A program made the position numbers and the translations under genes. 64,000 bases of DNA, taken from positions 224,001 to 288,000 of the forward strand of contig CAWCRS010000007.1 of assembly GCA_963798085.1 (NCBI GenBank). The letters are read 5' to 3'. This DNA comes from an uncultured Gemmatimonadales bacterium. Lineage in GTDB: Bacteria; Gemmatimonadota; Gemmatimonadetes; Longimicrobiales; RSA9. Positions 1-64,000 of this stretch are shown one piece after another. The first letter of the stretch is position 1. Every line of letters starts with the position of its first letter. The notes under the pieces are model-generated. The model saw nothing but the letters and a program-made list of their open reading frames with translations, was not told the origin of the DNA and did no database searches.

Positions 1-871
1 GTGTGAGCGGTCGAACCGCGCCTTGCTCTGTGCTTCAATGGCTGCCTTGATCATGCCCGGAATGCGTTCCAGCTTGTCCTGCGCTGTCTGGTAGGTCACG
101 CCCACACTGAAGACAATGCGGCGCTCGAACATCCGCTTGTAGTTGCGTATGCGGGACTTGAGCAGGTCCGAGTTGGAGAAGATGAGCTGCTCGCCCGAAA
201 GACTGCGTACGCGTGTCGTCTTGAGCCCCACCATTCTCGATCGTTCCCATCAGGTCGTCGACAATGATGAAGTCGCCGAGCACGAACGGCTTGTCCAGCA
301 CGATGGAAAGCGATGCGAACAGATCGCCCAGGATGTTCTGCAGCGCCAGGGCCACCGCGATGCCGCCCACGCCCAGTCCGGTGAGCAGCGGACCCACCTC
401 GATGCCCAGGTTCTGCAATGCGGCCAGCAGCAGCAGCGACCACAGCGCGATGCGGATGAGCAGGCCCAGCGCCGAGAGGGTGGTCGCGGCCGCCGGATCC
501 TGCTCCAGTGTGAGGCGCATGCGCCGGTGCAGGAACGCATTGATGGCGACGTTTGCCCACGAACCCGCCTGCATCACGATCGCGAGGACCGCCAGGTAGC
601 GCAGGATGGTGTCAGCCTGATGCGGCAGGGCCACGGTGCGGGCCGCCGCCCACACGCCCAGAAACAGCAGGAAGTACATTTTCGTATGGCCGAGAACATC
701 GACCACGGTATCGTCGAAGTGCGTTCGCGTACGACTTGCCAGCTTCCTGAGTCTGCGGATGAGCACGGCGCGCACGACGCCCAGTGTGAGTGGCAGGCCG
801 ATGGCCAGCGACAGCGCAATGATCCACGCGCGCAGCGTGTTGCCGAAATAGAGCGTGTCGAGGATTTGCAT
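1..871 (-). CDS. MscS-family mechanosensitive ion channel (frameshifted near 232; runs off the left edge)
   Basis: TM segments plus GLGVGGIAVALALQNILGDLFASLSIVLDKPFVLGDFI. After an extra G near 232 another frame continues VGLKTTRVRSLSGEQLIFSNSDLLKSRIRNYKRM, the typical MscS beta-domain. Confidence 0.9.
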
Positions 872-1027
872 GGTCCGATGGTCAGCTGGTGAGGGTCGCA
901 ACGTAGAGCCTGCACGTCGCCTGCGCAAATCAGCGCGGAACGGGCTCGCTCACACGCTGGTATGGAAGCGTCGCACGGACCGGCCTGCCGCTGTCGGCTG
1001 GCGTGCGCGGGGAGGATCGACACACGA

Positions 1028-3239
1028 ATGCGGTTCCTGCTGATCGCGCTGGTATTGCTGGCGCAGAGTGCGCGTCTCGCCGCGCAGCAGACAGACGCGT
1101 ATCTCGACGAGGGCGCGCGCGAGCTGGTGCGACTGGGCCGTCAGCGTCGCAACACCGTGGACCGCTCCATCGAGCGCTACACAGCCCTGGTGCAGGAGCG
1201 CATTTCGGCGGGGCTGCGCATGGTGGGACGCGAGCGCCTCTTCTATCGCCGCGAAACCGCCGCCCGCATCGACTGGCAGCGCAACGGTCCCCGCCGCATT
1301 GAAGTGCTGGGCGCACGCGAGACCATACCAGTTGCGATGAAGAATGTGCAGGTGCCTGAAGACCTGCGCCGCTTCATGCCGCACCTCGCCTTCGATCCGG
1401 TCGAGCCCGACATCTTCGTGCGCATGGACACCACCTTCCTGCGCCATCCACTCGCCGAAGGAAGTGAAACGCACTACCGCTTCCGCTCCGGCGACACCAC
1501 CACGATCCAGCTGCCCGACGGCCGCACCATCCGGCTCTACGAGCTGATCGTCATCCCGCGCACGGATGACATCCACCTGCTCACCGGCTCCTTCTGGATG
1601 GACTCCGACACGCACGCGGTGGTGCGCGCCACCTTCCGTCCGGCCCGCAACTACGATTACGATCGCGACCGGGACGAGGACGACGATGCGCCCGGATTCC
1701 TCAAACCCATCAAGGCGGAGCTGCCCTACATAACAGTCGAATACGGACTGTTCGACTTCCGCTGGTGGCTGCCCCGCGTGATCGCGGCGGAAGGCTCCAT
1801 AACAGTCTCTTTCGTCACCATGCCGCTGCGCTACGAGCGGCGCTATTCCGAGTACACGGTGGTGGGCGACACGGCGCACGTCGCGCTCGCGGCGGACAGC
1901 ACGCGCACCCGGCCCTGCCGGCCGCCCTTCGAGCTGTCCATAAACATCGGGTCGGAGGACACCACTCGCCGGGAACGGGCGCGCGAGGCCCGCGCCACGG
2001 CACGCGCCGCCGCAGCGGCCGGCGACACCACGGCCGCGGACAGCGCGCGCACGGCTCGCCGCGATCGCAGGCGCCGCTGCCTCGAATCCTTCGAGGTCGT
2101 GGTGGCGGACAGCGCGAAACTGCTCAACAGCGAGTACCTGCCGCCCTCGATCTACTCGAACAGATGTAGCGCTGCTGACGGAAACGGATCTGCAGGAGCT
2201 GGGCAAGCAGCTCGATCGCCTGCCACAGACGCCGTGGCAGCTGCGGCCGCCCAGCTTCGCCTGGGGACTCGGCGCCGCCAGCCTGATGCGCTACAATCGC
2301 GTCGAGGCGCTCTCCGTGGGTGTGCACAGCGGCCTGGATCTGGGTCGCCTCACTCTCGACGGCACCGCCCGCCTCGGCATCGCCGACCTCGAACCCAACG
2401 CCGAGTTATCCGTTGCCACTGCCAGCACCGGCAGTGTGCGGCGCATCACCGGGTACCGCCGCCTGGCCGCGGCCAATCCGGACACGCGCCCGTTCGGCTT
2501 CGGCAACTCCTTCAAGTCACTCTTCTTCGGCACGGATGACGGCGAGTACCTGCGCGCCGCGGGCGCCGAGTTCATCGCGAAGCCGCCCGTCTCCGCCGAC
2601 CAGTGGTACGATCTGCGCCTTTACGGCGAGCACCAGACGCACGCCCGCCGCGAAACGGATTTCAGCGTTCCGCACCTGCTCGACTCCGACCAGTTGTTCC
2701 GGCCCAACATTGATGCGGCGAAGGCGGATCAGTTGGGCGCGGCGCTGACGCTGCGCACCACGCATGGGTTCGATCCCGAGGCATTTCGCTGGGGCGGCGA
2801 GCTCTATCTAGCGGGCGAGACGGGCACGTATCGCTTCGCCCGGCCAGGCCTCATGCTGCGCGCCGTTCTGCCCGTCGCAGGTCTGGCGCTCGCCGTGGAA
2901 GGCGGAGCGGGTACCAGCACAGGCGAAGTGCCGGTGCAGGGCGACTGGTACCTCGGCGGACCCGCCACGCTGCGCGGCTATGATGGCGGTGTCCTGCACG
3001 GCACGTCCTGCTGGAGAAGTCGGGTCGAGCTGTCGCGCAACCGACCGGCCGCGCGCCTCACACTGTTCTCCGATGCCGGCTGGGCCGGTTCGCGCGACGA
3101 ATTCGCACTGAGCCACCCGCTGGTCTCGGCAGGCGCCGGCCTCAGCTTCTTCGACAACCTCGTGCGCCTCGATCTGGCGCGCGGGCTGCGCGCCCCGCTT
3201 GGCTGGCGCGCCGATCTCTATCTGAGCGCCAGCTTCTGA
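1028..3239 (+). CDS. Secreted outer-membrane protein with C-terminal Omp85/BamA-like beta-barrel (frameshifted near 2160)
   Basis: Signal peptide MRFLLIALVLLAQSARLAAQ. ORFs 962-2539 and 2286-3239 join through a frameshift (…IYS/DVALLTETDLQELGKQL…). The C-terminal part has LGGPATLRGY, amphipathic strands and a terminal Phe. Confidence 0.65.
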
Positions 3240-3463
3240 GCCCGCCCGCAGCGGCGCATCACGGTGCGATCGTTCCCCCCAGGAAGGGTGTGCTCGTGGG
3301 TTGCGGCGAGCCGCCCGCGTTTGCGCGGCGCCGGCCGCGCTGCTCGCTGCGCGGCCCGTATGCATGCTGCGTGGCCCGTAATGCCGTCGGATTGGCGGGT
3401 ACGCGCACCGAGCTCCGTCAACCAGCGTCGCGGCGGAGCGGCGGTGCGCACGCGATTGAAGAA

Positions 3464-4195
3464 TCAGTCGGGCAGCGCGTGCACCAGCAGCAGCGTGATG
3501 TTGTCCTGTCCGCCACCCGCCTTGGCCAGGGCAACGAGTCGCTGCCCGATGCTGGACAGGTCGTCGCCGTCCTTGAGCTGGGCCTCGAGGTCCCCATCCC
3601 GCACCATACCCGACAGGCCATCCGAGCACAGCAGAAAGAAGTCGCCCGGCTCCACATCCACCGCCACCACATCGGGCAGCACGGAATCCTCCGTGCCCAG
3701 CACGCGCGTGAGGATGCTGGAATACGGATGCGCCCTTGCCTGCGACGGCGTGAGGACACCCGCATCCACGCGGTCCTGCACCCAGGTATGGTCGCGTGTC
3801 AGCTGCTCGAGCCGGCCGCCGCGCATGCGGTACACACGCGAGTCGCCAACGTGCGCGATCGTGGCGCGGCCCGCCGCAGACACCGCGAGCACGCTCATGG
3901 TCGTGCCCATGCCCTTCTTCTCGGGCTCCGCGCGGCCTCGTCGGCGGATTTCGCGATTTGCCACAACGAACGCGCGTACCAGTGGCTGCGCCGGATTCGT
4001 CGAGCGAGGTCTGGCCACGCTCAACTCATGTTGCAGCGCCTCCACGGCAATGCGGCTCGCCACTTCGCCCGCGGCGTGACCGCCCATGCCGTCGGCTACC
4101 GCGAAAACACCGCGTTCGCCGCTCTCCAGCAGCGCATCCTCGTTATTCGGCCGAACCAGACCCGGGTCGGTCAGCGCGATGGATTCCCAGCGCAT
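3464..4195 (-). CDS. PP2C/Stp1-family Ser/Thr protein phosphatase
   Basis: Motifs RPNNED, VADGMGGHAAGEVAS, MGTT, HVGDSR, LCSDGL, GGQDNIT. Confidence 0.95.
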   Translation of the reverse strand: MRWESIALTDPGLVRPNNEDALLESGERGVFAVADGMGGHAAGEVASRIAVEALQHELSVARPRSTNPAQPLVRAFVVANREIRRRGRAEPEKKGMGTTMSVLAVSAAGRATIAHVGDSRVYRMRGGRLEQLTRDHTWVQDRVDAGVLTPSQARAHPYSSILTRVLGTEDSVLPDVVAVDVEPGDFFLLCSDGLSGMVRDGDLEAQLKDGDDLSSIGQRLVALAKAGGGQDNITLLLVHALPD

Positions 4196-4285
4196 GACCG
4201 TCTATCGGTTTCCTGGCAGCGCGTCACGTCCAGCCATTACGTCGTCACCGTTGAGCATTGCACGGGAAACTGCCGATATTGATAC

Positions 4286-4804
4286 ATGCATCCGAAGCGC
4301 ATCCTCGTTTCATTGGCGTCTGCTCTTTCCTGCGGTCCGCTCTCCCTGTTCGTCGCCTGCCAGGCAGCCGGCACGCATCGGGCGCAGGCATCGGCCACGC
4401 AGGTTACGACCGAGATCGGCCCGGGCACCAGCGTTCGTGAGACCCTGGCCTTCCTGCAGGCACAACTCGACTCCGCGCTCAGTACCGGAGTCGATGCTGT
4501 GGTAGCCCGGCACCTGGATCGTGCGGAAGCGATTTCGAATCGGCTGCTTGAATCCCGGCTTCCTTTTGCATGGATAAGCGCGGAACAGTACAGCCTCGAG
4601 GCCAGGTTGCGTCAGATCCAGGCGAGAGCGGACCGCGCCGAGGCCTTGCTGCGCGATGGCGCCCCGCGGGAGGCGATCGCCGCAGAGGTGCGCGGTCTGC
4701 TCGATGCCGTGGCTCAGGTGAAGAGCGAGCTGGACGCCGGAGGGGGTACCGCCCCGCCTCCAGTAGGCCATCTCCTGACGGTTCTGGATAGCGCCAGGCA
4801 TTAG
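4286..4804 (+). CDS. Hypothetical exported/lipoprotein, helical
   Basis: Hydrophobic N-terminus ending LFVAC; coding-like composition; fills the gap between neighbouring genes. Confidence 0.6.
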   Translation: MHPKRILVSLASALSCGPLSLFVACQAAGTHRAQASATQVTTEIGPGTSVRETLAFLQAQLDSALSTGVDAVVARHLDRAEAISNRLLESRLPFAWISAEQYSLEARLRQIQARADRAEALLRDGAPREAIAAEVRGLLDAVAQVKSELDAGGGTAPPPVGHLLTVLDSARH

Positions 4805-5047
4805 CCTGGAAGCCGACAGAAATTGCTGAGGGAACCCCTTCTGGTCGGCTGGGGTTCGGGGTGGCAAGTGAGTTGCGTCGACACTCTCCAGCGGCCTCGA
4901 AAGCGGCGGAACACCCCCTGATGGGTGGGGTTACACTTGCCGCGCCGGAGGGCACGCCCGCTTGATATCGGCCGGAATGGTCGCGGTTTCGACGGTGAAA
5001 ACGAGGTGCCGTGGCTCTTCGGCCACGGTCGTACATAGAGGGATCCC

Positions 5048-5947
5048 ATGATCGCAATCGCTGATGCGCGCAAGCGACGCCGCCGCGGCGGGCGACTCGA
5101 CAGTCTGCTCGAGGCGCCTGAGGAGCGGAGTGCGCTCGATCAGTACCTGCGCGACGTCAGCCGCCACGAGCTGCTGACGCCCGCCGAAGAGATCGAGCTG
5201 GGTCGTCGTGCGCGCACGGGAGACGAAGACGCCATTCAGCGCCTGGTTCGTGCGAACCTGCGTTTCGTCATCAGTGTGGCCAAGAAGTACCAGAATCGCG
5301 GTGTCTCGCTCATCGACCTGATCCAGGAAGGCAACGTCGGTCTGGTCACGGCCGCGCGGAAGTTCGATGTCGATCAGGGCGTGAAGTTCATTTCGTACGC
5401 CGTGTGGTGGATCCGCCAGGCGATTCTCGCGGCACTGGCCAATCAGGGTCGTGCGGTGCGCGTGCCTCTGAACCGTGCCAGTGACCTGGCCCGCATTTTC
5501 CGCGAGCGCGAGCGCCTCAAGCAGGAGCTGGGTCGTGATCCGACGATCCCCGAGGTCGCGCAGGCTGCGGCGCTGACGCCGGAAGTCGTGACGTCGCTGC
5601 AGACGCTGAATGCCGCGGAGATCCGCCTCGATGCGCCCATCGGCGACAGCGAGGACAGCCAGCTCGTCGAGCGTTTCATGTTCGAGGAAGCCGAGCGGCC
5701 CGAAGAGGAAGTCGAAGAGCGTCTGCTCACCGAGCACATCGAGCGCGCCCTCGATACACTGACGCCGCGTGATGCGCGCGTGGTGCGCCTCTACTTCGGT
5801 CTCGACGGCGGCCGTGAACACACGCTCGAGGAGATCGGCAACATGCTCGGCGTGACGCGTGAGCGTGTGCGCCAGCTGCGTGATCGTGCACTCAAGCGGC
5901 TGCGTGAAGGCGAGCTGGGCACTGCGCTGGAAAGCTTCGCAGCCTGA
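5048..5947 (+). CDS. RNA polymerase sigma70-family factor (RpoD/RpoS-like, lacking region 1.1)
   Basis: Region 1.2 LDQYLRDV; region 2 NLRFVISVAKKY and DLIQEGNVGL, KFISYAVWWIRQAI; region 4 TLEEIGNMLGVTRERVRQ. Confidence 0.95.
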   Translation: MIAIADARKRRRRGGRLDSLLEAPEERSALDQYLRDVSRHELLTPAEEIELGRRARTGDEDAIQRLVRANLRFVISVAKKYQNRGVSLIDLIQEGNVGLVTAARKFDVDQGVKFISYAVWWIRQAILAALANQGRAVRVPLNRASDLARIFRERERLKQELGRDPTIPEVAQAAALTPEVVTSLQTLNAAEIRLDAPIGDSEDSQLVERFMFEEAERPEEEVEERLLTEHIERALDTLTPRDARVVRLYFGLDGGREHTLEEIGNMLGVTRERVRQLRDRALKRLREGELGTALESFAA

Positions 5948-5972
5948 AGCTTTGCACGGTGTGTCAGGAAGA

Positions 5973-6010
5973 GAAGGCCCGCATTGAATGGTGCGGGCCT
6001 TCAGCTTTTT
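5973..6010 (+). terminator. Intrinsic terminator, probably bidirectional
   Basis: Stem GAAGGCCCGCA/TGCGGGCCTTC followed by a T-tract, between convergent genes. Confidence 0.75.
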
Positions 6011-6013
6011 CGC

Positions 6014-6889
6014 TCAGCGATTGCTGCCGGGCCGGCGTTTGGCCGGTTCCGTCAGCGGCACGATCTGCGGTGCGCCCGCGTCCCCGCCCGTGCCCGGGTG
6101 CGGCACCACCATGACCGGCCAGCCGTACACGCGCTCGATGGTCTCGCGCGTGAGCACGTCACGAGCACAGCCTTCGGCGACGACGTGGCCGCGGTCCAGC
6201 AGCACGAGCCCGCTGGCATAACGCGCTGCAAGGTTCAGGTTGTGCGTGACCACGAGCACGGTCGCGCCATCCTTGCGGCTCAGTTCCGCGAGCAGCTCGA
6301 AGATCGCCATCTCGTGCGCAATGTCGAGCTGTGCGGTGGGTTCATCCAGCACGAACGTCGCCGGTTCCTGCGCCAGTGCGCGCGCGATCCGGGCCTGCTG
6401 CCGCTCGCCGCCCGAGAGGCGGTCCATGGGTCGCGCCGCGAGATCGCTCACCGCGCAGCGCTCCATGGCCATCCCGACGGCCAGCTCATCCGCGCGGCTG
6501 GAGCGACGCCACGGGCCCAGATGCGGGTAGCGGCCCATGGCCACCAGCTCGCGCACCGTTATGGGGAAGGGGATCTCCTCGGATTGCGTGACCACGCCGA
6601 TGCGCTGCGCCAGCTCGCGCCGCCGCCAGTCCGCAATGGCGCGACCCTCGTAGTGCACCGTGCCCGACTCCAGCGGCAGCACGCCCAGCAGCAGCCGCAG
6701 CAGCGTCGACTTGCCCGAGCCGTTGGGCCCGATGATCGCCACCAGCGAACCCTTGTCCACGCGCAGTGTGGCATCGTGCACGGTGGGCCGCTGCGCGCCC
6801 GGGTACACAAACTCGACGTTAGACGCCTGGAATGCGGCCGGGCCGGACGCGGGCTCCACGGTGGCGGCTGACGCGGGAATGTCGCTCAC
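6014..6889 (-). CDS. Cobalamin/Fe-siderophore ABC transporter ATP-binding protein (BtuD/FepC-like)
   Basis: Walker A GPNGSGKST, LSGGERQ, LDEPT, THNLNLA. Confidence 0.92.
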   Translation of the reverse strand: MSDIPASAATVEPASGPAAFQASNVEFVYPGAQRPTVHDATLRVDKGSLVAIIGPNGSGKSTLLRLLLGVLPLESGTVHYEGRAIADWRRRELAQRIGVVTQSEEIPFPITVRELVAMGRYPHLGPWRRSSRADELAVGMAMERCAVSDLAARPMDRLSGGERQQARIARALAQEPATFVLDEPTAQLDIAHEMAIFELLAELSRKDGATVLVVTHNLNLAARYASGLVLLDRGHVVAEGCARDVLTRETIERVYGWPVMVVPHPGTGGDAGAPQIVPLTEPAKRRPGSNR

Positions 6890-7917
6890 CGCAGACTCCG
6901 CGACAGGATCACGACGAACAGGGGCACGCCCACCAGCGCCGTGATCACACCCACCGGCAGCTCCGCGGGCGCCGCCATGGTGCGCGCCGCCGTGTCCGCC
7001 AGCAGCAGGAAGGCGCCTCCCGCGAGGAAACAGCCGGGCAGCAGAAAGCGGTGATCGCCGCCCCAGAGCAGGCGCAGTGCGTGCGGCACGATCAGTCCGA
7101 TGAAGCCCACTACGCCGCAGGCCGCAACCGAGGCGGCCACGACGAGTGATGCCAGCACGTAGGCGATCACTTTCACGCGCTCGACACGGATGCCGAGGTA
7201 GAGCGCGGTCTCATCGCCCAGCGCCAGCAGGTTGAAGGCGCGCGCCAGCGCCACCAGCAGCGCCACCATGGGCAGGATGTAGATCGCCACAATGAGCACG
7301 AGCGGCCAGCTCGCGGGTGCCAGACTGCCCATCATCCAGAACACAGCGGAGCGGAAGCTCTCGATGTTCGTGAACGTGAGCAGCAGCAGAATCACGGCAT
7401 TGAAGAACGCGCCCATCACGACACCGGCGAGCAGCAGCACGCGCGAATCGAAGCCGCGGCCCACACGCAGCGCCACCCAGAATACCAGGCCGATGGCGCC
7501 CATGGCGCCGGCGAAGGCGGCCAGCGGAAGGCCCCACGCCGCCGATGCCAGGCCCAGCACGATGCCGGCCACCGCACCCACGGCGGCGCCGCCGGAAACA
7601 CCCAGCACGTACGGCTCCGCCAGCGGATTGCGCAGCAGCGCCTGGAACGCGGCGCCGCTGGTGGCCAGCCCGCCGCCCACGAGAATCGCGAAGAGCGTGC
7701 GTGGCAGACGCAGGTCGAGGACGATCGTGCGCGTCGTCGCATCACCGCCGCCCGTGAGCGCATCGATCAGCGCGGACGAGGGGATCTGCGCCGGTCCCGT
7801 GCTCAGGCTGAGCAACGCCGTGAAGATCAGCCCGCCCGCGAGAATCGCGAGTCGCCAGGCGGTGGAGTCGCCGATCGCGGGAACCGGCCGGTCTTCCGGC
7901 GACGCCAGTGTTCTCAC
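6886..7917 (-). CDS. FecCD/BtuC-family ABC permease
   Basis: LRLPR, QALLRNPLAEPYVLGVSGGA, GFIGLIVPH, ELPVGVITALVGVP. GTG start overlaps the upstream TGA. Confidence 0.92.
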   Translation of the reverse strand: MRTLASPEDRPVPAIGDSTAWRLAILAGGLIFTALLSLSTGPAQIPSSALIDALTGGGDATTRTIVLDLRLPRTLFAILVGGGLATSGAAFQALLRNPLAEPYVLGVSGGAAVGAVAGIVLGLASAAWGLPLAAFAGAMGAIGLVFWVALRVGRGFDSRVLLLAGVVMGAFFNAVILLLLTFTNIESFRSAVFWMMGSLAPASWPLVLIVAIYILPMVALLVALARAFNLLALGDETALYLGIRVERVKVIAYVLASLVVAASVAACGVVGFIGLIVPHALRLLWGGDHRFLLPGCFLAGGAFLLLADTAARTMAAPAELPVGVITALVGVPLFVVILSRSLR

Positions 7918-8864
7918 GGTCGTGCGCTCTCCGGATGGATCGCGACCACCAGCGAGTGGATGGCGCTGATCAGCAGCGGGCCCGGCCGGTTGAAGCGCGT
8001 GGCGTCGACCACGAACACGCGTCCTGCACGCACCGCATCGAGTGTGCGCCAGCCGGGAGACGCGCTCAGCCTGCTGCGCACCTGTTCCGCCGACTGCGCC
8101 TCCACCGCGGCCACAATCACGTGCGGCTGCTTCGCCAGCACATCCTCGACGCTCAGCTCGGGCCAGCGTGTGGGCGAAGCCCGCACCACGTTGGCGCCGC
8201 CCGCGACGTCGATCAGCTCGTTCACGAACGTGCCCGATCCTGCCGCCATGGGTGGATCGAGGCCAATCAGGTAGAGCACGCTGACGCGCGGCAGATTCGC
8301 GACCTGTGCGCGCGCGGCTGCCATCGCCGAGTCCAGTGCGCCGACCAGGTGCATCGCCGCACTGTCCAGACCCAGCAGCGCACCAATGTCGTGCATGTTC
8401 TTGCGCGCGTCGGCCAGCGATTCGGTGTGTGACGCGTAGACCGGAACGCCCAGCTCGATGAGCCGGCCCACAATGGTGCGCGTCTGGCGGTCGGGCCACG
8501 CGATCACCAGGTCCGGCCGCTGCTGCGCGATCCACTCCACACTCGGCGTCAGGGCATTGTCCACCGCGGGCACGGCCGCGAGCCGCGGATCCTGGTCGTA
8601 GTCGGTGCGCGCGACCACCCGGTCCGACGCACCCAGCGCGAGCAGGACATCCGTGCTGGCCGGCACCAGGGAAACCACGCGCTGAGCCGGAGTGTCAAGA
8701 CGAATCGTGCGCCCATCGCCATCCACGATCGTGATGGCGGAAGCGCGTGCGGCCGACTCCGCGCGGCAGGCGGCCAGCGGCGCCAGCAGTGCGAGGCAGC
8801 ATGCGAACAGCGCGGTTCGCCGATGCAGTAAGAATGCGGCCGGGGAATGCGGAAGGGCGGGCAC
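7914..8864 (-). CDS. BtuF-like helical-backbone substrate-binding lipoprotein
   Basis: Lipobox LAAC, QRVVSLVPASTD, PDLVI, FNRPGP. Start codon is uncertain. Confidence 0.88.
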   Translation of the reverse strand: MPALPHSPAAFLLHRRTALFACCLALLAPLAACRAESAARASAITIVDGDGRTIRLDTPAQRVVSLVPASTDVLLALGASDRVVARTDYDQDPRLAAVPAVDNALTPSVEWIAQQRPDLVIAWPDRQTRTIVGRLIELGVPVYASHTESLADARKNMHDIGALLGLDSAAMHLVGALDSAMAAARAQVANLPRVSVLYLIGLDPPMAAGSGTFVNELIDVAGGANVVRASPTRWPELSVEDVLAKQPHVIVAAVEAQSAEQVRSRLSASPGWRTLDAVRAGRVFVVDATRFNRPGPLLISAIHSLVVAIHPESARP

Positions 8865-8979
8865 GTCAGCAGCCGTCAAGAAGAAAACCGTCGCCGAGAA
8901 GGACGGAGAGCATACCCGCACGCGACGATTTCGCTTCCCGATGACTGGCCAGTGTTCCCTCCTGACGAACGCGGCGGCT

Positions 8980-9008
8980 AGCGTAGCCGGCACCATCGAG
9001 CCACGCAA
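8980..9008 (-). promoter_or_regulatory. Putative sigma70 promoter of the Btu/Fec-like operon
   Basis: TTGCGT-17 nt-TACGCT on the minus strand, about 115 nt upstream of the btuF-like start. Confidence 0.45.
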
Positions 9009-9220
9009 GCACAATGGATGCACGCCAGTCCCGCGGTGGCGGACGCATCCGGCCGCCACGCGTGCCATGCCCGCCTCTGCGTGCCGCGTGCTCTGCACGA
9101 ATTTGATGACGCACGGGTTATCGGTCGCCAGCCCTCGATGGCGTATCTCTCAGGATCGGAACACAGGGCGGCGGGAATGAGCGGCGCGCCTTGCCTGATC
9201 ACGCGCCGCCCGTCTGCGGC

Positions 9221-10267
9221 TCAGCTCGTGGTGTCCTTGCGGGCCGGGATGGAATCGTGGCGAAGCGAATCCGCTGCTGCATTGCGGGTGCAGCGCTCTT
9301 CCAGCAGCATGCGCCACGTTCCGTTGGCGCCGCGGCCGACCGCTGCATACCCGTCGTCTCCCGTTCCGTAGAGCTTCAGCAGCAGCTCCGGCATGTCGTC
9401 GCGCGTCCAGTCCAGATAATCCAGCACGGCGGGCGCTTCCTTGCCGCCCGTCTCGTAGTCGCGGAAACGCACGAATACCGTGTCATACCCAAGACGGGCC
9501 GGTACCGCGACGAAGAACAGCGACTGGCCTATGTCATCGAGTCCCGGACCCAGTGTGTCCCCTACCAGGTAGGTGGCCGCGAACGCCGGGTCCTGCGAGC
9601 CCGGAATGGGGAACGGCTTCAGCTGCGCCTGTGCTCGCTCCCAGTTGCCCGGCAACGGCGCATTACGCGTACGCAGCATGTGGTCCGCCAGAATGGGCGC
9701 GAGCACGCGCATGGTGCGCGTTGGCGTGAGCGTCTCGTTGGTGCGGCGCTGGATCTGCGGTGCCTGCACGCGCGCCAGTGCCAGAAAATCGTGCACGCCT
9801 GCAGCCCCCGAACCCAGCTCGAGCGTCCCCGTGGCGACAGGCACCGGCCGGCACGCGCCTTCGTCCGCACTCGCCGACTGCGTCACGAACGTGCCGGCGC
9901 GAACGCCATCGTGGAACAGCACGAACTCCGAACCCTGGCGCAGATGTCGCGACATGAACGACTCGTTCCACGCGTGTACGTCGCCGGCCGGCACCACCGG
10001 GAGCAGCGAGTCGGCGGCAATTTCAGCGACCGGTATCAGACGCGCCGAGCCATCGCCCGCTGCCGTCACGTGGTAGAGCACAGGGCCGTCCGGCAGTCGC
10101 CCCGCACCCGGCTCCACGCCCGGCCTGGGTTGCCCGCTGGCCTTCGGCGGCGGCTTCACGATGGTGACTTCCGCACCACCCCAATTCACGTTGTCGCACG
10201 CCGCCAGAACGGTTAGTATCAGGCAGCAGGCCACCAGGGCAACCTTGATGACGGCCTCCTCTTCCAT
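9221..10267 (-). CDS. Hypothetical lipoprotein
   Basis: Lipobox VLAAC; C-terminal DYLDWTRDDMPELL resembles an FG-GAP/Ca-binding loop. Confidence 0.75.
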   Translation of the reverse strand: MEEEAVIKVALVACCLILTVLAACDNVNWGGAEVTIVKPPPKASGQPRPGVEPGAGRLPDGPVLYHVTAAGDGSARLIPVAEIAADSLLPVVPAGDVHAWNESFMSRHLRQGSEFVLFHDGVRAGTFVTQSASADEGACRPVPVATGTLELGSGAAGVHDFLALARVQAPQIQRRTNETLTPTRTMRVLAPILADHMLRTRNAPLPGNWERAQAQLKPFPIPGSQDPAFAATYLVGDTLGPGLDDIGQSLFFVAVPARLGYDTVFVRFRDYETGGKEAPAVLDYLDWTRDDMPELLLKLYGTGDDGYAAVGRGANGTWRMLLEERCTRNAAADSLRHDSIPARKDTTS

Positions 10268-10396
10268 TCGTTGAAGGCGATTCTCTCGAAGTTAAAGTCT
10301 TCAGTCGCCGGGAAGCAACCGACCACGCCACGGCGCCCGCGGCCCGCACGCGAAAACAATGCGCAGTTTCCGCGCGCTCCGGGCGAATTCGAGCGC

Positions 10397-10876
10397 ATGG
10401 CATTCGACTCTTCCGAATTTCGCAGAGTGCTCGGGCACTGGGTCACCGGGGTCGCGATCGTTGCATCGCGCGACGCCGGGGGCGAGCCGTGCGGTCTCAC
10501 CGCCAACGCGGTTTCTTCGCTGTCCCTCGATCCGTCGCTCGTGCTCGTTTGCATCGACCGCAGCGCCAACTCGCACGATTGCATTCGCGACGCCGGTGTG
10601 TTCACCGTCAACATGCTTGCCTCCGGCGATGAGCGTCTGGCGAGGCGCTTTTCGGCGAACGACTGGGAACACAAGTTCGATGGTGTAGGCTGGCACACCG
10701 CAACCACCGGCGCACCCGTGCTCGACGACGCCCTGGCCTGGATCGACTGCCGCATCACCAGCCGCCATGATGGGGGTGATCACAGCATCTTCATCGGCGA
10801 GGTGCTGGCGGCAGATGCGCGCGAAGGTGAGCCGCTCCTCTTCTACCGTGGCGGCTACGGCCGCTTCCGTTCCTGA
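10397..10876 (+). CDS. Flavin reductase family protein
   Basis: FRRVLGHWVTGVAIV, SLSLDPSLVLVC, GGDHSIFIGEV, PLLFYRGGY. Confidence 0.93.
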   Translation: MAFDSSEFRRVLGHWVTGVAIVASRDAGGEPCGLTANAVSSLSLDPSLVLVCIDRSANSHDCIRDAGVFTVNMLASGDERLARRFSANDWEHKFDGVGWHTATTGAPVLDDALAWIDCRITSRHDGGDHSIFIGEVLAADAREGEPLLFYRGGYGRFRS

Positions 10877-10884
10877 GCGCAGCC

Positions 10885-12168
10885 ATGAGCGACGGCGGGC
10901 GGCGGCATGGGCGGATCACGGCGGCGGCGCAGCTCGGCATCACGGCGGCCGCGGTAGCCGCGTCCATCACCGCCGGTCACGCGCTGCTTCTCTATACAGG
11001 CGGTGGTTTCCTGCGCGCCGCCGGCTTCATCATCGCGCTCACGCTGGGCTCAATGGCGGCGGGCCTCTGGGCCGGCGTGGGCGCACGAGGCTTCGCGGCG
11101 ACACGTGCCCGCTGGGTCATCGCCGTTGCGACACTCATCATTGCGGGTTTCTTCGCAACCGCATGGCTGTCGAGCATACCGCTGCGTGATTCCGGTTATG
11201 GTCGCGCACTGGCCGTGCTGCTGCTGCTCGCGATGCCCGCATACACCGCGGGCTCGTTGTTCATGGGTCTCGCGGAAGCCGGACCGGGCGGCGCAACCGC
11301 CGCGCTCGCCGGCGCCGCCATCGGTGTGCTCGCTGCAGCCGCACTGCTCATTCCCCGCTACAATGCGCCGGCGCTCTATCTCGGCGCGGCCGCGGCTGTG
11401 GTGCTGGCGCGCGCACTGCGGCCCTGGGGCGCGCTGCCGGGAAACGGGAGGAACGACATGAATGGCAGAGTGGCTCTCATCACTGGTGTGGGCGCGCGGG
11501 GTCAGGCCGGCTTCGCCATTGCCGAGCGCTTCCTGCGGGCGGGCGCACACGTCATCGTCACCGGACGCGGCGCGCCGGTGGAAGACATCGCCCGCGAACT
11601 GTCCGCACACGGCGATGCGGTCGCGGTGATGGCGGATCTGCTTGCAGGCGACGACGTGGACCGCCTGCTCGCCGTCGTCCAGCAGCGCTTCGGGCGCCTC
11701 GATGTCCTGGTGAACGTCGCCGGCGGGCTCTCCCTCATCAAGCCACTCGCCGATACGTCGCCCGAGGAATGGCGGCGCGAGATCGAGCGCAACGCGGAAA
11801 CCGCGCTGCGCGTGAGTAACGCCGCGTTACCCATGCTGCGCGCGGCCCACGGCGCCATTGTCAATTTTGCCGCGCCCGCCGGCCTGCGCGCCGTGAAGAG
11901 CCTGGGCGCCTACAGCGCGGCCAAGGCGGCCGTCGTCGCGCTCACTCGCGCCATGGCGCTCGAGGAGAAGAGTCACGGCGTGCGCGTGAACGCGCTGGCG
12001 CCCGGCCTCATCGATACCGGGCAGAACCGCCAGAACGCAAGCGACCCCGACGATGCGAAATTCGTGACCCGCGAGCAGATTGCCGACGCGGTGCTGTTCC
12101 TGGCCAGTGATGCGGCTGCCGGCATATCGGGCGAGACCGTGCACGTTCTGGGCGAGGGACTGCGGTGA
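10885..12168 (+). CDS. SDR oxidoreductase with N-terminal multi-TM domain
   Basis: About 190 aa hydrophobic N-terminus, then VALITGVGARGQAG, LVNVAGG, YSAAK, GVRVNALAPG. Confidence 0.85.
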   Translation: MSDGGRRHGRITAAAQLGITAAAVAASITAGHALLLYTGGGFLRAAGFIIALTLGSMAAGLWAGVGARGFAATRARWVIAVATLIIAGFFATAWLSSIPLRDSGYGRALAVLLLLAMPAYTAGSLFMGLAEAGPGGATAALAGAAIGVLAAAALLIPRYNAPALYLGAAAAVVLARALRPWGALPGNGRNDMNGRVALITGVGARGQAGFAIAERFLRAGAHVIVTGRGAPVEDIARELSAHGDAVAVMADLLAGDDVDRLLAVVQQRFGRLDVLVNVAGGLSLIKPLADTSPEEWRREIERNAETALRVSNAALPMLRAAHGAIVNFAAPAGLRAVKSLGAYSAAKAAVVALTRAMALEEKSHGVRVNALAPGLIDTGQNRQNASDPDDAKFVTREQIADAVLFLASDAAAGISGETVHVLGEGLR

Positions 12169-13391
12169 TCCTGGCGCACCTGGCGGACCTGCACCTGGGC
12201 TATCGCGCCTACCACCGCCTGGTTCCCGGCTCCGATGAGGACGCATCGCCCCGCCACAATGCGCGCGAACGCGATGTCTCCCTCGCCTTCCGCGCCGCGC
12301 TCGAGCGCATCATCGAGATGCGCGTCGACCTCGTCCTGGTAGCGGGCGACATCTTCCACACGGTCCGGCCCTCCAACGCCGCCATTGCCGACGCCTTCCG
12401 CCAGTTCGCCCGGCTGCACGCCGCATTGCCGGAAACGCCCATCGTCATCATCGCCGGCAATCACGACTCGCCGCGCGCCCTGGAGACCGGCAGCATCCTG
12501 ACGCTCCTGCAGGAGATCCCCAACGTCACCGTGGTCGATCGCGAGGCGCGTGTCCTCGAGTTCCCCCGCCTCAATGCCGCCGTCATGTGCCTGCCGCACA
12601 ACGTGCTCGCGGGTGGCGCGCTGGGCGAGCTGCAGCCCACCACCGAAGCGGGCACGCAGATCCTCATGATGCACGCCACCGTGCGCGGCGAGGAAGTGGA
12701 TCGCATGCTGGGCTACGTCAGCGAGTTCGGCGGCGCGCAGATCGACATCAGCGACATCCGCGTCGAGCGCTGGGATTACGTGGCGCTCGGCCATTACCAC
12801 ATCGCCACACAGCTGGCGCCTAACATGTGGTATGCGGGCGCCATCGAGAGGACCTCCACCAACATCTGGATCGAGACGGCGCCCAAGGGCTTCGTCACCT
12901 GGGACACGCAACGCGGCAGCGCCACGTTCCATCCGCTCGCCACGCGGCCCATTGTCGAGCTGTCACGCTTCTCCGCGTGGGACGCCGCCCACGCGCGCTT
13001 TCTGGAACCTGCGGATGTGGTCGCGCGCATCCGTGAGCGCATCGAACGCGTGAGCGGCGGCATTGAGGGCCGCATCGTGCGCCTCATCATCGATGACGTG
13101 CCGCGCGACCTGTTCCGCGAGCTGGATCACCGCAGGCTGCGCGAGTATCGCGCGCGCGCGCTGCACTTCCACCTCGACGTGCGCCGGCCCGCGCGCCGGC
13201 CCGCCACGTCCGATGGCCGCGGCCACACGCCCCGTCCGCTCGACGAGGAGGCCGCCGACTTCCTGAATCGCGTGTGGCAGCCCTCGTCCGGCGACATTGA
13301 TCGCGAACGCCTGCTCGAGCTGGCGCAGCAGTACCTGGCCGCCGCCGGCAATGACCCGGACGAGCCCCTGCTCGAACCGTCCGCTCCGTAG
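12165..13391 (+). CDS. sbcD: SbcD/Mre11 DNA repair nuclease
   Basis: HLADLHLG, AGDIFH, AGNHD, YVALGHYH metallophosphoesterase motifs, directly upstream of an SMC-like ATPase. Confidence 0.92.
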   Translation: MILAHLADLHLGYRAYHRLVPGSDEDASPRHNARERDVSLAFRAALERIIEMRVDLVLVAGDIFHTVRPSNAAIADAFRQFARLHAALPETPIVIIAGNHDSPRALETGSILTLLQEIPNVTVVDREARVLEFPRLNAAVMCLPHNVLAGGALGELQPTTEAGTQILMMHATVRGEEVDRMLGYVSEFGGAQIDISDIRVERWDYVALGHYHIATQLAPNMWYAGAIERTSTNIWIETAPKGFVTWDTQRGSATFHPLATRPIVELSRFSAWDAAHARFLEPADVVARIRERIERVSGGIEGRIVRLIIDDVPRDLFRELDHRRLREYRARALHFHLDVRRPARRPATSDGRGHTPRPLDEEAADFLNRVWQPSSGDIDRERLLELAQQYLAAAGNDPDEPLLEPSAP

Positions 13392-13398
13392 CCCGTCC

Positions 13399-15831
13399 AT
13401 GCGCCTCGCCCGGCTGCACCTCACGAATTTCCGCCAGCATGCGGACACGGAGATTCTCTTCCGCGCCGGGCTCACGGGCATCATCGGCCCCAACGGTTCG
13501 GGCAAGAGCACGATTCTCGAGGCCATCGCCTGGGCACTGTATGGCTCCGCGGCCGCGCGCGGCACCAATGAGACGCTGCGTTTCACGCAGGCGCCGAAGC
13601 GCGCGCGCGTCGAAGTCGAGCTGGTGTTCGAGCTGGGCGGCCACGAGTACCGCGTGGTGCGCACGCTGCATGATGCCGAGGTGTTCATCGATGGCAGCAG
13701 TGGTCCGTCGGCCACCGGTCTGGGTGGAACGACAGCCTATCTGCAGTCCCGCCTGGGGATGAACCGTGAGGAGTTCTTCAACACCTACTTCACGGGACAG
13801 AAGGAGCTGCAGTTCCTGGCCAACATGGGAGCCACGCAGCGCGCGCGCTTCCTCAATCGTCTGTTAGGGTACGAGCGGCTGCGCGTGGCGCAGGATCGCG
13901 TACGCGAGCGGCGCACGCAGCTGCGTCACGAGCTGGAAGGATTGCGCACCGGCCAGACCGACCCGGTCGCGCTGGAGAAGTCGATCGCGGTGGCGGACCA
14001 GCGTCTGGAAGTGGCCAGCGAAGAACTGGAAGCGGCCGAGCGCGAGCGCATGGCGGCCTCCGCCGTGGTCGTCGAAATGAACCCGCGCTGGAGTGAGGCG
14101 CAGAAACGGCGTGATCGCGCACGCGAGAACGCGCACGCGCTGGCCTCTGCGCAGAAGGACCTCGGAATGGCCGGGCGGGACAACGAGCGCGCGCAGAAGG
14201 AGCTTGCCGTCATTGCCGAGGCTGCGGCCACGCTCGAGATGCTGGGGCCCGAGCTGGCCGAACTGCCCGCGCTGCTGGCCCGCCACGAGCAGCTGGCCAC
14301 GCAGCGGCTCGCCGCCCAGCGCCGGCAGCTGCTGGTGCAGAATGAGAAGACCCTGCTGGAAGAGCTGGCCGGAGCCTCCCAGCGCATGGCGCAGGTCGAG
14401 CAGGCGCCCGCGCTGCTGCGCGCGCTCGAAGACGAGCTTTCCGGCACGCGCGCCGCATTCGAGGCCGCGGAATCGGAAACCGCCGAACAGCAGGCCGCGT
14501 GGTCCGCCACGCGCCAGGAGGTGGCTACCCGTCTCGCCTCCTACCGCGACCGCGCGCGCGAGCTGCAGGACAAGGTGCGTGAGCTGAGGAAGGCCGGGCC
14601 GGATGGCAAGTGTCCCACGTGCGAGCGGCCGCTGCGCAAGGAGTTCGAGCACGTCGTGGGCCGCCTCGAAGACGAGTACTACGCGCTCGTGCAGGATGGC
14701 AAATGGCTGAGCCAGCGGGAAAGGCAGCTGGCGCAGAAACCCGCTGAGCTGAGCAGCGCCGAACAGCGCCGCGACGAATTGCGCGCCACGGTCGAGGACA
14801 AGGCGCAGCAGCTGGCGCGCTGCGAGCAGGCCGTGCAGGAACTGTGGACCCTGGCCAACGAACGGAAACGCAGGGACCAGCGCCTGCGCGATCTGCGCAG
14901 GGACCTGAACGCGCTCCCGCCCGACACGGATGAGGCGGTCTACGAGGCGCTGGAGCAGCGCCTCGAGCAGCTGCGCGCCCTGGAGCGGCAGGCCGCTGCG
15001 CTGCAGGCCATACTCCAGGCGGAGCCGGAACGACGGCAGCAGCAGCAGGAGGCGGGCAAACTCACTGTTAGTGCAAAACGCCGCATCGGCAGGCTGCAGC
15101 GCGAGGCCGGCAGCATCGACTGGAGCGAGGCCGGCTACGAGAGCATCCGCGCCGAGCACGACCAGGCCAACCAGGCGCTGCGCCGCGCTGAGCTGCACGC
15201 GGTCGAGATGTCCGGGCGCGTGCAGACTGCGGAAGAGGCACGGCGGGCCGCGCTGCGCGAGCTGAAGGCCCACCAGAAGCGCGAGGCACAGGCGAGGCGC
15301 CTCGAGGTCGAGCAGCGCCACCACAATGAGCTGGATGCCGCACTGTCACAGCTGCGCCAGGACCTGAACGCCCGCGTCCGCCCCGAGCTGTCCGAGCTGG
15401 CCAGCGCCTTCCTCACGGAAATCACCGATGGCCGCTACACCGCCATCGAGATCGATGACGACTACAACGTGCTGGTGCTCGATGAGGGCGAGCAGAAACC
15501 CGTGATCAGCGGCGGTGAGGAGGACATCGCCAACCTCGTGCTGCGCCTCGCCATCAGTCAGATGATCGCGGAGCGCGCCGGCCAGCAGCTCTCCATCCTC
15601 ATTCTCGACGAAGTATTCGGTTCCCTCGACATCGAGCACCGCGACAATGTCGTGCAGCTGCTGCACCAGCTCGAGGGCCGTTTCGAGCAGGTCATCCTGA
15701 TCACACACATCGAGGGTATCCGGGAAGGGCTGGACAACGTGCTGCGCGTGGAGTACGACGAGCGCACAGGCGCCAGCCGCGTCAGCGAGGAGTCCGCGTC
15801 GGGCTCACTCTGGACTCCGCTGCTCGTGTGA
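13399..15831 (+). CDS. sbcC: SbcC/Rad50 SMC-family ATPase
   Basis: GPNGSGKST, long coiled coil, zinc hook CPTC, ISGGE, LDEVFGSLD, ITH. Confidence 0.93.
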   Translation: MRLARLHLTNFRQHADTEILFRAGLTGIIGPNGSGKSTILEAIAWALYGSAAARGTNETLRFTQAPKRARVEVELVFELGGHEYRVVRTLHDAEVFIDGSSGPSATGLGGTTAYLQSRLGMNREEFFNTYFTGQKELQFLANMGATQRARFLNRLLGYERLRVAQDRVRERRTQLRHELEGLRTGQTDPVALEKSIAVADQRLEVASEELEAAERERMAASAVVVEMNPRWSEAQKRRDRARENAHALASAQKDLGMAGRDNERAQKELAVIAEAAATLEMLGPELAELPALLARHEQLATQRLAAQRRQLLVQNEKTLLEELAGASQRMAQVEQAPALLRALEDELSGTRAAFEAAESETAEQQAAWSATRQEVATRLASYRDRARELQDKVRELRKAGPDGKCPTCERPLRKEFEHVVGRLEDEYYALVQDGKWLSQRERQLAQKPAELSSAEQRRDELRATVEDKAQQLARCEQAVQELWTLANERKRRDQRLRDLRRDLNALPPDTDEAVYEALEQRLEQLRALERQAAALQAILQAEPERRQQQQEAGKLTVSAKRRIGRLQREAGSIDWSEAGYESIRAEHDQANQALRRAELHAVEMSGRVQTAEEARRAALRELKAHQKREAQARRLEVEQRHHNELDAALSQLRQDLNARVRPELSELASAFLTEITDGRYTAIEIDDDYNVLVLDEGEQKPVISGGEEDIANLVLRLAISQMIAERAGQQLSILILDEVFGSLDIEHRDNVVQLLHQLEGRFEQVILITHIEGIREGLDNVLRVEYDERTGASRVSEESASGSLWTPLLV

Positions 15832-15866
15832 CCCGCCGGTAGCCGCTGCTCCGGCAGGCGGGTACC

Positions 15867-18320
15867 CTAGCGGTTTGCCTGGTCGCGCGCGGTGCCCAGC
15901 GTCACGAACGCATCGAAGCGTTTGGACAGACGATCCGCCGTACTGTCGTTGCCCATCGTGCGATACGCTTCCGCCAGACCGTAGTACGTGTACGCGTAGT
16001 AGAGTGGAATGCCTTCCGTCGCCGAATCCACCCAGTGCGTCCACTTGTCCGGGAACCCGCCCTGATACTGGAAGACGTGCTCGATCAGTTCGTCCGTGCG
16101 CGGCACATCCAGGTACGGGCCGATCAGCATCGCCACCCGCGAGTCCTGCGGCTGACGAATGCCGTTCGTCGAATCCGGCTTCACCGGCCCGTCGTTCAGC
16201 TTGAAAGCCACGCCCTGGCGGATCAGGTAGGGACGCAGGCGCAGCTCATCGTACGCCTGCGTGGTCATGGCGAAATACACGGGGCGGTCATCGATCGACT
16301 GCTTGATCATCCCCGCCATGAACAGGTCCGACGGGATGATCACGTCGTTCTGCGGCAGCGTCGTCTGGATGTTGCCGGCCGAGAATACCCTCGCCTCGGA
16401 CAGCGCGTAGGGCATGGTTCCCGCCGTCGAGTCGATCTCCTGATCCGACAGCGATACAATGGATCGCGTGGGCACGTGCGTGCCCGGCGGCAGCGCCTGT
16501 GTCGGATGGCCCGGCGAATCCGTGGGCGCCAGCAGGTGCGCGTACATCGGTGGCCCCTTGGAGGCCTCGTACGGGCGCTGGCACACGATGCGCGTCGGAT
16601 CCGCCAGCGGGTCCACACCGGGCGGGCAGGGCGCTGTGAGCTGCTTGATCTGCTTCACGTACCACGGCGTGTTCAGGTAGCTCATCACCATGACGGTGAC
16701 GTCACGCCGGATGCCTTCCACTTCCTGCAGGTACCAGAGCGGGAACGTGTCGTTGTCGCCGTTGGTGAACACGATGCCGTACGGCTCGATGCTCATCAGC
16801 AGATTGTACGCCCAGTCTCTCGCCGTGTAATCGTGATGGCGGCTGGCCCAGCTCCAGTTGAACAGCAGCGGCAGGAACGCAATACCCAGCAGCGGCGCCG
16901 CGGCCAGCCGCGAACGCGCCGCGCCCCGCTGCGCCAGGTACTCGGTCAGCTGCTGCCAGAGCACGGTGAGACCGATGCCGGACCAGAGACCCCATAACGA
17001 GAAGCTGACCATGAAGAAGTAGTCGCGCTCGCGCACCTCCGTCATGTCGCGCGGGTTGCCGATGAGCGCCACCAGGTCCCGCTTCATGAGCGCGTCCGGC
17101 AGCGTATAGCCGTACTTGAAGTTCAGGTAGAAGACCAGACCGAGCGACAGCGTGCCGTAGAGCAATGCGATGTAGAGGAAGCTGCGCCGGTCGCGTTGCC
17201 AGTGCGCCCAGGCGCCCACCAGACCGAGGAACGAGAACAGCAGAGTCAGCAGCGGCCGGAAGCCACCGAACCAGCTGAGATTGCCCGCCACCGAACGCGC
17301 CCACTGCCAGTCGAAGTATTCCGCGTAGTTCAGCACCTGACGTGAGAACAGGTGCGCGTCACGCGGCATGTCCTGGTTGGGGAACACGATCGGATTGACC
17401 ATAACAGAGGGTTTGTCGTACTGCCGCCGCTCCAGCGACTCCGACAGCGCCGTACAGCCGGCGCGACCCATGGTGACGATACTCTCCACCGCGCTGCCCA
17501 GCGTGGCGCACGTCGGGTCCGCCTCGTCGATCACCGGCTTGAGACCGGCCCGCAGCGGCAGGAAAAGATGGATGGAGAGACCCAGCACGCCCGCCACGAT
17601 CGACGTGGCGTAGAGCCGCCAGTTGATCAGCGTACGCGGATGGACCAGCAGTATGTAGACGACCAGTGCGGGCGCCGCCAGGAACGCCATCAGGTGGTTG
17701 CCCACTGAAAGCGCCAGGATGAACACCATCAGCAGCAGCAGGTTGTCGTCCTTGCCCTCGCCGATGTGATCGCGCCAGCGGAAAGCCAGCCACGAGAGCA
17801 GCGCGATGGTGCACAGGCTGACCGTGTAGACCTTCTCGTTGACGTTGGACTGGTTCCACACCGTGAAGGCGGTGGCGCTGAGCAGCACGGCCGCCCCCGC
17901 GCCTACCAGTCGCACCGCGCGGTTCTCGGAGAAGTACGCCATGACGCGGTGCGCCACGAGGAACCAGCAGCCGTGCGCCAGCGCTCCCATCAATGCGCTG
18001 AACAGATTGATGCGCACGGCCACCGACAGACCGAACGGGCTGAGCAGGATGTCCCACGTGCGCGCCAGCACTACGAACAGGGGGTTGCCCGGCGGATGCG
18101 GGATGCCCAGCATGTGCGCGGTGGCGATGTATTCGCTGGTGTCCCAGAATTGCGTGGTAGGCGCCAGCGTCGCCGCGTAGAGCAGGAAGACACCGAACGC
18201 CGCGAGGCCCGCCGCCAGGTAGGGCGGCCGGTACGTCTCCGGCGGCTTGATGTCTGTCGACGGGGGCCGCTCGCCACGCGCGCCGGGGCGCGGTGTCTTG
18301 CTGATCGTCTGCGTACCCAT
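15867..18320 (-). CDS. DUF2723/TMEM260-like GT-C membrane glycosyltransferase
   Basis: FWDTSEY, LGIPHPPGNPLF, multiple TM helices, RERDYFF, FTNGDNDTFPLWYLQEVEG. Confidence 0.85.
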   Translation of the reverse strand: MGTQTISKTPRPGARGERPPSTDIKPPETYRPPYLAAGLAAFGVFLLYAATLAPTTQFWDTSEYIATAHMLGIPHPPGNPLFVVLARTWDILLSPFGLSVAVRINLFSALMGALAHGCWFLVAHRVMAYFSENRAVRLVGAGAAVLLSATAFTVWNQSNVNEKVYTVSLCTIALLSWLAFRWRDHIGEGKDDNLLLLMVFILALSVGNHLMAFLAAPALVVYILLVHPRTLINWRLYATSIVAGVLGLSIHLFLPLRAGLKPVIDEADPTCATLGSAVESIVTMGRAGCTALSESLERRQYDKPSVMVNPIVFPNQDMPRDAHLFSRQVLNYAEYFDWQWARSVAGNLSWFGGFRPLLTLLFSFLGLVGAWAHWQRDRRSFLYIALLYGTLSLGLVFYLNFKYGYTLPDALMKRDLVALIGNPRDMTEVRERDYFFMVSFSLWGLWSGIGLTVLWQQLTEYLAQRGAARSRLAAAPLLGIAFLPLLFNWSWASRHHDYTARDWAYNLLMSIEPYGIVFTNGDNDTFPLWYLQEVEGIRRDVTVMVMSYLNTPWYVKQIKQLTAPCPPGVDPLADPTRIVCQRPYEASKGPPMYAHLLAPTDSPGHPTQALPPGTHVPTRSIVSLSDQEIDSTAGTMPYALSEARVFSAGNIQTTLPQNDVIIPSDLFMAGMIKQSIDDRPVYFAMTTQAYDELRLRPYLIRQGVAFKLNDGPVKPDSTNGIRQPQDSRVAMLIGPYLDVPRTDELIEHVFQYQGGFPDKWTHWVDSATEGIPLYYAYTYYGLAEAYRTMGNDSTADRLSKRFDAFVTLGTARDQANR

Positions 18321-18403
18321 GAATTCGATAACCTAACCTGTGACGCCGGTGAGGGGCAGGGGAACCGCCGGCCTCAGGGCTCTGGTCGCGTACAGACGCA
18401 TCG

Positions 18404-20482
18404 TCATTCCTTCTCGGCCAGTATGCTGCCGTCCTGCAGCACCCGGCCGCGCCAGCCAGCCGGCAGCCACAGCGTGGACGAATATTCGAGCACTACGCAC
18501 GGGCCCGCGAGCACGTGCCCGCACAACAGTGCCTCACGCAGGTAGTGCGGTACGATGAAGCGACACCCGCCCGCCGACACTTCCTCGCGCGCCGCCACCG
18601 GCGCTTCGTCGGACGCCGCTGCGCCCACGACCGGTGAGGCCACGCTGGCGCCCGGCGACAGTGCCTCCACTCGCAGCGTCACCGCTTCCACCACCGCGTC
18701 GGGCCGCTGATAGCCGTAGCGCGCATGGTGCGCCGTGTGGAACGCTTCCACCCAGCCGTCAGCCGGCACCGTCAGCTCGAAGCTCTGACCTCGGTAGCGC
18801 GCATCAACGAAGCGGTTTACTTCCAGCGACGACGCCGGGATCCCTTCGTCGCCCATGGCCGCCACCGCCGCGCCCGCCAGCTCCGCGAACGCCGACTCCA
18901 GCCTGGCCGCATCTTCCGCGCGCCAGAGCACCGTGCGCGAAACGTCCTTGCGCACCGGTGCCACCAGCATGCCCCACGCCGACAGCACACCCGGGTCGGG
19001 AGGTACGAGCAGCCGAGGTATCCCCAGGCGCTCGGCCAGCGCGGCCGCGTGCAACCCGGCCGCCCCGCCGAACGGCAGCAGCGTGAAATCCGCCGGATCG
19101 TAGCCCCGCTCCACGCTGATCACCCGCAGCGCCCGCTCCATTGCCGCGTTGGCAACCGCCAGCACGCCTTCGGCTGCACCATCCAGATCGGTCCCCAGTC
19201 CCGCCGCAAGCGCGGCCAGCGGCTGCTCCACCGCGGCGCGGTCCAGCCCGGCGGCTGCTGGCGAGCGCGCGCTGCCTGCCTCGTCCGCCAGCCGATGGCG
19301 CCAGCCGCTGACCGGCAAACGGCCCAGCCAGACATTCGCATCGGTCACGGTGACACGCGTGCCGCCCCGGCCATAGCAGATGGGGCCGGGCTCGGCCCCT
19401 GCGCTCTCGGGTCCCACGCGCAGCGCGCCGCCCGCATCCAGGCGCGCCAGCGAGCCACCGCCCGCACCCACCGTGTGAATGTCGAGGACCGGTACGGCCA
19501 CGGGCAGGCCGGCAATGGTGAACTCGCGCGTGTGCAGCGGCCGGCCCGGACACAGCGCGACATCCGTGGACGTACCGCCCATGTCGAATGAGAGGATGTG
19601 CTCGAGGCCGGCCCGGCGCGCCACCGCCAGCGCGCCCGTGACGCCGCCGGCAGGACCCGAAAGCACCGTGTGCACCGCCTCGCGGCGGGCGCGGCCGACC
19701 GGGATCGCGCCGCCGCCCGAGCCCATGATGCGGACCCGCGCGGCGCCCGAGTCGCTCTCGATGCGCCCGAGATAACGGTCCATTACAGGGGCCACGTAGG
19801 CATTGACCACCGTGGTCGCGGTACGCTCGTACTCGCGGAATTCCGGCAGCAGCTCGCTGGACACCGAGACGGGCACGCCCAGCGCGACGAGCGCCTCGGC
19901 CACGCGTCGTTCGTGCGCGGGGTTGGCGTAGCTGTGCAGCAGGCAGAGGGCCACGGCATCGCCCCGGATCCGGGCGGCCAGCGTCGCCAGTTCCCCGGCA
20001 TGCAGCGGCTCCAGCTCCTCGCCCGCCGGACCCAGCCGGCCCTGCACGCCGTAGCGCAAGTCGCGCGGTACCAGCGGCTCGGGACGCGAGCCCACCAGCG
20101 CATAGAGCTGCGGCCGGTTCTGCCGGCCGATCTCGATGATGTCCTCGAAACCCTGATTGGTGACCAGCGCCACGCGAGCGCCGCGCCGCTCCAACAGCGC
20201 GTTAGTGGCCACCGTGGAGCCGTGGATCAGCAGGAACGGTCGCGCGCCGTCCGGGTGGGCGCCCGCTTCGCTGCCGTCGCCGCCGACAGGCCTTTCCAGA
20301 CTCGACTGTGCCTGCGCGATGCCGCGCAGCACCGCGAGCGCGGGATCCGCCGGCGTCGACGGCACCTTCAGCACGATGCAGCGTCCATCATCCCACGCCA
20401 CCACGTCGGTGAACGTGCCGCCCGTGTCGATGGCGATGATGATTGACTTATCCCTTGCAGCAGGGGATCTTGCCGCGCCCAT
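18404..20482 (-). CDS. Hydantoinase A/5-oxoprolinase family protein
   Basis: IDTGGTFTD, HGSTVATNALLERRG, SGPAGGV, DMGGTSTD, GPESAGAEPGP, DARYRGQSFEL. Confidence 0.93.
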   Translation of the reverse strand: MGAARSPAARDKSIIIAIDTGGTFTDVVAWDDGRCIVLKVPSTPADPALAVLRGIAQAQSSLERPVGGDGSEAGAHPDGARPFLLIHGSTVATNALLERRGARVALVTNQGFEDIIEIGRQNRPQLYALVGSRPEPLVPRDLRYGVQGRLGPAGEELEPLHAGELATLAARIRGDAVALCLLHSYANPAHERRVAEALVALGVPVSVSSELLPEFREYERTATTVVNAYVAPVMDRYLGRIESDSGAARVRIMGSGGGAIPVGRARREAVHTVLSGPAGGVTGALAVARRAGLEHILSFDMGGTSTDVALCPGRPLHTREFTIAGLPVAVPVLDIHTVGAGGGSLARLDAGGALRVGPESAGAEPGPICYGRGGTRVTVTDANVWLGRLPVSGWRHRLADEAGSARSPAAAGLDRAAVEQPLAALAAGLGTDLDGAAEGVLAVANAAMERALRVISVERGYDPADFTLLPFGGAAGLHAAALAERLGIPRLLVPPDPGVLSAWGMLVAPVRKDVSRTVLWRAEDAARLESAFAELAGAAVAAMGDEGIPASSLEVNRFVDARYRGQSFELTVPADGWVEAFHTAHHARYGYQRPDAVVEAVTLRVEALSPGASVASPVVGAAASDEAPVAAREEVSAGGCRFIVPHYLREALLCGHVLAGPCVVLEYSSTLWLPAGWRGRVLQDGSILAEKE

Positions 20483-22037
20483 GATCAAGCCCGCGTTCGA
20501 CGATTTCGTGCGGCTGGCGGGAACCGCCGCGCTGGTTCCGCTCTACCGCGAGTTCCTGTTCGACTCCGACACCGCCGTCACGGCCTACGCGAAGCTGGCG
20601 CGGTGGTCGCCGGAAGATCACCGCGCGACGCCGCACACGCCACCCGCGGTTGCCGGGGCCGCGCATTTCGGCTTCCTGCTGGAATCGCTGGTGGGTGGCG
20701 AGAAGTGGGCACGCTACACCTTCCTCGGCACGCGCCCGCGCGGTGCCTGGCGGCTGCAGCCGGGCGGGCTGGTTTCGACCTGGTCACCCGAACGCGGATG
20801 GTCGGCGTCTGAACCGGTGCGGGATCCGCTGGCCGACCTCGACCAGCGACTGCGCGCTGCGCGCTGTGCGCGGCTGCCCGGACTGCCGCGCTTCACAGGC
20901 GGTGCCGTCGGCTATCTGGGTTACGATGTGATCCGTTACATTGAACGCCTGCCCGACCCGCCCCCGGACGACAGGAACCTGCCCGAGGCGCTGCTGCTCT
21001 TCACCGATGTGGTGCTGGCCATCGACAACGTATTCGGTCGCGCGCAGGCCATCACCACCGTGGAGGTCGGGGGGGTCGCCGACCGCATCGAGCTGCGCCG
21101 TCGCTACGACGCCGCGGTTGAGCGCGTGGACGAGGTGGTGCGCGCACTGGCGGAGCGCCCCGGCCCGCCCCGCCTCGATGCCGACAGCGCGCGTGCGGCA
21201 ACGCCCTTCCGCAGCACGCACACGCGGGCGCAGTACGAGAGCGATGTCGAGCGCATCCGCGAGTACATCCGCGCCGGTGATGCGTACCAGGTGGTCGCCA
21301 GCCAGCGACTCACGGTGCCGCTCACCGTCGATCCCTTCCAGCTCTACCGCATGCTGCGCGCGCTCAACCCTTCGCCCTACCTGTTCTTCCTCGAACTCGA
21401 TGGCGTCAGTCTCGTAGGGTCATCGCCCGAGGTCATGGTGCGGCTCGAGGATGGCAAGGTGACACTCCGGCCCATCGCGGGCACGCGCCCGCGCGGGCGT
21501 ACAGAACCCGAAGACGCCGCGCGCGCCGCCGAACTCCTGGCCGACCAGAAGGAGCGTGCCGAGCATCTCATGCTCGTCGACCTGGGCCGCAATGATGTGG
21601 GCCGCATTGCGCGCTACGGCAGCGTGCACGTCACCGACTTCATGAGCATCGAGCGCTACAGCCACGTGCTGCATTTGGTGAGTCAGGTGGAAGGCGAGCT
21701 GCGCGCAGGACTGAGCGCGGTCGACGTATTCCGTGCGTGTTTTCCGGCGGGCACGGTTTCGGGCGCGCCCAAGATCCGGGCGATGCAGATCATCGATGAG
21801 CTGGAGCCGGTGCGGCGGGGGCCTTACGCGGGGGCAGTTGGTTACTTCTCGTGGGGCGGGCACGCGATGGACACTGCCATCGCCATACGCACGCTCGTCG
21901 CGGAGAACGGGCGCGCGCACGTGCAGGCCGGCGCGGGCATTGTTGCCGATTCCGTGCCCGCGCGCGAGTACGATGAGACGCTGGACAAGGCACAGGCGCT
22001 GTTGAAGGTGCTGGCGTCGGCGAACGCAGAGACGTAG
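20481..22037 (+). CDS. trpE: Anthranilate synthase component I
   Basis: FLLES, GDAYQVV, NPSPY, RPIAGTRPRG, KERAEHLMLVDLGRND, FPAGTVSGAPKIRAM, QAGAGIVADS. Confidence 0.92.
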   Translation: MIKPAFDDFVRLAGTAALVPLYREFLFDSDTAVTAYAKLARWSPEDHRATPHTPPAVAGAAHFGFLLESLVGGEKWARYTFLGTRPRGAWRLQPGGLVSTWSPERGWSASEPVRDPLADLDQRLRAARCARLPGLPRFTGGAVGYLGYDVIRYIERLPDPPPDDRNLPEALLLFTDVVLAIDNVFGRAQAITTVEVGGVADRIELRRRYDAAVERVDEVVRALAERPGPPRLDADSARAATPFRSTHTRAQYESDVERIREYIRAGDAYQVVASQRLTVPLTVDPFQLYRMLRALNPSPYLFFLELDGVSLVGSSPEVMVRLEDGKVTLRPIAGTRPRGRTEPEDAARAAELLADQKERAEHLMLVDLGRNDVGRIARYGSVHVTDFMSIERYSHVLHLVSQVEGELRAGLSAVDVFRACFPAGTVSGAPKIRAMQIIDELEPVRRGPYAGAVGYFSWGGHAMDTAIAIRTLVAENGRAHVQAGAGIVADSVPAREYDETLDKAQALLKVLASANAET

Positions 22038-22278
22038 GGGAATTGCGGACACGCATGTCAGCAATCTCGGACTGTCACTTGTTATGCCGTTCGGGCGTTC
22101 AACGTGTGCGCGCAAGACGCGGGCTCGGCCGGTGCGCGGCTGACTCCGCCCTGAATCGAAGAATCAAGTGCAGGAATGGAACACCCGGTCAGCGGGTGCG
22201 ACGGGCCATCACAGGCCGGCGCGCCGGTTCCGTCCGGCGGCACGATGCCGCAGTGCGTCGCTCCGCCGTCGGGCCCGC

Positions 22279-24567
22279 CTAACCGACGACTTCGAAGACC
22301 GTCTCACTCTCCGCGCGTTCGCCCGTCTGCACACCGGTCACCGTGATGCGCATGCGGTAGCGGCCGGGCGGCAGGTCGGTGCCCAGGCGACGCAGTTCCT
22401 GCAGGGCTCCCGTGACGTCCGGTCGCGCGCGATCCTCGAAGCGCAGATCAATGTGCGGCGGGCCGCCGCCGAACAGGCGCTTCACGCTGCCCAGTGCGCC
22501 TCCGCCCTGCACGGGATCGACCGTGAGGTGAGTCCGGTAGGGCGCGTCCGCGGCCAGATTGTAGATCTCGTAGAAGAGTGTGAAGGGGTGGCCGGGCTGG
22601 AACCGGCGAGGCAGGGTCACGGCCAGCTTGAGGTCGCCGCGCTCCCAGTCCCCGGCGCTGTCGGGCGAGGCCAGCACCAGGTCACTCACCTGCAGGCCCG
22701 CACCCGTGTAGTCCTTGAGCCGTGTCGTGCCCGTGAAGACGCTGCCCGCGTCCACCACCGGGCTGCGCGCCACCACCCGATACACCGTGTTATCAGACGG
22801 CAGCACGGGCAGCGTGACGTGCGCGCGCAGGAAATCACCGGCATGCAGCGGCTGCGCCGTGGCGATGCGTACCAGTGTGTCGCGGCGCGTGACGTCGTCG
22901 GTCAGCGTATCCTGCAATATGATGGAGAGCGCCACGGGATACACGCGCCGGCCCTGCTCCTCGAGCGCGGCCGCGCCTTCGGCGGGAATCGCGAACGCAG
23001 CGGTGAGGTCGGTGCGGCCGAAGGGCGCGCGGAACGTGAACACGTCGAAGTGGAAGGGCAGTTCGCGGTCGTAGCGTGCCACGTACACGTCACTGGCCAG
23101 CGCCTGGCGCGCCTGGCGCCGGTACTCGGCGTCCACCGATTCCACCTCGGTGTGCACCATGCGCCGGATCTCGGTCTGGTCAATGACACGCGAGCCGGTG
23201 TTGAACGTCAGCAGGTCGGCGCGCAGCCGGGCGACGGCCGCCTGGTAGCGCGGCTCGAAGGCAGCCCGGTCTTCGATCAGGGAAATGACGGCGCGGTCGA
23301 AGCGCGCCTTGTCTTCGATGGGATCCACCGCCCCATCCAGCGCCTGCAGCAGGTCGCTGACCAGACTGTAGTCGCGGCTGCCGCGCAGCGCGACGAAATG
23401 AAACAGCTGGTTAGAGGTGCCGTCGGGTGCGCGGTAGATCCACGTCTCGTTGGGCAGCAGGCCATCGGAGCGCGTGCTCACCACGCGCTCGGGAAGACCG
23501 CGCTTGAGCAGCACCACACCGCGGTCGTCGAAGGGGCTGCCGCCCGTGGCGGTTTCGGCGAGCAGCACACCGCTGCCATTCACGCCCCGCCGCGAATTGC
23601 GCAGGTAGTCGCGGCGGGCGAGAGCCAGCCGGCGATAGTGTTCGGCCAGGCGCTCGGCCGGCGTAACACCGCTGTCAGCAGCACGCCGCTCCCAGAAGCG
23701 GTGCAGCCAGAAGCGGCGTCCGCTCAGGTCGGCATGCTCCCAGTCCGCGACTTCGGCCGCAGTGGCGATCACCCCGACGTCCTGGAACAGGCGCTCGGCG
23801 CTGGCCGCGTCCAGCGTGTCCACAGCGGCGAAGTAGGCGGCTGCACCGGCATCGTCGCGACCCGGCTGCAGGAGGAGCGCCTGCGCGCGCGCCACCAGCG
23901 TCGGCGCGCTGCCGCCTTCGTCCAGGGCAGCTTCCGCCTGGTGGTAGTCGCCGAGCGCCGTCTCCACCTCCGCCAGCGCACTGTTCACCTCGGGCGTAGC
24001 CTGGCCGTTGCGGCGCAGGCCCAGCAGTGCCTGCCTCGCCGCCACGATGTCGCCATGATCGCGGCCATCGTCCACCGCGAGCCGCGCCAGCAGCACGGCG
24101 GCGGGTGCGAAGAGCGAGTCCAGCTCCAGAGCGTCCTGCGCCGCCTTGCGCGCGCGCGATTTCGGATCCTTGCCCAGGATCTCGGCGAAGCTGTGCGTCA
24201 CCGTGATCCCGTTTTCCTGATTCAGCCTCGCCGCCGCCTCACCGGCATAGGCCAGCGCGAGTCCGTAATGCATCCACGTGACCCGCGGAAAGCGATCGGC
24301 ACCACGCTCGAATGCCTCGCGCGCCAGCTGCGCATCGGTGGCATCGTGCGTGACCTCGGCAATGCGCAGGCGAATGAGCCCACGCTCGATCAGCGGCTCC
24401 GGTGTCGTGGCCATGCCCGGCATGGGCAGCCGGCTCTGCAGCCGCTGCAAGGCGGGTACGTCGCTCAGCGCCCGCAGCGAATCGCGGTAGCTTGTCCATT
24501 CGCGCGTCTGCGCCGCCAGCGGAGCCGGCAGCAGGACGGCGAGCAGTATGGCATGAGTCAGCTTCAT
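22279..24567 (-). CDS. Exported TPR-like + GWxTD-domain protein with C-terminal Ig-like domain
   Basis: Signal peptide; Ala/Leu-rich helical repeats; FWERR..RLAEHYRRL..PFDDRGVVLLKRGLP (degenerate GWxTD); ETWIY; C-terminal LPPGRYRMRITVT beta-sandwich. Confidence 0.75.
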   Translation of the reverse strand: MKLTHAILLAVLLPAPLAAQTREWTSYRDSLRALSDVPALQRLQSRLPMPGMATTPEPLIERGLIRLRIAEVTHDATDAQLAREAFERGADRFPRVTWMHYGLALAYAGEAAARLNQENGITVTHSFAEILGKDPKSRARKAAQDALELDSLFAPAAVLLARLAVDDGRDHGDIVAARQALLGLRRNGQATPEVNSALAEVETALGDYHQAEAALDEGGSAPTLVARAQALLLQPGRDDAGAAAYFAAVDTLDAASAERLFQDVGVIATAAEVADWEHADLSGRRFWLHRFWERRAADSGVTPAERLAEHYRRLALARRDYLRNSRRGVNGSGVLLAETATGGSPFDDRGVVLLKRGLPERVVSTRSDGLLPNETWIYRAPDGTSNQLFHFVALRGSRDYSLVSDLLQALDGAVDPIEDKARFDRAVISLIEDRAAFEPRYQAAVARLRADLLTFNTGSRVIDQTEIRRMVHTEVESVDAEYRRQARQALASDVYVARYDRELPFHFDVFTFRAPFGRTDLTAAFAIPAEGAAALEEQGRRVYPVALSIILQDTLTDDVTRRDTLVRIATAQPLHAGDFLRAHVTLPVLPSDNTVYRVVARSPVVDAGSVFTGTTRLKDYTGAGLQVSDLVLASPDSAGDWERGDLKLAVTLPRRFQPGHPFTLFYEIYNLAADAPYRTHLTVDPVQGGGALGSVKRLFGGGPPHIDLRFEDRARPDVTGALQELRRLGTDLPPGRYRMRITVTGVQTGERAESETVFEVVG

Positions 24568-24822
24568 GGAGGCTTCCCTTCGCAGGGAACGCGCGGTCCG
24601 GCAACGAATCCGCAGTCTGCCGGTGCGCACCTTTACCCCTTCCCGGAGCGCGCGGTCCGACGCCGGCTACAGTGCACCACGCGCGCGCAGCGTCCGCATC
24701 AACCGGGTCCCGAAGCGCGGCCCGACACGACTGTTACGAGCAACCAGAGGCACAGCCGGGCAAAAGCGCAATACGCGTTCTGGCGATTCGCCCCGGCGGA
24801 CAACGATGTTCACAATAGTTGC

Positions 24823-24851
24823 TTGACAGTCTGCGCAGTTCCCCGTAATCT
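24823..24851 (+). promoter_or_regulatory. Sigma70 promoter of the TBDR-PorV operon
   Basis: Near-consensus TTGACA-17 nt-TAATCT in a locally AT-richer patch. Confidence 0.7.
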
Positions 24852-25027
24852 GGCCGCGCGCAAGAGAAGCATCACCGTTCCGAAAAGAGATCGTTACGAA
24901 GACCGGCGTCGAGACGCCCGCCATGCGGGCGCGCCATGCGTTTTCGACATCCGTCCGGCGGGACGCATCCGCCGGGCGCGCCACTGTTTCACCACCTTTC
25001 GCATCATCGCACCCAGGAGGATCCCCC

Positions 25028-28000
25028 ATGCTGCGTAAAGCGGTACAGCGACTCGCCACAGGCCTCGCCTGTACGCTGGTCCTGGTCGCTACGACCTGGA
25101 CCGGTGTTCGCGCGCAGGGCACGACCGGCAAGATCCAGGGTCGCGTCCTGGACTCGACTGGAAAGGCCGTACCTGCGGCTCAGGTCACCATCGAAGGCAC
25201 CACGTTCGGTAACCTGACCAACGACGACGGTTTCTACTTCATCAACGAAGTGCCGCCGGGGCTGGTGAACGTACGCGCGCAGAGCATCGGTTTCCGCGCA
25301 GTCGTGATTTCCCAGCAGCGCGTGCTCGCCGGCCAGACACTCACGCTGAACTTCACGCTGGAGGTGACGGCGGTCGAGCTGCAGGCGCTGGTCGTGACCG
25401 GCGAGCGCAACCCGCTCGTGCCGCGCGACCAGGTGTCGTCAAAGGCGATCATCACCGGTGAGAAGATCGATGAGCTGCCGTTCGACAACGCCACCAGCAT
25501 CGTGCTGTTGCAGCCCGGAGTGATCTCGACCAACTCGGGGCGCACCATCCGCGGCAGCCGGCCCGGTGAAGAGGCCGTGTATGTCGACGGCGTGCCCATC
25601 CGCCGCATCCGCACCGGTTCCACCGAGTCCTTCGATCTGCCCACGAACTCGCTGGCGCAGGTGGACGTCACGACCGGCGGCATAAGCGCGCGTTATGCGG
25701 ATGCGCAGTCGGGCGTGATCAACTTCGTTACCAAGACGGGCGGCCCCAAGTTCGGCGGCACGTTCGACCTGTTCACGGACATGCTCGGCCCCACCAACTG
25801 GTCGAGCGGATTCAACCGGGCGGAGCTGAGCTTCGGCGGGCCCATCCCGATCGTCAAGAACCTGACGTTCTTCTTCGGCGGCACGGCCCAGGGGCAGAAG
25901 TATGCCGGACTGAATCAGGGAATCGTCAACAGCCCGGGCTTCTACGTTGCGACGGGCGTGGACACCACGTTCCGGCTGGCGCGCAGCAGCCAGGTTTCCG
26001 GCCTGTCGGACAGCGTGGATGTCGCGGTGCCCAACTTCATCAAGTGGGACAACGGCAATCGCGCTCCCACCAACGTGGGCGACTCGTACAACTCGACAGC
26101 CAAGTTGTCCTACGGACTCCCGCGCGGCGGGCGCGTGGACCTGACGTATTACCGCAACCGCGATCAGAGCATCGGGCGGGGCCTGGGCAGCCTCTACAAT
26201 CCATATGCCTGGAACGGCAACTACTCGTCGGAGAACGTGCTCACACTGGGCACGTACTTCCTGATCAACCAGGCGCCGACACACCAGCTGGCGCTCGACC
26301 TCAAGGCCAGCTACCAGGCTGACTGGACGCAGTCGGGTGACATACAGCCCAATTATCTGCTGAACCATCTGGACCCGGCCTTCGGCTTCAACTTCTCCAA
26401 CCTGAAGTTCCTTGTGGACCCGAACGATTGGCCGGTCACCGACCTGCTGGTGAATCTGGCGCGCTCGGGCATTCTGCCGGCGGAATCGCTGCAGGTGCTG
26501 CCGAACCGGGCGGACCTGGGCTCCCGCCAGGGCGTGCAGGGTGTGAATACGTCGCTGCGGCTCAACCCCTACGGCATGCGCCAGAGCTGGTCCACATACG
26601 GCACCGGAAATACCGGCCAGTCGTGGACCAAGGAGAATCGCTGGTACTTCAGCGGCACGGCGGACTGGCAGCTCAACCGCTACAACCGCATGTGGATCGG
26701 CGGCGACATCACGATGGCGGATGACAAGGTGCAGAACGTGCCGCTCTACACCGGCACATCGATTCCGACCATGTACTCGCCCACGCGCGGCAGCCTGTAC
26801 GTCCAGAACCGTCTCGACATCGGCGACGTGGTGCTGGAAGGCGGATTGCGCTGGGACTACTTCGATCCCAATGGCTTCTTCCCCCGCGTGCCCGGTTACG
26901 TCTTCAATGTGCCGGACAGCCTCAAGGCGGACTTCCTGCGCTTCACTTCGGCGACCGGTCCGCTGGCCGATCGCGTGCAGTTGAATTCGGACTGCGGCGG
27001 CGCAGCCACGGCCGCACAGCGCACGAATTCCGCTGGCCAGGTGGTCTGCGAGGACAACTTCATCAAGGCATCGGTGAAGAAGGCGTTCGCGCCTCGCCTC
27101 GCGGTGAGCTTCCCGGTGACGCCGACGTCAACGTTCCGTTTCAGCTACTCACACAATACGCAGGTCCCGTCCCTGACGGGTGGCGGCAGCCTGTTCGGCT
27201 CCGCGTACACGGACCTGACCGGTGGCGCCAACACCAACACGACGTTCGGTCGTGACGTGGACATTCCGCGCACGGTGCTGTTCGAGGCCGGCTATCGTCA
27301 GGTGTTCGGTGGGTCCACCGTCGTGGACGCGGCGGTCTACTCCAAGACGACACGCAACAGCCTGACCTATCGCAAGCTGCCTTTCGAGGATCCCAAGATC
27401 CCGGGCCGTACCGTGTTCATCAATGTGCTGACCAACGCCGACTACTCGCTGGCGCGTGGTCTGGACCTGCGACTGGATCGTCGTTTCAGCGAGATCGCGG
27501 ACCTCTCGGTCAACTACTCGTTCGTGGACGCGCGCGGCACCGGCTCGGACCCCAACACCTACACGGGTCTGATCCTGCGGCGCTCGACGAACGTGGGTCT
27601 GTTCACGGGCCAGCCGACCGACCCGCCGGAGCTGCTGCTCACGCTCAACCAGAGCCGTGCGCACAACGTGGCGGGCACATTCTCGCTGCTGTTCCCCTCC
27701 GACTGGCACTCGGGCAGTGTCGCTAACACCGTCTTTGGCGACGTCGGCATCTTCGCCACCTTCCGACTCGCTTCCGGTCTGCCCTACACCCGCCTGGTGA
27801 ATGCGGGCAACGGCCAGACGGGCCCGCCCACCTTTGCCGGTCTGGTCGGCGTGCCCTCGGAGGAACTGAATGCCTCCCGCACACCGGGCTTCAAGACGCT
27901 CGACATGCGCATCCACCGGGGTTTCCGGGTGGGTGCCAAGCGCATGCGCGTGTTCGCCGACTTCCGCAACCCGCTGCACATCGCGAACACCAACTTCGTG

Positions 28001-28309
28001 TACATGGAGACCGGTGAGATCAACAACGCGCTGTACAAGACGGACTCGATCGATCCGCTGCTGCGCGATGCCACGCTGGACGGCAATGCCAACATCGACG
28101 ACTTCAACATCATGAAGGAGTCGCCGGACATTCCCATGAACAGGTACCTGCTGCTGCAGGCGGAAAAGCGTTTCGGCAATGGCGACGGCATCTTCACGGT
28201 CGACGAGCAGCGCAGGGCATTCGGATCGTTTTTCGATCTGTTCAACAACTCGCTGGGCTTCCGCAACGCGGACCGCTCGCTGCGGTTGGGCCTGGAGTTC
28301 GTGTTCTGA
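25028..28309 (+). CDS. TonB-dependent receptor with N-terminal carboxypeptidase-regulatory-like domain
   Basis: AGGAGG RBS, signal peptide, TTGKIQGRV, plug motifs IRGSRPGEEAVYVDG and TGGISARYADAQSGVINFVTK, APRLAVSFP, terminal LGLEFVF. Confidence 0.92.
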   Translation: MLRKAVQRLATGLACTLVLVATTWTGVRAQGTTGKIQGRVLDSTGKAVPAAQVTIEGTTFGNLTNDDGFYFINEVPPGLVNVRAQSIGFRAVVISQQRVLAGQTLTLNFTLEVTAVELQALVVTGERNPLVPRDQVSSKAIITGEKIDELPFDNATSIVLLQPGVISTNSGRTIRGSRPGEEAVYVDGVPIRRIRTGSTESFDLPTNSLAQVDVTTGGISARYADAQSGVINFVTKTGGPKFGGTFDLFTDMLGPTNWSSGFNRAELSFGGPIPIVKNLTFFFGGTAQGQKYAGLNQGIVNSPGFYVATGVDTTFRLARSSQVSGLSDSVDVAVPNFIKWDNGNRAPTNVGDSYNSTAKLSYGLPRGGRVDLTYYRNRDQSIGRGLGSLYNPYAWNGNYSSENVLTLGTYFLINQAPTHQLALDLKASYQADWTQSGDIQPNYLLNHLDPAFGFNFSNLKFLVDPNDWPVTDLLVNLARSGILPAESLQVLPNRADLGSRQGVQGVNTSLRLNPYGMRQSWSTYGTGNTGQSWTKENRWYFSGTADWQLNRYNRMWIGGDITMADDKVQNVPLYTGTSIPTMYSPTRGSLYVQNRLDIGDVVLEGGLRWDYFDPNGFFPRVPGYVFNVPDSLKADFLRFTSATGPLADRVQLNSDCGGAATAAQRTNSAGQVVCEDNFIKASVKKAFAPRLAVSFPVTPTSTFRFSYSHNTQVPSLTGGGSLFGSAYTDLTGGANTNTTFGRDVDIPRTVLFEAGYRQVFGGSTVVDAAVYSKTTRNSLTYRKLPFEDPKIPGRTVFINVLTNADYSLARGLDLRLDRRFSEIADLSVNYSFVDARGTGSDPNTYTGLILRRSTNVGLFTGQPTDPPELLLTLNQSRAHNVAGTFSLLFPSDWHSGSVANTVFGDVGIFATFRLASGLPYTRLVNAGNGQTGPPTFAGLVGVPSEELNASRTPGFKTLDMRIHRGFRVGAKRMRVFADFRNPLHIANTNFVYMETGEINNALYKTDSIDPLLRDATLDGNANIDDFNIMKESPDIPMNRYLLLQAEKRFGNGDGIFTVDEQRRAFGSFFDLFNNSLGFRNADRSLRLGLEFVF

Positions 28310-28320
28310 TGGAGGCGAGA

Positions 28321-28352
28321 TCCGGGAGCGCGTGCGCAAGCGCGCTCCCGGA
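28321..28352 (+). other. Intergenic stem-loop without U-tract
   Basis: Perfect 12-bp stem TCCGGGAGCGCG/CGCGCTCCCGGA around a GCAA-containing loop. Confidence 0.7.
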
Positions 28353-28396
28353 CCGGAGCGGATGACGAAATTCGACGACTAGCTCAGGGAGCAATC

Positions 28397-31300
28397 ATGA
28401 ATCGTGAGACTCGTGGGGGCCTCGCCCGGCGCACGGGCCTGGCTGCCCTGTCGGCGATGCTGCTGCTGCCGACGTTTGTGGCAGGGCAGAGTGTGGCCGA
28501 GAAATACCGTCAGGCGCGCGAACGCTCGAGCCCGTTCAACCTGTCCAGCTCGGCCAACTCGGTGCTGCAGGTGAACAAGTTCCAGTGCGGCCTGTCCAAC
28601 AAGGGCTTCGTCTGCACCAATGTATTCGACAGCCCCACCGGCGGTGGTGGCTTCTGGCCCACCGGCACGGTAGACCAGTACATGTTCCGGTCCGGCGGCC
28701 AGATCTTCGGCATCATTCCCGGATCCAAGGCGGACAATCCGTGGGCGGGTGACACGGTGGGCGCCTTCTTCAACGAGGGCACCGGCCAGCGCGGCCACGG
28801 CACGCCGGTAACAGAGATTTACAATTCGCTGGATCCGAACGATCTGGCGAACTGGCCGGATGTCGGTTCGGTGGACCACTTCCCGGAAGCCACCGCCTGG
28901 GTGACGGACACGTCACTGTTCAACGACGTGCTGATCGGCCGCAAGGCGGCGTCGCAGCAGGACACCTGGCAGCTGTACTGGGACGGCGATCCCGGCCCCA
29001 CCCTGGGCCGCAACCATCCCATGGGCATCCTGGTGGAGCAGCGGTCGCTGGCCTGGAACTATCCGTCCGGCAATGAAGCGATCATCTACTTCATCTACAA
29101 ATTCACGAACGTCACCAACAACCCGTACTTCCAGCAGCTGAACGAGGCCAAGTTCTTCGGCGGCGCGAACCAGTTGCCGGACGGCGGCTGGCGGATTGAT
29201 TCGATCTACGTCGCCGTCGACTCTGATGCGGACGTGGACGCGGACAAGGCGGACCAGAACTACGCGACCGGCATTCTGCCGTTCAACCTCGGTATCGCGT
29301 ACCTGAACTCTTTCTACGAGCCCGCGTTCGACTATCCGCCGTCGGAGTTCCACGCGCCCTTCTTCCCGGCAGCGGTGGGCATCGTGGGCGTGAAGTTCCT
29401 GAAGAGTCCGACCAATCCGGCGACAGGCAAGGAAGTAGGTCTGACCAGCCTGTCGCTGCACACCAACGGCGGCGCCTTCCCGGATCCGGCCAACGTCCAG
29501 CGCGGCTGGCGCTACGTCTCGCTGAACGTGGACGCCGGCAAGGGCGATCCCAACTGCACGTTCAGCATCAATGAGGTCAAGGCGAGACGCGCCTGCTATC
29601 TCGGCCAGACGGCGAGCGACGTGCGCTTCTTCATTGGCTCGGGTCCGTTCTCGCTGGATCCCGGCCAGAGCGCCACGGTAGCCGTGGCCATGTACGCGGC
29701 CGCCACAGTTGCGACCAGTCAGATCCAGATCACGGCGGACAACAAGCCGGGCATTCCTTCGATTCACCCCGGATGCTTCGGCGATCCGATCCGTCCCATC
29801 GAGGTGGGCTCCGGCTGGGTGAAGACCAACACCTGCCCGAGCGATCCTGCGGATGCCGTCGACCAGCATGACGTCCAGGTCGTGACGGGCTCGCTGCTGG
29901 GCAAGGGCCTGGTGGCGCAGGCCATTTTCGACAACAAGTTCCTCCTGGGCTTCGCGCCCGAGACGCCCACCTTCCAGCTGGTGCCGGGCAACAACCAGAT
30001 CACGGTGGTCTGGGAGCCCAGCAACACGGAGAAGGAGGGTGATCCGTTCTTCGTCGCGGCAGGCGATCCTAACAGCCCGTTGTACGATCCCAACTACCGC
30101 CAGTTCAATGTGGAAGGCTACCGCATCTACCGCGGCACCACGCCGGGCAACCTCCATTTGATCGCGCAATTCGACAAGAAGGGCTCGGTCTTCGAGGACA
30201 ACCTGTGCGTGACGGATCCCACGTTCGTTGTCGGCGATACCTGCCCCGGCTCGACGGAAGTCGATCTGACGGGCGCCTTCGTGCAGTATCCGCCCGGAGG
30301 TGTCGTGCGGCTGGCGGACGGGACGCCCCTGGTGGTCAAGGCGGACACGGCGCTCGCGGCCGAGATCGCGGCGGGCAACGGGCAGCCGCTCAGCGACACG
30401 GGCATCCCCTACGCCTACGTTGACAAGGATGTGCGCAACGGCTTCCAGTACTTCTACAAGGTGACGGCGTTCGACATCAACAGCCTGAATTCCGGTCCCA
30501 GCTCGCTGGAATCGGCGGGCGGCTCGAAGAACACGACACCGCGCGCCGCCGCCACCTCACTGGCCGACGCGCAGTTCGCGGTGGGTCTGTTCGGACGCGG
30601 TAACACGCCATTAACGGGTCAGGCGCCCAGCATCGACCCGGTCACCGGTGAGTTCAGCGGACCGGCGGCGCCCACGGGCCTGATGACGGGTGAGTTCCTG
30701 CCCTTCGCGGCGCAGCTGCTGCCCGCGGGTACCAAGGAGATCCGCATCGACAGCGTGGTGCCCGGATACTATCCGAACGGCGTGATCGCGACGTTCTACG
30801 TGACCGCCGACGGCCAGCACACCTCAGTCCAGTTCAGCAACGGCAACGTGAGCGGCGGGCACACCGATCCCGAGACCCACGATCTGCCCGTGGTTTCCGT
30901 GGCGTCGGATCCGACGATCCGGCAGCAGCTGATCGCCAAGGGTGTGGACGCGCCGGCATCGGCGGGCAGCCTGACGGCGCAGCTGGCATCGGAGCGGCCG
31001 CACTGGGGGTCGGTAGACAGCGACTGGGCGTTCAAGCAGCCGGGCTTCTGGGATCCGTATGATCCACCGACCACACTGCCCGGCGGCTCGCGCTGGTTCA
31101 CGGGCGCGAACGAAGCGACGAAGGATCCGACGGCGGGGTACGCGGCCGGGTTCATTCAGGGCTACACGATTTTCAAACCCGAGCCCTATCAGACCGTCGC
31201 ACCGGCGCCTACTGGGGCGACCGCCCTGACCGCCTTCCGCGGCCAGAGCGGTGACATCATGCGCCGCTTCTACGGCACCACGTTCGGCGCGCACCGCGCC

Positions 31301-32113
31301 GCGGACATGAAGTTCTACTGGAGCACCGCCGGCCTGGACAGCGTGATTGACGTCACGCACAACGTGACCGTGCCGTTCGCCGGCGCCGCACGAGCCAGTT
31401 TCGGTTTCCTGACGGACAACGGTGACAAGGACGGGAAGCTCACCTACGGCGACTTCTACTACATCCCCGGGTTCGAGAGTACGGGCAACATCGGCTCGTT
31501 CTCGCAGAACAGTCCGGCGCCGCTGAGCCGCCAGCCCGTATCGATGCCGGTCGACGTTACGGGTGACCTGCAACCTGACGGCAATGGCTTCGGCATCTAC
31601 ATTGCGGGCGAGCCCTTCCTGTTCATGGGCCCGGTTCCCACCAGTGGCGTATGGACGCTGCGCACGTACGCGGGCACCGTGACGCAGAACAGCGCCGGTC
31701 AGTACAGCTTCACCCCGTACGGAGCGTTCCCGGCCGTGCCGGGTCTGCGCTTCGTGGTCAACGTGACGGCGCCGGCCACGATCGTTGCGGATCAGGCGGA
31801 TCTGTCCAAGGTGCACACGGTGCCGGACCCCTACTACGCGGTCAGCCAATTCGAACTGGGTCCATCCTCGAAGGAGCTGCATTTCATCAACCTGCCGGCC
31901 AAGGCGACCATCCGCATTTACAGCATGAGCGGCGTGCTCGTCGACATCCTGAATCACGACAATGTGTCCGGCAGCGGCCAGGAGCCGTGGGACCTGCGCA
32001 ACCGCAGCGGTCAGTTCGTGGCCAGCGGTGTGTACTTCTACCACCTGTCGACGCCCGATGGTAAGACGGCGATCGGCAAGTTCACGGTGATCAACTCGGG
32101 CTTCGCCCGTTAA
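28397..32113 (+). CDS. Large secreted protein with Fn3-like domain and T9SS-type/FlgD-like C-terminal sorting domain
   Basis: Signal peptide; Fn3-like QITVVWE..EGYRIYR..YVDKDVRNGFQYFYKVTAFD; C-terminus VPDPY..FINLP..TIRIYSMSG..WDLRNRSGQFVASGVYFYH..GKFTVI. Confidence 0.8.
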   Translation: MNRETRGGLARRTGLAALSAMLLLPTFVAGQSVAEKYRQARERSSPFNLSSSANSVLQVNKFQCGLSNKGFVCTNVFDSPTGGGGFWPTGTVDQYMFRSGGQIFGIIPGSKADNPWAGDTVGAFFNEGTGQRGHGTPVTEIYNSLDPNDLANWPDVGSVDHFPEATAWVTDTSLFNDVLIGRKAASQQDTWQLYWDGDPGPTLGRNHPMGILVEQRSLAWNYPSGNEAIIYFIYKFTNVTNNPYFQQLNEAKFFGGANQLPDGGWRIDSIYVAVDSDADVDADKADQNYATGILPFNLGIAYLNSFYEPAFDYPPSEFHAPFFPAAVGIVGVKFLKSPTNPATGKEVGLTSLSLHTNGGAFPDPANVQRGWRYVSLNVDAGKGDPNCTFSINEVKARRACYLGQTASDVRFFIGSGPFSLDPGQSATVAVAMYAAATVATSQIQITADNKPGIPSIHPGCFGDPIRPIEVGSGWVKTNTCPSDPADAVDQHDVQVVTGSLLGKGLVAQAIFDNKFLLGFAPETPTFQLVPGNNQITVVWEPSNTEKEGDPFFVAAGDPNSPLYDPNYRQFNVEGYRIYRGTTPGNLHLIAQFDKKGSVFEDNLCVTDPTFVVGDTCPGSTEVDLTGAFVQYPPGGVVRLADGTPLVVKADTALAAEIAAGNGQPLSDTGIPYAYVDKDVRNGFQYFYKVTAFDINSLNSGPSSLESAGGSKNTTPRAAATSLADAQFAVGLFGRGNTPLTGQAPSIDPVTGEFSGPAAPTGLMTGEFLPFAAQLLPAGTKEIRIDSVVPGYYPNGVIATFYVTADGQHTSVQFSNGNVSGGHTDPETHDLPVVSVASDPTIRQQLIAKGVDAPASAGSLTAQLASERPHWGSVDSDWAFKQPGFWDPYDPPTTLPGGSRWFTGANEATKDPTAGYAAGFIQGYTIFKPEPYQTVAPAPTGATALTAFRGQSGDIMRRFYGTTFGAHRAADMKFYWSTAGLDSVIDVTHNVTVPFAGAARASFGFLTDNGDKDGKLTYGDFYYIPGFESTGNIGSFSQNSPAPLSRQPVSMPVDVTGDLQPDGNGFGIYIAGEPFLFMGPVPTSGVWTLRTYAGTVTQNSAGQYSFTPYGAFPAVPGLRFVVNVTAPATIVADQADLSKVHTVPDPYYAVSQFELGPSSKELHFINLPAKATIRIYSMSGVLVDILNHDNVSGSGQEPWDLRNRSGQFVASGVYFYHLSTPDGKTAIGKFTVINSGFAR

Positions 32114-32119
32114 CGACTC

Positions 32120-32151
32120 TGCGCCGGGGCCGCGCAAGCGGTCCCGGCGCA
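32120..32151 (+). other. Intergenic GNRA-capped stem-loop
   Basis: TGCGCCGGGGCCGC-GCAA-GCGGTCCCGGCGCA, 14-bp stem with one G-U pair. Confidence 0.7.
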
Positions 32152-32173
32152 CACCTCACGAGGAGAGGATCCG

Positions 32174-33325
32174 ATGAGGATGATTCGCAGGACGGTAACG
32201 GGGCTCGCCCTGTTGGCCATGACGGCGGGATCGGTGCTCGCACAGAGTCAGCCGAACACGATCCAGCTGAAGAAAGAAAACTCCGGTGTGGGCACCACAT
32301 CGGCGGAGTTCCTGCTGATGGGTGCGGGTGCGCGCGGCATGGCGCTGGGTCCCGCATTCTCGGCACTCACGCGCGATGTCGAAGCGCTCTATTACAACCC
32401 TGCCGCGCTGCCGCTCATGGAGGGCGCGGAGGCGAGGGTCAGCCTGATGCCGTATTTCGCGAACACGAATTACCTGTGGGCAGGGGCGGCACTGCCCATA
32501 CGCGGCGGCGAGTACGGCTTCGGCCTTTCCATCGCTAACTTCGGGTTTTCGGAACAGCCTGTTTACACCGAAGTCGATCAGAATAACGACAGCCAGTTGA
32601 CGTACGGCGTGTCGGAGACGGTGATCGGCCTGTCGTTCGCGCACTCGTTCATTGACCGGTTCAGCGGCGGTCTCACGGTCAAGTGGATCTCGGACCAGCT
32701 GGGCCAGTCCACCGCTACGGGCGCCGCGCTCGATATCGGTACCAACTATCACTCGGAAATCGGCGGCCGGCCCATTTCCATGTCATTCGTGATCCAGAAC
32801 CTGGGCACGACACTGAAGCATACGGGCAGCGGGCTGGACTTCAATTCCTACCCGCAGAGCGAGGACCCGGCGTTCCCGGTACGCGCGCTGGATCCGTCCC
32901 CCGCGCGCTTCGAGGCTGCAGCGTCGCCGCTGCCGGTCGTGTTCCGCGTGGGCCTGGCCTACGATCTGATGTCGTCGGCCAGCAACCGGCTTTCCATGCT
33001 GGGCGAGTTCAACGAGTTCTACAACAACAGTCCCAGCTTCGGCTTCGCGTCCGAGTACCAGTGGGCGCCGACGGAATCGCCGCTCAAGGTGGCGCTGCGC
33101 GGCAGCTACGCGTACCAGCCGGACAACAATCTGACGTCGACCGAACAGAACAACTTCGGTAACGCAGCCACCTCCGTGAAGAACGAAGGTCTGGACGGAC
33201 TGACCGTAGGAGGCGGGCTGCGCTATCACCTGGGCACGTACGAAGTGGCCGCGGATTACGCGTACCGTCACTTCGGCGTGCTGGGCGCGCGCAATGTGTT
33301 CACGGTGGGCTTCGCGTGGCATTGA
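32174..33325 (+). CDS. PorV/PorQ-family outer-membrane beta-barrel
   Basis: Signal peptide, then GTTSAEFLLMGAGARGMALG..ALYYNPAAL (FadL/PorV-type hatch), ALDIG, QNLG, LPVVFRVG, C-terminal aromatic strand. Confidence 0.85.
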   Translation: MRMIRRTVTGLALLAMTAGSVLAQSQPNTIQLKKENSGVGTTSAEFLLMGAGARGMALGPAFSALTRDVEALYYNPAALPLMEGAEARVSLMPYFANTNYLWAGAALPIRGGEYGFGLSIANFGFSEQPVYTEVDQNNDSQLTYGVSETVIGLSFAHSFIDRFSGGLTVKWISDQLGQSTATGAALDIGTNYHSEIGGRPISMSFVIQNLGTTLKHTGSGLDFNSYPQSEDPAFPVRALDPSPARFEAAASPLPVVFRVGLAYDLMSSASNRLSMLGEFNEFYNNSPSFGFASEYQWAPTESPLKVALRGSYAYQPDNNLTSTEQNNFGNAATSVKNEGLDGLTVGGGLRYHLGTYEVAADYAYRHFGVLGARNVFTVGFAWH

Positions 33326-33369
33326 GCGACGCTCCCGTAATGATGCGCCAGGCATAAAGGCAGGATTCG

Positions 33370-34770
33370 ATGTGGGCAGCAGCAGCAGGGCTGGTAACGG
33401 CGGCGGCCATGGCCGCCGCCGGACCGGGCACAGGTGCGGATCAGCTGCAGATCACGCTGTATCGTTCGTGGTATCCGCCCAATGTCACCGTGGTCAACGG
33501 GCTGTTCCGCGTGGATGGTGCGATGCTGGGCACGGGCGACGCATGCGAGTACCACGTGCGGCTGTCCGTGGATGATTCGGCGGGCACCCGCCTGGTGAAC
33601 AATGAATGGGACGGCCACTGTCCGGCCGCTGTCGATGGCAAGCCCTCGGCGGCACTGGAGACCTTCCAGTTCGCTGTGGTGCCCTCGCACTACACGGTGC
33701 AGGTGACGGTGGACGCGAAGAACGTCGCACAGCCGATGCGACTCTCGGCGCGCGTGCCGCTGGAAAGCCTGGCGCTGTCGGCGCGCACGTCCGACCTGAT
33801 TCTGGCGACGAAGGTCGGCTGGGTGGATTCGACCAGCAATGTGCAGTGGACGATCAAGAAGAACAAACTGGGCATTGCGGCCGCCTCGGAAGCCGTGGCG
33901 GGGGAGACGAATCCGTACATCTCCTACTATCTCGAGATCTATCCCCGCGAGATGGGGCCCATGAACGGCACACTGGTGGGTGTGATTCGCAGACCTGACG
34001 GCAAACAGATCGCGCGACTGGATCTGCAGAAGGTGCAGCAGGTGACAGAGGCGCGGCCGCTGGCGGGCAATCTGTCGCTTGCCGGGCTGGCGCCGGGCGA
34101 CTACGTGCTGGAAGCCCGGCTGGAGCTGTCCGACACCGTGCTGGTGCGCACGCACGCGTTCCGCATGGAAGGCAGGGATTTCGCGGAGCAGGCGCCGGGC
34201 GCGCCCACGACGGGCTACTTCGCCTCACTGTCCGACGAGCAGCTCTCGCAGCTCTTCGATCCGGTGTCGGCGCTGCTGCAGAAGCAGTCCGACCGCGATC
34301 TCTACGGGCGTCTCAATCCGGATGGCCGGCGCCGCTTCCTGGCGCAGTACTTCGGCGTGACGCAGCCATCGGCCGGTGGGCAGGCTAACAATGCGTTGGA
34401 CATGTACCTGGCGCGTGTCCAGTTCGTGAACAGGGAATATGCCGGGCGCGGCGGGCAGGCCGGCTGGACCACGGACCGTGGCCACATCTACCTGCTGCGC
34501 GGTGCCCCGCAGTCGAAGGTGGCGAAGCCTCTGCCGCCGGGTGGCTCTTCGCCGTACGAGATCTGGCAGTATACGTCGGCGCCGGGCTACTTCTATCTGT
34601 TCATCGACGAATCAAGGATCAACAGCTACCGGTTGATCGTAAGCAGTGATCCGAACGAGTCGACGCTGCCCGACTGGGACCGGCGACTCAGTGACGAAGC
34701 CGTGGAGGACATCCGGCGCATGGGGATCCGCCTGCCCAACGTGTCGGGCGGCGGCCTGCTCCAGAACTAA
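33370..34770 (+). CDS. GWxTD-domain protein with N-terminal Ig-like domains
   Basis: YLARVQFVNREY..AGWTTDRGHIYLLRGAP..PYEIWQY..YLFID; preceded by LAPGDYVLEARL beta-sandwich; signal-like N-terminus. Confidence 0.88.
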   Translation: MWAAAAGLVTAAAMAAAGPGTGADQLQITLYRSWYPPNVTVVNGLFRVDGAMLGTGDACEYHVRLSVDDSAGTRLVNNEWDGHCPAAVDGKPSAALETFQFAVVPSHYTVQVTVDAKNVAQPMRLSARVPLESLALSARTSDLILATKVGWVDSTSNVQWTIKKNKLGIAAASEAVAGETNPYISYYLEIYPREMGPMNGTLVGVIRRPDGKQIARLDLQKVQQVTEARPLAGNLSLAGLAPGDYVLEARLELSDTVLVRTHAFRMEGRDFAEQAPGAPTTGYFASLSDEQLSQLFDPVSALLQKQSDRDLYGRLNPDGRRRFLAQYFGVTQPSAGGQANNALDMYLARVQFVNREYAGRGGQAGWTTDRGHIYLLRGAPQSKVAKPLPPGGSSPYEIWQYTSAPGYFYLFIDESRINSYRLIVSSDPNESTLPDWDRRLSDEAVEDIRRMGIRLPNVSGGGLLQN

Positions 34771-34839
34771 CGCGCTCTTTCGAGACTGACGGGATCCACA
34801 AGGGAACTGCCCCGGAGCCGGGGCGCATGGAGGAACGAC

Positions 34840-35217
34840 ATGTCGAAGCGGATCGGTCTTCTGGCAATGCTCGGAGTGGCGGGTCTGGTCGCAATGGCAG
34901 CCTGCGACAACAACCCGCTTTCCAAGGACCGCGACAAGGTGACGCGTCTGGATCTCAACCCGAGTTTTGCCAACGTCAAGGTGAATGACTCGACGTTCGT
35001 GACGGCCATTGCGCTCAATCGCAACGGCGAGCCGACCGGAGACGCGGTGCAGGGCACCGCGTGCGATGGCAAGATCACGATCAAGAATGATCCCACGCGC
35101 ACCAACTTCGAGCCGCCGGAGCGGTGGATCGTTCATGGCGTGACCGCTGGTCAGTCGTGCGTCAATGTGAGTTCGGCGGGCGTCACGTCATCCGTCGTGA
35201 TCAACGTCGTTCAGTAG
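34840..35217 (+). CDS. Small lipoprotein with Big_2-like Ig domain
   Basis: GGAGG RBS, lipobox MAAC, beta-rich body ending GVTAGQSCVNVSSAGVTSSVVINV. Confidence 0.8.
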   Translation: MSKRIGLLAMLGVAGLVAMAACDNNPLSKDRDKVTRLDLNPSFANVKVNDSTFVTAIALNRNGEPTGDAVQGTACDGKITIKNDPTRTNFEPPERWIVHGVTAGQSCVNVSSAGVTSSVVINVVQ

Positions 35218-35222
35218 CGACA

Positions 35223-35246
35223 CCGGCCGCGTTCTGACGCGGCCGG
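35223..35246 (+). other. Stem-loop after the last operon gene
   Basis: Perfect stem CCGGCCGCGT/ACGCGGCCGG. Confidence 0.6.
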
Positions 35247-35305
35247 CGCCACACGAACCGCGCGCGACGCGTGCCTTCGGGCGCCTGCGTCCTGCGGCGA
35301 AACGA

Positions 35306-35349
35306 GAACGCCTCCCGGCGCGGTCCGCGTCCGGGAGGCGTTCCTCTTC
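35306..35349. terminator. Probable bidirectional terminator
   Basis: 13-bp stem GAACGCCTCCCGG/CCGGGAGGCGTTC between convergent genes. Confidence 0.6.
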
Positions 35350-35392
35350 GTGGATCAGCGCGGCCGCGTGTTTACGCGATCCCGCATCAGCG

Positions 35393-36769
35393 TCACTCGC
35401 GGCGGCGGCATTCCTCCAGTGCATCGAAGAGTCGCTCGAAGTGCTCGGGCCTGTGCGCGGCGGTGGCGCAGAGTCGAAGACGTGCCTGACCGGGTGATAC
35501 GGCGGGATACACGACAGCGGAAACGAACACACCCATGGCAAGCATCCACCGCGCCCAGCGATAGGCTCGCCATTCGTCACCCAGAATCAGCGGCACGACC
35601 GGCGACGTCGAGGCGCCGATCTCGAACCCGCGTTCGCGCAGACCGCTGCGCAGCACCTGCTCATTGCGGTGCAGGCGCTGCACGTGCTCAGGCTCGGCCG
35701 AAATCACGCGCAATGCCTCGAGAACAGCGGCCGCATTTGCCGGCGTCATCGCAGCCGAGAAGATGTAGGGAGCCGAGCCGTGCTGAATGTAGATCTTGAG
35801 GCCCGGCGCGCCGGAAACGAACCCGCCCGACGAAGGTATGCCCTTGGACAGCGAGCCGGTCACGATATCGATGCGGCGAGGATCGATCTTCTGCGCTTCG
35901 CACACGCCGCGGCCGGTCGCGCCGATCGCGGCAATGGAGTGCGCTTCGTCGACCAGCAGGAAAGCGCCGTAGCGCTCCTTGATCTGGATGAGTTCTTCAA
36001 GCGGTGCCTGGTCGCCATCCATGCTGAACACCGCATCAACGGCCACCAGGATGCGCCGTGCGCCCCGGCTCTTCGCCTGGCGCAGGCGGCGCTCGAGGTC
36101 TTCCATGTCATTGTGACGGAAGCGACGCGTATCGCAGCCTGCCATGCGCGCGCCGTCCTGAATGCTCTGGTGCGCGTACTGGTCGAGAATGGCGAAGTCG
36201 CCGGGACCGAAAAGCGACGTGATGGCAGCGAGGTTCGCGTCGTACCCGGAGCCGAAGGTGGCGGCGGCCTCATGACCGAGAAACGTCGCCAGCTCATGCT
36301 CGACTTCGTGATGCAGCTCCAGGGTGCCCGTCAGGAGTCGAACACCACCGGTGGAAGTGCCCAGCTTCTCGACCATGCGCGCGGTTGCCGCCTTGATGCG
36401 CGGGTGTCCGGCAAGGCCGAGATAGCTGTAGGTGGAGAACAGCAGAAGCGGCTCGCCCAGCACTTCGATGTCGGGACCGCAATGTGTCTGCAGCGGCAAC
36501 TGATAGGTATAGAGCGAATGAGGCAGGCCCGCTGCGAACAGCTCGAACCAGCGCCGCACTGCGGGGGTGTCGAGCAGCGAACCTGGCTCGATCATGTCAT
36601 CGACACTGCGACCGTCGAAGAAACCGCTGAAGGGATCGCGTGTGTAGCCTTCGAGCGCGTCCGTCAGGCGCGCGGGAGGCGCACATTCGGCCGCGCCAGG
36701 TGCGCCGCTGCCAGGCTTCGCCGAAGCGCGCATCGCCGCAGCGCCGTCGCCGTCGGTCATGCCGGGCAT
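35393..36769 (-). CDS. PLP-dependent alpha-oxoamine synthase (BioF/Kbl/serine palmitoyltransferase family)
   Basis: YSYLGL, GGVRLLTGT, AHQSI, FRHND, DAVFSMDGD, VDEAHS, GSLSK, ARLR. Start is uncertain. Confidence 0.88.
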   Translation of the reverse strand: MPGMTDGDGAAAMRASAKPGSGAPGAAECAPPARLTDALEGYTRDPFSGFFDGRSVDDMIEPGSLLDTPAVRRWFELFAAGLPHSLYTYQLPLQTHCGPDIEVLGEPLLLFSTYSYLGLAGHPRIKAATARMVEKLGTSTGGVRLLTGTLELHHEVEHELATFLGHEAAATFGSGYDANLAAITSLFGPGDFAILDQYAHQSIQDGARMAGCDTRRFRHNDMEDLERRLRQAKSRGARRILVAVDAVFSMDGDQAPLEELIQIKERYGAFLLVDEAHSIAAIGATGRGVCEAQKIDPRRIDIVTGSLSKGIPSSGGFVSGAPGLKIYIQHGSAPYIFSAAMTPANAAAVLEALRVISAEPEHVQRLHRNEQVLRSGLRERGFEIGASTSPVVPLILGDEWRAYRWARWMLAMGVFVSAVVYPAVSPGQARLRLCATAAHRPEHFERLFDALEECRRRE

Positions 36770-36827
36770 GGGCAGGATGGGCGAACGCGCAGGCGGGTTC
36801 GATGCCGGACCCGCTCCGTTATCGCCA

Positions 36828-38048
36828 TCAGCCGGCCGCGAAGCGGAACGCGACCTTGACGGATCGCTGGCCGCCTTTGTCGAGGGCGGCTGCGAGTGCC
36901 GCACGATACTCCTCCAGGGCAAAGGTGTGCGTCACCATGCCGAGCCCGGCAAAGGTGTCGCGATGCAGAAGATCGAGCGCGGCCCGGTAGATCTCACATG
37001 ACTCGCCGCGCCAGGGCGCCAACCCGTACGCAAAGATACCGGCCACCGTCAGCTGGCGATACCAGACGCGCGTCCAGTCCGCCGTCAGACGAGCGGCCGC
37101 ACCCACGAGTACCACGCGACCGCCTTCGCGGCAGAGCGCCAGCGTATCCTGCACGGTGCGCGACGTGCCCACCGTGTCGAATATCAACGACGGCCCGCCC
37201 TCGACGAAGCGAGCTGCGAGCGTGGGCTTGTACGCGCGTGCCCCCGGCAACTGCGCAGCCCAGTGATACGCCTCATTGCGCGAGCGCAGCATTGTATCCG
37301 CGCCCGCCTGCTCCGCGCGCTCGAGCTGGAAATCGTAACGCCCGAGAACCGCAATGCCGCCCTGCCACCCCAGTGCGCGCAGGGAGCTGACAGTCAGCAG
37401 ACCGATCGTACCGGCGCCGATCACCAGAATCGTGTCGTCCGGGTGTGGCGGGTGCAGCAAGACCGGCCGCAACGCCGATGCCAGTGGGTCCGTGAGTAAC
37501 GCGACGTCGTCCGACAGACCATTCGTCGCGTGCAACTGGCTGCGGTGAGCGACGAAGTAACGCGACCATCCGCCGCCCGTCCGCGGGCAATACCCGATCA
37601 TGGGCCCGCGGCCCGGCGTGCCGTCGGTGGTTCGGCGGCACAGCCCGTATTCGCCGCGGGCACAGGCACTGCACGGGGGTGTCAGCTCACGCTGCGCGCA
37701 CGCGAGCATCGGATTGATGACGACGTGGTCGCCGACCGACCACTCCGTTACGGCCTGCCCCTTCTCAACGACCACACCCACGTTCTCGTGACCGAACGTG
37801 AACGGGTAGGCGCCGAACGGCTCGAGCGTAAAGCTGTCGTGCGCAGTCACCGCGGCCAGGTCGCTGCCGCAGATGCCGCTCAGCAGAGTCTCGATGCGTA
37901 CCCACTCCGGTCCCGGCAGTGCCGGTGGCTCCACATCATCCAGGGTCACACAGCCGAGTGGCGAAACCGGAAAGGCGGGGCGACCCGACCCTGCCCAGCG
38001 CGTGAGCAGATAGCGCACCGGCCGGTAGTGGAAGCGGATCGCGAGCAC
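36828..38048 (-). CDS. Zn-dependent medium-chain dehydrogenase
   Basis: GICGSDL, GHENVG, structural-Zn Cys cluster, GAGTIG. Confidence 0.9.
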   Translation of the reverse strand: MLAIRFHYRPVRYLLTRWAGSGRPAFPVSPLGCVTLDDVEPPALPGPEWVRIETLLSGICGSDLAAVTAHDSFTLEPFGAYPFTFGHENVGVVVEKGQAVTEWSVGDHVVINPMLACAQRELTPPCSACARGEYGLCRRTTDGTPGRGPMIGYCPRTGGGWSRYFVAHRSQLHATNGLSDDVALLTDPLASALRPVLLHPPHPDDTILVIGAGTIGLLTVSSLRALGWQGGIAVLGRYDFQLERAEQAGADTMLRSRNEAYHWAAQLPGARAYKPTLAARFVEGGPSLIFDTVGTSRTVQDTLALCREGGRVVLVGAAARLTADWTRVWYRQLTVAGIFAYGLAPWRGESCEIYRAALDLLHRDTFAGLGMVTHTFALEEYRAALAAALDKGGQRSVKVAFRFAAG

Positions 38049-38083
38049 CGTGGATCATAGGGCGGCGGGCTGGATCGGACAAG

Positions 38084-38380
38084 TTGGTGTCGGACCGTCT
38101 TTGCGTTCTTGGGTTTGGCACGGTCCGCTATCAACCGAGCCGGACCTTGTCCCTCCCCGTTCGCCGCGCGGCCCAATCGTCCATGGCAAGGCGCCGTCAA
38201 TCCACTACAATTGGGTGCGTTCTGCACAGCCAGGGTCGGTTTGCCCAGGCGCAGCATGGTCAGAAAGGTCGCGGGCATAGCGATACGGCGCACAACCCAA
38301 GAATGCCACGACGGTCCGCCAGGAATGGCATAGCGAAACGGAGCACAACCCAAGAACGCCAAGACGGTCCGACAGCAATG
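38084..38380. repeat. Three copies of a ~50-bp element: one inverted (38084-38132), two tandem (38275-38327, 38328-38380)
   Basis: Shared core ATAGCG..AACCCAAGAA..C.A/C.GACGGTCCG; the tandem period is 53 bp. Confidence 0.85.
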
Positions 38381-38491
38381 GCGCCCCACCTCACCAAACC
38401 GCATTTTGCGCACATGATGGGGGTCAAGACTCGAGCGCATGAACCAACCCGCGCGCCTGCCGGCCGCGATTCATCGGATCTGGCAGACACA

Positions 38492-39037
38492 ATGGATCGG
38501 CGAGGCTTCCTGCGCAGTGCCGCGGGTGGCACGGTGGCTGTCGCGGTAGCGTCGCTGCTTCCGGCCGGATGTTCTGCCGACTACCCGCAGGCCGCCGCCG
38601 ACGGCGTAACCCTCGCCACGCTCAGTCCCAAGGAATACGCCGTCATGCGCGCTGCCGCGGAAGCCCTGCTCGCGGGTGTGCCGGTGCAGCCGAAAGACGT
38701 TGCCTTGGCGGTGGACCTCGAGCTTGCGGCCGTGGGTGAGCCCATCGTCTCCGACATGAAGAATGTCCTGCGCCTGATCGAGCATTTCACGATCCTCGGC
38801 TGGCACCGCCGCACGTTCACCGAGCTGCGGCCCGACGAGCGCGTGCGTTATCTGCGTGGCTGGGCGACCTCGCGATTCGCGGTGCGACGCGCGGCGTATC
38901 AGGCACTGCGCGGTTTCGTCGACTACTTCGCATGGATCCGGCCGGAGACGCGTCCGCTCACCGGTTTCCGCGGTCCTCTTGCCGAAACCGTAAAGATCCC
39001 GCCGGTGCGTGCCGTCGATTTCGGAGACGTCGCATGA
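38492..39037 (+). CDS. Tat-exported lipoprotein, gluconate 2-dehydrogenase subunit 3-like
   Basis: DRRGFLRS twin-arginine motif, lipobox LPAGC, FTELRPDERVRYL; ATGA overlap with the GMC gene. Confidence 0.75.
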   Translation: MDRRGFLRSAAGGTVAVAVASLLPAGCSADYPQAAADGVTLATLSPKEYAVMRAAAEALLAGVPVQPKDVALAVDLELAAVGEPIVSDMKNVLRLIEHFTILGWHRRTFTELRPDERVRYLRGWATSRFAVRRAAYQALRGFVDYFAWIRPETRPLTGFRGPLAETVKIPPVRAVDFGDVA

Positions 39038-40584
39038 TCATCCAGGGCACGCACCGCACGAGCGATGTGCGGGAGCAAGCCGACGTTGCCATTGTCGGCA
39101 CCGGGGCTGGTGGAGCGACGCTGGGCGCGTTCCTCAGCGATCACGGCTGGAACGTCGTCATGCTTGAGCGCGGCGGCTTCTTCAGGGCGGAGGATTTCAC
39201 GCAGCGCGAGGACGAAGCCATGGTCGCCTTCAACGGGCGACGGGGCCTCGATTCGACCATCGATAACGCGATATTTCTGAACTACGCCGAGGCTGTGGGC
39301 GGCTGCACCGTGCACTACTGGGGCGATTCCTTCCGTACGCCCCACGACCGGCTGGAGCGCTGGCAAAGCGAGCACGGCCTCGACTGGATGACGCCGGGCG
39401 AACTGGATCCGCACTGGGACGAGATCGAGAAGCAGCTGGGGATTCACGTCACCGAGGAGCGGCTGCTCAACGAGAACAACCGTCTGGTCCGCAAAGGCTG
39501 CGAGGCGCTGGGCATCGAAGGCGCACCGCCGCCCACGGCGCGCGTCGACTGCATTGGCTGCGGCTGGACGCAGTTCGGCTGCGCCTACAATGCCAAGACC
39601 TCGCAGCTCATTACCACGATTCCGCGCATCTCGAAGGCGGGCGGCCGCGTGTACAGCGATGCGCACGCCGATCACATCGTGGTGGAGAACGGGCGCGCGG
39701 TCGCGGTCGAGGGCACGCTGGTGGAGCGTGGCACGCACACGCGGCGCGCCAGATTCCGGGTCGATGCCGAAGTCATCGTGCTGGCGGGCGGATCACTGGG
39801 CACGGCGGGTCTGCTGCTGCGCAACTTCCCGGACGAGCCCGCGGTGGGCCGGCGTTTCTACCTCAACCCGCACTATTTCGTCTGGGCGGATTTTGGTCGC
39901 GAGATCGACAATGCCACGGGCATCCCGTGCGCCTACGTGGTGCACGGTTTCCGCGAGCTGAAGACGGACGCTCGCGGCAATTACGCGGGCGGCGGCTACA
40001 TCATGCTGAGCAATCATCAGTCGCCCGGCATTGCAGCCGCCATGTTCTCGGCGCTGGGCGCGGACCACACCGCGATGATGCGGAAGTGGCACCAGTTCGG
40101 CTCTGTCATGTCGGTCATCGATGAGGCCAATCCGGGGCGCGTCTTCCTGGGCCGCGACGGCATCCGGCGCACCGAGTACAACGTGCGCGGCATCGATCAG
40201 CACAAGGCGGTCGACTATCTGCGCAATGCCAGTCGCATCTTCCTGGCGGCCGGGGCACGGGAAGTACGCATTCCGGACGTATACGGCACGGTCGTGCGTA
40301 ACGAGCGTGACGTGCTGGAGAAGATCCAGCTGCGGTCGGTGCAGCCTAACGCGCAATTCTGCGCGGGCAGCCACCTGCTGGGCACGGCACCCCTGGGTGC
40401 GGATGCCGCCGATTCCTTCGCCGGCCCCACCGGCGAGGCGCACCGGGTACGCGGACTGTACGTCGCCGACGGTTCGGCACTGCCCGGGTCCGTGTCGGTC
40501 GACCCATCGCTCAGCATCATGGGCGTGGCGCGCTGGATCGCGAGCGGCATCCACGAACGCCACGGCAGGGCTGGCAGCACGTGA
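39034..40584 (+). CDS. GMC-family flavin oxidoreductase
   Basis: IVGTGAGG, VGGCTVHY, CIGCGWTQFGC, HLLGT, GLYVADGSALPGSVSVDPSLSI. Confidence 0.92.
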   Translation: MIIQGTHRTSDVREQADVAIVGTGAGGATLGAFLSDHGWNVVMLERGGFFRAEDFTQREDEAMVAFNGRRGLDSTIDNAIFLNYAEAVGGCTVHYWGDSFRTPHDRLERWQSEHGLDWMTPGELDPHWDEIEKQLGIHVTEERLLNENNRLVRKGCEALGIEGAPPPTARVDCIGCGWTQFGCAYNAKTSQLITTIPRISKAGGRVYSDAHADHIVVENGRAVAVEGTLVERGTHTRRARFRVDAEVIVLAGGSLGTAGLLLRNFPDEPAVGRRFYLNPHYFVWADFGREIDNATGIPCAYVVHGFRELKTDARGNYAGGGYIMLSNHQSPGIAAAMFSALGADHTAMMRKWHQFGSVMSVIDEANPGRVFLGRDGIRRTEYNVRGIDQHKAVDYLRNASRIFLAAGAREVRIPDVYGTVVRNERDVLEKIQLRSVQPNAQFCAGSHLLGTAPLGADAADSFAGPTGEAHRVRGLYVADGSALPGSVSVDPSLSIMGVARWIASGIHERHGRAGST

Positions 40585-41279
40585 TTCCAGCGCTGGCCGG
40601 CGTTGATTATCCACCTGCCCCGGCGTGGTCCGTGCTCGAGGAATTCCTGCACTCTAACACGCAGTTTGGAGCGCCCGCACTGTGCCCCGAGGTTTCCGTG
40701 TACAGCGCGGATTCGCTGGTGCGCGTCTGGGAGGCAGCGGAGGCGCTGGCCGGCACCACGCTGCCGGCGCCCTTCTGGGCGTTTCCCTGGCCGGCCGGGG
40801 TAGCGCTGGCGCGCATCATCCTGGACGAGCCTGGGCTGGTGGCAGGCAGACGGGTCGTCGATATGGGCGCGGGGGGCGGCATCAGCTGCCTTGCCAGTGC
40901 GCATGCCGGCGCAGCGCACGTCACCGCCTGCGATGTGGATCCCTGGGCGCTCGCCGTTACGCGCAGCGCTGCCGCCCGGCAGAATCTGCGCATCGCGACC
41001 GTGCTGGCCGATGCCGTTGCCGAGCCTGCGGTACTGCGGGATGCGGACGTGGTGCTGTGTTGCGACCTCGGCTACGACCGTACCCGCGCGCCGCTGGAGC
41101 GCGCCGTGCTGCAAGCTGCGCACGCCCGAGGTGCAACGCTGCTGGTAGCGGATGCGGGTCGCAAATACTTCGACGCCGCCGGCCTCGAGCTGATTGCTCA
41201 GCTTACGGTGCCCGTGGTGCAGGATCTCGAGGGTGCGAGCGAGCGCCTGACACGGGTTTATCGTCTGCGGGAACCGTAA
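40581..41279 (+). CDS. SAM-dependent protein methyltransferase (METTL20/PrmA-like)
   Basis: PFWAFPWPAGVALAR, VVDMGAGGG, CDVDP. Confidence 0.85.
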   Translation: MIPALAGVDYPPAPAWSVLEEFLHSNTQFGAPALCPEVSVYSADSLVRVWEAAEALAGTTLPAPFWAFPWPAGVALARIILDEPGLVAGRRVVDMGAGGGISCLASAHAGAAHVTACDVDPWALAVTRSAAARQNLRIATVLADAVAEPAVLRDADVVLCCDLGYDRTRAPLERAVLQAAHARGATLLVADAGRKYFDAAGLELIAQLTVPVVQDLEGASERLTRVYRLREP

Positions 41280-41507
41280 CTGCGTTGCCGGGGCCGGGTG
41301 CGGGAGCCCGGTGCCCGGGAACTGCCGGCAATGCGGTTCGTGGGGCTGGGGAAGGGTCGGGGCTGGGAACGGGTTGGGCACTGATCGGCGGCCGGCTCAC
41401 GCCGCCGCTTGGTCGACCCGCTGAGCGCACCGTAGCCGTGAAATCACTCTGTTCCTGCCGCCGTCGCGGAACACGAGTTGCGGCGAGAATGAGAGAAGCC
41501 CTGACCC

Positions 41508-42215
41508 TCAGGGTGCGGTCGCGACGTAGAGGCCACGGCCCATCAGGCCGACGGGGTCGTGCGTAACACGCAGTCCGGCTGTGTCGAATGCGGAGAGCAT
41601 CTCCGCCACCGTGAACAGGCCCAGCTCGTGGACTTCGGATGCACGCCGGATCCCTTCCGGCGAACCGATCAGGTACTCGAATTCAATGATCGAAATCCGT
41701 CCGTCGACAAGGGCGCGGCTCATGCGGCAGATGCTGGTGCCCTCGTAGTGGGCGGTGTTCATCGCGACATGGCCGGGCCGCCACGCGGTGGGCTCGAACC
41801 ACGGCTCGACGATGATGATGCCGTCCTGCCGAAGGTGCTGCTTCATGCTGCGCAGTGCGCTGACCACGTTTTGCAGCGTGCGCACATAGCCGATCGAGCT
41901 GAACAGGCAGAGGACCGCATCGTATTGCCGGCCCAGGTCGAAGGCCGTCATGTCCGCGACTGCAAACCTGCCAGCCGGATTCTTGGCCCGCGCGACGTCG
42001 ATCATCCCCGGATCGAGGTCGATACCGTCGACGTGATAGCCGTAGTCCGCTGCCAGGAGCCGCGCGTGCTCGCCTGTGCCACAGGCAACATCGAGCAGTT
42101 CTTTCGCCAGCGGCAGACGCTGCTGCAACAGGCTGGCGAGCGCGGCAGTTTCCTTCGCGTAGTCCTTGAATGCCGCGTAGATCGCGTCATACAGATCGGC
42201 TGTCTTGTCAAACAT
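41508..42215 (-). CDS. Class I SAM methyltransferase (TylM1/DesVI-like)
   Basis: LYDAIY..KDY, LLDVACGTGEH, DMTAFDLG, CLFSSIGY, VEPWF, GRGLYV. Confidence 0.9.
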   Translation of the reverse strand: MFDKTADLYDAIYAAFKDYAKETAALASLLQQRLPLAKELLDVACGTGEHARLLAADYGYHVDGIDLDPGMIDVARAKNPAGRFAVADMTAFDLGRQYDAVLCLFSSIGYVRTLQNVVSALRSMKQHLRQDGIIIVEPWFEPTAWRPGHVAMNTAHYEGTSICRMSRALVDGRISIIEFEYLIGSPEGIRRASEVHELGLFTVAEMLSAFDTAGLRVTHDPVGLMGRGLYVATAP

Positions 42216-42429
42216 GCGATTGCGACCCGTCACCACGCGCGACAGTGCCCTTCTGCAACGGGAGCCTCATGTCGTCTCGTGTACCAGAAGTTCCCGTTCG
42301 CCGGGAACGGGCAGGCGAGCGGTGATGGACCCAGTCTGCCGCCGCGCCGGCCGCTGGCGCTTCCGAGTGGGGCTGCCAACGCCGCGCGATTGCAGGCCGC
42401 GGCGCCGCGGACGTACCGGCCGTGCGATT

Positions 42430-42978
42430 CTACTTCGGGACGGCCGCAATGCACTCGATCTCGACACGCGCGCCCGCCGGCAGGCCGGCGACGGCGATGG
42501 CGGAGCGCGCGGGCGGCGGGTCCGGCTGGAAGAACTGCCCGTAGACCTCGTTCATCGCGGTATAGTCGGCGATGTCGGCGAGGAATACGGTGCACTTCAC
42601 CAGGTCGCGGGGCGCGACGCCTGCTGCGGTGAGCAGGTTGCGCAGGTTCTCGAGCGCCTGTTTCACCTGCTCCTTGAAGTCGGGTGAAAGCCCTGCGCCG
42701 GGGCGGGAGCCGATCTGGCCGGAGAAGAAAATCAGGTCGCCGACCCGCACGCCCGGCGAATAGGGCGCGAGCCGGTTGGCGCCGGGAGGCGCAATGATCT
42801 GTTTGCCGCCCCCGCCGGGCGCGCCGGCTGCGGCCGCGCCGCCAGTTGTGCGTCCGCCGCCACCCGAGGCGCAGGCAGCGAGCGCCAGCGCCAGCAACGC
42901 CTTGCCGGGATGCCGGCAACGCTGGAAGGCGGAGGCCGGAGTGTGGTGCTCCGAGGGCCGGAGCGTCGCCTGATTCAT
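42430..42978 (-). CDS. RidA/YjgF family imine deaminase with lipoprotein-like N-terminus
   Basis: APYS, SGQI, VKCTVFLAD, MNEVY, PPARS, LPAGARVEIECIA; N-terminal LLALALAAC. Confidence 0.88.
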   Translation of the reverse strand: MNQATLRPSEHHTPASAFQRCRHPGKALLALALAACASGGGGRTTGGAAAAGAPGGGGKQIIAPPGANRLAPYSPGVRVGDLIFFSGQIGSRPGAGLSPDFKEQVKQALENLRNLLTAAGVAPRDLVKCTVFLADIADYTAMNEVYGQFFQPDPPPARSAIAVAGLPAGARVEIECIAAVPK

Positions 42979-43919
42979 AGCACCTCCTTCATGCGTTGCA
43001 GGTCCACGTTGCCACCACTCGCCACCACGACGACGCGGGAATACGGCGCATGCACCCGACCCGCCAGGAGCGCGGCGAGGCCGGCGGCGCCGGACGGCTC
43101 GACCACCAGCTTGGCGCGCGTGAAGATCAGCTTCATGGCCTCGGCAATGTGGCGATCCTCGACCGTCACGACGTCGTCCACGTATTCGAGGGCGTGGCGC
43201 AGTGGTGCTTCCGCGGTGGAGGGCGGCGCCAGCCCGTCAGCGATGGTGCTGATGCGGTCGAGCCGCACGACATGGCCCGCATCGAGGGCCGCGCGCAGGC
43301 CAGCCGCTCCTTCGGGCTCGACACCGATCACCCTGGCCTCCGGACGCACCGACTTGACCGCCGCCGCGATGCCGGCGAGCAGGGCGCCGCCGCCCACGGG
43401 CACGAGCACGACATCCACTTCGGGCAGGTCCTCGACGATCTCGAGGCCGGCCGTGCCGTGGCCCGCGATCACGCCCTCATCATCGAAGGGGTGCAGCATT
43501 GTGTAGCCGTGCTCACGCTGCAATTCCTCCATTTTCGCGAAGGCTGCCCAGGTATCGCCATGCAGGACGACATTGCCGCCGTAACTGCGGGTGGCCTCGA
43601 CCTTCGTGGGGTTGGCATGGGCCGGCATCACGATGGTGCTCGTGATACCGGCCGCAGTGGCCGCATAAGCGACAGCCTGCGCGTGATTTCCCGCCGAAAT
43701 CGTAATCAGCCCGCGAGCCCGCTCTTCCGCACCCATCAGGCCGATGCGGTTGAAGACTCCGCGCACCTTGAACGAGCCGGTCTTCTGGAAGGCCTCCGCC
43801 TTGAGCCAGAGCCGCGTGCCTGTCATGGCGCCGAGGGAACTGCTCGCCAGCAGCGGGGTGCGGTGAACACGCCCGGCGATCCGCTCCCTGGCTTCGAGAA
43901 TGTCGGGCAGCCGTACCAT
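42975..43919 (-). CDS. Threonine/serine dehydratase (PLP, catalytic domain only)
   Basis: KAEAFQKTGSFKVRG, SAGNHAQAVA, HPFD, VPVGGGALL, EPSGA, SGGN. Confidence 0.93.
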   Translation of the reverse strand: MVRLPDILEARERIAGRVHRTPLLASSSLGAMTGTRLWLKAEAFQKTGSFKVRGVFNRIGLMGAEERARGLITISAGNHAQAVAYAATAAGITSTIVMPAHANPTKVEATRSYGGNVVLHGDTWAAFAKMEELQREHGYTMLHPFDDEGVIAGHGTAGLEIVEDLPEVDVVLVPVGGGALLAGIAAAVKSVRPEARVIGVEPEGAAGLRAALDAGHVVRLDRISTIADGLAPPSTAEAPLRHALEYVDDVVTVEDRHIAEAMKLIFTRAKLVVEPSGAAGLAALLAGRVHAPYSRVVVVASGGNVDLQRMKEVL

Positions 43920-44234
43920 TTGCGCCTTGTCTTCCGGATGACGAAGCGCGACAAGCTGATCCGGCGCAGGCCGGGAAGCAAGCCGAGCCGGTCCCGTCCG
44001 CGGGATGCCGGCAGCGGTGGCGACCCGGCCGCCACCAGACCGGACGAAATCGGGCATCGGGCAGGCTTCATGTCGATCCGTCGGCCCGGGCGCGGCATTG
44101 GTTCGAGACCTGCGGTCCCATGGGTCCAAACCCTGGCTCGCGCCGGCGTGGGAGGAGCGGTTGTCACCTCACCGCCTTTACGGGCTGAACGCGGAAGGGC
44201 AGATTGTCAGCACACATTGAAGACGAAAGGAACC

Positions 44235-45425
44235 ATGCCGCGAAAGCGCGTGGAACTGCGCACCAATTCGCGCGTCGGTTCGATGAACGGGCCGCGCTCG
44301 GAGGCGAGGCTGGAGCAGGAAACCCTGGGCTTCGCCGATGATTCCCGCGCCACGGCGTTCCGCGAATTCCTGGAGCGCCATCGCGACGAGACCCACATTG
44401 TGGCGCTGCAGGACTTCCCGGATCCGGACGCGATCGCGGCTGGCCTGGCCTATCGCATTCTGGCGGGGACGTTCGGGATCACCGTCGACATCGTCTACGA
44501 TGGCCGGGTCAGCCACCAGGAGAACCTGGCGCTCATCCACGTGCTGGAGATCCCGCTCACGCGTTTCAGCGATTCACTGCCGCTGGAGCGGTACGAAGGC
44601 TCGGTCTTCATCGACAACCAGGGCACCACCACGCGCCTGACGGACCGGCTGGAGGAAGCGGGGGTACGCGCGCTCGCGGTGATCGACCATCACACGCGCC
44701 AGGAACTGCTCACACCGGAGCTGGTCGACATCCGCCCGGTGGGCGCGGCGGCCACGATCTTCGCGGACTACCTGCGGAGCGGCGAGGTCCTCACGCTGGA
44801 CCGGGAGAATCCGGAGCATGCGGCGCTGGCTACCGCGCTCATGCACGCGCTGCGCAGCGAGACCAACGGCTTCATGCGCGCGGGACCGGAGGAATACGCC
44901 GCGGGCGAATTCCTGAGCCACTTCCACGATCGCGACCTGGTCGAGAAGATCCTGCGCGTGCAGCGCTCGCGCGGAACCATGGACGTCATCAATCTGGCCC
45001 TGTCGGGGCGGCTGGTAACGGAGGGCTTCTCGATTGCGGGTGTCGGCTATGTCCGGCCGGCGGATCGAGACGCGATACCGCAGGCGACAGACTTCCTGTT
45101 AACGGAAGAGAACGTCAATACGGCGATCGTCTACGGCATACTCTCCGGTGAAGGCGAGCGCGAAATCGTCGTCGGCAGCGTGCGCACGACTCGCTTGACG
45201 CTCGATGTCGACCAGTTCATCAAGAGCGCACTGGGTGCGGATGCGCGCGGCCGCTATTACGGCGGGGGGCGCAGTGGTGCGGGCGGTTTCGAGATCCCGG
45301 TCGGATTCCTCGAGGGATCGGCCGAGGCGGACCAGATGAAGCTGAAGTGGGAGGCGTTCAACGCCCAGATCCGCGTCCGCCTGCTGCGCGCCGCCGGCAT
45401 CGACCAGCCCGAAGACGAGGACTGA
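44235..45425 (+). CDS. DHH/DHHA1 phosphoesterase (NrnA-like)
   Basis: QDFPDPDA, IDNQ, IDHH, GGGRSGAGG. Confidence 0.88.
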   Translation: MPRKRVELRTNSRVGSMNGPRSEARLEQETLGFADDSRATAFREFLERHRDETHIVALQDFPDPDAIAAGLAYRILAGTFGITVDIVYDGRVSHQENLALIHVLEIPLTRFSDSLPLERYEGSVFIDNQGTTTRLTDRLEEAGVRALAVIDHHTRQELLTPELVDIRPVGAAATIFADYLRSGEVLTLDRENPEHAALATALMHALRSETNGFMRAGPEEYAAGEFLSHFHDRDLVEKILRVQRSRGTMDVINLALSGRLVTEGFSIAGVGYVRPADRDAIPQATDFLLTEENVNTAIVYGILSGEGEREIVVGSVRTTRLTLDVDQFIKSALGADARGRYYGGGRSGAGGFEIPVGFLEGSAEADQMKLKWEAFNAQIRVRLLRAAGIDQPEDED

Positions 45426-45719
45426 GCGCGTCGCACCCGGACCTTCCATTGTCGCCTGAATTCTGTCAGCGGATTGCAGGCGACGACAGCGCCGCCGCTC
45501 TGCGTCGCGTTCCCCCCGACCGCTTTTCATGGATACGTTCGGCGACGCTCACGCCGACCCGGATGCATGCCGTCGAACGGCCGGAGTTCGTTCGCGCCCG
45601 CTGAAAAGGTTCCGGCTGTTGTTCTCCCGGGTGGTGCATGGCGCCGGCCGGGTCACGTTGGCGCCGGCTGCATTCCCGGCCACGGCCCGGGTCAGACTAC
45701 GGCCTGCGGCTGGCGCTTC

Positions 45720-46347
45720 TCAGGGCTCGACGCGCCACTCGCAGACCTGGTCGCCGTGCGCAACGCAGCGGTTGTGCGTGACGGAAACGGGTCGGCCCGC
45801 GTAGATGCGCACCAGCTCATTCGAGCGCGCCCGTGTACAGCACGCAGGCGTTAATGTCGAGTTGGGCGGTGAACGCCGGCTGCAGGCGCAGCACGAGTGG
45901 TTTGCCGACGATGTCCAGCCGGGCATTGCCGGCCATGCCGCGGATCAGGCGACGCGCAGCGCGGCGAATGGGCAGGAACACGAGCGTATGGGAGCGGCGC
46001 AGCAGTCGTGCGGTGAAGGGAGCGCGCTCACCAAGGCTGCGGCGCGCGACGCGCTGACCGGTCTGCCAGAGAATCGCTTCGGCATCGGGTCGGCGCAGCA
46101 CCAGTTGCAGCAGATTCGTCAGCTCGGCGACGGGTATGCGTGTGCCGGCGTTGACGGCAGCCTCGTAGCGACTGATCTGCGTCGAGACGACGCCGGTGAG
46201 CCCGAGCCGGCGAGGAAGGCTGACGCTCAGGTCCTCGGCTTCCAGGATCTCTCCCGGATGGTCCTGGTCCCGTACCGTCTCGAGCAGTGACAGCGGCAGA
46301 ATGGGCAGCACGTGCCCGCGTATCTCGTCCGTCGTAGCGCTGGCCAC
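45720..46347 (-). CDS. V4R-like domain protein (frameshifted near 45820)
   Basis: ORF 45817-46413 ends ACVLYTGALE; removing one base continues ELVRIYAG..HNRCVAHGDQVCEW, the V4R C..G...C pattern. Confidence 0.7.
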
Positions 46348-46890
46348 CGGTGCCTGCGTTCGGGGAATCAAGCGCGCCGGCACTCGACCGGCACGCTCGG
46401 CAAGACGCCTCATCCAGCCACGCGGAATCTGCGCACGGGGTAACGCTGCGGCAACGCCTTGCGCACAGCAGTCAGGTCCATTCCGGGATTGTCACGTCCC
46501 GTTGTCGTCCGGAATCCGGCCGCTGGCGCGACCCGCCCGCAGCCCGTCTGCGCGCCAGCACGTCAACTCGCCGGGTGGTTCGCATGCGGCGACCCGAATC
46601 AGACGGGTGAAGAAGAGCCGGCGACGGGTCAGTTTCGGTGATTGGCTCCTCTGGCATGAACAGGGTCGCTCAAACCTGACCGCGCGCGCATTCGGCGCAA
46701 TCGGGGGTCCTTTCTCCAAGTCGTTGCACCGGCCCGCGAGCGGCCGGGATGCTGGGGATAGGGGTTGAAGGAGAAGCAGGCGGCGTAGTAATGGGTGGGG
46801 TGGTGGGAAGGTGGAAGCGAAGTGGGTCGTGTTAACGGCCTGTCTTTTCATCCCCATGCGGGAGATATGAGCGGCGATTAGCTTGTGCTC

Positions 46891-48021
46891 ATGCAACGAT
46901 ACCCTGGCATTGATCCGCCGGAATATGCGGCCTGGAAGCCGGAGCGACGGCTGGTGGCGGAATACCGGAAGCGGGTCCAGTCGGACCCGGCGCGGCGGGC
47001 GGTGGTGCGTACGCTGACGGAGGCGCAGTTGCTCGGGCTCTACGCCGGGCTGGTGCGCTTCCGCGTGCACGATTACACGCTGAAGCGCTGGGTGAAGCGC
47101 GGCGTCATTTCGAAGGCGTGGCTGGGCACGGGCGAGGAGGCGGTGACTGTGGGGAGTGTGCACGCGCTGGACCGGGAGCGCGATGTGGTCGCGCCCATGA
47201 TCCGCAATGCGGGTGCGTGTCACGAGATGGGCATGCCGCTGGAGACCATGTTCGCGGGGGTTCTGGGGACGGGTGACGGGCCGAATCACGGGGTGGATGG
47301 ACATTTCGGTGATCTGCTGCACGGCGTTCTGCAGCCGATCTCGCATGTGGGCGTGATGGTGCCGGTCGTGACGGGTATGGCGCAGGCGTTCGCGTTACGG
47401 CGGGAGCCGCGCGTGGCGCTGACGTGGGTCGGTGACGGCGCGACCAAGACGGCGGCGGTGCATGAGGGGCTCAATCTCGCGGGAGTGCTGCGCGTGCCTG
47501 CGGTGTTCATCCTGCAGAACAACCAGGTGGCGCTGGGCACGCGGCTGGACCAGCATCAGGCGGGGGACTTTCACGCGTGGCCCGCGATGTACGGCCTGGC
47601 GGGCGGACAGGCGGACGGCAACAACGTGCTCGATGTGTGGGCGGCGACGCGACTGGCCGCGGATCGCGCCCGCGAAGGCGGTGGCGCCACGCTGCTCGTG
47701 GTCGAGACGTTCCGCATGGGTGGTCACGCGACGCACGATGAAGCGGAGGCGCGCGACACGTTTGCGCCCGAGCTGTTTGCGGCGTGGGGTCGGCGTGATC
47801 CGATTGGTCTGTACGAGGAGCATCTGGCAAACGAAGGCATCGCACGCGAGCGGCTGGCCGAAATCGAGGGGACTGTGACAGCCGAGGTCGAAAGTGCGGC
47901 AGAGCGCGCGCTCGTTTCCCGCGAGGCGCGCATGCCCCAGGGCCCGCAGGTGGAGTACGCAGGCTTCAGCGCGGGGGTGCGTCAGCCCGGCCTGACAGCG
48001 CGGCTGGGAACGGAAGCGTGA
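46891..48021 (+). CDS. TPP-dependent 2-oxoacid dehydrogenase E1 alpha subunit
   Basis: GTGEEA, GDGAT..HEGLNLA..NNQ TPP motif, DGNN, RMGGHATHD. Confidence 0.9.
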   Translation: MQRYPGIDPPEYAAWKPERRLVAEYRKRVQSDPARRAVVRTLTEAQLLGLYAGLVRFRVHDYTLKRWVKRGVISKAWLGTGEEAVTVGSVHALDRERDVVAPMIRNAGACHEMGMPLETMFAGVLGTGDGPNHGVDGHFGDLLHGVLQPISHVGVMVPVVTGMAQAFALRREPRVALTWVGDGATKTAAVHEGLNLAGVLRVPAVFILQNNQVALGTRLDQHQAGDFHAWPAMYGLAGGQADGNNVLDVWAATRLAADRAREGGGATLLVVETFRMGGHATHDEAEARDTFAPELFAAWGRRDPIGLYEEHLANEGIARERLAEIEGTVTAEVESAAERALVSREARMPQGPQVEYAGFSAGVRQPGLTARLGTEA

Positions 48022-48198
48022 TACGGGCTCTGCGCTCTGGTCACGAGTTATGACTCGACGAACACGAACGGGGTTCGGAGGCGGCCGGGAAAGCAGATCC
48101 CTCGTGTCAGATCCCGTTGCAGCCGCACAGACTGAACATGCCGACGCGAACCCGGCGCCGCATCGTCGCCTGCACCCTGCGGCTCCCGCATCGGCACG

Positions 48199-48531
48199 AT
48201 GATCGATCCGCGCACTGATCCGCTCAAGATCGGGCCCAGCGAGGATGGCGCGCGCCTCGTCATCGAATGGCGTGACGGGCATCGCTCGGAATACCTGCCG
48301 CGCTGGTTGCGCCTGCACTGTCCATGTGCCGGCTGCATCGAGGAAATGACCGGCCGCCCGCTGCTCAACCCGCGCGCCGTCCCACCCGACGTGTATCCGC
48401 TGGACATCCGATACGTCGGCCGCTACGCCCTGACCTTCGACTGGAGCGACGGCCACTCGACCGGCATCTATCCGTTCGAGCTGCTGCGCTCCATCTGTCA
48501 GTGTCCGGAGTGCATTGTCAGGGAGTCCTGA
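48199..48531 (+). CDS. DUF971/GBBH-like N-terminal domain protein
   Basis: WRDGHRSEY, LRLHCPCAGC, VGRYAL..WSDGHSTGIY. Confidence 0.9.
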   Translation: MIDPRTDPLKIGPSEDGARLVIEWRDGHRSEYLPRWLRLHCPCAGCIEEMTGRPLLNPRAVPPDVYPLDIRYVGRYALTFDWSDGHSTGIYPFELLRSICQCPECIVRES

Positions 48532-48674
48532 ACTGCGTTTCTGGGGCTGGGGCTGGGGATACGGACGACCGTTCAGTCCATGCGACGCCGTTTCTCGAGC
48601 AACCAGCCCCAGCAACCCGCGCCAGCAACGCCGTTCAATGCATAATCTGTAAATGCGGAGGCAGAAGAATGGAC

Positions 48675-49278
48675 CTAGAGTCCGGCTGCCTCGAGGATCT
48701 CGAGGAACTGTGTGAGAATCCGGTGTGTCAGGCCCCAGATCACGTAGTCCTGGAAGATGAGGGACGGGAAGGAGAACCGCGCGCCGCCGCGTTCGAAGTG
48801 GAACTGCGAGAATGGCGCTGTGATCGCGGAGGGCGGCGAGGGGGATCCAGGTCGCGTGCACGACTTCGGTGGGGTTGGGTGTGGGCTCGGTACCGGGTGG
48901 AACAGCGACGACCCATGGTGAAATGACGATGGGTGGAAGCCGCGTCGTAGCCGGCTCGACATCATCGAGGCGGCCGAGGAGTGCGCCGTTCTGCGCGATC
49001 TCGATACCCGTCTCTTCAACGGTCTCGCGCAGCGCGGTGGTGGCGAGGTCGGGATCGAGGGTGCTGCGGCGACCGCCGGGAAAAGCGACGTGTCCGGACC
49101 ACGGATCGCCGGCGCGCTCGGCGCGGCGGATGAACAGCAGTTCGAGCTCCCGTGCAGGTCGCAGCAGGAGCGCGACGGCGGCCTGCGCAACGGCGTCAGA
49201 CTGCGGCAATCCGGAGAGCCGGGCGATGCGGCCGGCGAGCGCGAGACGCACGCGCGTGATGCGTTCATCGGCGAGCAT
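48675..49278 (-). CDS. Nudix CoA pyrophosphatase (frameshifted near 48810)
   Basis: AAV, WSGHVAFPGG..ALRETVEETG in one frame; C-terminal IWGLTHRIL in another. Confidence 0.85.
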
Positions 49279-49354
49279 GATGCAGAGTAACGCGCGGCGG
49301 CGGGCACGCGCCATTCACGCCGAACCGCGGCCGTAACAGCCGTGTATACGGGTC

Positions 49355-49693
49355 ATGCGACGCGGCAGTGAAGGGGCGACACAGCGCGCCGGGATCTTCG
49401 AGCGTGATGCGTTCCGCTGCGCGTACTGCGGACGCGTCCTGCCGGAGGAGGAATTGACGCTCGATCACGTGGAGCCGCGCGTGCGTGGTGGCGACAACTC
49501 GCCGGGCAACCTGGTCACGTGCTGCATCGACTGCAACACGGCAAAGGCCGGTGAAGCTGCGTGGTCCTGGCTGGCGAGGAACGCGGAGCTGCGGGAGAAT
49601 TTTCTGCGGCACGCGGTCCACGTGTGGCCCCGTCTCCGGCGCGCGGTCGAGGAGGCCGCGCTAAACAACGGGTCACGTCGTCCGAAGCTCTAA
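49355..49693 (+). CDS. Stand-alone HNH endonuclease (McrA-like fold)
   Basis: IFERDAFRCAYCG, LTLDHVEP..GG..NLVTCCIDCNTAK. Confidence 0.9.
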   Translation: MRRGSEGATQRAGIFERDAFRCAYCGRVLPEEELTLDHVEPRVRGGDNSPGNLVTCCIDCNTAKAGEAAWSWLARNAELRENFLRHAVHVWPRLRRAVEEAALNNGSRRPKL

Positions 49694-49744
49694 GAAGGGG
49701 AAGGACCCGCCAACCAGCAGGGCCCCCGAAGGAAGAGGAGTCTG

Positions 49745-52081
49745 TTGTCGCTGTCGATTCGCCGCCGAATCCCTGTCGCGTTCATCGTCCTGTTGAGCGC
49801 CTGCGGGCCTGTGGCGCATCCGGGCCTGGGTTCGGACGCGCGCCACGAGCTGGACCGCGCGCAGGAAGCGGCGACGCGGTGGATCACGCGGGCCCGAACG
49901 GGCAGCGACCTGGATGCGCACGCGGTGATCGCGGCCGGCTACCTCGAGCGGCTGCGGCTGGGCCTGGGCAGTCCTTTCCGGCTCATCGAGTACGCGCTGA
50001 GTGATCCCCGCCTGCCGGACAGCACGCGGACGCAGGTGGCGTGGGCGCTGCTCGGGCGCACGCTGGCGCGTGATGCGTACCAGGTCGATCCGGCGGCACT
50101 CGACCGCATTGGCCTCAGTCGGTTGTCGCTGCGGCCCGAGGCGGGCCTGCTGCACCTCGATCTGATCGACAACGCCATCCGCCAGTCCAGCGATCCGCGG
50201 GCGGGCGAGCTGGCGGTGCGGCTGGCCTACACGCTGGCGTCGGCGGCGGGCGACCTGAGTGGCGGCGCCAGCGAAGTGGCGGCGCGCGCCGCGGCGGTGA
50301 TCTGCGATCGCGAGCTGGCGCGCGAGGATGCGCGGCGCCTGCTGGCCGTGGCCCAGGACTCGGGCACTAACGCGCTGTTGTTGATCCCGCGGTGGCGGGC
50401 GGAGCGCCGCTTCCGCGTGGAGGCGCCGCCCATGCAGCCGCTGGACGCGGACGCGGAGAAGCAGGGTCTGGAGGTGGCGCCGCGGCTGGCGCACGTGATC
50501 CGCAATCTGGTGAACGGCCGGGTGGAAGGCCGCAACCTGTTCGCGGAGCGGCTGCAGCGACCGGCATCGCTGCTGGGTCCGCTGGCGGCAAGGCTGCTGG
50601 AAGCGCAGGCCGACACGCTCGGTGCGCCGCCGGAAACCCCCATCGCCATTGCCACCCTGCTGCACCGCGAACTGCTGTTGCAGCCGCCGTGGGCGCATGC
50701 GGATCAGCGCGTCGCACGCGAGCGCTTTGTACGCGACGCGATCAATGAAGAGACATTCGCCGCGCTCTACGCCGGGCTGCACGCGCGTTCGCCCTATGAT
50801 GCGGGGCCGGCCGCGACCGCACTGATGGCGGCGGTGGCGTTGCGTGCCTACGCACAGGAGCCGGTGTGGCTGCCGGGCAGCGGCGGGCCATCGGTGCGCG
50901 AACTGCAGGAGCGCTGGGGTCTGGCGGGCGTGACGTTCGCGGACGACGTGCCGCCCAGCTGGCGACCCTACTTCCGCCGCATGCTGGATCTGTCGCTGGC
51001 CGACATGTCGCGTGTGCTGCCCGCACTCGACCTGCACGGCCTGAGCGTGCGCTTCACGGATGAAGCACGCGCCGACGCGACGCTCGCGCTGCACGATCCG
51101 CGGCACCGCCGGCTGCTGCTGCCACCGGCCACGTCAGCGGGCACACTGGCGCACGAGATCGCGCACGACCTGGACTGGCAGGTGGCGCTGGAGCGCTACC
51201 GTGTGCGGGGCGACTACGCGAGCGATCGCGCGGTGCGCATGGCCTCCGACCGTTTCGGGGCGAGGCTGCAGGACCTGGCCGCCGCGTCCATGGAATCGGA
51301 GGATGGCAGCGCGCACGCGCACCGTCCCGCGGAGATCTTCGCGCGCAACGTCGACTGGTTCGTTGCCGCAACACTGGCGGCGCAGGGTCGCACGAACGGG
51401 TATCTGTCGTCTGTGCAGGACGAGATGCTCACGGGCTACGGCAGTGTGCGGCCGCCGGATATCAGCGGCGCCGCGGGTCATGCGCTCATCACCATCCTGG
51501 ACAATGTCGCGCCGCTCTATCCGGCGACGCGCGAGTGGTTCGTGAACAAGTACGGTCTGGCGCGGGCGCTCACGCCGCACGATCTGGTGCAGCGAGTGGT
51601 GGAAGCGAGCACGGATGCCGGTGGCGTGCCGGCCGCGAACAATGTGCGCGCCGGCTCGGTACCCGGCGAAGCTGCATTTCAGCGCATCGAACAGGCGCGT
51701 GACATTGCGTTTGCCGCGATCGACGCGTGGGTCTGCCGCACACCGGGTGTCAGCTTCTATCGCGAGTACGAGGTCGCGCGACGCGAGCTGGTGCTGGCGG
51801 CGGCGAAAGCGCGGGCGCGCGGAGTGTCGGTGGACATCGCGCGGCAGCTGGGCGGCGGCGCCGCCGCCGAGTGGGTGGCGAGGCGCCTGGATGAAGAGCG
51901 CGGCCCCTGGGGCGATGCGCCCGACTCGACCGTGCGCGCCGTGCTCGATCCGGTCGTGCAGCGTGCCCAGCAGGTGGGCACCGTCGTCCTGCCTTCGACG
52001 GCGCCGCGCATCGACATCGTGTCCGTTCCCATGCAGTGTCGCGTCCTGCCGTTCAGTGCAGTGACGGCGGCGCCGAAGTAA
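49745..52081 (+). CDS. Large lipoprotein with zincin HExxH metallopeptidase domain (LPD1-like)
   Basis: Lipobox LSAC; GTLAHEIAHDLD; RPAEIFARNVDWFV..GRTNGYL. Confidence 0.7.
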   Translation: MSLSIRRRIPVAFIVLLSACGPVAHPGLGSDARHELDRAQEAATRWITRARTGSDLDAHAVIAAGYLERLRLGLGSPFRLIEYALSDPRLPDSTRTQVAWALLGRTLARDAYQVDPAALDRIGLSRLSLRPEAGLLHLDLIDNAIRQSSDPRAGELAVRLAYTLASAAGDLSGGASEVAARAAAVICDRELAREDARRLLAVAQDSGTNALLLIPRWRAERRFRVEAPPMQPLDADAEKQGLEVAPRLAHVIRNLVNGRVEGRNLFAERLQRPASLLGPLAARLLEAQADTLGAPPETPIAIATLLHRELLLQPPWAHADQRVARERFVRDAINEETFAALYAGLHARSPYDAGPAATALMAAVALRAYAQEPVWLPGSGGPSVRELQERWGLAGVTFADDVPPSWRPYFRRMLDLSLADMSRVLPALDLHGLSVRFTDEARADATLALHDPRHRRLLLPPATSAGTLAHEIAHDLDWQVALERYRVRGDYASDRAVRMASDRFGARLQDLAAASMESEDGSAHAHRPAEIFARNVDWFVAATLAAQGRTNGYLSSVQDEMLTGYGSVRPPDISGAAGHALITILDNVAPLYPATREWFVNKYGLARALTPHDLVQRVVEASTDAGGVPAANNVRAGSVPGEAAFQRIEQARDIAFAAIDAWVCRTPGVSFYREYEVARRELVLAAAKARARGVSVDIARQLGGGAAAEWVARRLDEERGPWGDAPDSTVRAVLDPVVQRAQQVGTVVLPSTAPRIDIVSVPMQCRVLPFSAVTAAPK

Positions 52082-52200
52082 TCCTGCCGCCCGCCTGGTG
52101 CGGGCTTCCCGTGCTGAACGCCGGAAGTCGCGTCACGGCCGGGCGTACTCCCGTGAGAAACGGGTGGAGCTCGCTTGATAATGGGCGGTTAGAAGGGGCG

Positions 52201-52866
52201 TCAGACGCCGCGCACGTGGGCGCCCCAGATCACCTTGTGCTGCTGGATCTGGTAGCGCACGGGCAGCGGGTCGGCGAGCACCCATTCGGCCAGTTCGCGG
52301 AAGTCCATGCTCTCCCACACGGGCGAGAAGAGCAGGGCGCGCAGGGTTCCGCGCTGCACGCGCTCGTCCAGGCCGCGACTGCGGATCACCTGCACGGCCC
52401 AGTCGTAGTCCGTGCGATCGGCGATCACGAACTTGACTTCATCGCGCGCCGTGAGATGATCGAGGTTGGACCACAGGTTTTTCGATACTTCGCCCGAGCC
52501 CGGGCACTTCAGGTCCATGATCTTGTGCGCGCGCGGGTCGAGGGGCGCCACATCGATCGCGCCCGATGTTTCCACGAGCACGGTGCAGCCGTGGTCCAGC
52601 AGGCGCTGCGCCAGCTCGAAGGCAGGGCGCTGTGCGAGCGGCTCGCCGCCTGTCAGCTCGACCAGTTTCGTACCGAATGCATCGACGCGCGCCACGATTT
52701 CATCGAGCGACATGCGTTCGCCGCCGTGGAAAGCGTACGCCGTGTCGCACCACACGCAGCGCAGCGGGCAGCCGGTGAGGCGCACGAAGGTGCAGGGCAG
52801 GCCTGCCCAGGTGCTTTCGCCCTGTATCGAGTGGAAGATTTCGGTGATTCTGAGCGGAGCGGACAT
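52201..52866 (-). CDS. queE: 7-carboxy-7-deazaguanine synthase (radical SAM)
   Basis: EIFHSIQGE, FVRLTGCPLRCVWCDT, TGGEPL, DLKCPGSG, QQHKVIW. Confidence 0.93.
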   Translation of the reverse strand: MSAPLRITEIFHSIQGESTWAGLPCTFVRLTGCPLRCVWCDTAYAFHGGERMSLDEIVARVDAFGTKLVELTGGEPLAQRPAFELAQRLLDHGCTVLVETSGAIDVAPLDPRAHKIMDLKCPGSGEVSKNLWSNLDHLTARDEVKFVIADRTDYDWAVQVIRSRGLDERVQRGTLRALLFSPVWESMDFRELAEWVLADPLPVRYQIQQHKVIWGAHVRGV

Positions 52867-52874
52867 CAGAACGG

Positions 52875-53843
52875 CTAGGGATTCAGGTTCTTGCCGTCGC
52901 CCGACCGTCGCACCAGAAAGCGGAACGGGCTCTCGGCCAGCACTGCGTTCACCACGAACAGCAGGTTTGCCGGCCGCTCGGCCATGCGGCGCATGAGATA
53001 GGGGTACCAGGCATCTCCGAACGGCACATAGATGCGCACGGTATACCCCTGATCGCGCAGGGCGTGCTGCAGGTCGCGCCGCACGCCATAGAGCATCTGG
53101 AACTCGAACGCACTGTTGGGCAGCTGGCGCTCGCTCGCGAACGCGGTGGTGGCGCGGATCATGGCGTCATGATGCGTAGCAATGCCGGGATACGTGCCGT
53201 CGGCCAGCAGCATGCGCATGAGCTTCACGAAATTGGCATCGACGGCCGGTTTCTGCTGCAGCGCCACGCTCTCGGGCTCCTGGTAGGCGCCCTTGCACAG
53301 GCGCACCCGGGCCTGCAGCTGGTTGGCCATCTGCACATCGGACTCGCTGCGCAGCATGTAGGCCTGCAGCACAATGCCGATGTTGCGGGTGCCCGCTTCC
53401 CAGAGTAACCGGAAGAAATCGATGGTGCGCCCCGTGTGCTTGCTGGACTCCATGTCGAAGCGCACGAACATGTCGTGCTGCGCGGCTTCCGCAATCACGC
53501 GCCCGATGTTTTCGCGGAGGAAATCGCCGTCAATGTCCTGGCCCATCTGGGTGAGCTTGAGCGACACGTTGGCGTCCAGCTTTTCTTCGGCAATGCGGCG
53601 GATCAGCGCGACGTAGATATCGGCGGCGGCGGTGGCTTCCTCGCGGCTGCGCACGGATTCGCCGAGGCAGTCGAGCGTGGCCTTCATGCCGGCGTGGTTC
53701 AGCGCACGGGCGGCGCGCACGCCGTCCTCGACGGTCTCACCCGCGACGAAGCGACGGGCCATGGTGCGAGCGCCCGGCGCACCAGTAGCGATGCGCCGGG
53801 CGAGCGGGTTCTCGCTGAGAAAGATCAGTGCTTCGCGCAGCAC
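52875..53843 (-). CDS. Proline dehydrogenase (monofunctional)
   Basis: RFVAGE, LGE, SLKLTQ, DME, VRLCKGAY, ATH, EFQMLYG, YLMRRMAERPAN. Confidence 0.93.
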   Translation of the reverse strand: MLREALIFLSENPLARRIATGAPGARTMARRFVAGETVEDGVRAARALNHAGMKATLDCLGESVRSREEATAAADIYVALIRRIAEEKLDANVSLKLTQMGQDIDGDFLRENIGRVIAEAAQHDMFVRFDMESSKHTGRTIDFFRLLWEAGTRNIGIVLQAYMLRSESDVQMANQLQARVRLCKGAYQEPESVALQQKPAVDANFVKLMRMLLADGTYPGIATHHDAMIRATTAFASERQLPNSAFEFQMLYGVRRDLQHALRDQGYTVRIYVPFGDAWYPYLMRRMAERPANLLFVVNAVLAESPFRFLVRRSGDGKNLNP

Positions 53844-53850
53844 GGAATCG

Positions 53851-54329
53851 TCAGTTCTCCAGTTCCCGCCGCTTGCGTTCGATGGCGGCGTCGAGTTCGG
53901 CCTTCACTTCGTAGAGCGACATTTCGAGGGCGTTTCTGCGCGCTTCTTCCGCGCTGGCGCCGAACGCGACATTGCCGGACTCGGCGTGATCCATGATGCC
54001 GGCGCCGGTAGCGGCCCAGCGGATGAAGACGAGGAACGCCGCCCACGGCCGAGCCTCGTCGCCCGTCGCTTCCGTGTCGATATCGACCGTGTAGGGCTGG
54101 CCATCCACACCCTCGAATGCGGGCACGCGATCGTGCATGTCAATGTAGCCGCCCAGCGTCAGGTCGCGCGCAGGATTCGCGGGAGCGTCGTCGCCACGCA
54201 GCAGTTGCAGCACATCGAGGCCCGGATCCAGGGCTGATCGTCGCCCGCATCATCGTCGCCCATTCCCATGAGCGCGCGGCGCTCGAGCTCGTCGTAGATC
54301 TCGTCGTCTTCCGGTTTCTTTTCAGTCAC
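53851..54329 (-). CDS. Acidic hypothetical protein (frameshifted near 54232)
   Basis: GTG at 54329 gives VTEKKPEDDEIYDELERRALMG..; restoring one C joins ORF 53851-54213 (..LDPGLDVLQLL..HDRVPAFEGVDGQPYTV). Confidence 0.65.
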
Positions 54330-54487
54330 ACTCGGCCCGGCACTGCGGTGGCTTGGACCGGGAACGTTAGCAGCGGGTGCGGCCCGCCGCCACCCTGGGC
54401 CGGTGGCGAGCGGCGAGGGGGCGGGCGTATGCTTGGGTCATGGCCAGCCCCACGCGAAGCGGAGCGCCTCCGCCAGTGACGGAGACC

Positions 54488-55507
54488 ATGCGCGCGGCGA
54501 TCATCCGCGAATTCGGCGGCCCCGACGTGCTGCGGGTCGAGGCGGTGCGGGTGCCGCAACCGGGGCCGGACGCGGTACGTATTGCGGTGCGCGGCTCGGG
54601 GCTGAATCACCTCGACCTGTTTGCGCGCCGCGGTCTGCCGGGCGTGCCCCTGCCGCACATCGGCGGCTCCGACATAGCCGGCGTCGTGGACGCCTTGGGT
54701 CCGGGCGTGCACGCCTGGAAGCCGGGCGACCCCGTCGTGGTCAATCCCACACTCTCCTGCGGGCACTGCGAATGGTGCCTGCGCGGCGAGGATCCTCTGT
54801 GCGCCGAGTTCCGCATCATCGGCGAACATCTGGATGGCGGATTCGCGGAATACGTCGTGGTGCCGGCGGCGAACCTGTACCGGGTGCCGGATGCCTGGGA
54901 CCTCATGCGCGCCGCAGCGGTGCCGCTCGTGTTTCTCACGGCGTGGCGGGGACTGGTCACGCGCGCGCGACTGGTGGCGGGAGAAACGTTGCTCATCACG
55001 GGTGCGTCCGGTGGCGTAGCCACGGCCGCAATCGGGGTGGCGAAGCATCTCGGCGCCCGTGTCGCCGCCATTACTTCGACGGAGCACGTGGAGCGCGTGC
55101 GTGCGCTGGGTGCTGACGCCGTGTTCGATCGGCGCGACGCAGCACACCGCAAGGCGCTGCACGATTGGACCGGCAGGCGTGGCGTCGACGTAGTGTTCGA
55201 TGCGGTGGGTCAGGCGACATGGCACGACAACCTGCGCGCAGTCAGGCGGGGCGGCCGCTTCGTCGTGTATGGTGCGACGACAGGCCCGGAAGCCGTCACC
55301 GATGTGCGTTTCGTATTCTGGAAGCAGATCGAGATTGTGGGGACGACGATGTCGAACCGGCGTGAGTTCGAAACCGTGATGGACCTGGTCTTTGGCGGGC
55401 TCCTGCAGCCGGTGATCGACGTGGTCTGGCCGCTCGAACGTGTGCGTGCAGCGCACGAGCGGCTGGAGCACGGCGATCAGTTCGGCAAGATCGTGCTGGT
55501 GCCGTGA
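54488..55507 (+). CDS. Zn-binding dehydrogenase/quinone oxidoreductase (MDR family)
   Basis: GGPDVL, LNHLD, CGHCEWC..C, TGASGGVA, FGKIVL. Confidence 0.92.
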   Translation: MRAAIIREFGGPDVLRVEAVRVPQPGPDAVRIAVRGSGLNHLDLFARRGLPGVPLPHIGGSDIAGVVDALGPGVHAWKPGDPVVVNPTLSCGHCEWCLRGEDPLCAEFRIIGEHLDGGFAEYVVVPAANLYRVPDAWDLMRAAAVPLVFLTAWRGLVTRARLVAGETLLITGASGGVATAAIGVAKHLGARVAAITSTEHVERVRALGADAVFDRRDAAHRKALHDWTGRRGVDVVFDAVGQATWHDNLRAVRRGGRFVVYGATTGPEAVTDVRFVFWKQIEIVGTTMSNRREFETVMDLVFGGLLQPVIDVVWPLERVRAAHERLEHGDQFGKIVLVP

Positions 55508-55519
55508 AGCGTACGGCGA

Positions 55520-55834
55520 TCAGAGCGGTGTCCAGCGGTTCGCATCGCGCACGCGGTATTTCTCGAGCACCCGCCCGAATGCTTCATTCAGATCGATGCC
55601 CTGCTCATTGGCGAGCGCGATCAGCACGAAGAGGATGTCGCCCATCTCGAGAGCGAGATCCTGCTCCGGCTCCTCCGGCTTCTTGGGCTTGTGGCCGTAG
55701 CGATGATTCAGCTCGCGCGCCAGCTCACCGACTTCCTCGACCAGGCGAGCGAGGTTCGAGAGGGGCGGCCAGTAGCCTTCGGCGAACTGGCTCACCCACC
55801 CGTCCACCGCGCGCTGCGCTTCCTCCAGTGTCAC
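55520..55834 (-). CDS. MazG-like nucleotide pyrophosphohydrolase (YpjD type)
   Basis: LVEEVGELARE, EMGDILF, RDANRW. Confidence 0.92.
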   Translation of the reverse strand: MTLEEAQRAVDGWVSQFAEGYWPPLSNLARLVEEVGELARELNHRYGHKPKKPEEPEQDLALEMGDILFVLIALANEQGIDLNEAFGRVLEKYRVRDANRWTPL

Positions 55835-56964
55835 GCGCCACCCGCAGCGAGTTCGTCGGCGACGAAATCGATCTCGGCCTCGGTGTTGTAGAAATGCGGC
55901 GAGATGCGAACGTATCCGGGTCGCCAGTCGACAATAATGTCGCGCGCGGCGAGGCGGGCAACGGCGGCGCCCGGGTCGGAATGCGCGACCATGACAATGG
56001 CGGAGCGCGACGCGGCGCGGGATGCGCAGCGCACGCGAAACCCGGCGTCGCGCACGCGCTCGATCAGGCGCTCCGTGAGCGCGCTGTCACGCGCGCGCAC
56101 TTCCGCCATGCCCACTTCCTCAATGATCTCGTGGCCGCCCAGCGCGGCGTGGACGGTGGGCAGTGCGGGTGTGCCCATCTCGAAGCGGCGCGCATCATCC
56201 TTGAACGCGAAATGCGCGCTGTCGAAGGCGAACTGATCGCGCGCGCCGAACCAGCCGGTGGTGTGCGGCTCGAGCTCGCGTATCAGCTCGCGGCGCACCC
56301 ACAGATACGAAAGACCGGGCCCGCCCAGCAGCCATTTCAGCGGACCGGTGATGAGCACATCGGCATCCGCGGCGCGCACATCGATGGGCACCTGGCCGCC
56401 ACTCTGGTACGCGTCGACGAGAAAGAGCGCGCCGCGCGCGTGCGCGATGTCGGCGAGTGCGCGCAGGTCCTGGATGGCGCCGGTAGTGAAGAATACGTGG
56501 CTCGTGGCGAGGATCGCGGTGCGATCATCCACCGCCGCGGCGAAGCGCGCGGGATCGATGGTCGCGCCATCGTCGCTCTGCACACGCACGACTTCCACTT
56601 CGGGCCGCACCATCCACTGATAACCGAGTGTCGGGAAATCCAGCTCGGCAATCACGACGCGGTTGCGTCTGCTGTAGTCGACCGACGACGCGATGCTGGC
56701 GAGCGCGACGGAAACGCTGGCCGTGAGCGCGATTTCGTCGGCATCGCCGTTCAGCAGGCGGGCCACGGCGCCGCGCAGGGACTCGAGGCGGCCGGTCCAG
56801 GTCTCGTACCACGCGGACGCGCCGTAGGCGTGCCACTCCTCGTGAAAGCGCTGGATGTAGTTCAGCGCACGCTGCGAAAGTGCTCCCAGCGAGCAGGAGT
56901 TGAGGTACGTCTTGCGCTGGAGGATGGGGAACTCGGCACGCCAATCACTGATGTTCACGAGCAC
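55831..56964 (-). CDS. Class V PLP aminotransferase (kynureninase/cysteine desulfurase-like)
   Basis: YLNSCSLG, LDFPT, DAYQS, KWLLGGPG, RFEMGT, RISPHFYNT. Confidence 0.9.
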   Translation of the reverse strand: MLVNISDWRAEFPILQRKTYLNSCSLGALSQRALNYIQRFHEEWHAYGASAWYETWTGRLESLRGAVARLLNGDADEIALTASVSVALASIASSVDYSRRNRVVIAELDFPTLGYQWMVRPEVEVVRVQSDDGATIDPARFAAAVDDRTAILATSHVFFTTGAIQDLRALADIAHARGALFLVDAYQSGGQVPIDVRAADADVLITGPLKWLLGGPGLSYLWVRRELIRELEPHTTGWFGARDQFAFDSAHFAFKDDARRFEMGTPALPTVHAALGGHEIIEEVGMAEVRARDSALTERLIERVRDAGFRVRCASRAASRSAIVMVAHSDPGAAVARLAARDIIVDWRPGYVRISPHFYNTEAEIDFVADELAAGGA

Positions 56965-57089
56965 CCGTGCAGAGGGAGACGCAGTGCGCGGACGCGGTCC
57001 GTCCGTCCCGCGAACGCTCGCGGGCCGCGCAAATTACGCCGCCGCGCGATGCGGCGGCAAGCGAACCCGGCAGTGCGCCGAGCCTGACC

Positions 57090-58286
57090 ATGCCGCCTTC
57101 ACCGATGGAGCTGCTGCTGGCTCTGCCGTGGATCGTGGCGGCGCTGTTCCTGCCCGTGCTGCTGCAGCGCCGGCCCCGTCTCGACGAGAACCCGCCGGCG
57201 AAAGGCGAGCTGCCGCTCATCTCCATCATTGTGCCCGCGCGCAATGAAGCCGATAACATCGCCGGCATCATGGCGACGCTGCTCTCCTCCGATTACCCGC
57301 GCTACGAGATCATTCTGGTCGATGACCGCAGCACGGACGGGACGACGGAGATCGCGCGGCGGTTGACGAGCAATCATCCCAATGTCGTACGCCTGGTCGA
57401 AGGCGAGCCGCTGCCCGCCGGCTGGGTAGGGAAGTGCTGGGCCTGCTGGCAGGGCTACCGCCGCGCGGCAGGTGCGGTGCTGGTGTTCACCAATGCCGAT
57501 ACACGGCACCATCCGCATCTGCTGGGACACGCACTGGGCGCACTGCGCCGTCACGCCGCGGACCTGGTCAGTGTCTTTCCGCGGCAGCTCATGTTCACGT
57601 ACTGGGAGCGCGTGATCCAGCCGCACGTATTCACCGCGATCATGTTCCGTTATCGCGACGGCGAGCGCATCAACCACTCGCGCAATCCGCGTGACGTGAT
57701 TGCCAATGGCCAGTTCATCGCCATGACGCGCGTGGGCTACGAAGCGATTGGCGGACACGAGGCGGTGCGCGCGGAGGTGGTGGAGGACCTGCACCTGGCG
57801 CAGCGCACGGTGGCGCTGGGCCGGCGTCTCTACGTGGCGTACGCGGAGGATCTGATCGCCACGCGCATGTACCGCTCACTCGCGGCCATTGTCGAAGGCT
57901 GGTCGAAGAACCTGGCCAATGCCTCACGGGACACGGTGGACCCGTGGCTGCGACCCTTCCTGCCCTGGCTCATCTCGCTGGCGCTGCTGCTGGTGTGGGT
58001 GGCGCCGCCCCTGACACTGCTGTTAGCGCCGCTGCTGCACACCGGCCTGGGCTGGAGCCTCACGGCGGTGAGCGCGTCCATCGTGTTCTGGCTGGGCATG
58101 CACCGCATCTTCCGCATTCCCCTGCTGCCCGCGCTGCTCTACCCGCTGGGCGCCATGATGACGGCCGCGCTCTACGTGCGCAGCGCATTGCTGGGCAGTG
58201 CGGTGACCTGGAAGGGCAGGCGATACGGCGAGGTGGAAGCCGCGGCGAACGTGGAGGCGGAAAGCGCAGCGGACGACGGCAGCTGA
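57090..58286 (+). CDS. Membrane GT2 glycosyltransferase (CrtQ/HpnB-like)
   Basis: IVPARNE, DDRSTD, GWVGK..AC, ANGQF, GGHEAV..VEDL, RMY, GWSKN, VTWKGR. Confidence 0.9.
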   Translation: MPPSPMELLLALPWIVAALFLPVLLQRRPRLDENPPAKGELPLISIIVPARNEADNIAGIMATLLSSDYPRYEIILVDDRSTDGTTEIARRLTSNHPNVVRLVEGEPLPAGWVGKCWACWQGYRRAAGAVLVFTNADTRHHPHLLGHALGALRRHAADLVSVFPRQLMFTYWERVIQPHVFTAIMFRYRDGERINHSRNPRDVIANGQFIAMTRVGYEAIGGHEAVRAEVVEDLHLAQRTVALGRRLYVAYAEDLIATRMYRSLAAIVEGWSKNLANASRDTVDPWLRPFLPWLISLALLLVWVAPPLTLLLAPLLHTGLGWSLTAVSASIVFWLGMHRIFRIPLLPALLYPLGAMMTAALYVRSALLGSAVTWKGRRYGEVEAAANVEAESAADDGS

Positions 58287-58306
58287 AGCAGCGTCGTCGC
58301 CAGCGA

Positions 58307-59146
58307 TCAGTCGTCCACGAAGTCCACGTTGACGCGCCGGGGAATGAGGCCGGCCTGGAACCCGCGATCGAGGAACAGCTGCACCGCGCGCCGGCCATCG
58401 GCACCGTAATCCAGCGTGCGCGCGTTCACGTACATGCCGACGAACGCGTCGGTCTTCGCTGGATCGAGGCCTCGCCCGTATTGCTGCGCGTGCGCGAGCG
58501 CTTCCACGCGGTGCTCGAGTCCCAGCGCAATGGAAGCGCGCAGCAGGCGAGAGACGCGCAGCATCAGCTCATCGCCCAGGTCACGCCGGATGACGTTGCC
58601 GCCCAGTGGCAGAGGCAGGCCGCCGGTCTCCTTCGCCCACCACTTGCCGAGGTCCGCGACCAGGCGCAGGCCCGCATCCTCGAAGGTGAGCTGGCCTTCG
58701 TGTATGAGCAGGCCGGCATCGGCTTTGCCTTCGGCCACGTGCTCGATGATCTGATCGAAGGCGACGACTTCGTGTTCGACATCCGGGCGGAACATTTTCA
58801 GCGCGAGGAACGCCGACGTCATGGTGCCGGGCACGGCGACACGCAGTCCGGCAAGCTGAGAGGGACGCAGTCGCTTGCGCGAAACAATGCGCGGGCCGTA
58901 GCCCTCGCCCATGGACGCGCCGTGCGGTAGCAGCGCGTATCGGGCAGACAGATACGCGTACGCGTGGATGGACACGGCAGTGACGTCCAGCTCGCCACCC
59001 AGTGCGCGGCGGTTGAGCGTTTCAATGTCCTGCAACTCGTGCTCGAAGCGCAGCTCGCCGGTGTCGATCCTGCCGGTAGCTAACGCCCAGAACATGAACG
59101 CATCGTCCGAGTCGGGCGAATGCGCCACGCGGATGGTCCGTCGCAT
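58307..59146 (-). CDS. mqnD: 1,4-dihydroxy-6-naphthoate synthase (futalosine menaquinone pathway)
   Basis: AHSPDSDDAFMF, DIETLN, GEGYGP, LLIHEGQLT, LPLPLG, MYVN. Confidence 0.88.
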   Translation of the reverse strand: MRRTIRVAHSPDSDDAFMFWALATGRIDTGELRFEHELQDIETLNRRALGGELDVTAVSIHAYAYLSARYALLPHGASMGEGYGPRIVSRKRLRPSQLAGLRVAVPGTMTSAFLALKMFRPDVEHEVVAFDQIIEHVAEGKADAGLLIHEGQLTFEDAGLRLVADLGKWWAKETGGLPLPLGGNVIRRDLGDELMLRVSRLLRASIALGLEHRVEALAHAQQYGRGLDPAKTDAFVGMYVNARTLDYGADGRRAVQLFLDRGFQAGLIPRRVNVDFVDD

Positions 59147-59187
59147 CGATTGTCCTCTGAGCTTGACTTGGGCCCTGATGGCGGCAG

Positions 59188-59217
59188 ATCTTAGAGGAGG
59201 CGCTGCCCGGGTGTCAA
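59188..59217 (-). promoter_or_regulatory. Putative sigma70 promoter of mqnD
   Basis: TTGACA-18 nt-TAAGAT on the minus strand, upstream of a GAGG RBS and the ATG at 59146. Confidence 0.55.
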
Positions 59218-59279
59218 TTTCCCCGTGCACGACCCCGCCAGGCGACCCGGCCTGCTCCGCCTCCGGCAAGGATGTACCG

Positions 59280-60320
59280 ATGCGTGTACCGGGCCCGCTC
59301 GTTCCCGCACTCACGGCGCTCTTCATCGCGACCTCGCCACACGCGCCGACCGCGACAGCCAGCGAGCTGTGCGCACCCGTTCCCGGTCTGGCAGTGGTCG
59401 AAGGCCGTGTCATCGACTTCATCACCACGATTCCGCTCCAGTCCGCGGACGTCGTGATCCGCTGGCCACAAACGGATCGCGAGGACCACTGGCAGGAGAA
59501 AGAGGTGGAGACGGATCGTGAGGGCCGGTTCCGCGTGTGCGATGCGCCCCACGGCCGGCGAGTGCTGGTGCAGGCCAGATTCATGGGCGAGCAGAGCGAG
59601 TCGCGCAACGCCTCCGCCGACACACTGCAGCCGGCCACGGTGGTGCTGGAAGTGCAGGCGCCACACTCGACGCTGGGCGGACGCGTATTCGACCACGACA
59701 CCAATCATCCCGTGGCCGACGCGGCCGTGCGCATTGCCGGACAGGCTGCGCCGCAGATCACGCGCGACGACGGGTCCTTCCGCTTCGATCGCGTGCCGCC
59801 CGGCGTCTACACGATCGACGTGCAGCACATTGCCTACCTGCCGCTGCACGATTCCATCGATGTACGGCCCAACAGCAGCATGATGGCCATGATTCACGTG
59901 GCGCCGCACGTGATTCCCATTGCTCCCATTGAAGTGACCGTGCGCTCGTTCGTACTCGAGCGGGTGGGTTTCTACCAGCGGCAGCAGCGGCACATCGGCA
60001 CGTACATAACACGCAGTCAGATCGAGGCGCGACCGCCCATGCGAACCAGCGACCTGCTGCGCGCCATCGCGGGTGTTCGGCTGGCAGAGGGCCGCATGGG
60101 CGCTCTGGCACTGGGTCGCGGCAACTGTCCGTTCCGCTACATCCTGGACGGCACCCGCATTGGGCCGGGCTTTTCCATTGATGACGTGCCCTTCCAGACC
60201 ATCGAAGGCCTCGAGGTCTATCTCGGTCCTTCGCAGGTTCCCGTCGAGTTCAACAGTTTCGGCAGCGAGGAGAACGGCACCTGCGGCGCCATCCTGATCT
60301 GGACGCGCAACCGGACCTGA
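59280..60320 (+). CDS. Exported protein with two carboxypeptidase-regulatory-like domains and a TonB plug-like domain, no barrel
   Basis: Signal peptide; two repeats of GRV.D..T..P...A.V..T..G.F; GFYQR..ITRSQIE..SDLLR..YILDG..IEGLEVY..CGAILIWTR. Confidence 0.8.
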   Translation: MRVPGPLVPALTALFIATSPHAPTATASELCAPVPGLAVVEGRVIDFITTIPLQSADVVIRWPQTDREDHWQEKEVETDREGRFRVCDAPHGRRVLVQARFMGEQSESRNASADTLQPATVVLEVQAPHSTLGGRVFDHDTNHPVADAAVRIAGQAAPQITRDDGSFRFDRVPPGVYTIDVQHIAYLPLHDSIDVRPNSSMMAMIHVAPHVIPIAPIEVTVRSFVLERVGFYQRQQRHIGTYITRSQIEARPPMRTSDLLRAIAGVRLAEGRMGALALGRGNCPFRYILDGTRIGPGFSIDDVPFQTIEGLEVYLGPSQVPVEFNSFGSEENGTCGAILIWTRNRT

Positions 60321-60352
60321 GCGCACTGGCGCAGTCGCTGCGCGAGCAGGCA

Positions 60353-61555
60353 GTGGCGCTGGGCTGCGCTGCCGCGGGCATTGCGCCGCTACGGCCCAGC
60401 GAGCACGCACACTTCTATCGTGCGTGGCTGGCGCAGGGCCGGCACGGCGCGATGGGCTGGCTGGCGCGTCCCGATGCGGTGGCCCGACGCACCGACCCGA
60501 CCCGGGCGTGGCCCGTGCTGAAGAGCGCCCTCGTGATAGCAGTGAGTTATCAGCCAACCGCCGAGGAAGCGACTCCGGACCGCGCGCACGGCATCATCGC
60601 GCGTTATGCACGGGGCCGCGACTACCACCGTGTGGTCAAGGCGAAACTGCTGCGGCTGCTGCGCTGGCTGGAACGCGAGACCGGCGAGGCGCTGCCGGCC
60701 GCGCGGGCGTACGTGGATACGGGTGCCGTGCTGGAGCGCGAACTGGCCGGGCGCGCCGGCCTGGGCTGGTTCGGGCGCAACACCATGCTCATCCATCCCC
60801 GCCGCGGCTCGTACTTCTTCCTGGGCGTGCTGCTGCTCGAGCTGGAGCTGCCGGCCGATGCACCGTTCACACGCGACCACTGCGGCACCTGCAACGCGTG
60901 TGTCGAGGCGTGCCCCACGGGCGCGCTGCTGGGTCGGGACAGCAGCGGCGCGCCCATCATGGACGCGCGGCGCTGCATTTCCTACCTGACCATCGAGCAG
61001 CGCGGCCCGATTCCGCGCGAGCTGCGCCCGCTCATCTCCAACCGTGTGTTTGGCTGCGACATCTGCCAGGAAGTCTGCCCCTTCAACCGCCGGCAAGCCG
61101 CAGCACTGGACGCGGCCTTCGCGGCACGCGGTCCAGGCGAAGCCCCCGGCGGCAGCGAGCCCGCCGGAACGGCGCGCGCGGAGCATCCCGGAACCGCGAC
61201 GCCCGCGCTGGTCGAGCTGATGGCCATGGACGAAGCGGCGTGGGAGGATTTCTCGCGCGGGTCTGCGATCCGGCGCGCCGGCCACACCGGATTCCGGCGC
61301 AATGTCGCCGTTGCGCTGGGCAACTGGGGCGCCGCAGCCGCCGCGCCTTCGCTCATCGCCGCACTGGCCGATGCGGAGCCGCTGGTGCGGTCGCACGCAG
61401 CCTGGGCGCTCGGCAAGGTCGGAACGGCCACGGCTCGAACTGCACTGAACGAACGGCTGTCGTGTGAAACGGACCCGGCAGTGATCGAAGAGATCCACGT
61501 GGCGTTATCCGACTGCGACGTTGCGGCGCCGTCACAAGGCACGCCTGCCGGGTAG
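60353..61555 (+). CDS. queG: Epoxyqueuosine reductase
   Basis: ARYARGRDYH, YVDTGAVLER, GLGWFGRN, CGTCNACVEACPTGA, CISYLTIE, FGCDICQEVCP, HEAT-like tail. The true start may be slightly upstream. Confidence 0.93.
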   Translation: MALGCAAAGIAPLRPSEHAHFYRAWLAQGRHGAMGWLARPDAVARRTDPTRAWPVLKSALVIAVSYQPTAEEATPDRAHGIIARYARGRDYHRVVKAKLLRLLRWLERETGEALPAARAYVDTGAVLERELAGRAGLGWFGRNTMLIHPRRGSYFFLGVLLLELELPADAPFTRDHCGTCNACVEACPTGALLGRDSSGAPIMDARRCISYLTIEQRGPIPRELRPLISNRVFGCDICQEVCPFNRRQAAALDAAFAARGPGEAPGGSEPAGTARAEHPGTATPALVELMAMDEAAWEDFSRGSAIRRAGHTGFRRNVAVALGNWGAAAAAPSLIAALADAEPLVRSHAAWALGKVGTATARTALNERLSCETDPAVIEEIHVALSDCDVAAPSQGTPAG

Positions 61556-61783
61556 CATTGCCACGGCCAACTTCAGCGCGATTCCCGTCTCCGCCTCCCC
61601 GGGGTCCTGAAGCGTCCGATGCAGACGCGCGGGAACGGGTCGCGCCCTGTCACGGCGATCTGGCCGGGCGCGAGACATGAAAGAGGCCGACAAGAGATCA
61701 GATCATTTGACCAATCACGCGCGCCGCATTATCTACTTCTGCTGACTGCAACAATCATCGTCCCGTAAACCCATCAGGGCCCG

Positions 61784-63238
61784 ATGAACCGCACGCATGC
61801 CCAACGCACCGCGGCCGCGATCGGGCTGGCGGCGGCCACGCTGCTGGCACACCCGACCCTCGCGCGGGCGCAGGACACGCGGAATTCGCCACCCGTCGAG
61901 CTGACCGCGCAACAGGACCACGAGCGCACCATGCGGCTGCTCGGCATCACGGCGCTCCGGCCGGGCGCGAATGGAAACGACCCGCAGGCGCCGAATGCGG
62001 CGAACTACGATGAGTCGAAAGCGAATCCCTATCCGCATTTGCCGGACGCGCTGCTCACGCAGGCGAGGGAGCGTGTGACCTCACCGGAAATGTGGTGGTC
62101 GGTCAGGCGACCCGAGATCGTCGAGCTGTTCGACCGCGAGGTCTACGGCCGCGTCCCCGGCAACGTGCCGGCGGTGCATTGGGAAGTGCAATCGACCACA
62201 CGCGGCATGAACGGTGACGTCGCGATCCTCACGAAGCAGCTGGTCGGCCACGTCGATAACAGCGTGTATCCGCAGGACAGCGTGAACCTCCTGCTCACGC
62301 TGAGCACGCCGGCCAATGCGACCGGCCCCGTGCCCGTGATCATGCAGTTCGGTTTTGGTGGCTTTGGTCCGCGCGCGGGTGGCGCGGGTGCGCCGGGGCG
62401 CGGTGCAGCAGGCAATGCGGGGCGTGCGGGCGACGCCGGCCGGGGCGCGGGCGCCGGTCGGGGTGGGCCGCCGGGCGGTCCGCCGCCGGGACCCACCTGG
62501 CAGGCGCAGGTGCTGGCGCGCGGCTGGGGCTACGCGGTGATCAATACGGGGAGCATCCAGGCGGACAATGGCGCGGGACTGACGCACGGCATCATCGGTC
62601 TGACGAATCACGGCCAGCCGCGCGCGCTCGATGACTGGGGCGTGCTGCGTGCATGGGCATGGGGCGCGAGTCGCGTGCTCGACTATTTCGAGACGGACGC
62701 GGCGGTGGACGCGAAGCGTGTGGGGCTGGAAGGTCATTCGCGCTGGGGCAAGGCGACGCTGGTGGCGATGGCGTACGATCAGCGTTTCGCCATCGCCTAC
62801 GTCAGCTCATCGGGCGAGGGCGGCGCCAAGCTGCATTGCCGCAATGCGGGCGAGATCGTCGAGAATGTGGCGGGCACCGGAGAGTACCACTGGATGGCGG
62901 GCAACTTCCTGAAGTATGCGGGTCCGCTGACGTGGGATGATCTGCCGGTCGACGCGCACGAGCTGATCGCACTCTGCGCGCCGCGACCCGTGTTCATCAG
63001 TGCGGGTGACCGTGGCGATGGCTGGGTGGATGCGCGCGGCATGTTCATGGCCGCGGCTGCCGCCGGCCCGGTCTACTCGCTGCTGGGCAGGCGGGGGCTG
63101 GGCACGGACGTGTTTCCGCCCGTCGAGACCGGCCTCATGGACGGCGATCTCACGTTCCGCCAGCATGCGAGCGGCCACACCGACGGACCCAACTGGCCTG
63201 CGTTCCTCGAGTTCGCGGCGCGCTACTTCAGGCCGTAG
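61784..63238 (+). CDS. CE15 glucuronoyl-esterase-like secreted esterase
   Basis: Signal peptide, ANYDESKA, AWAWGASR, GHSRWGK, SSGEGG, DAHELIALCAPRP, GHT. Confidence 0.87.
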   Translation: MNRTHAQRTAAAIGLAAATLLAHPTLARAQDTRNSPPVELTAQQDHERTMRLLGITALRPGANGNDPQAPNAANYDESKANPYPHLPDALLTQARERVTSPEMWWSVRRPEIVELFDREVYGRVPGNVPAVHWEVQSTTRGMNGDVAILTKQLVGHVDNSVYPQDSVNLLLTLSTPANATGPVPVIMQFGFGGFGPRAGGAGAPGRGAAGNAGRAGDAGRGAGAGRGGPPGGPPPGPTWQAQVLARGWGYAVINTGSIQADNGAGLTHGIIGLTNHGQPRALDDWGVLRAWAWGASRVLDYFETDAAVDAKRVGLEGHSRWGKATLVAMAYDQRFAIAYVSSSGEGGAKLHCRNAGEIVENVAGTGEYHWMAGNFLKYAGPLTWDDLPVDAHELIALCAPRPVFISAGDRGDGWVDARGMFMAAAAAGPVYSLLGRRGLGTDVFPPVETGLMDGDLTFRQHASGHTDGPNWPAFLEFAARYFRP

Positions 63239-63299
63239 TGGTCCCGCCTCGCAGTGTAGTCACAGCGGCAACGCGGGCGCGGGCGCGCCCGCCTGACAC

Positions 63300-63334
63300 G
63301 CCTGCGGCACACGTGCCTGCGGCACACGCCCTGC
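63300..63334 (+). repeat. Short tandem repeat, 15-bp unit GCCTGCGGCACACGY, about 2.3 copies
   Basis: Read directly from the intergenic sequence. Confidence 0.6.
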
Positions 63335-63464
63335 AATCGAGACCGGGAGCCGTTCATCCGGCAGGCGCTCATCGACTGTACATACCCTTACATGTGGACT
63401 GCCGCTGCGGACTCCGGGCAATAACCTTCAAGCATTCGGCGAACCGGGCGCGCACAGTTCAGGA

Positions 63465-64000
63465 ATGAGATCGATCTTCGTGGCCGCCGCAGCGGCGGTC
63501 TTTGCCGGTGCCGCGTTGGGCCCGGCGCTGCAGGCCCGTGCGTCGGCGCGCGTTGTGGTGGGGGACCTCGAGATCCAGGCGCTCGGCCACGATGTCTACG
63601 CCGCCATCCGCACGGCGCCGATCGGCCTGGCCCAGAATGGCAACTCGCTGTTCGTCGTGAACGACAGCGATGTGGTGGTCGTGGATGCGCAATTCACACG
63701 GGCTGCGACACTCGAGAACATTGCGGCGCTGCGGCGCATCACGCACAAGCCGGTCAGCTATGTGCTGAACACGCACTGGCACGACGACCACGTGGCGGGC
63801 AATCAGGTCTACCAGGACAGCTTTCCCGGCGTGAAGTTCCTGGCGACCGCGCAGACGCGCGCCGATCTGATCGCTCTGGGCCGGCCCAACCGCACGGGCA
63901 CTGTCGAGAACGCACCGCCCGCCGTCGAGCACTACGCTCGCCTGCTGGCAATGGGCCTGGGCATCGACAGCCTGCCCGCGTCCGAGCTGGAGAAGAAGTC
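63465..64000 (+). CDS. Secreted MBL-fold metallo-hydrolase (partial, runs off the right edge)
   Basis: My translation: signal peptide, GNSLFVV, VVVDA, NTHWHDDHVAGN. Confidence 0.88.
   Translation, partial: MRSIFVAAAAAVFAGAALGPALQARASARVVVGDLEIQALGHDVYAAIRTAPIGLAQNGNSLFVVNDSDVVVVDAQFTRAATLENIAALRRITHKPVSYVLNTHWHDDHVAGNQVYQDSFPGVKFLATAQTRADLIALGRPNRTGTVENAPPAVEHYARLLAMGLGIDSLPASELEKK

Follow-up and report, generated by a model that had tools for sequence, protein, structure and literature searches.

Sections of three papers describe dedicated carriers for cargo exported by the T9SS, the type IX secretion system (PMC12618676; PMC9143113; PMC12635249). In the type B systems covered by sections of the first two (SprB-SprF, Fjoh_3952-3951-3950, of F. 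johnsoniae and PG1035-PorP-PorE of P. gingivalis), the gene for a 14-strand carrier of the PorP/SprF type adjoins that of its own cargo, the cargo is kept on the surface and the next gene encodes a periplasmic protein. In the PorZ-PorQ, PorU-PorV attachment complex, as described in a section of PMC11285876, a type A C-terminal domain (CTD) is held uncleaved on a PorV/PorQ-family barrel. PorF (PG0534) of P. gingivalis is presented in part of PMC5445135 as a TonB-dependent-receptor-like barrel linked to the T9SS, a single general component of ∼92 kDa. A partial T9SS comprising SprA and PorV without other T9SS proteins is described for Melioribacter and Ignavibacterium in a passage of PMC11705866; that passage names no cassette, cargo, mechanism or Gemmatimonadota. 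In SusC-SusD pairs, a TonB-dependent transporter (TBDT) with an N-terminal extension has the gene for its surface partner, a TPR lipoprotein, directly downstream. A literature search found no paper on a cassette of TBDT, secreted passenger and PorV-type barrel such as that analysed here.

The locus lies in a Gemmatimonadota genome (Longimicrobiales), in a window of 64,000 nucleotides, the whole stretch of DNA that was analysed. The sequence-only reading of this DNA had placed six genes here and named their families, and both the ORF positions and the family-model searches agree with it. The features are as follows.

22279..24567, minus strand: GWxTD-1, 762 aa; signal peptide, probable TPR region and GWxTD domain.
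24823..24851, plus strand: sigma70-type promoter candidate TTGACA-N17-TAATCT, 205 bp 5' of the TBDT start.
25028..28309, plus strand: TBDT, 1093 aa; CarboxypepD_reg domain, TonB-box-like segment, Plug, barrel and C-terminal Phe.
28397..32113, plus strand: passenger, 1238 aa; signal peptide, beta-supersandwich, FN3/Ig-like region, variable middle region and CTD.
31787..32095, plus strand: type A T9SS CTD of the passenger, residues about 1131-1233.
32174..33325, plus strand: PorV/PorQ-family barrel, 383 aa; candidate dedicated carrier and anchor.
33370..34770, plus strand: GWxTD-2, 466 aa; signal peptide, two Ig-like domains and GWxTD domain (296-401).
34840..35217, plus strand: lipoprotein, 125 aa; one Ig-like domain, lipobox Cys visible.

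The five plus-strand genes are separated by spacers of 87, 60, 44 and 69 bp, from TBDT to lipoprotein. Of the single strong promoter proposed for them, a candidate stands, with a perfect TTGACA at 24823, 17 nt and then TAATCT (3/6 match); “strong” was an overstatement, as a promoter scan gave 0 promoter-like sites and missed this one. Given that TTGACA occurs within 330 bp 5' of the TBDT in 17/24 relatives, followed by CATATT in 16 of those 17, the TTGACA-led element is probably a real promoter candidate, and co-transcription of the five genes is putative. The cassette is flanked in the window by genes for anthranilate synthase, a hydantoinase-like protein and a PLP acyltransferase, with no glycan genes among them.

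The conserved unit of this locus is a triplet of TBDT, CTD-bearing passenger and PorV/PorQ-family barrel. The synteny survey recovered it from three directions across FCB phyla, bearing out the expectation that gene order is conserved. Passenger genes had a TBDT directly upstream in 36/42 cases and a PorV directly downstream in 36/42. In PorV-anchored loci, a CTD protein was encoded directly upstream in 73 of the 76 testable cases and a TBDT preceded the CTD gene in 51 of 52, and Ignavibacteria-type contigs gave the triplet order in 30/34 and 34/38. The triplet is also kept in Glassbacteria; in class Gemmatimonadetes, it is extended by genes for a GWxTD protein and an Ig-domain lipoprotein. 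At least five passenger homologues (L023, L024, L031, L038 and L040) lie outside any triplet. The triplet duplicates as one unit, paralogous cassettes retaining all three genes. Given that each duplicated cassette retains its own barrel, the barrel would be dedicated to its passenger, as the sequence-only reading had suggested. Nearest neighbours of paralogous cassette genes across genomes agreed in 165-169 of 218 comparisons (49 expected); linkage alone would also predict such congruence.

The barrel passed the PorV/PorQ-family model NF033709 (135.4 bits, cut-off 90) and fell below the equivalog models NF033710 (56.1 versus 250) and NF033711 (79.7 versus 220). That it is instead a lipid transporter of the FadL type, or holds the lipoprotein as BamG would, with no relation to the CTD, is very unlikely. 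The match to the FadL model PF03349 (Toluene_X; E 0.031) reaches only 13.2 bits against a cut-off of 29.7, and a barrel profile searched against the PDB favoured PorV (E 3.7e-16) over FadL-type 3dwo (E 0.29) by 15 orders of magnitude. A lipoprotein held by a barrel of the FadL family is described for BamG (part of PMC12611786), an arrangement that would suit this locus, but the lipoprotein is confined to one class and the CTD gene directly precedes the barrel in 73/76 loci. A BamG chain, which the library may lack, was not among the PDB profile matches listed at E up to 5.

No Pfam family matched the passenger, and its profile found nothing below E 0.13 among PDB sequences. An AlphaFold2 model of residues 42-1238 was mostly beta (pLDDT 92.4, pTM 0.79). 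In this model, the head (about residues 50-517) is a mutarotase-type beta-supersandwich followed by Ig-like domains. The head superposed on non-catalytic domains of carbohydrate enzymes, with a GH15-type N-terminal domain at Z 19.0 (rmsd 3.1, 251 aligned). Because YidC shares this fold (Z 12.1), a supersandwich head is no proof of sugar binding. Two other identities were rejected. As a glycoside hydrolase, the passenger gave matches confined to the N-terminal supersandwich of GH15/65/94-type enzymes, without the catalytic barrel; as a SusD, it has the wrong, mostly beta model, and no SusD Pfam match was obtained at the locus, in agreement with the claim that the TBDT has no SusD partner there.

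At the C terminus, the passenger passed TIGR04183 narrowly (24.5 bits, cut-off 23, residues 1162-1230), clearing by 1.5 bits a threshold below which most of its homologues score. The modelled CTD superposed on the PorZ CTD (5m11) with Z 12.9, rmsd 2.2, 92 residues aligned and 25% identity. A basic residue stands near the C terminus in 101/102 CTDs (K 67, R 34), by a column count over the alignment that replaced a strict regex matching 8/41. The passenger thus has the type A cargo features of an Ig-like CTD fold and a basic tail residue, and the model match and superposition uphold the claim of a genuine type A CTD. Its likeness to PorZ is confined to this domain (34.1 bits versus a cut-off of 260), and the supersandwich replaces the beta-propellers of PorZ. 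Export of the passenger is probably by type IX secretion, with retention on an anchor barrel of its own. The cassette would work like a type B CTD-PorP/SprF pair without being one. Its CTD is of type A, its barrel falls in the PorV/PorQ family, a TBDT belongs to the cassette, the third gene encodes a GWxTD protein and not the peptidoglycan-binding PorE, and no type B CTD or PorP/SprF model was listed at the locus in an NCBIfam scan at E 0.01.

The TBDT scored above cut-off for PF07715 (Plug) and PF00593 (barrel) and carries an N-terminal CarboxypepD_reg domain. The plug is ordinary in 29/29 cases, and a TonB-box-like segment, identified by eye, aligned in 29/29. A TBDT profile matched FepA/PfeA/Cir structures at 1e-19; the single sequence found nothing in the PDB at 0.01. 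Judged by TIGR04056, the cassette TBDT is not a SusC (30.5 bits, cut-off 368.25). Cassette TBDTs form one distinct subfamily, with a score of 1018 bits where no other TBDT of this genome exceeds 510. True SusD genes are present elsewhere in the genome. The likeness to SusC-SusD lies in the N-terminally extended TBDT with a surface-partner gene directly downstream, and in the multiple cassette copies that Glassbacteria carry amid catabolic genes; the difference is that the partner is an all-beta secreted CTD protein of 1238 aa and not a TPR lipoprotein. Of the downstream neighbours of cassettes, mostly those of Glassbacteria, 17/53 were sugar-catabolic versus 7/70 control genes (p 0.003), and 9/53 versus 6/70 (p 0.18) when only enzymes (GH, PL, CE, sulfatase, sialidase) were counted, with categories assigned by hand and the loci compared being kin. 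The TBDT has tonB or exbB just upstream in 8 distinct loci.

Passenger and TBDT may be partners. A rather unlikely alternative is that the passenger serves as an adhesin, a scaffold or a sensor on a dedicated barrel, the TBDT being co-regulated only and making no contact. Such a role would suit a large beta protein of multi-Ig build whose middle region varies (mean conservation 0.47, versus 0.62-0.68 elsewhere) and the passengers outside triplets; type B cargo on dedicated carriers consists of adhesins, and this genome also has cargo-barrel pairs lacking a TBDT, with an S8 peptidase-CTD gene beside a PorV gene. It sits poorly with a TBDT of a single subfamily that has persisted in 51/52 PorV-anchored cassettes, through repeated rounds of duplication and in more than one phylum.

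The rest of the genome was searched for T9SS genes. The sequence-only reading had held that a complete canonical T9SS elsewhere would make this a cargo locus and not a stand-alone system. Half of such a system is there, as SprA and PorV were found and PorU and GldK/L/M/N were not. SprA/Sov lies at 30500-36787 of contig C2 (TIGR04189, 459 bits, cut-off 200) and the cassette on C7; in 26 relatives, sprA is 10-23 kb downstream of the cassette. Across Gemmatimonadota, SprA was present in 120/151 genomes. The passenger was present in 64/151, with SprA in 64/64 of these, and in 0/31 SprA-negative genomes. The idea of a stand-alone secretion system, in which the passenger would leave through the TBDT-like barrel itself, is thus very improbable. 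The unlinked sprA of this genome and the lack of detected motor genes would fit it, but there is no passenger-bearing genome without SprA (0/64), the plug is ordinary in 29/29 cases and a folded CTD protein of 1200 aa suits the SprA route.

PorU was found in 0/136 genomes of the class and, by the same search, in 15/15 of other classes; the cassette therefore differs from PorU-PorV in that no sortase was found in its class. GldK/L/M/N gave 0 in this genome and 0/151 overall (GldK matches judged at E 1e-45), although diverged forms are possible, as a Bacteroidota record with sprA and porU (W01) also gave no GldM. Given that release from SprA requires the GldLM motor in Bacteroidota (PMC10994853) and this motor was not found, the SprA step lacks a known power source here, and the class seems to run SprA export without a detectable motor. 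The genome's three MotA/ExbB-family genes are all assigned to TonB, Tol-Pal and flagellar loci.

These observations bear on an unlikely reading in which the TBDT serves export, relaying TonB-ExbB-ExbD energy in a PorF-like manner to free the barrel-bound passenger from SprA without GldLM. The absence of detected GldK/L/M/N where 120 genomes have SprA, the energy need of release, the assignment of all three MotA/ExbB-family genes to other loci and the report that the T9SS of P. gingivalis cannot do without PorF (section of PMC5445135) would all accord with it. PorF is a single general component, whereas the TBDT here is cassette-bound and multi-copy. Against this reading, two more CTD cargoes and three more PorV-like genes in this genome have no adjacent TBDT, 56 SprA-positive genomes have no passenger match (54 with a strong PorV, some with a divergent cassette), and paralogous cassettes sit among catabolic genes. 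Slightly less likely still is a combined scheme in which TBDT, passenger and barrel would make up a single outer-membrane complex and TonB-ExbB-ExbD force on the TBDT would pull the barrel-bound passenger off SprA and then power import through the same complex. If true, this would be an ancestral, TonB-powered type IX secretion, with SprA working without GldLM in FCB phyla outside Bacteroidota, and would also make a third class of TBDT surface partner.

Both GWxTD proteins passed TIGR04514 (cut-off 28), GWxTD-1 at 32.1 and GWxTD-2 at 61.3 bits. GWxTD-1, whose homologue L078 matches TPR families, is a loosely linked accessory outside the core. It is near the cassette in 2/40 passenger-anchored and 8/79 PorV-anchored loci, divergent in L009 only, and full-length paralogues lie on contigs C8 and C3, away from cassettes; the earlier inclusion of a divergent GWxTD gene in the module is not borne out. 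A GWxTD gene follows the barrel in 27/35 passenger-anchored, 10/65 PorV-anchored and 0/50 Ignavibacteria-type loci, and GWxTD genes also occur in genomes without SprA. The assembly-factor role that the sequence-only reading gave to GWxTD proteins is putative. The GWxTD-2 model (pLDDT 84.7) gave only Ig-fold matches in whole-model structure searches (Z up to 11.4), and the protein is presumed periplasmic. For the GWxTD domain, Atlas gave no usable match, which is no evidence of a new fold; the idea that the C-terminal part is BamE/SmpA-like found no support in searches. A lipoprotein-type gene follows GWxTD-2 in 24/28 loci (by eye). No family matched the 125-aa lipoprotein of the window; its L009 orthologue (47% identical) carries Big_2, and among 17 scanned downstream lipoproteins PPC was found in 7 and Big_2 in 1. 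The window lipoprotein is the shortest form of a variable Ig/PPC lipoprotein.

The reading preferred here, with a probability of about 0.55, is that the cassette is a cargo-carrier-transporter set served by a reduced T9SS, in which SprA would export a passenger that then remains on a barrel of its own and supplies the TBDT, as a lipoprotein-free counterpart of SusCD. The passenger would cross the inner membrane via Sec and fold in the periplasm; its type A CTD would enter the SprA translocon encoded elsewhere and be caught by the adjacent PorV-family barrel and not by a housekeeping PorV. Since the class has no detected PorU sortase, the CTD would remain uncut and the barrel would anchor the passenger at the surface for good, in the way that PorQ holds PorZ or PorP/SprF holds type B cargo. 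These export and anchoring steps are jointly very probable. With chances somewhat better than even, the supersandwich head would bind a solute that derives from a polymer, with a glycan or glycopeptide as the likeliest kind, and pass it to the TBDT, which would import it with TonB-ExbB-ExbD energy, so that a secreted protein and not a lipoprotein would do SusD's job. More tentatively, GWxTD-2, whose gene sits where porE does in type B operons, would most likely act in the periplasm as a scaffold on either the barrel or the TBDT, with the lipoprotein as an accessory of the SusE kind.

If this cargo-carrier-transporter reading is true, T9SS export and CTD anchoring would stand in for the SusD lipoprotein as a second general route giving a TonB-dependent importer a surface binding protein. 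The route would span several FCB phyla and have been missed by SusCD-based searches for uptake loci; the passenger family underlying it has no Pfam entry. Type A CTDs would then have dedicated carriers, whereas the published scheme has one general PorV for all. In the 120 of 151 Gemmatimonadota genomes with SprA, no motor is detectable, though release reportedly needs energy. Cultured Gemmatimonadota and Ignavibacteria make this motor question testable, with the passenger as a natural reporter.

The cassette is real, conserved and, as far as the literature searched goes, undescribed. All six open reading frames of the sequence-only reading were found in the window:

22279-24567, minus strand: GWxTD-1, divergent from the other five genes
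25028-28309, plus strand: TonB-dependent transporter (TBDT)
28397-32113, plus strand: passenger (1238 aa), with a T9SS C-terminal domain (CTD)
32174-33325, plus strand: barrel
33370-34770, plus strand: GWxTD-2
34840-35217, plus strand: lipoprotein

The five plus-strand frames are separated by gaps of 44-87 bp. Searches of NCBIfam and Pfam confirmed both GWxTD proteins and assigned the TBDT a carboxypeptidase-regulatory-like N-terminal domain. The barrel belongs to the PorV/PorQ family (NF033709, 135.4 bits; cut-off 90) and the passenger ends in a type A CTD (TIGR04183, 24.5 bits; cut-off 23); against Pfam, the passenger matched no family. The single strong promoter proposed earlier was borne out in part: the automated promoter scan was empty, and a TTGACA-N17-TAATCT candidate lies 205 bp upstream of the TBDT. 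TTGACA occurs in the corresponding zone in 17 of 24 relatives, followed by CATATT in 16. Nearby minus-strand genes include a PLP acyltransferase (35393-36922); the models it matches best (BioF, Kbl and serine palmitoyltransferase) are none of them matched above cut-off. A TMEM260-like (PF11028) putative protein glycosyltransferase (15867-18320) lies 4 kb from the cassette locus and has homologues upstream of the cassette in comparison loci L037, L084 and L144; it could glycosylate Ig-rich surface proteins.

The passenger was modelled over residues 42-1238 from 102 sequences (pLDDT 92.4). Its predicted N terminus is a beta-supersandwich resembling non-catalytic domains of GH15, GH65 and GH94 enzymes and galactose mutarotases (best match Z 19.0, rmsd 3.1, 251 aligned) and also YidC (Z 12.1); no catalytic barrel was matched in the structure comparison of the model. 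The modelled C-terminal domain superposes on the PorZ CTD (Z 12.9, rmsd 2.2, 92 aligned), PorZ ranking first in Foldseek too. Conservation is higher in the head and CTD than in the middle. GWxTD-2 is predicted to contain two Ig domains and a helical and alpha/beta GWxTD domain, for which structure searches returned no match. The view of the barrel as PorV-like rather than an ordinary FadL transporter held, its profile matching PorV at 3.7e-16 as against 0.29 for a FadL-type chain. The TBDT profile matches FepA/PfeA/Cir-type receptors and includes a segment that we take to be TonB-box-like.

Gene order was surveyed in three data sets. In 40 loci chosen from passenger matches, with 42 passenger genes longer than 1000 aa, the TBDT lay directly upstream in 36/42, PorV directly downstream in 36/42, and GWxTD-2 after the barrel in 27/35. 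The seven exceptions comprise one contig end, one truncated TBDT and five passengers outside the triplet of TBDT, passenger and barrel (L023, L024, L031, L038 and L040; two adjoin a full cassette, one is upstream of a TBDT and two stand alone). A query built from cassette barrels gave 79 loci, titled Gemmatimonadota or Glassbacteria except for one genome titled archaeon, many being paralogues from few genomes and some overlapping the passenger-side set. Here, 73 of 76 testable cases had a CTD protein immediately upstream, preceded by a TBDT in 51 of 52, and GWxTD-2 followed in 10 of 65. With a Stygiobacter-named homologue as query, 50 metagenome loci without given taxonomy showed the TBDT upstream in 30/34, PorV downstream in 34/38 and no GWxTD. 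The expected conservation of gene order was therefore found for the triplet, which is the core, with GWxTD-2 and the lipoprotein as additions to it. GWxTD-1 did not prove to be a conserved divergent partner: outside the window, its divergence from the TBDT is confined to the same family (L009), and in 8 of 10 barrel-side loci with GWxTD-2 it sits downstream in convergent orientation. At least five GWxTD-1 paralogues occur in the source genome, G000 (C8:420012, C3:454075, C10:15311-17057, C1:436060-438121, C3:1027793-1029851), three of them frameshift-split.

Further homologues of the passenger head carry the names WOR-3, Zixibacteria, Calditrichia and Ignavibacterium, and the Atlas look-alikes are hypothetical proteins of Zixibacteria and Fidelibacterota. 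In Glassbacteria, the gene immediately after the cassette repeatedly encodes a GDSL-like or TPR-rich protein of 727-773 aa (L106, L113, L114, L123). A second, divergent cassette type (L157, L164, L171, L047) comprises a TBDT, a 1285-1439-aa CTD protein, a PorV-family barrel and a 234-aa small barrel; its host genomes were mostly missed by the passenger search. Across 73 triplets, the passenger tree reproduces 35 of the 50 TBDT splits with good support, and nearest paralogues match in 165-169 of 218 comparisons (49 expected), an agreement that linkage alone would give.

The proposal of a stand-alone T9SS-related system was not upheld: the cassette is more probably a cargo locus served by a T9SS that appears to be reduced. 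Named homologues assign G000 to Gemmatimonadota, Longimicrobiales. SprA is encoded on its contig C2, above the family cut-off, and the genome holds three more PorV-like genes and two more CTD proteins above cut-off. The suggested genome-wide search recovered SprA, and for PorU, GldL, GldM and GldN only CTD matches; given that G000 is 90% complete with many split genes, absence claims from it alone are limited. Across one phylum sample of 151 genomes, G000 included, the passenger was found in 64, SprA in 120 and GWxTD in 132. SprA was present in 64/64 passenger-bearing genomes and the passenger in 0/31 SprA-negative genomes, kin not being independent. The PorV search covered 80 passenger-negative genomes, with 7 of the 31 SprA-negative genomes left out, and gave a strong match (E < 1e-17) in 54/56 with SprA versus 2/24 without. 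PorU, searched with an internal control, occurred in 15/151 genomes, all outside the window's class, and in 0/136 within Gemmatimonadetes; GldK, GldL, GldM and GldN were found in 0/151 by searches without a positive control, which diverged motors could escape. GWxTD is not T9SS-specific, since it is present in SprA-negative genomes; in family f4 its median copy number is 4 with the passenger (44 genomes) versus 1 without (30).

In 26 relatives, counting pairs displayed on one contig only, the cassette is followed by sprA at a distance of 10-23 kb. In L049-L065, which comprise G000 C2:30500-39736 and loci from 15 other genomes, sprA and lptF/lptG are transcribed divergently in 17/17 loci, only lptG being called in L050, and comEA and pilB-pilT-pilC are often next. 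A housekeeping PorV-family gene occupies a conserved era-porV-prfB-lysS region (L168, L156, L158-L163, L166, L170); it is frameshifted in the G000 assembly (L168, C7:1592600-1593573) and in L166 directly follows a true porU (627 bits). Elsewhere in G000, an S8 peptidase with a CTD is continuous in frame with a PorV-like barrel (L066:9450-13262; C7:17449-21261, minus strand) that has its own signal-peptide-like segment and no adjoining TBDT; either a stop codon between two genes has been lost, or cargo and carrier are naturally fused here. Other proteins comprise 145 aa of signal peptide and CTD only (C7:1548935-1549372), a 1197-aa CTD protein with, by eye, propeller-like and Ig-like repeats and no adjoining barrel or TBDT (C7:1872957-1876550), and a 434-aa homologue of the supersandwich domain (83.8 bits) without a CTD (C3:481881-483185).

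The accessible portions of the literature state that T9SSs "may also be present" in Gemmatimonadetes and that CTDs are retained on PorU and PorZ (PMC11285876), that Melioribacter and Ignavibacterium have SprA, PorV and Plug, other T9SS proteins being absent (PMC11705866), and take SprA to be FCB-wide and BamG to be FadL-like (PMC12611786). Those of 10.1101/031039 and PMC5317091 held nothing bearing on the cassette, and a search that left subscription papers largely uncovered found no paper on it or on GWxTD proteins.

Several neighbours would count in favour of import. Directly upstream of 8 distinct cassette loci is tonB or exbB. Around mostly Glassbacteria cassettes, 17/53 neighbouring proteins were sugar-catabolic versus 7/70 controls (p 0.003), but 9/53 versus 6/70 for enzymes only (p 0.18). 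The scan covered 53 of 56 neighbours and 70 of 84 controls, the control set leaving out three edge fragments and a region close to a cassette. Ignavibacteria-type cassettes adjoin FG-GAP CTD proteins, M23 peptidases, a SIS-domain protein and GHL10 (25 hand-picked neighbours). An argument against import is that the five-gene form in the window's class has housekeeping neighbours. An adhesin passenger with a co-regulated TBDT is an unlikely alternative. It is somewhat less probable still that the TBDT is an energiser serving export: excerpts describe PG0534/PorF as an essential TonB-receptor-like component (PMC5445135, PMC8754138) and GldLM energy as required for release from SprA (PMC10994853).

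More telling than the agreement between the trees is that every cassette copy retains its own barrel despite the existing housekeeping PorV. In Bacteroidota, as far as the portions cited go, a general PorV serves type A cargo, and type B cargo is anchored by dedicated carriers, with the porE gene often next (PMC12635249, PMC12618676, PMC9143113). The cassette would work like such a type B pair with a SusCD-style importer attached, yet it belongs to neither group; true SusD genes (5 matches) coexist with it in G000. The reading we favour, at a probability of roughly 0.55, is that the passenger is exported by SprA, kept on its own barrel and feeds the TBDT, as a lipoprotein-free counterpart of SusCD.
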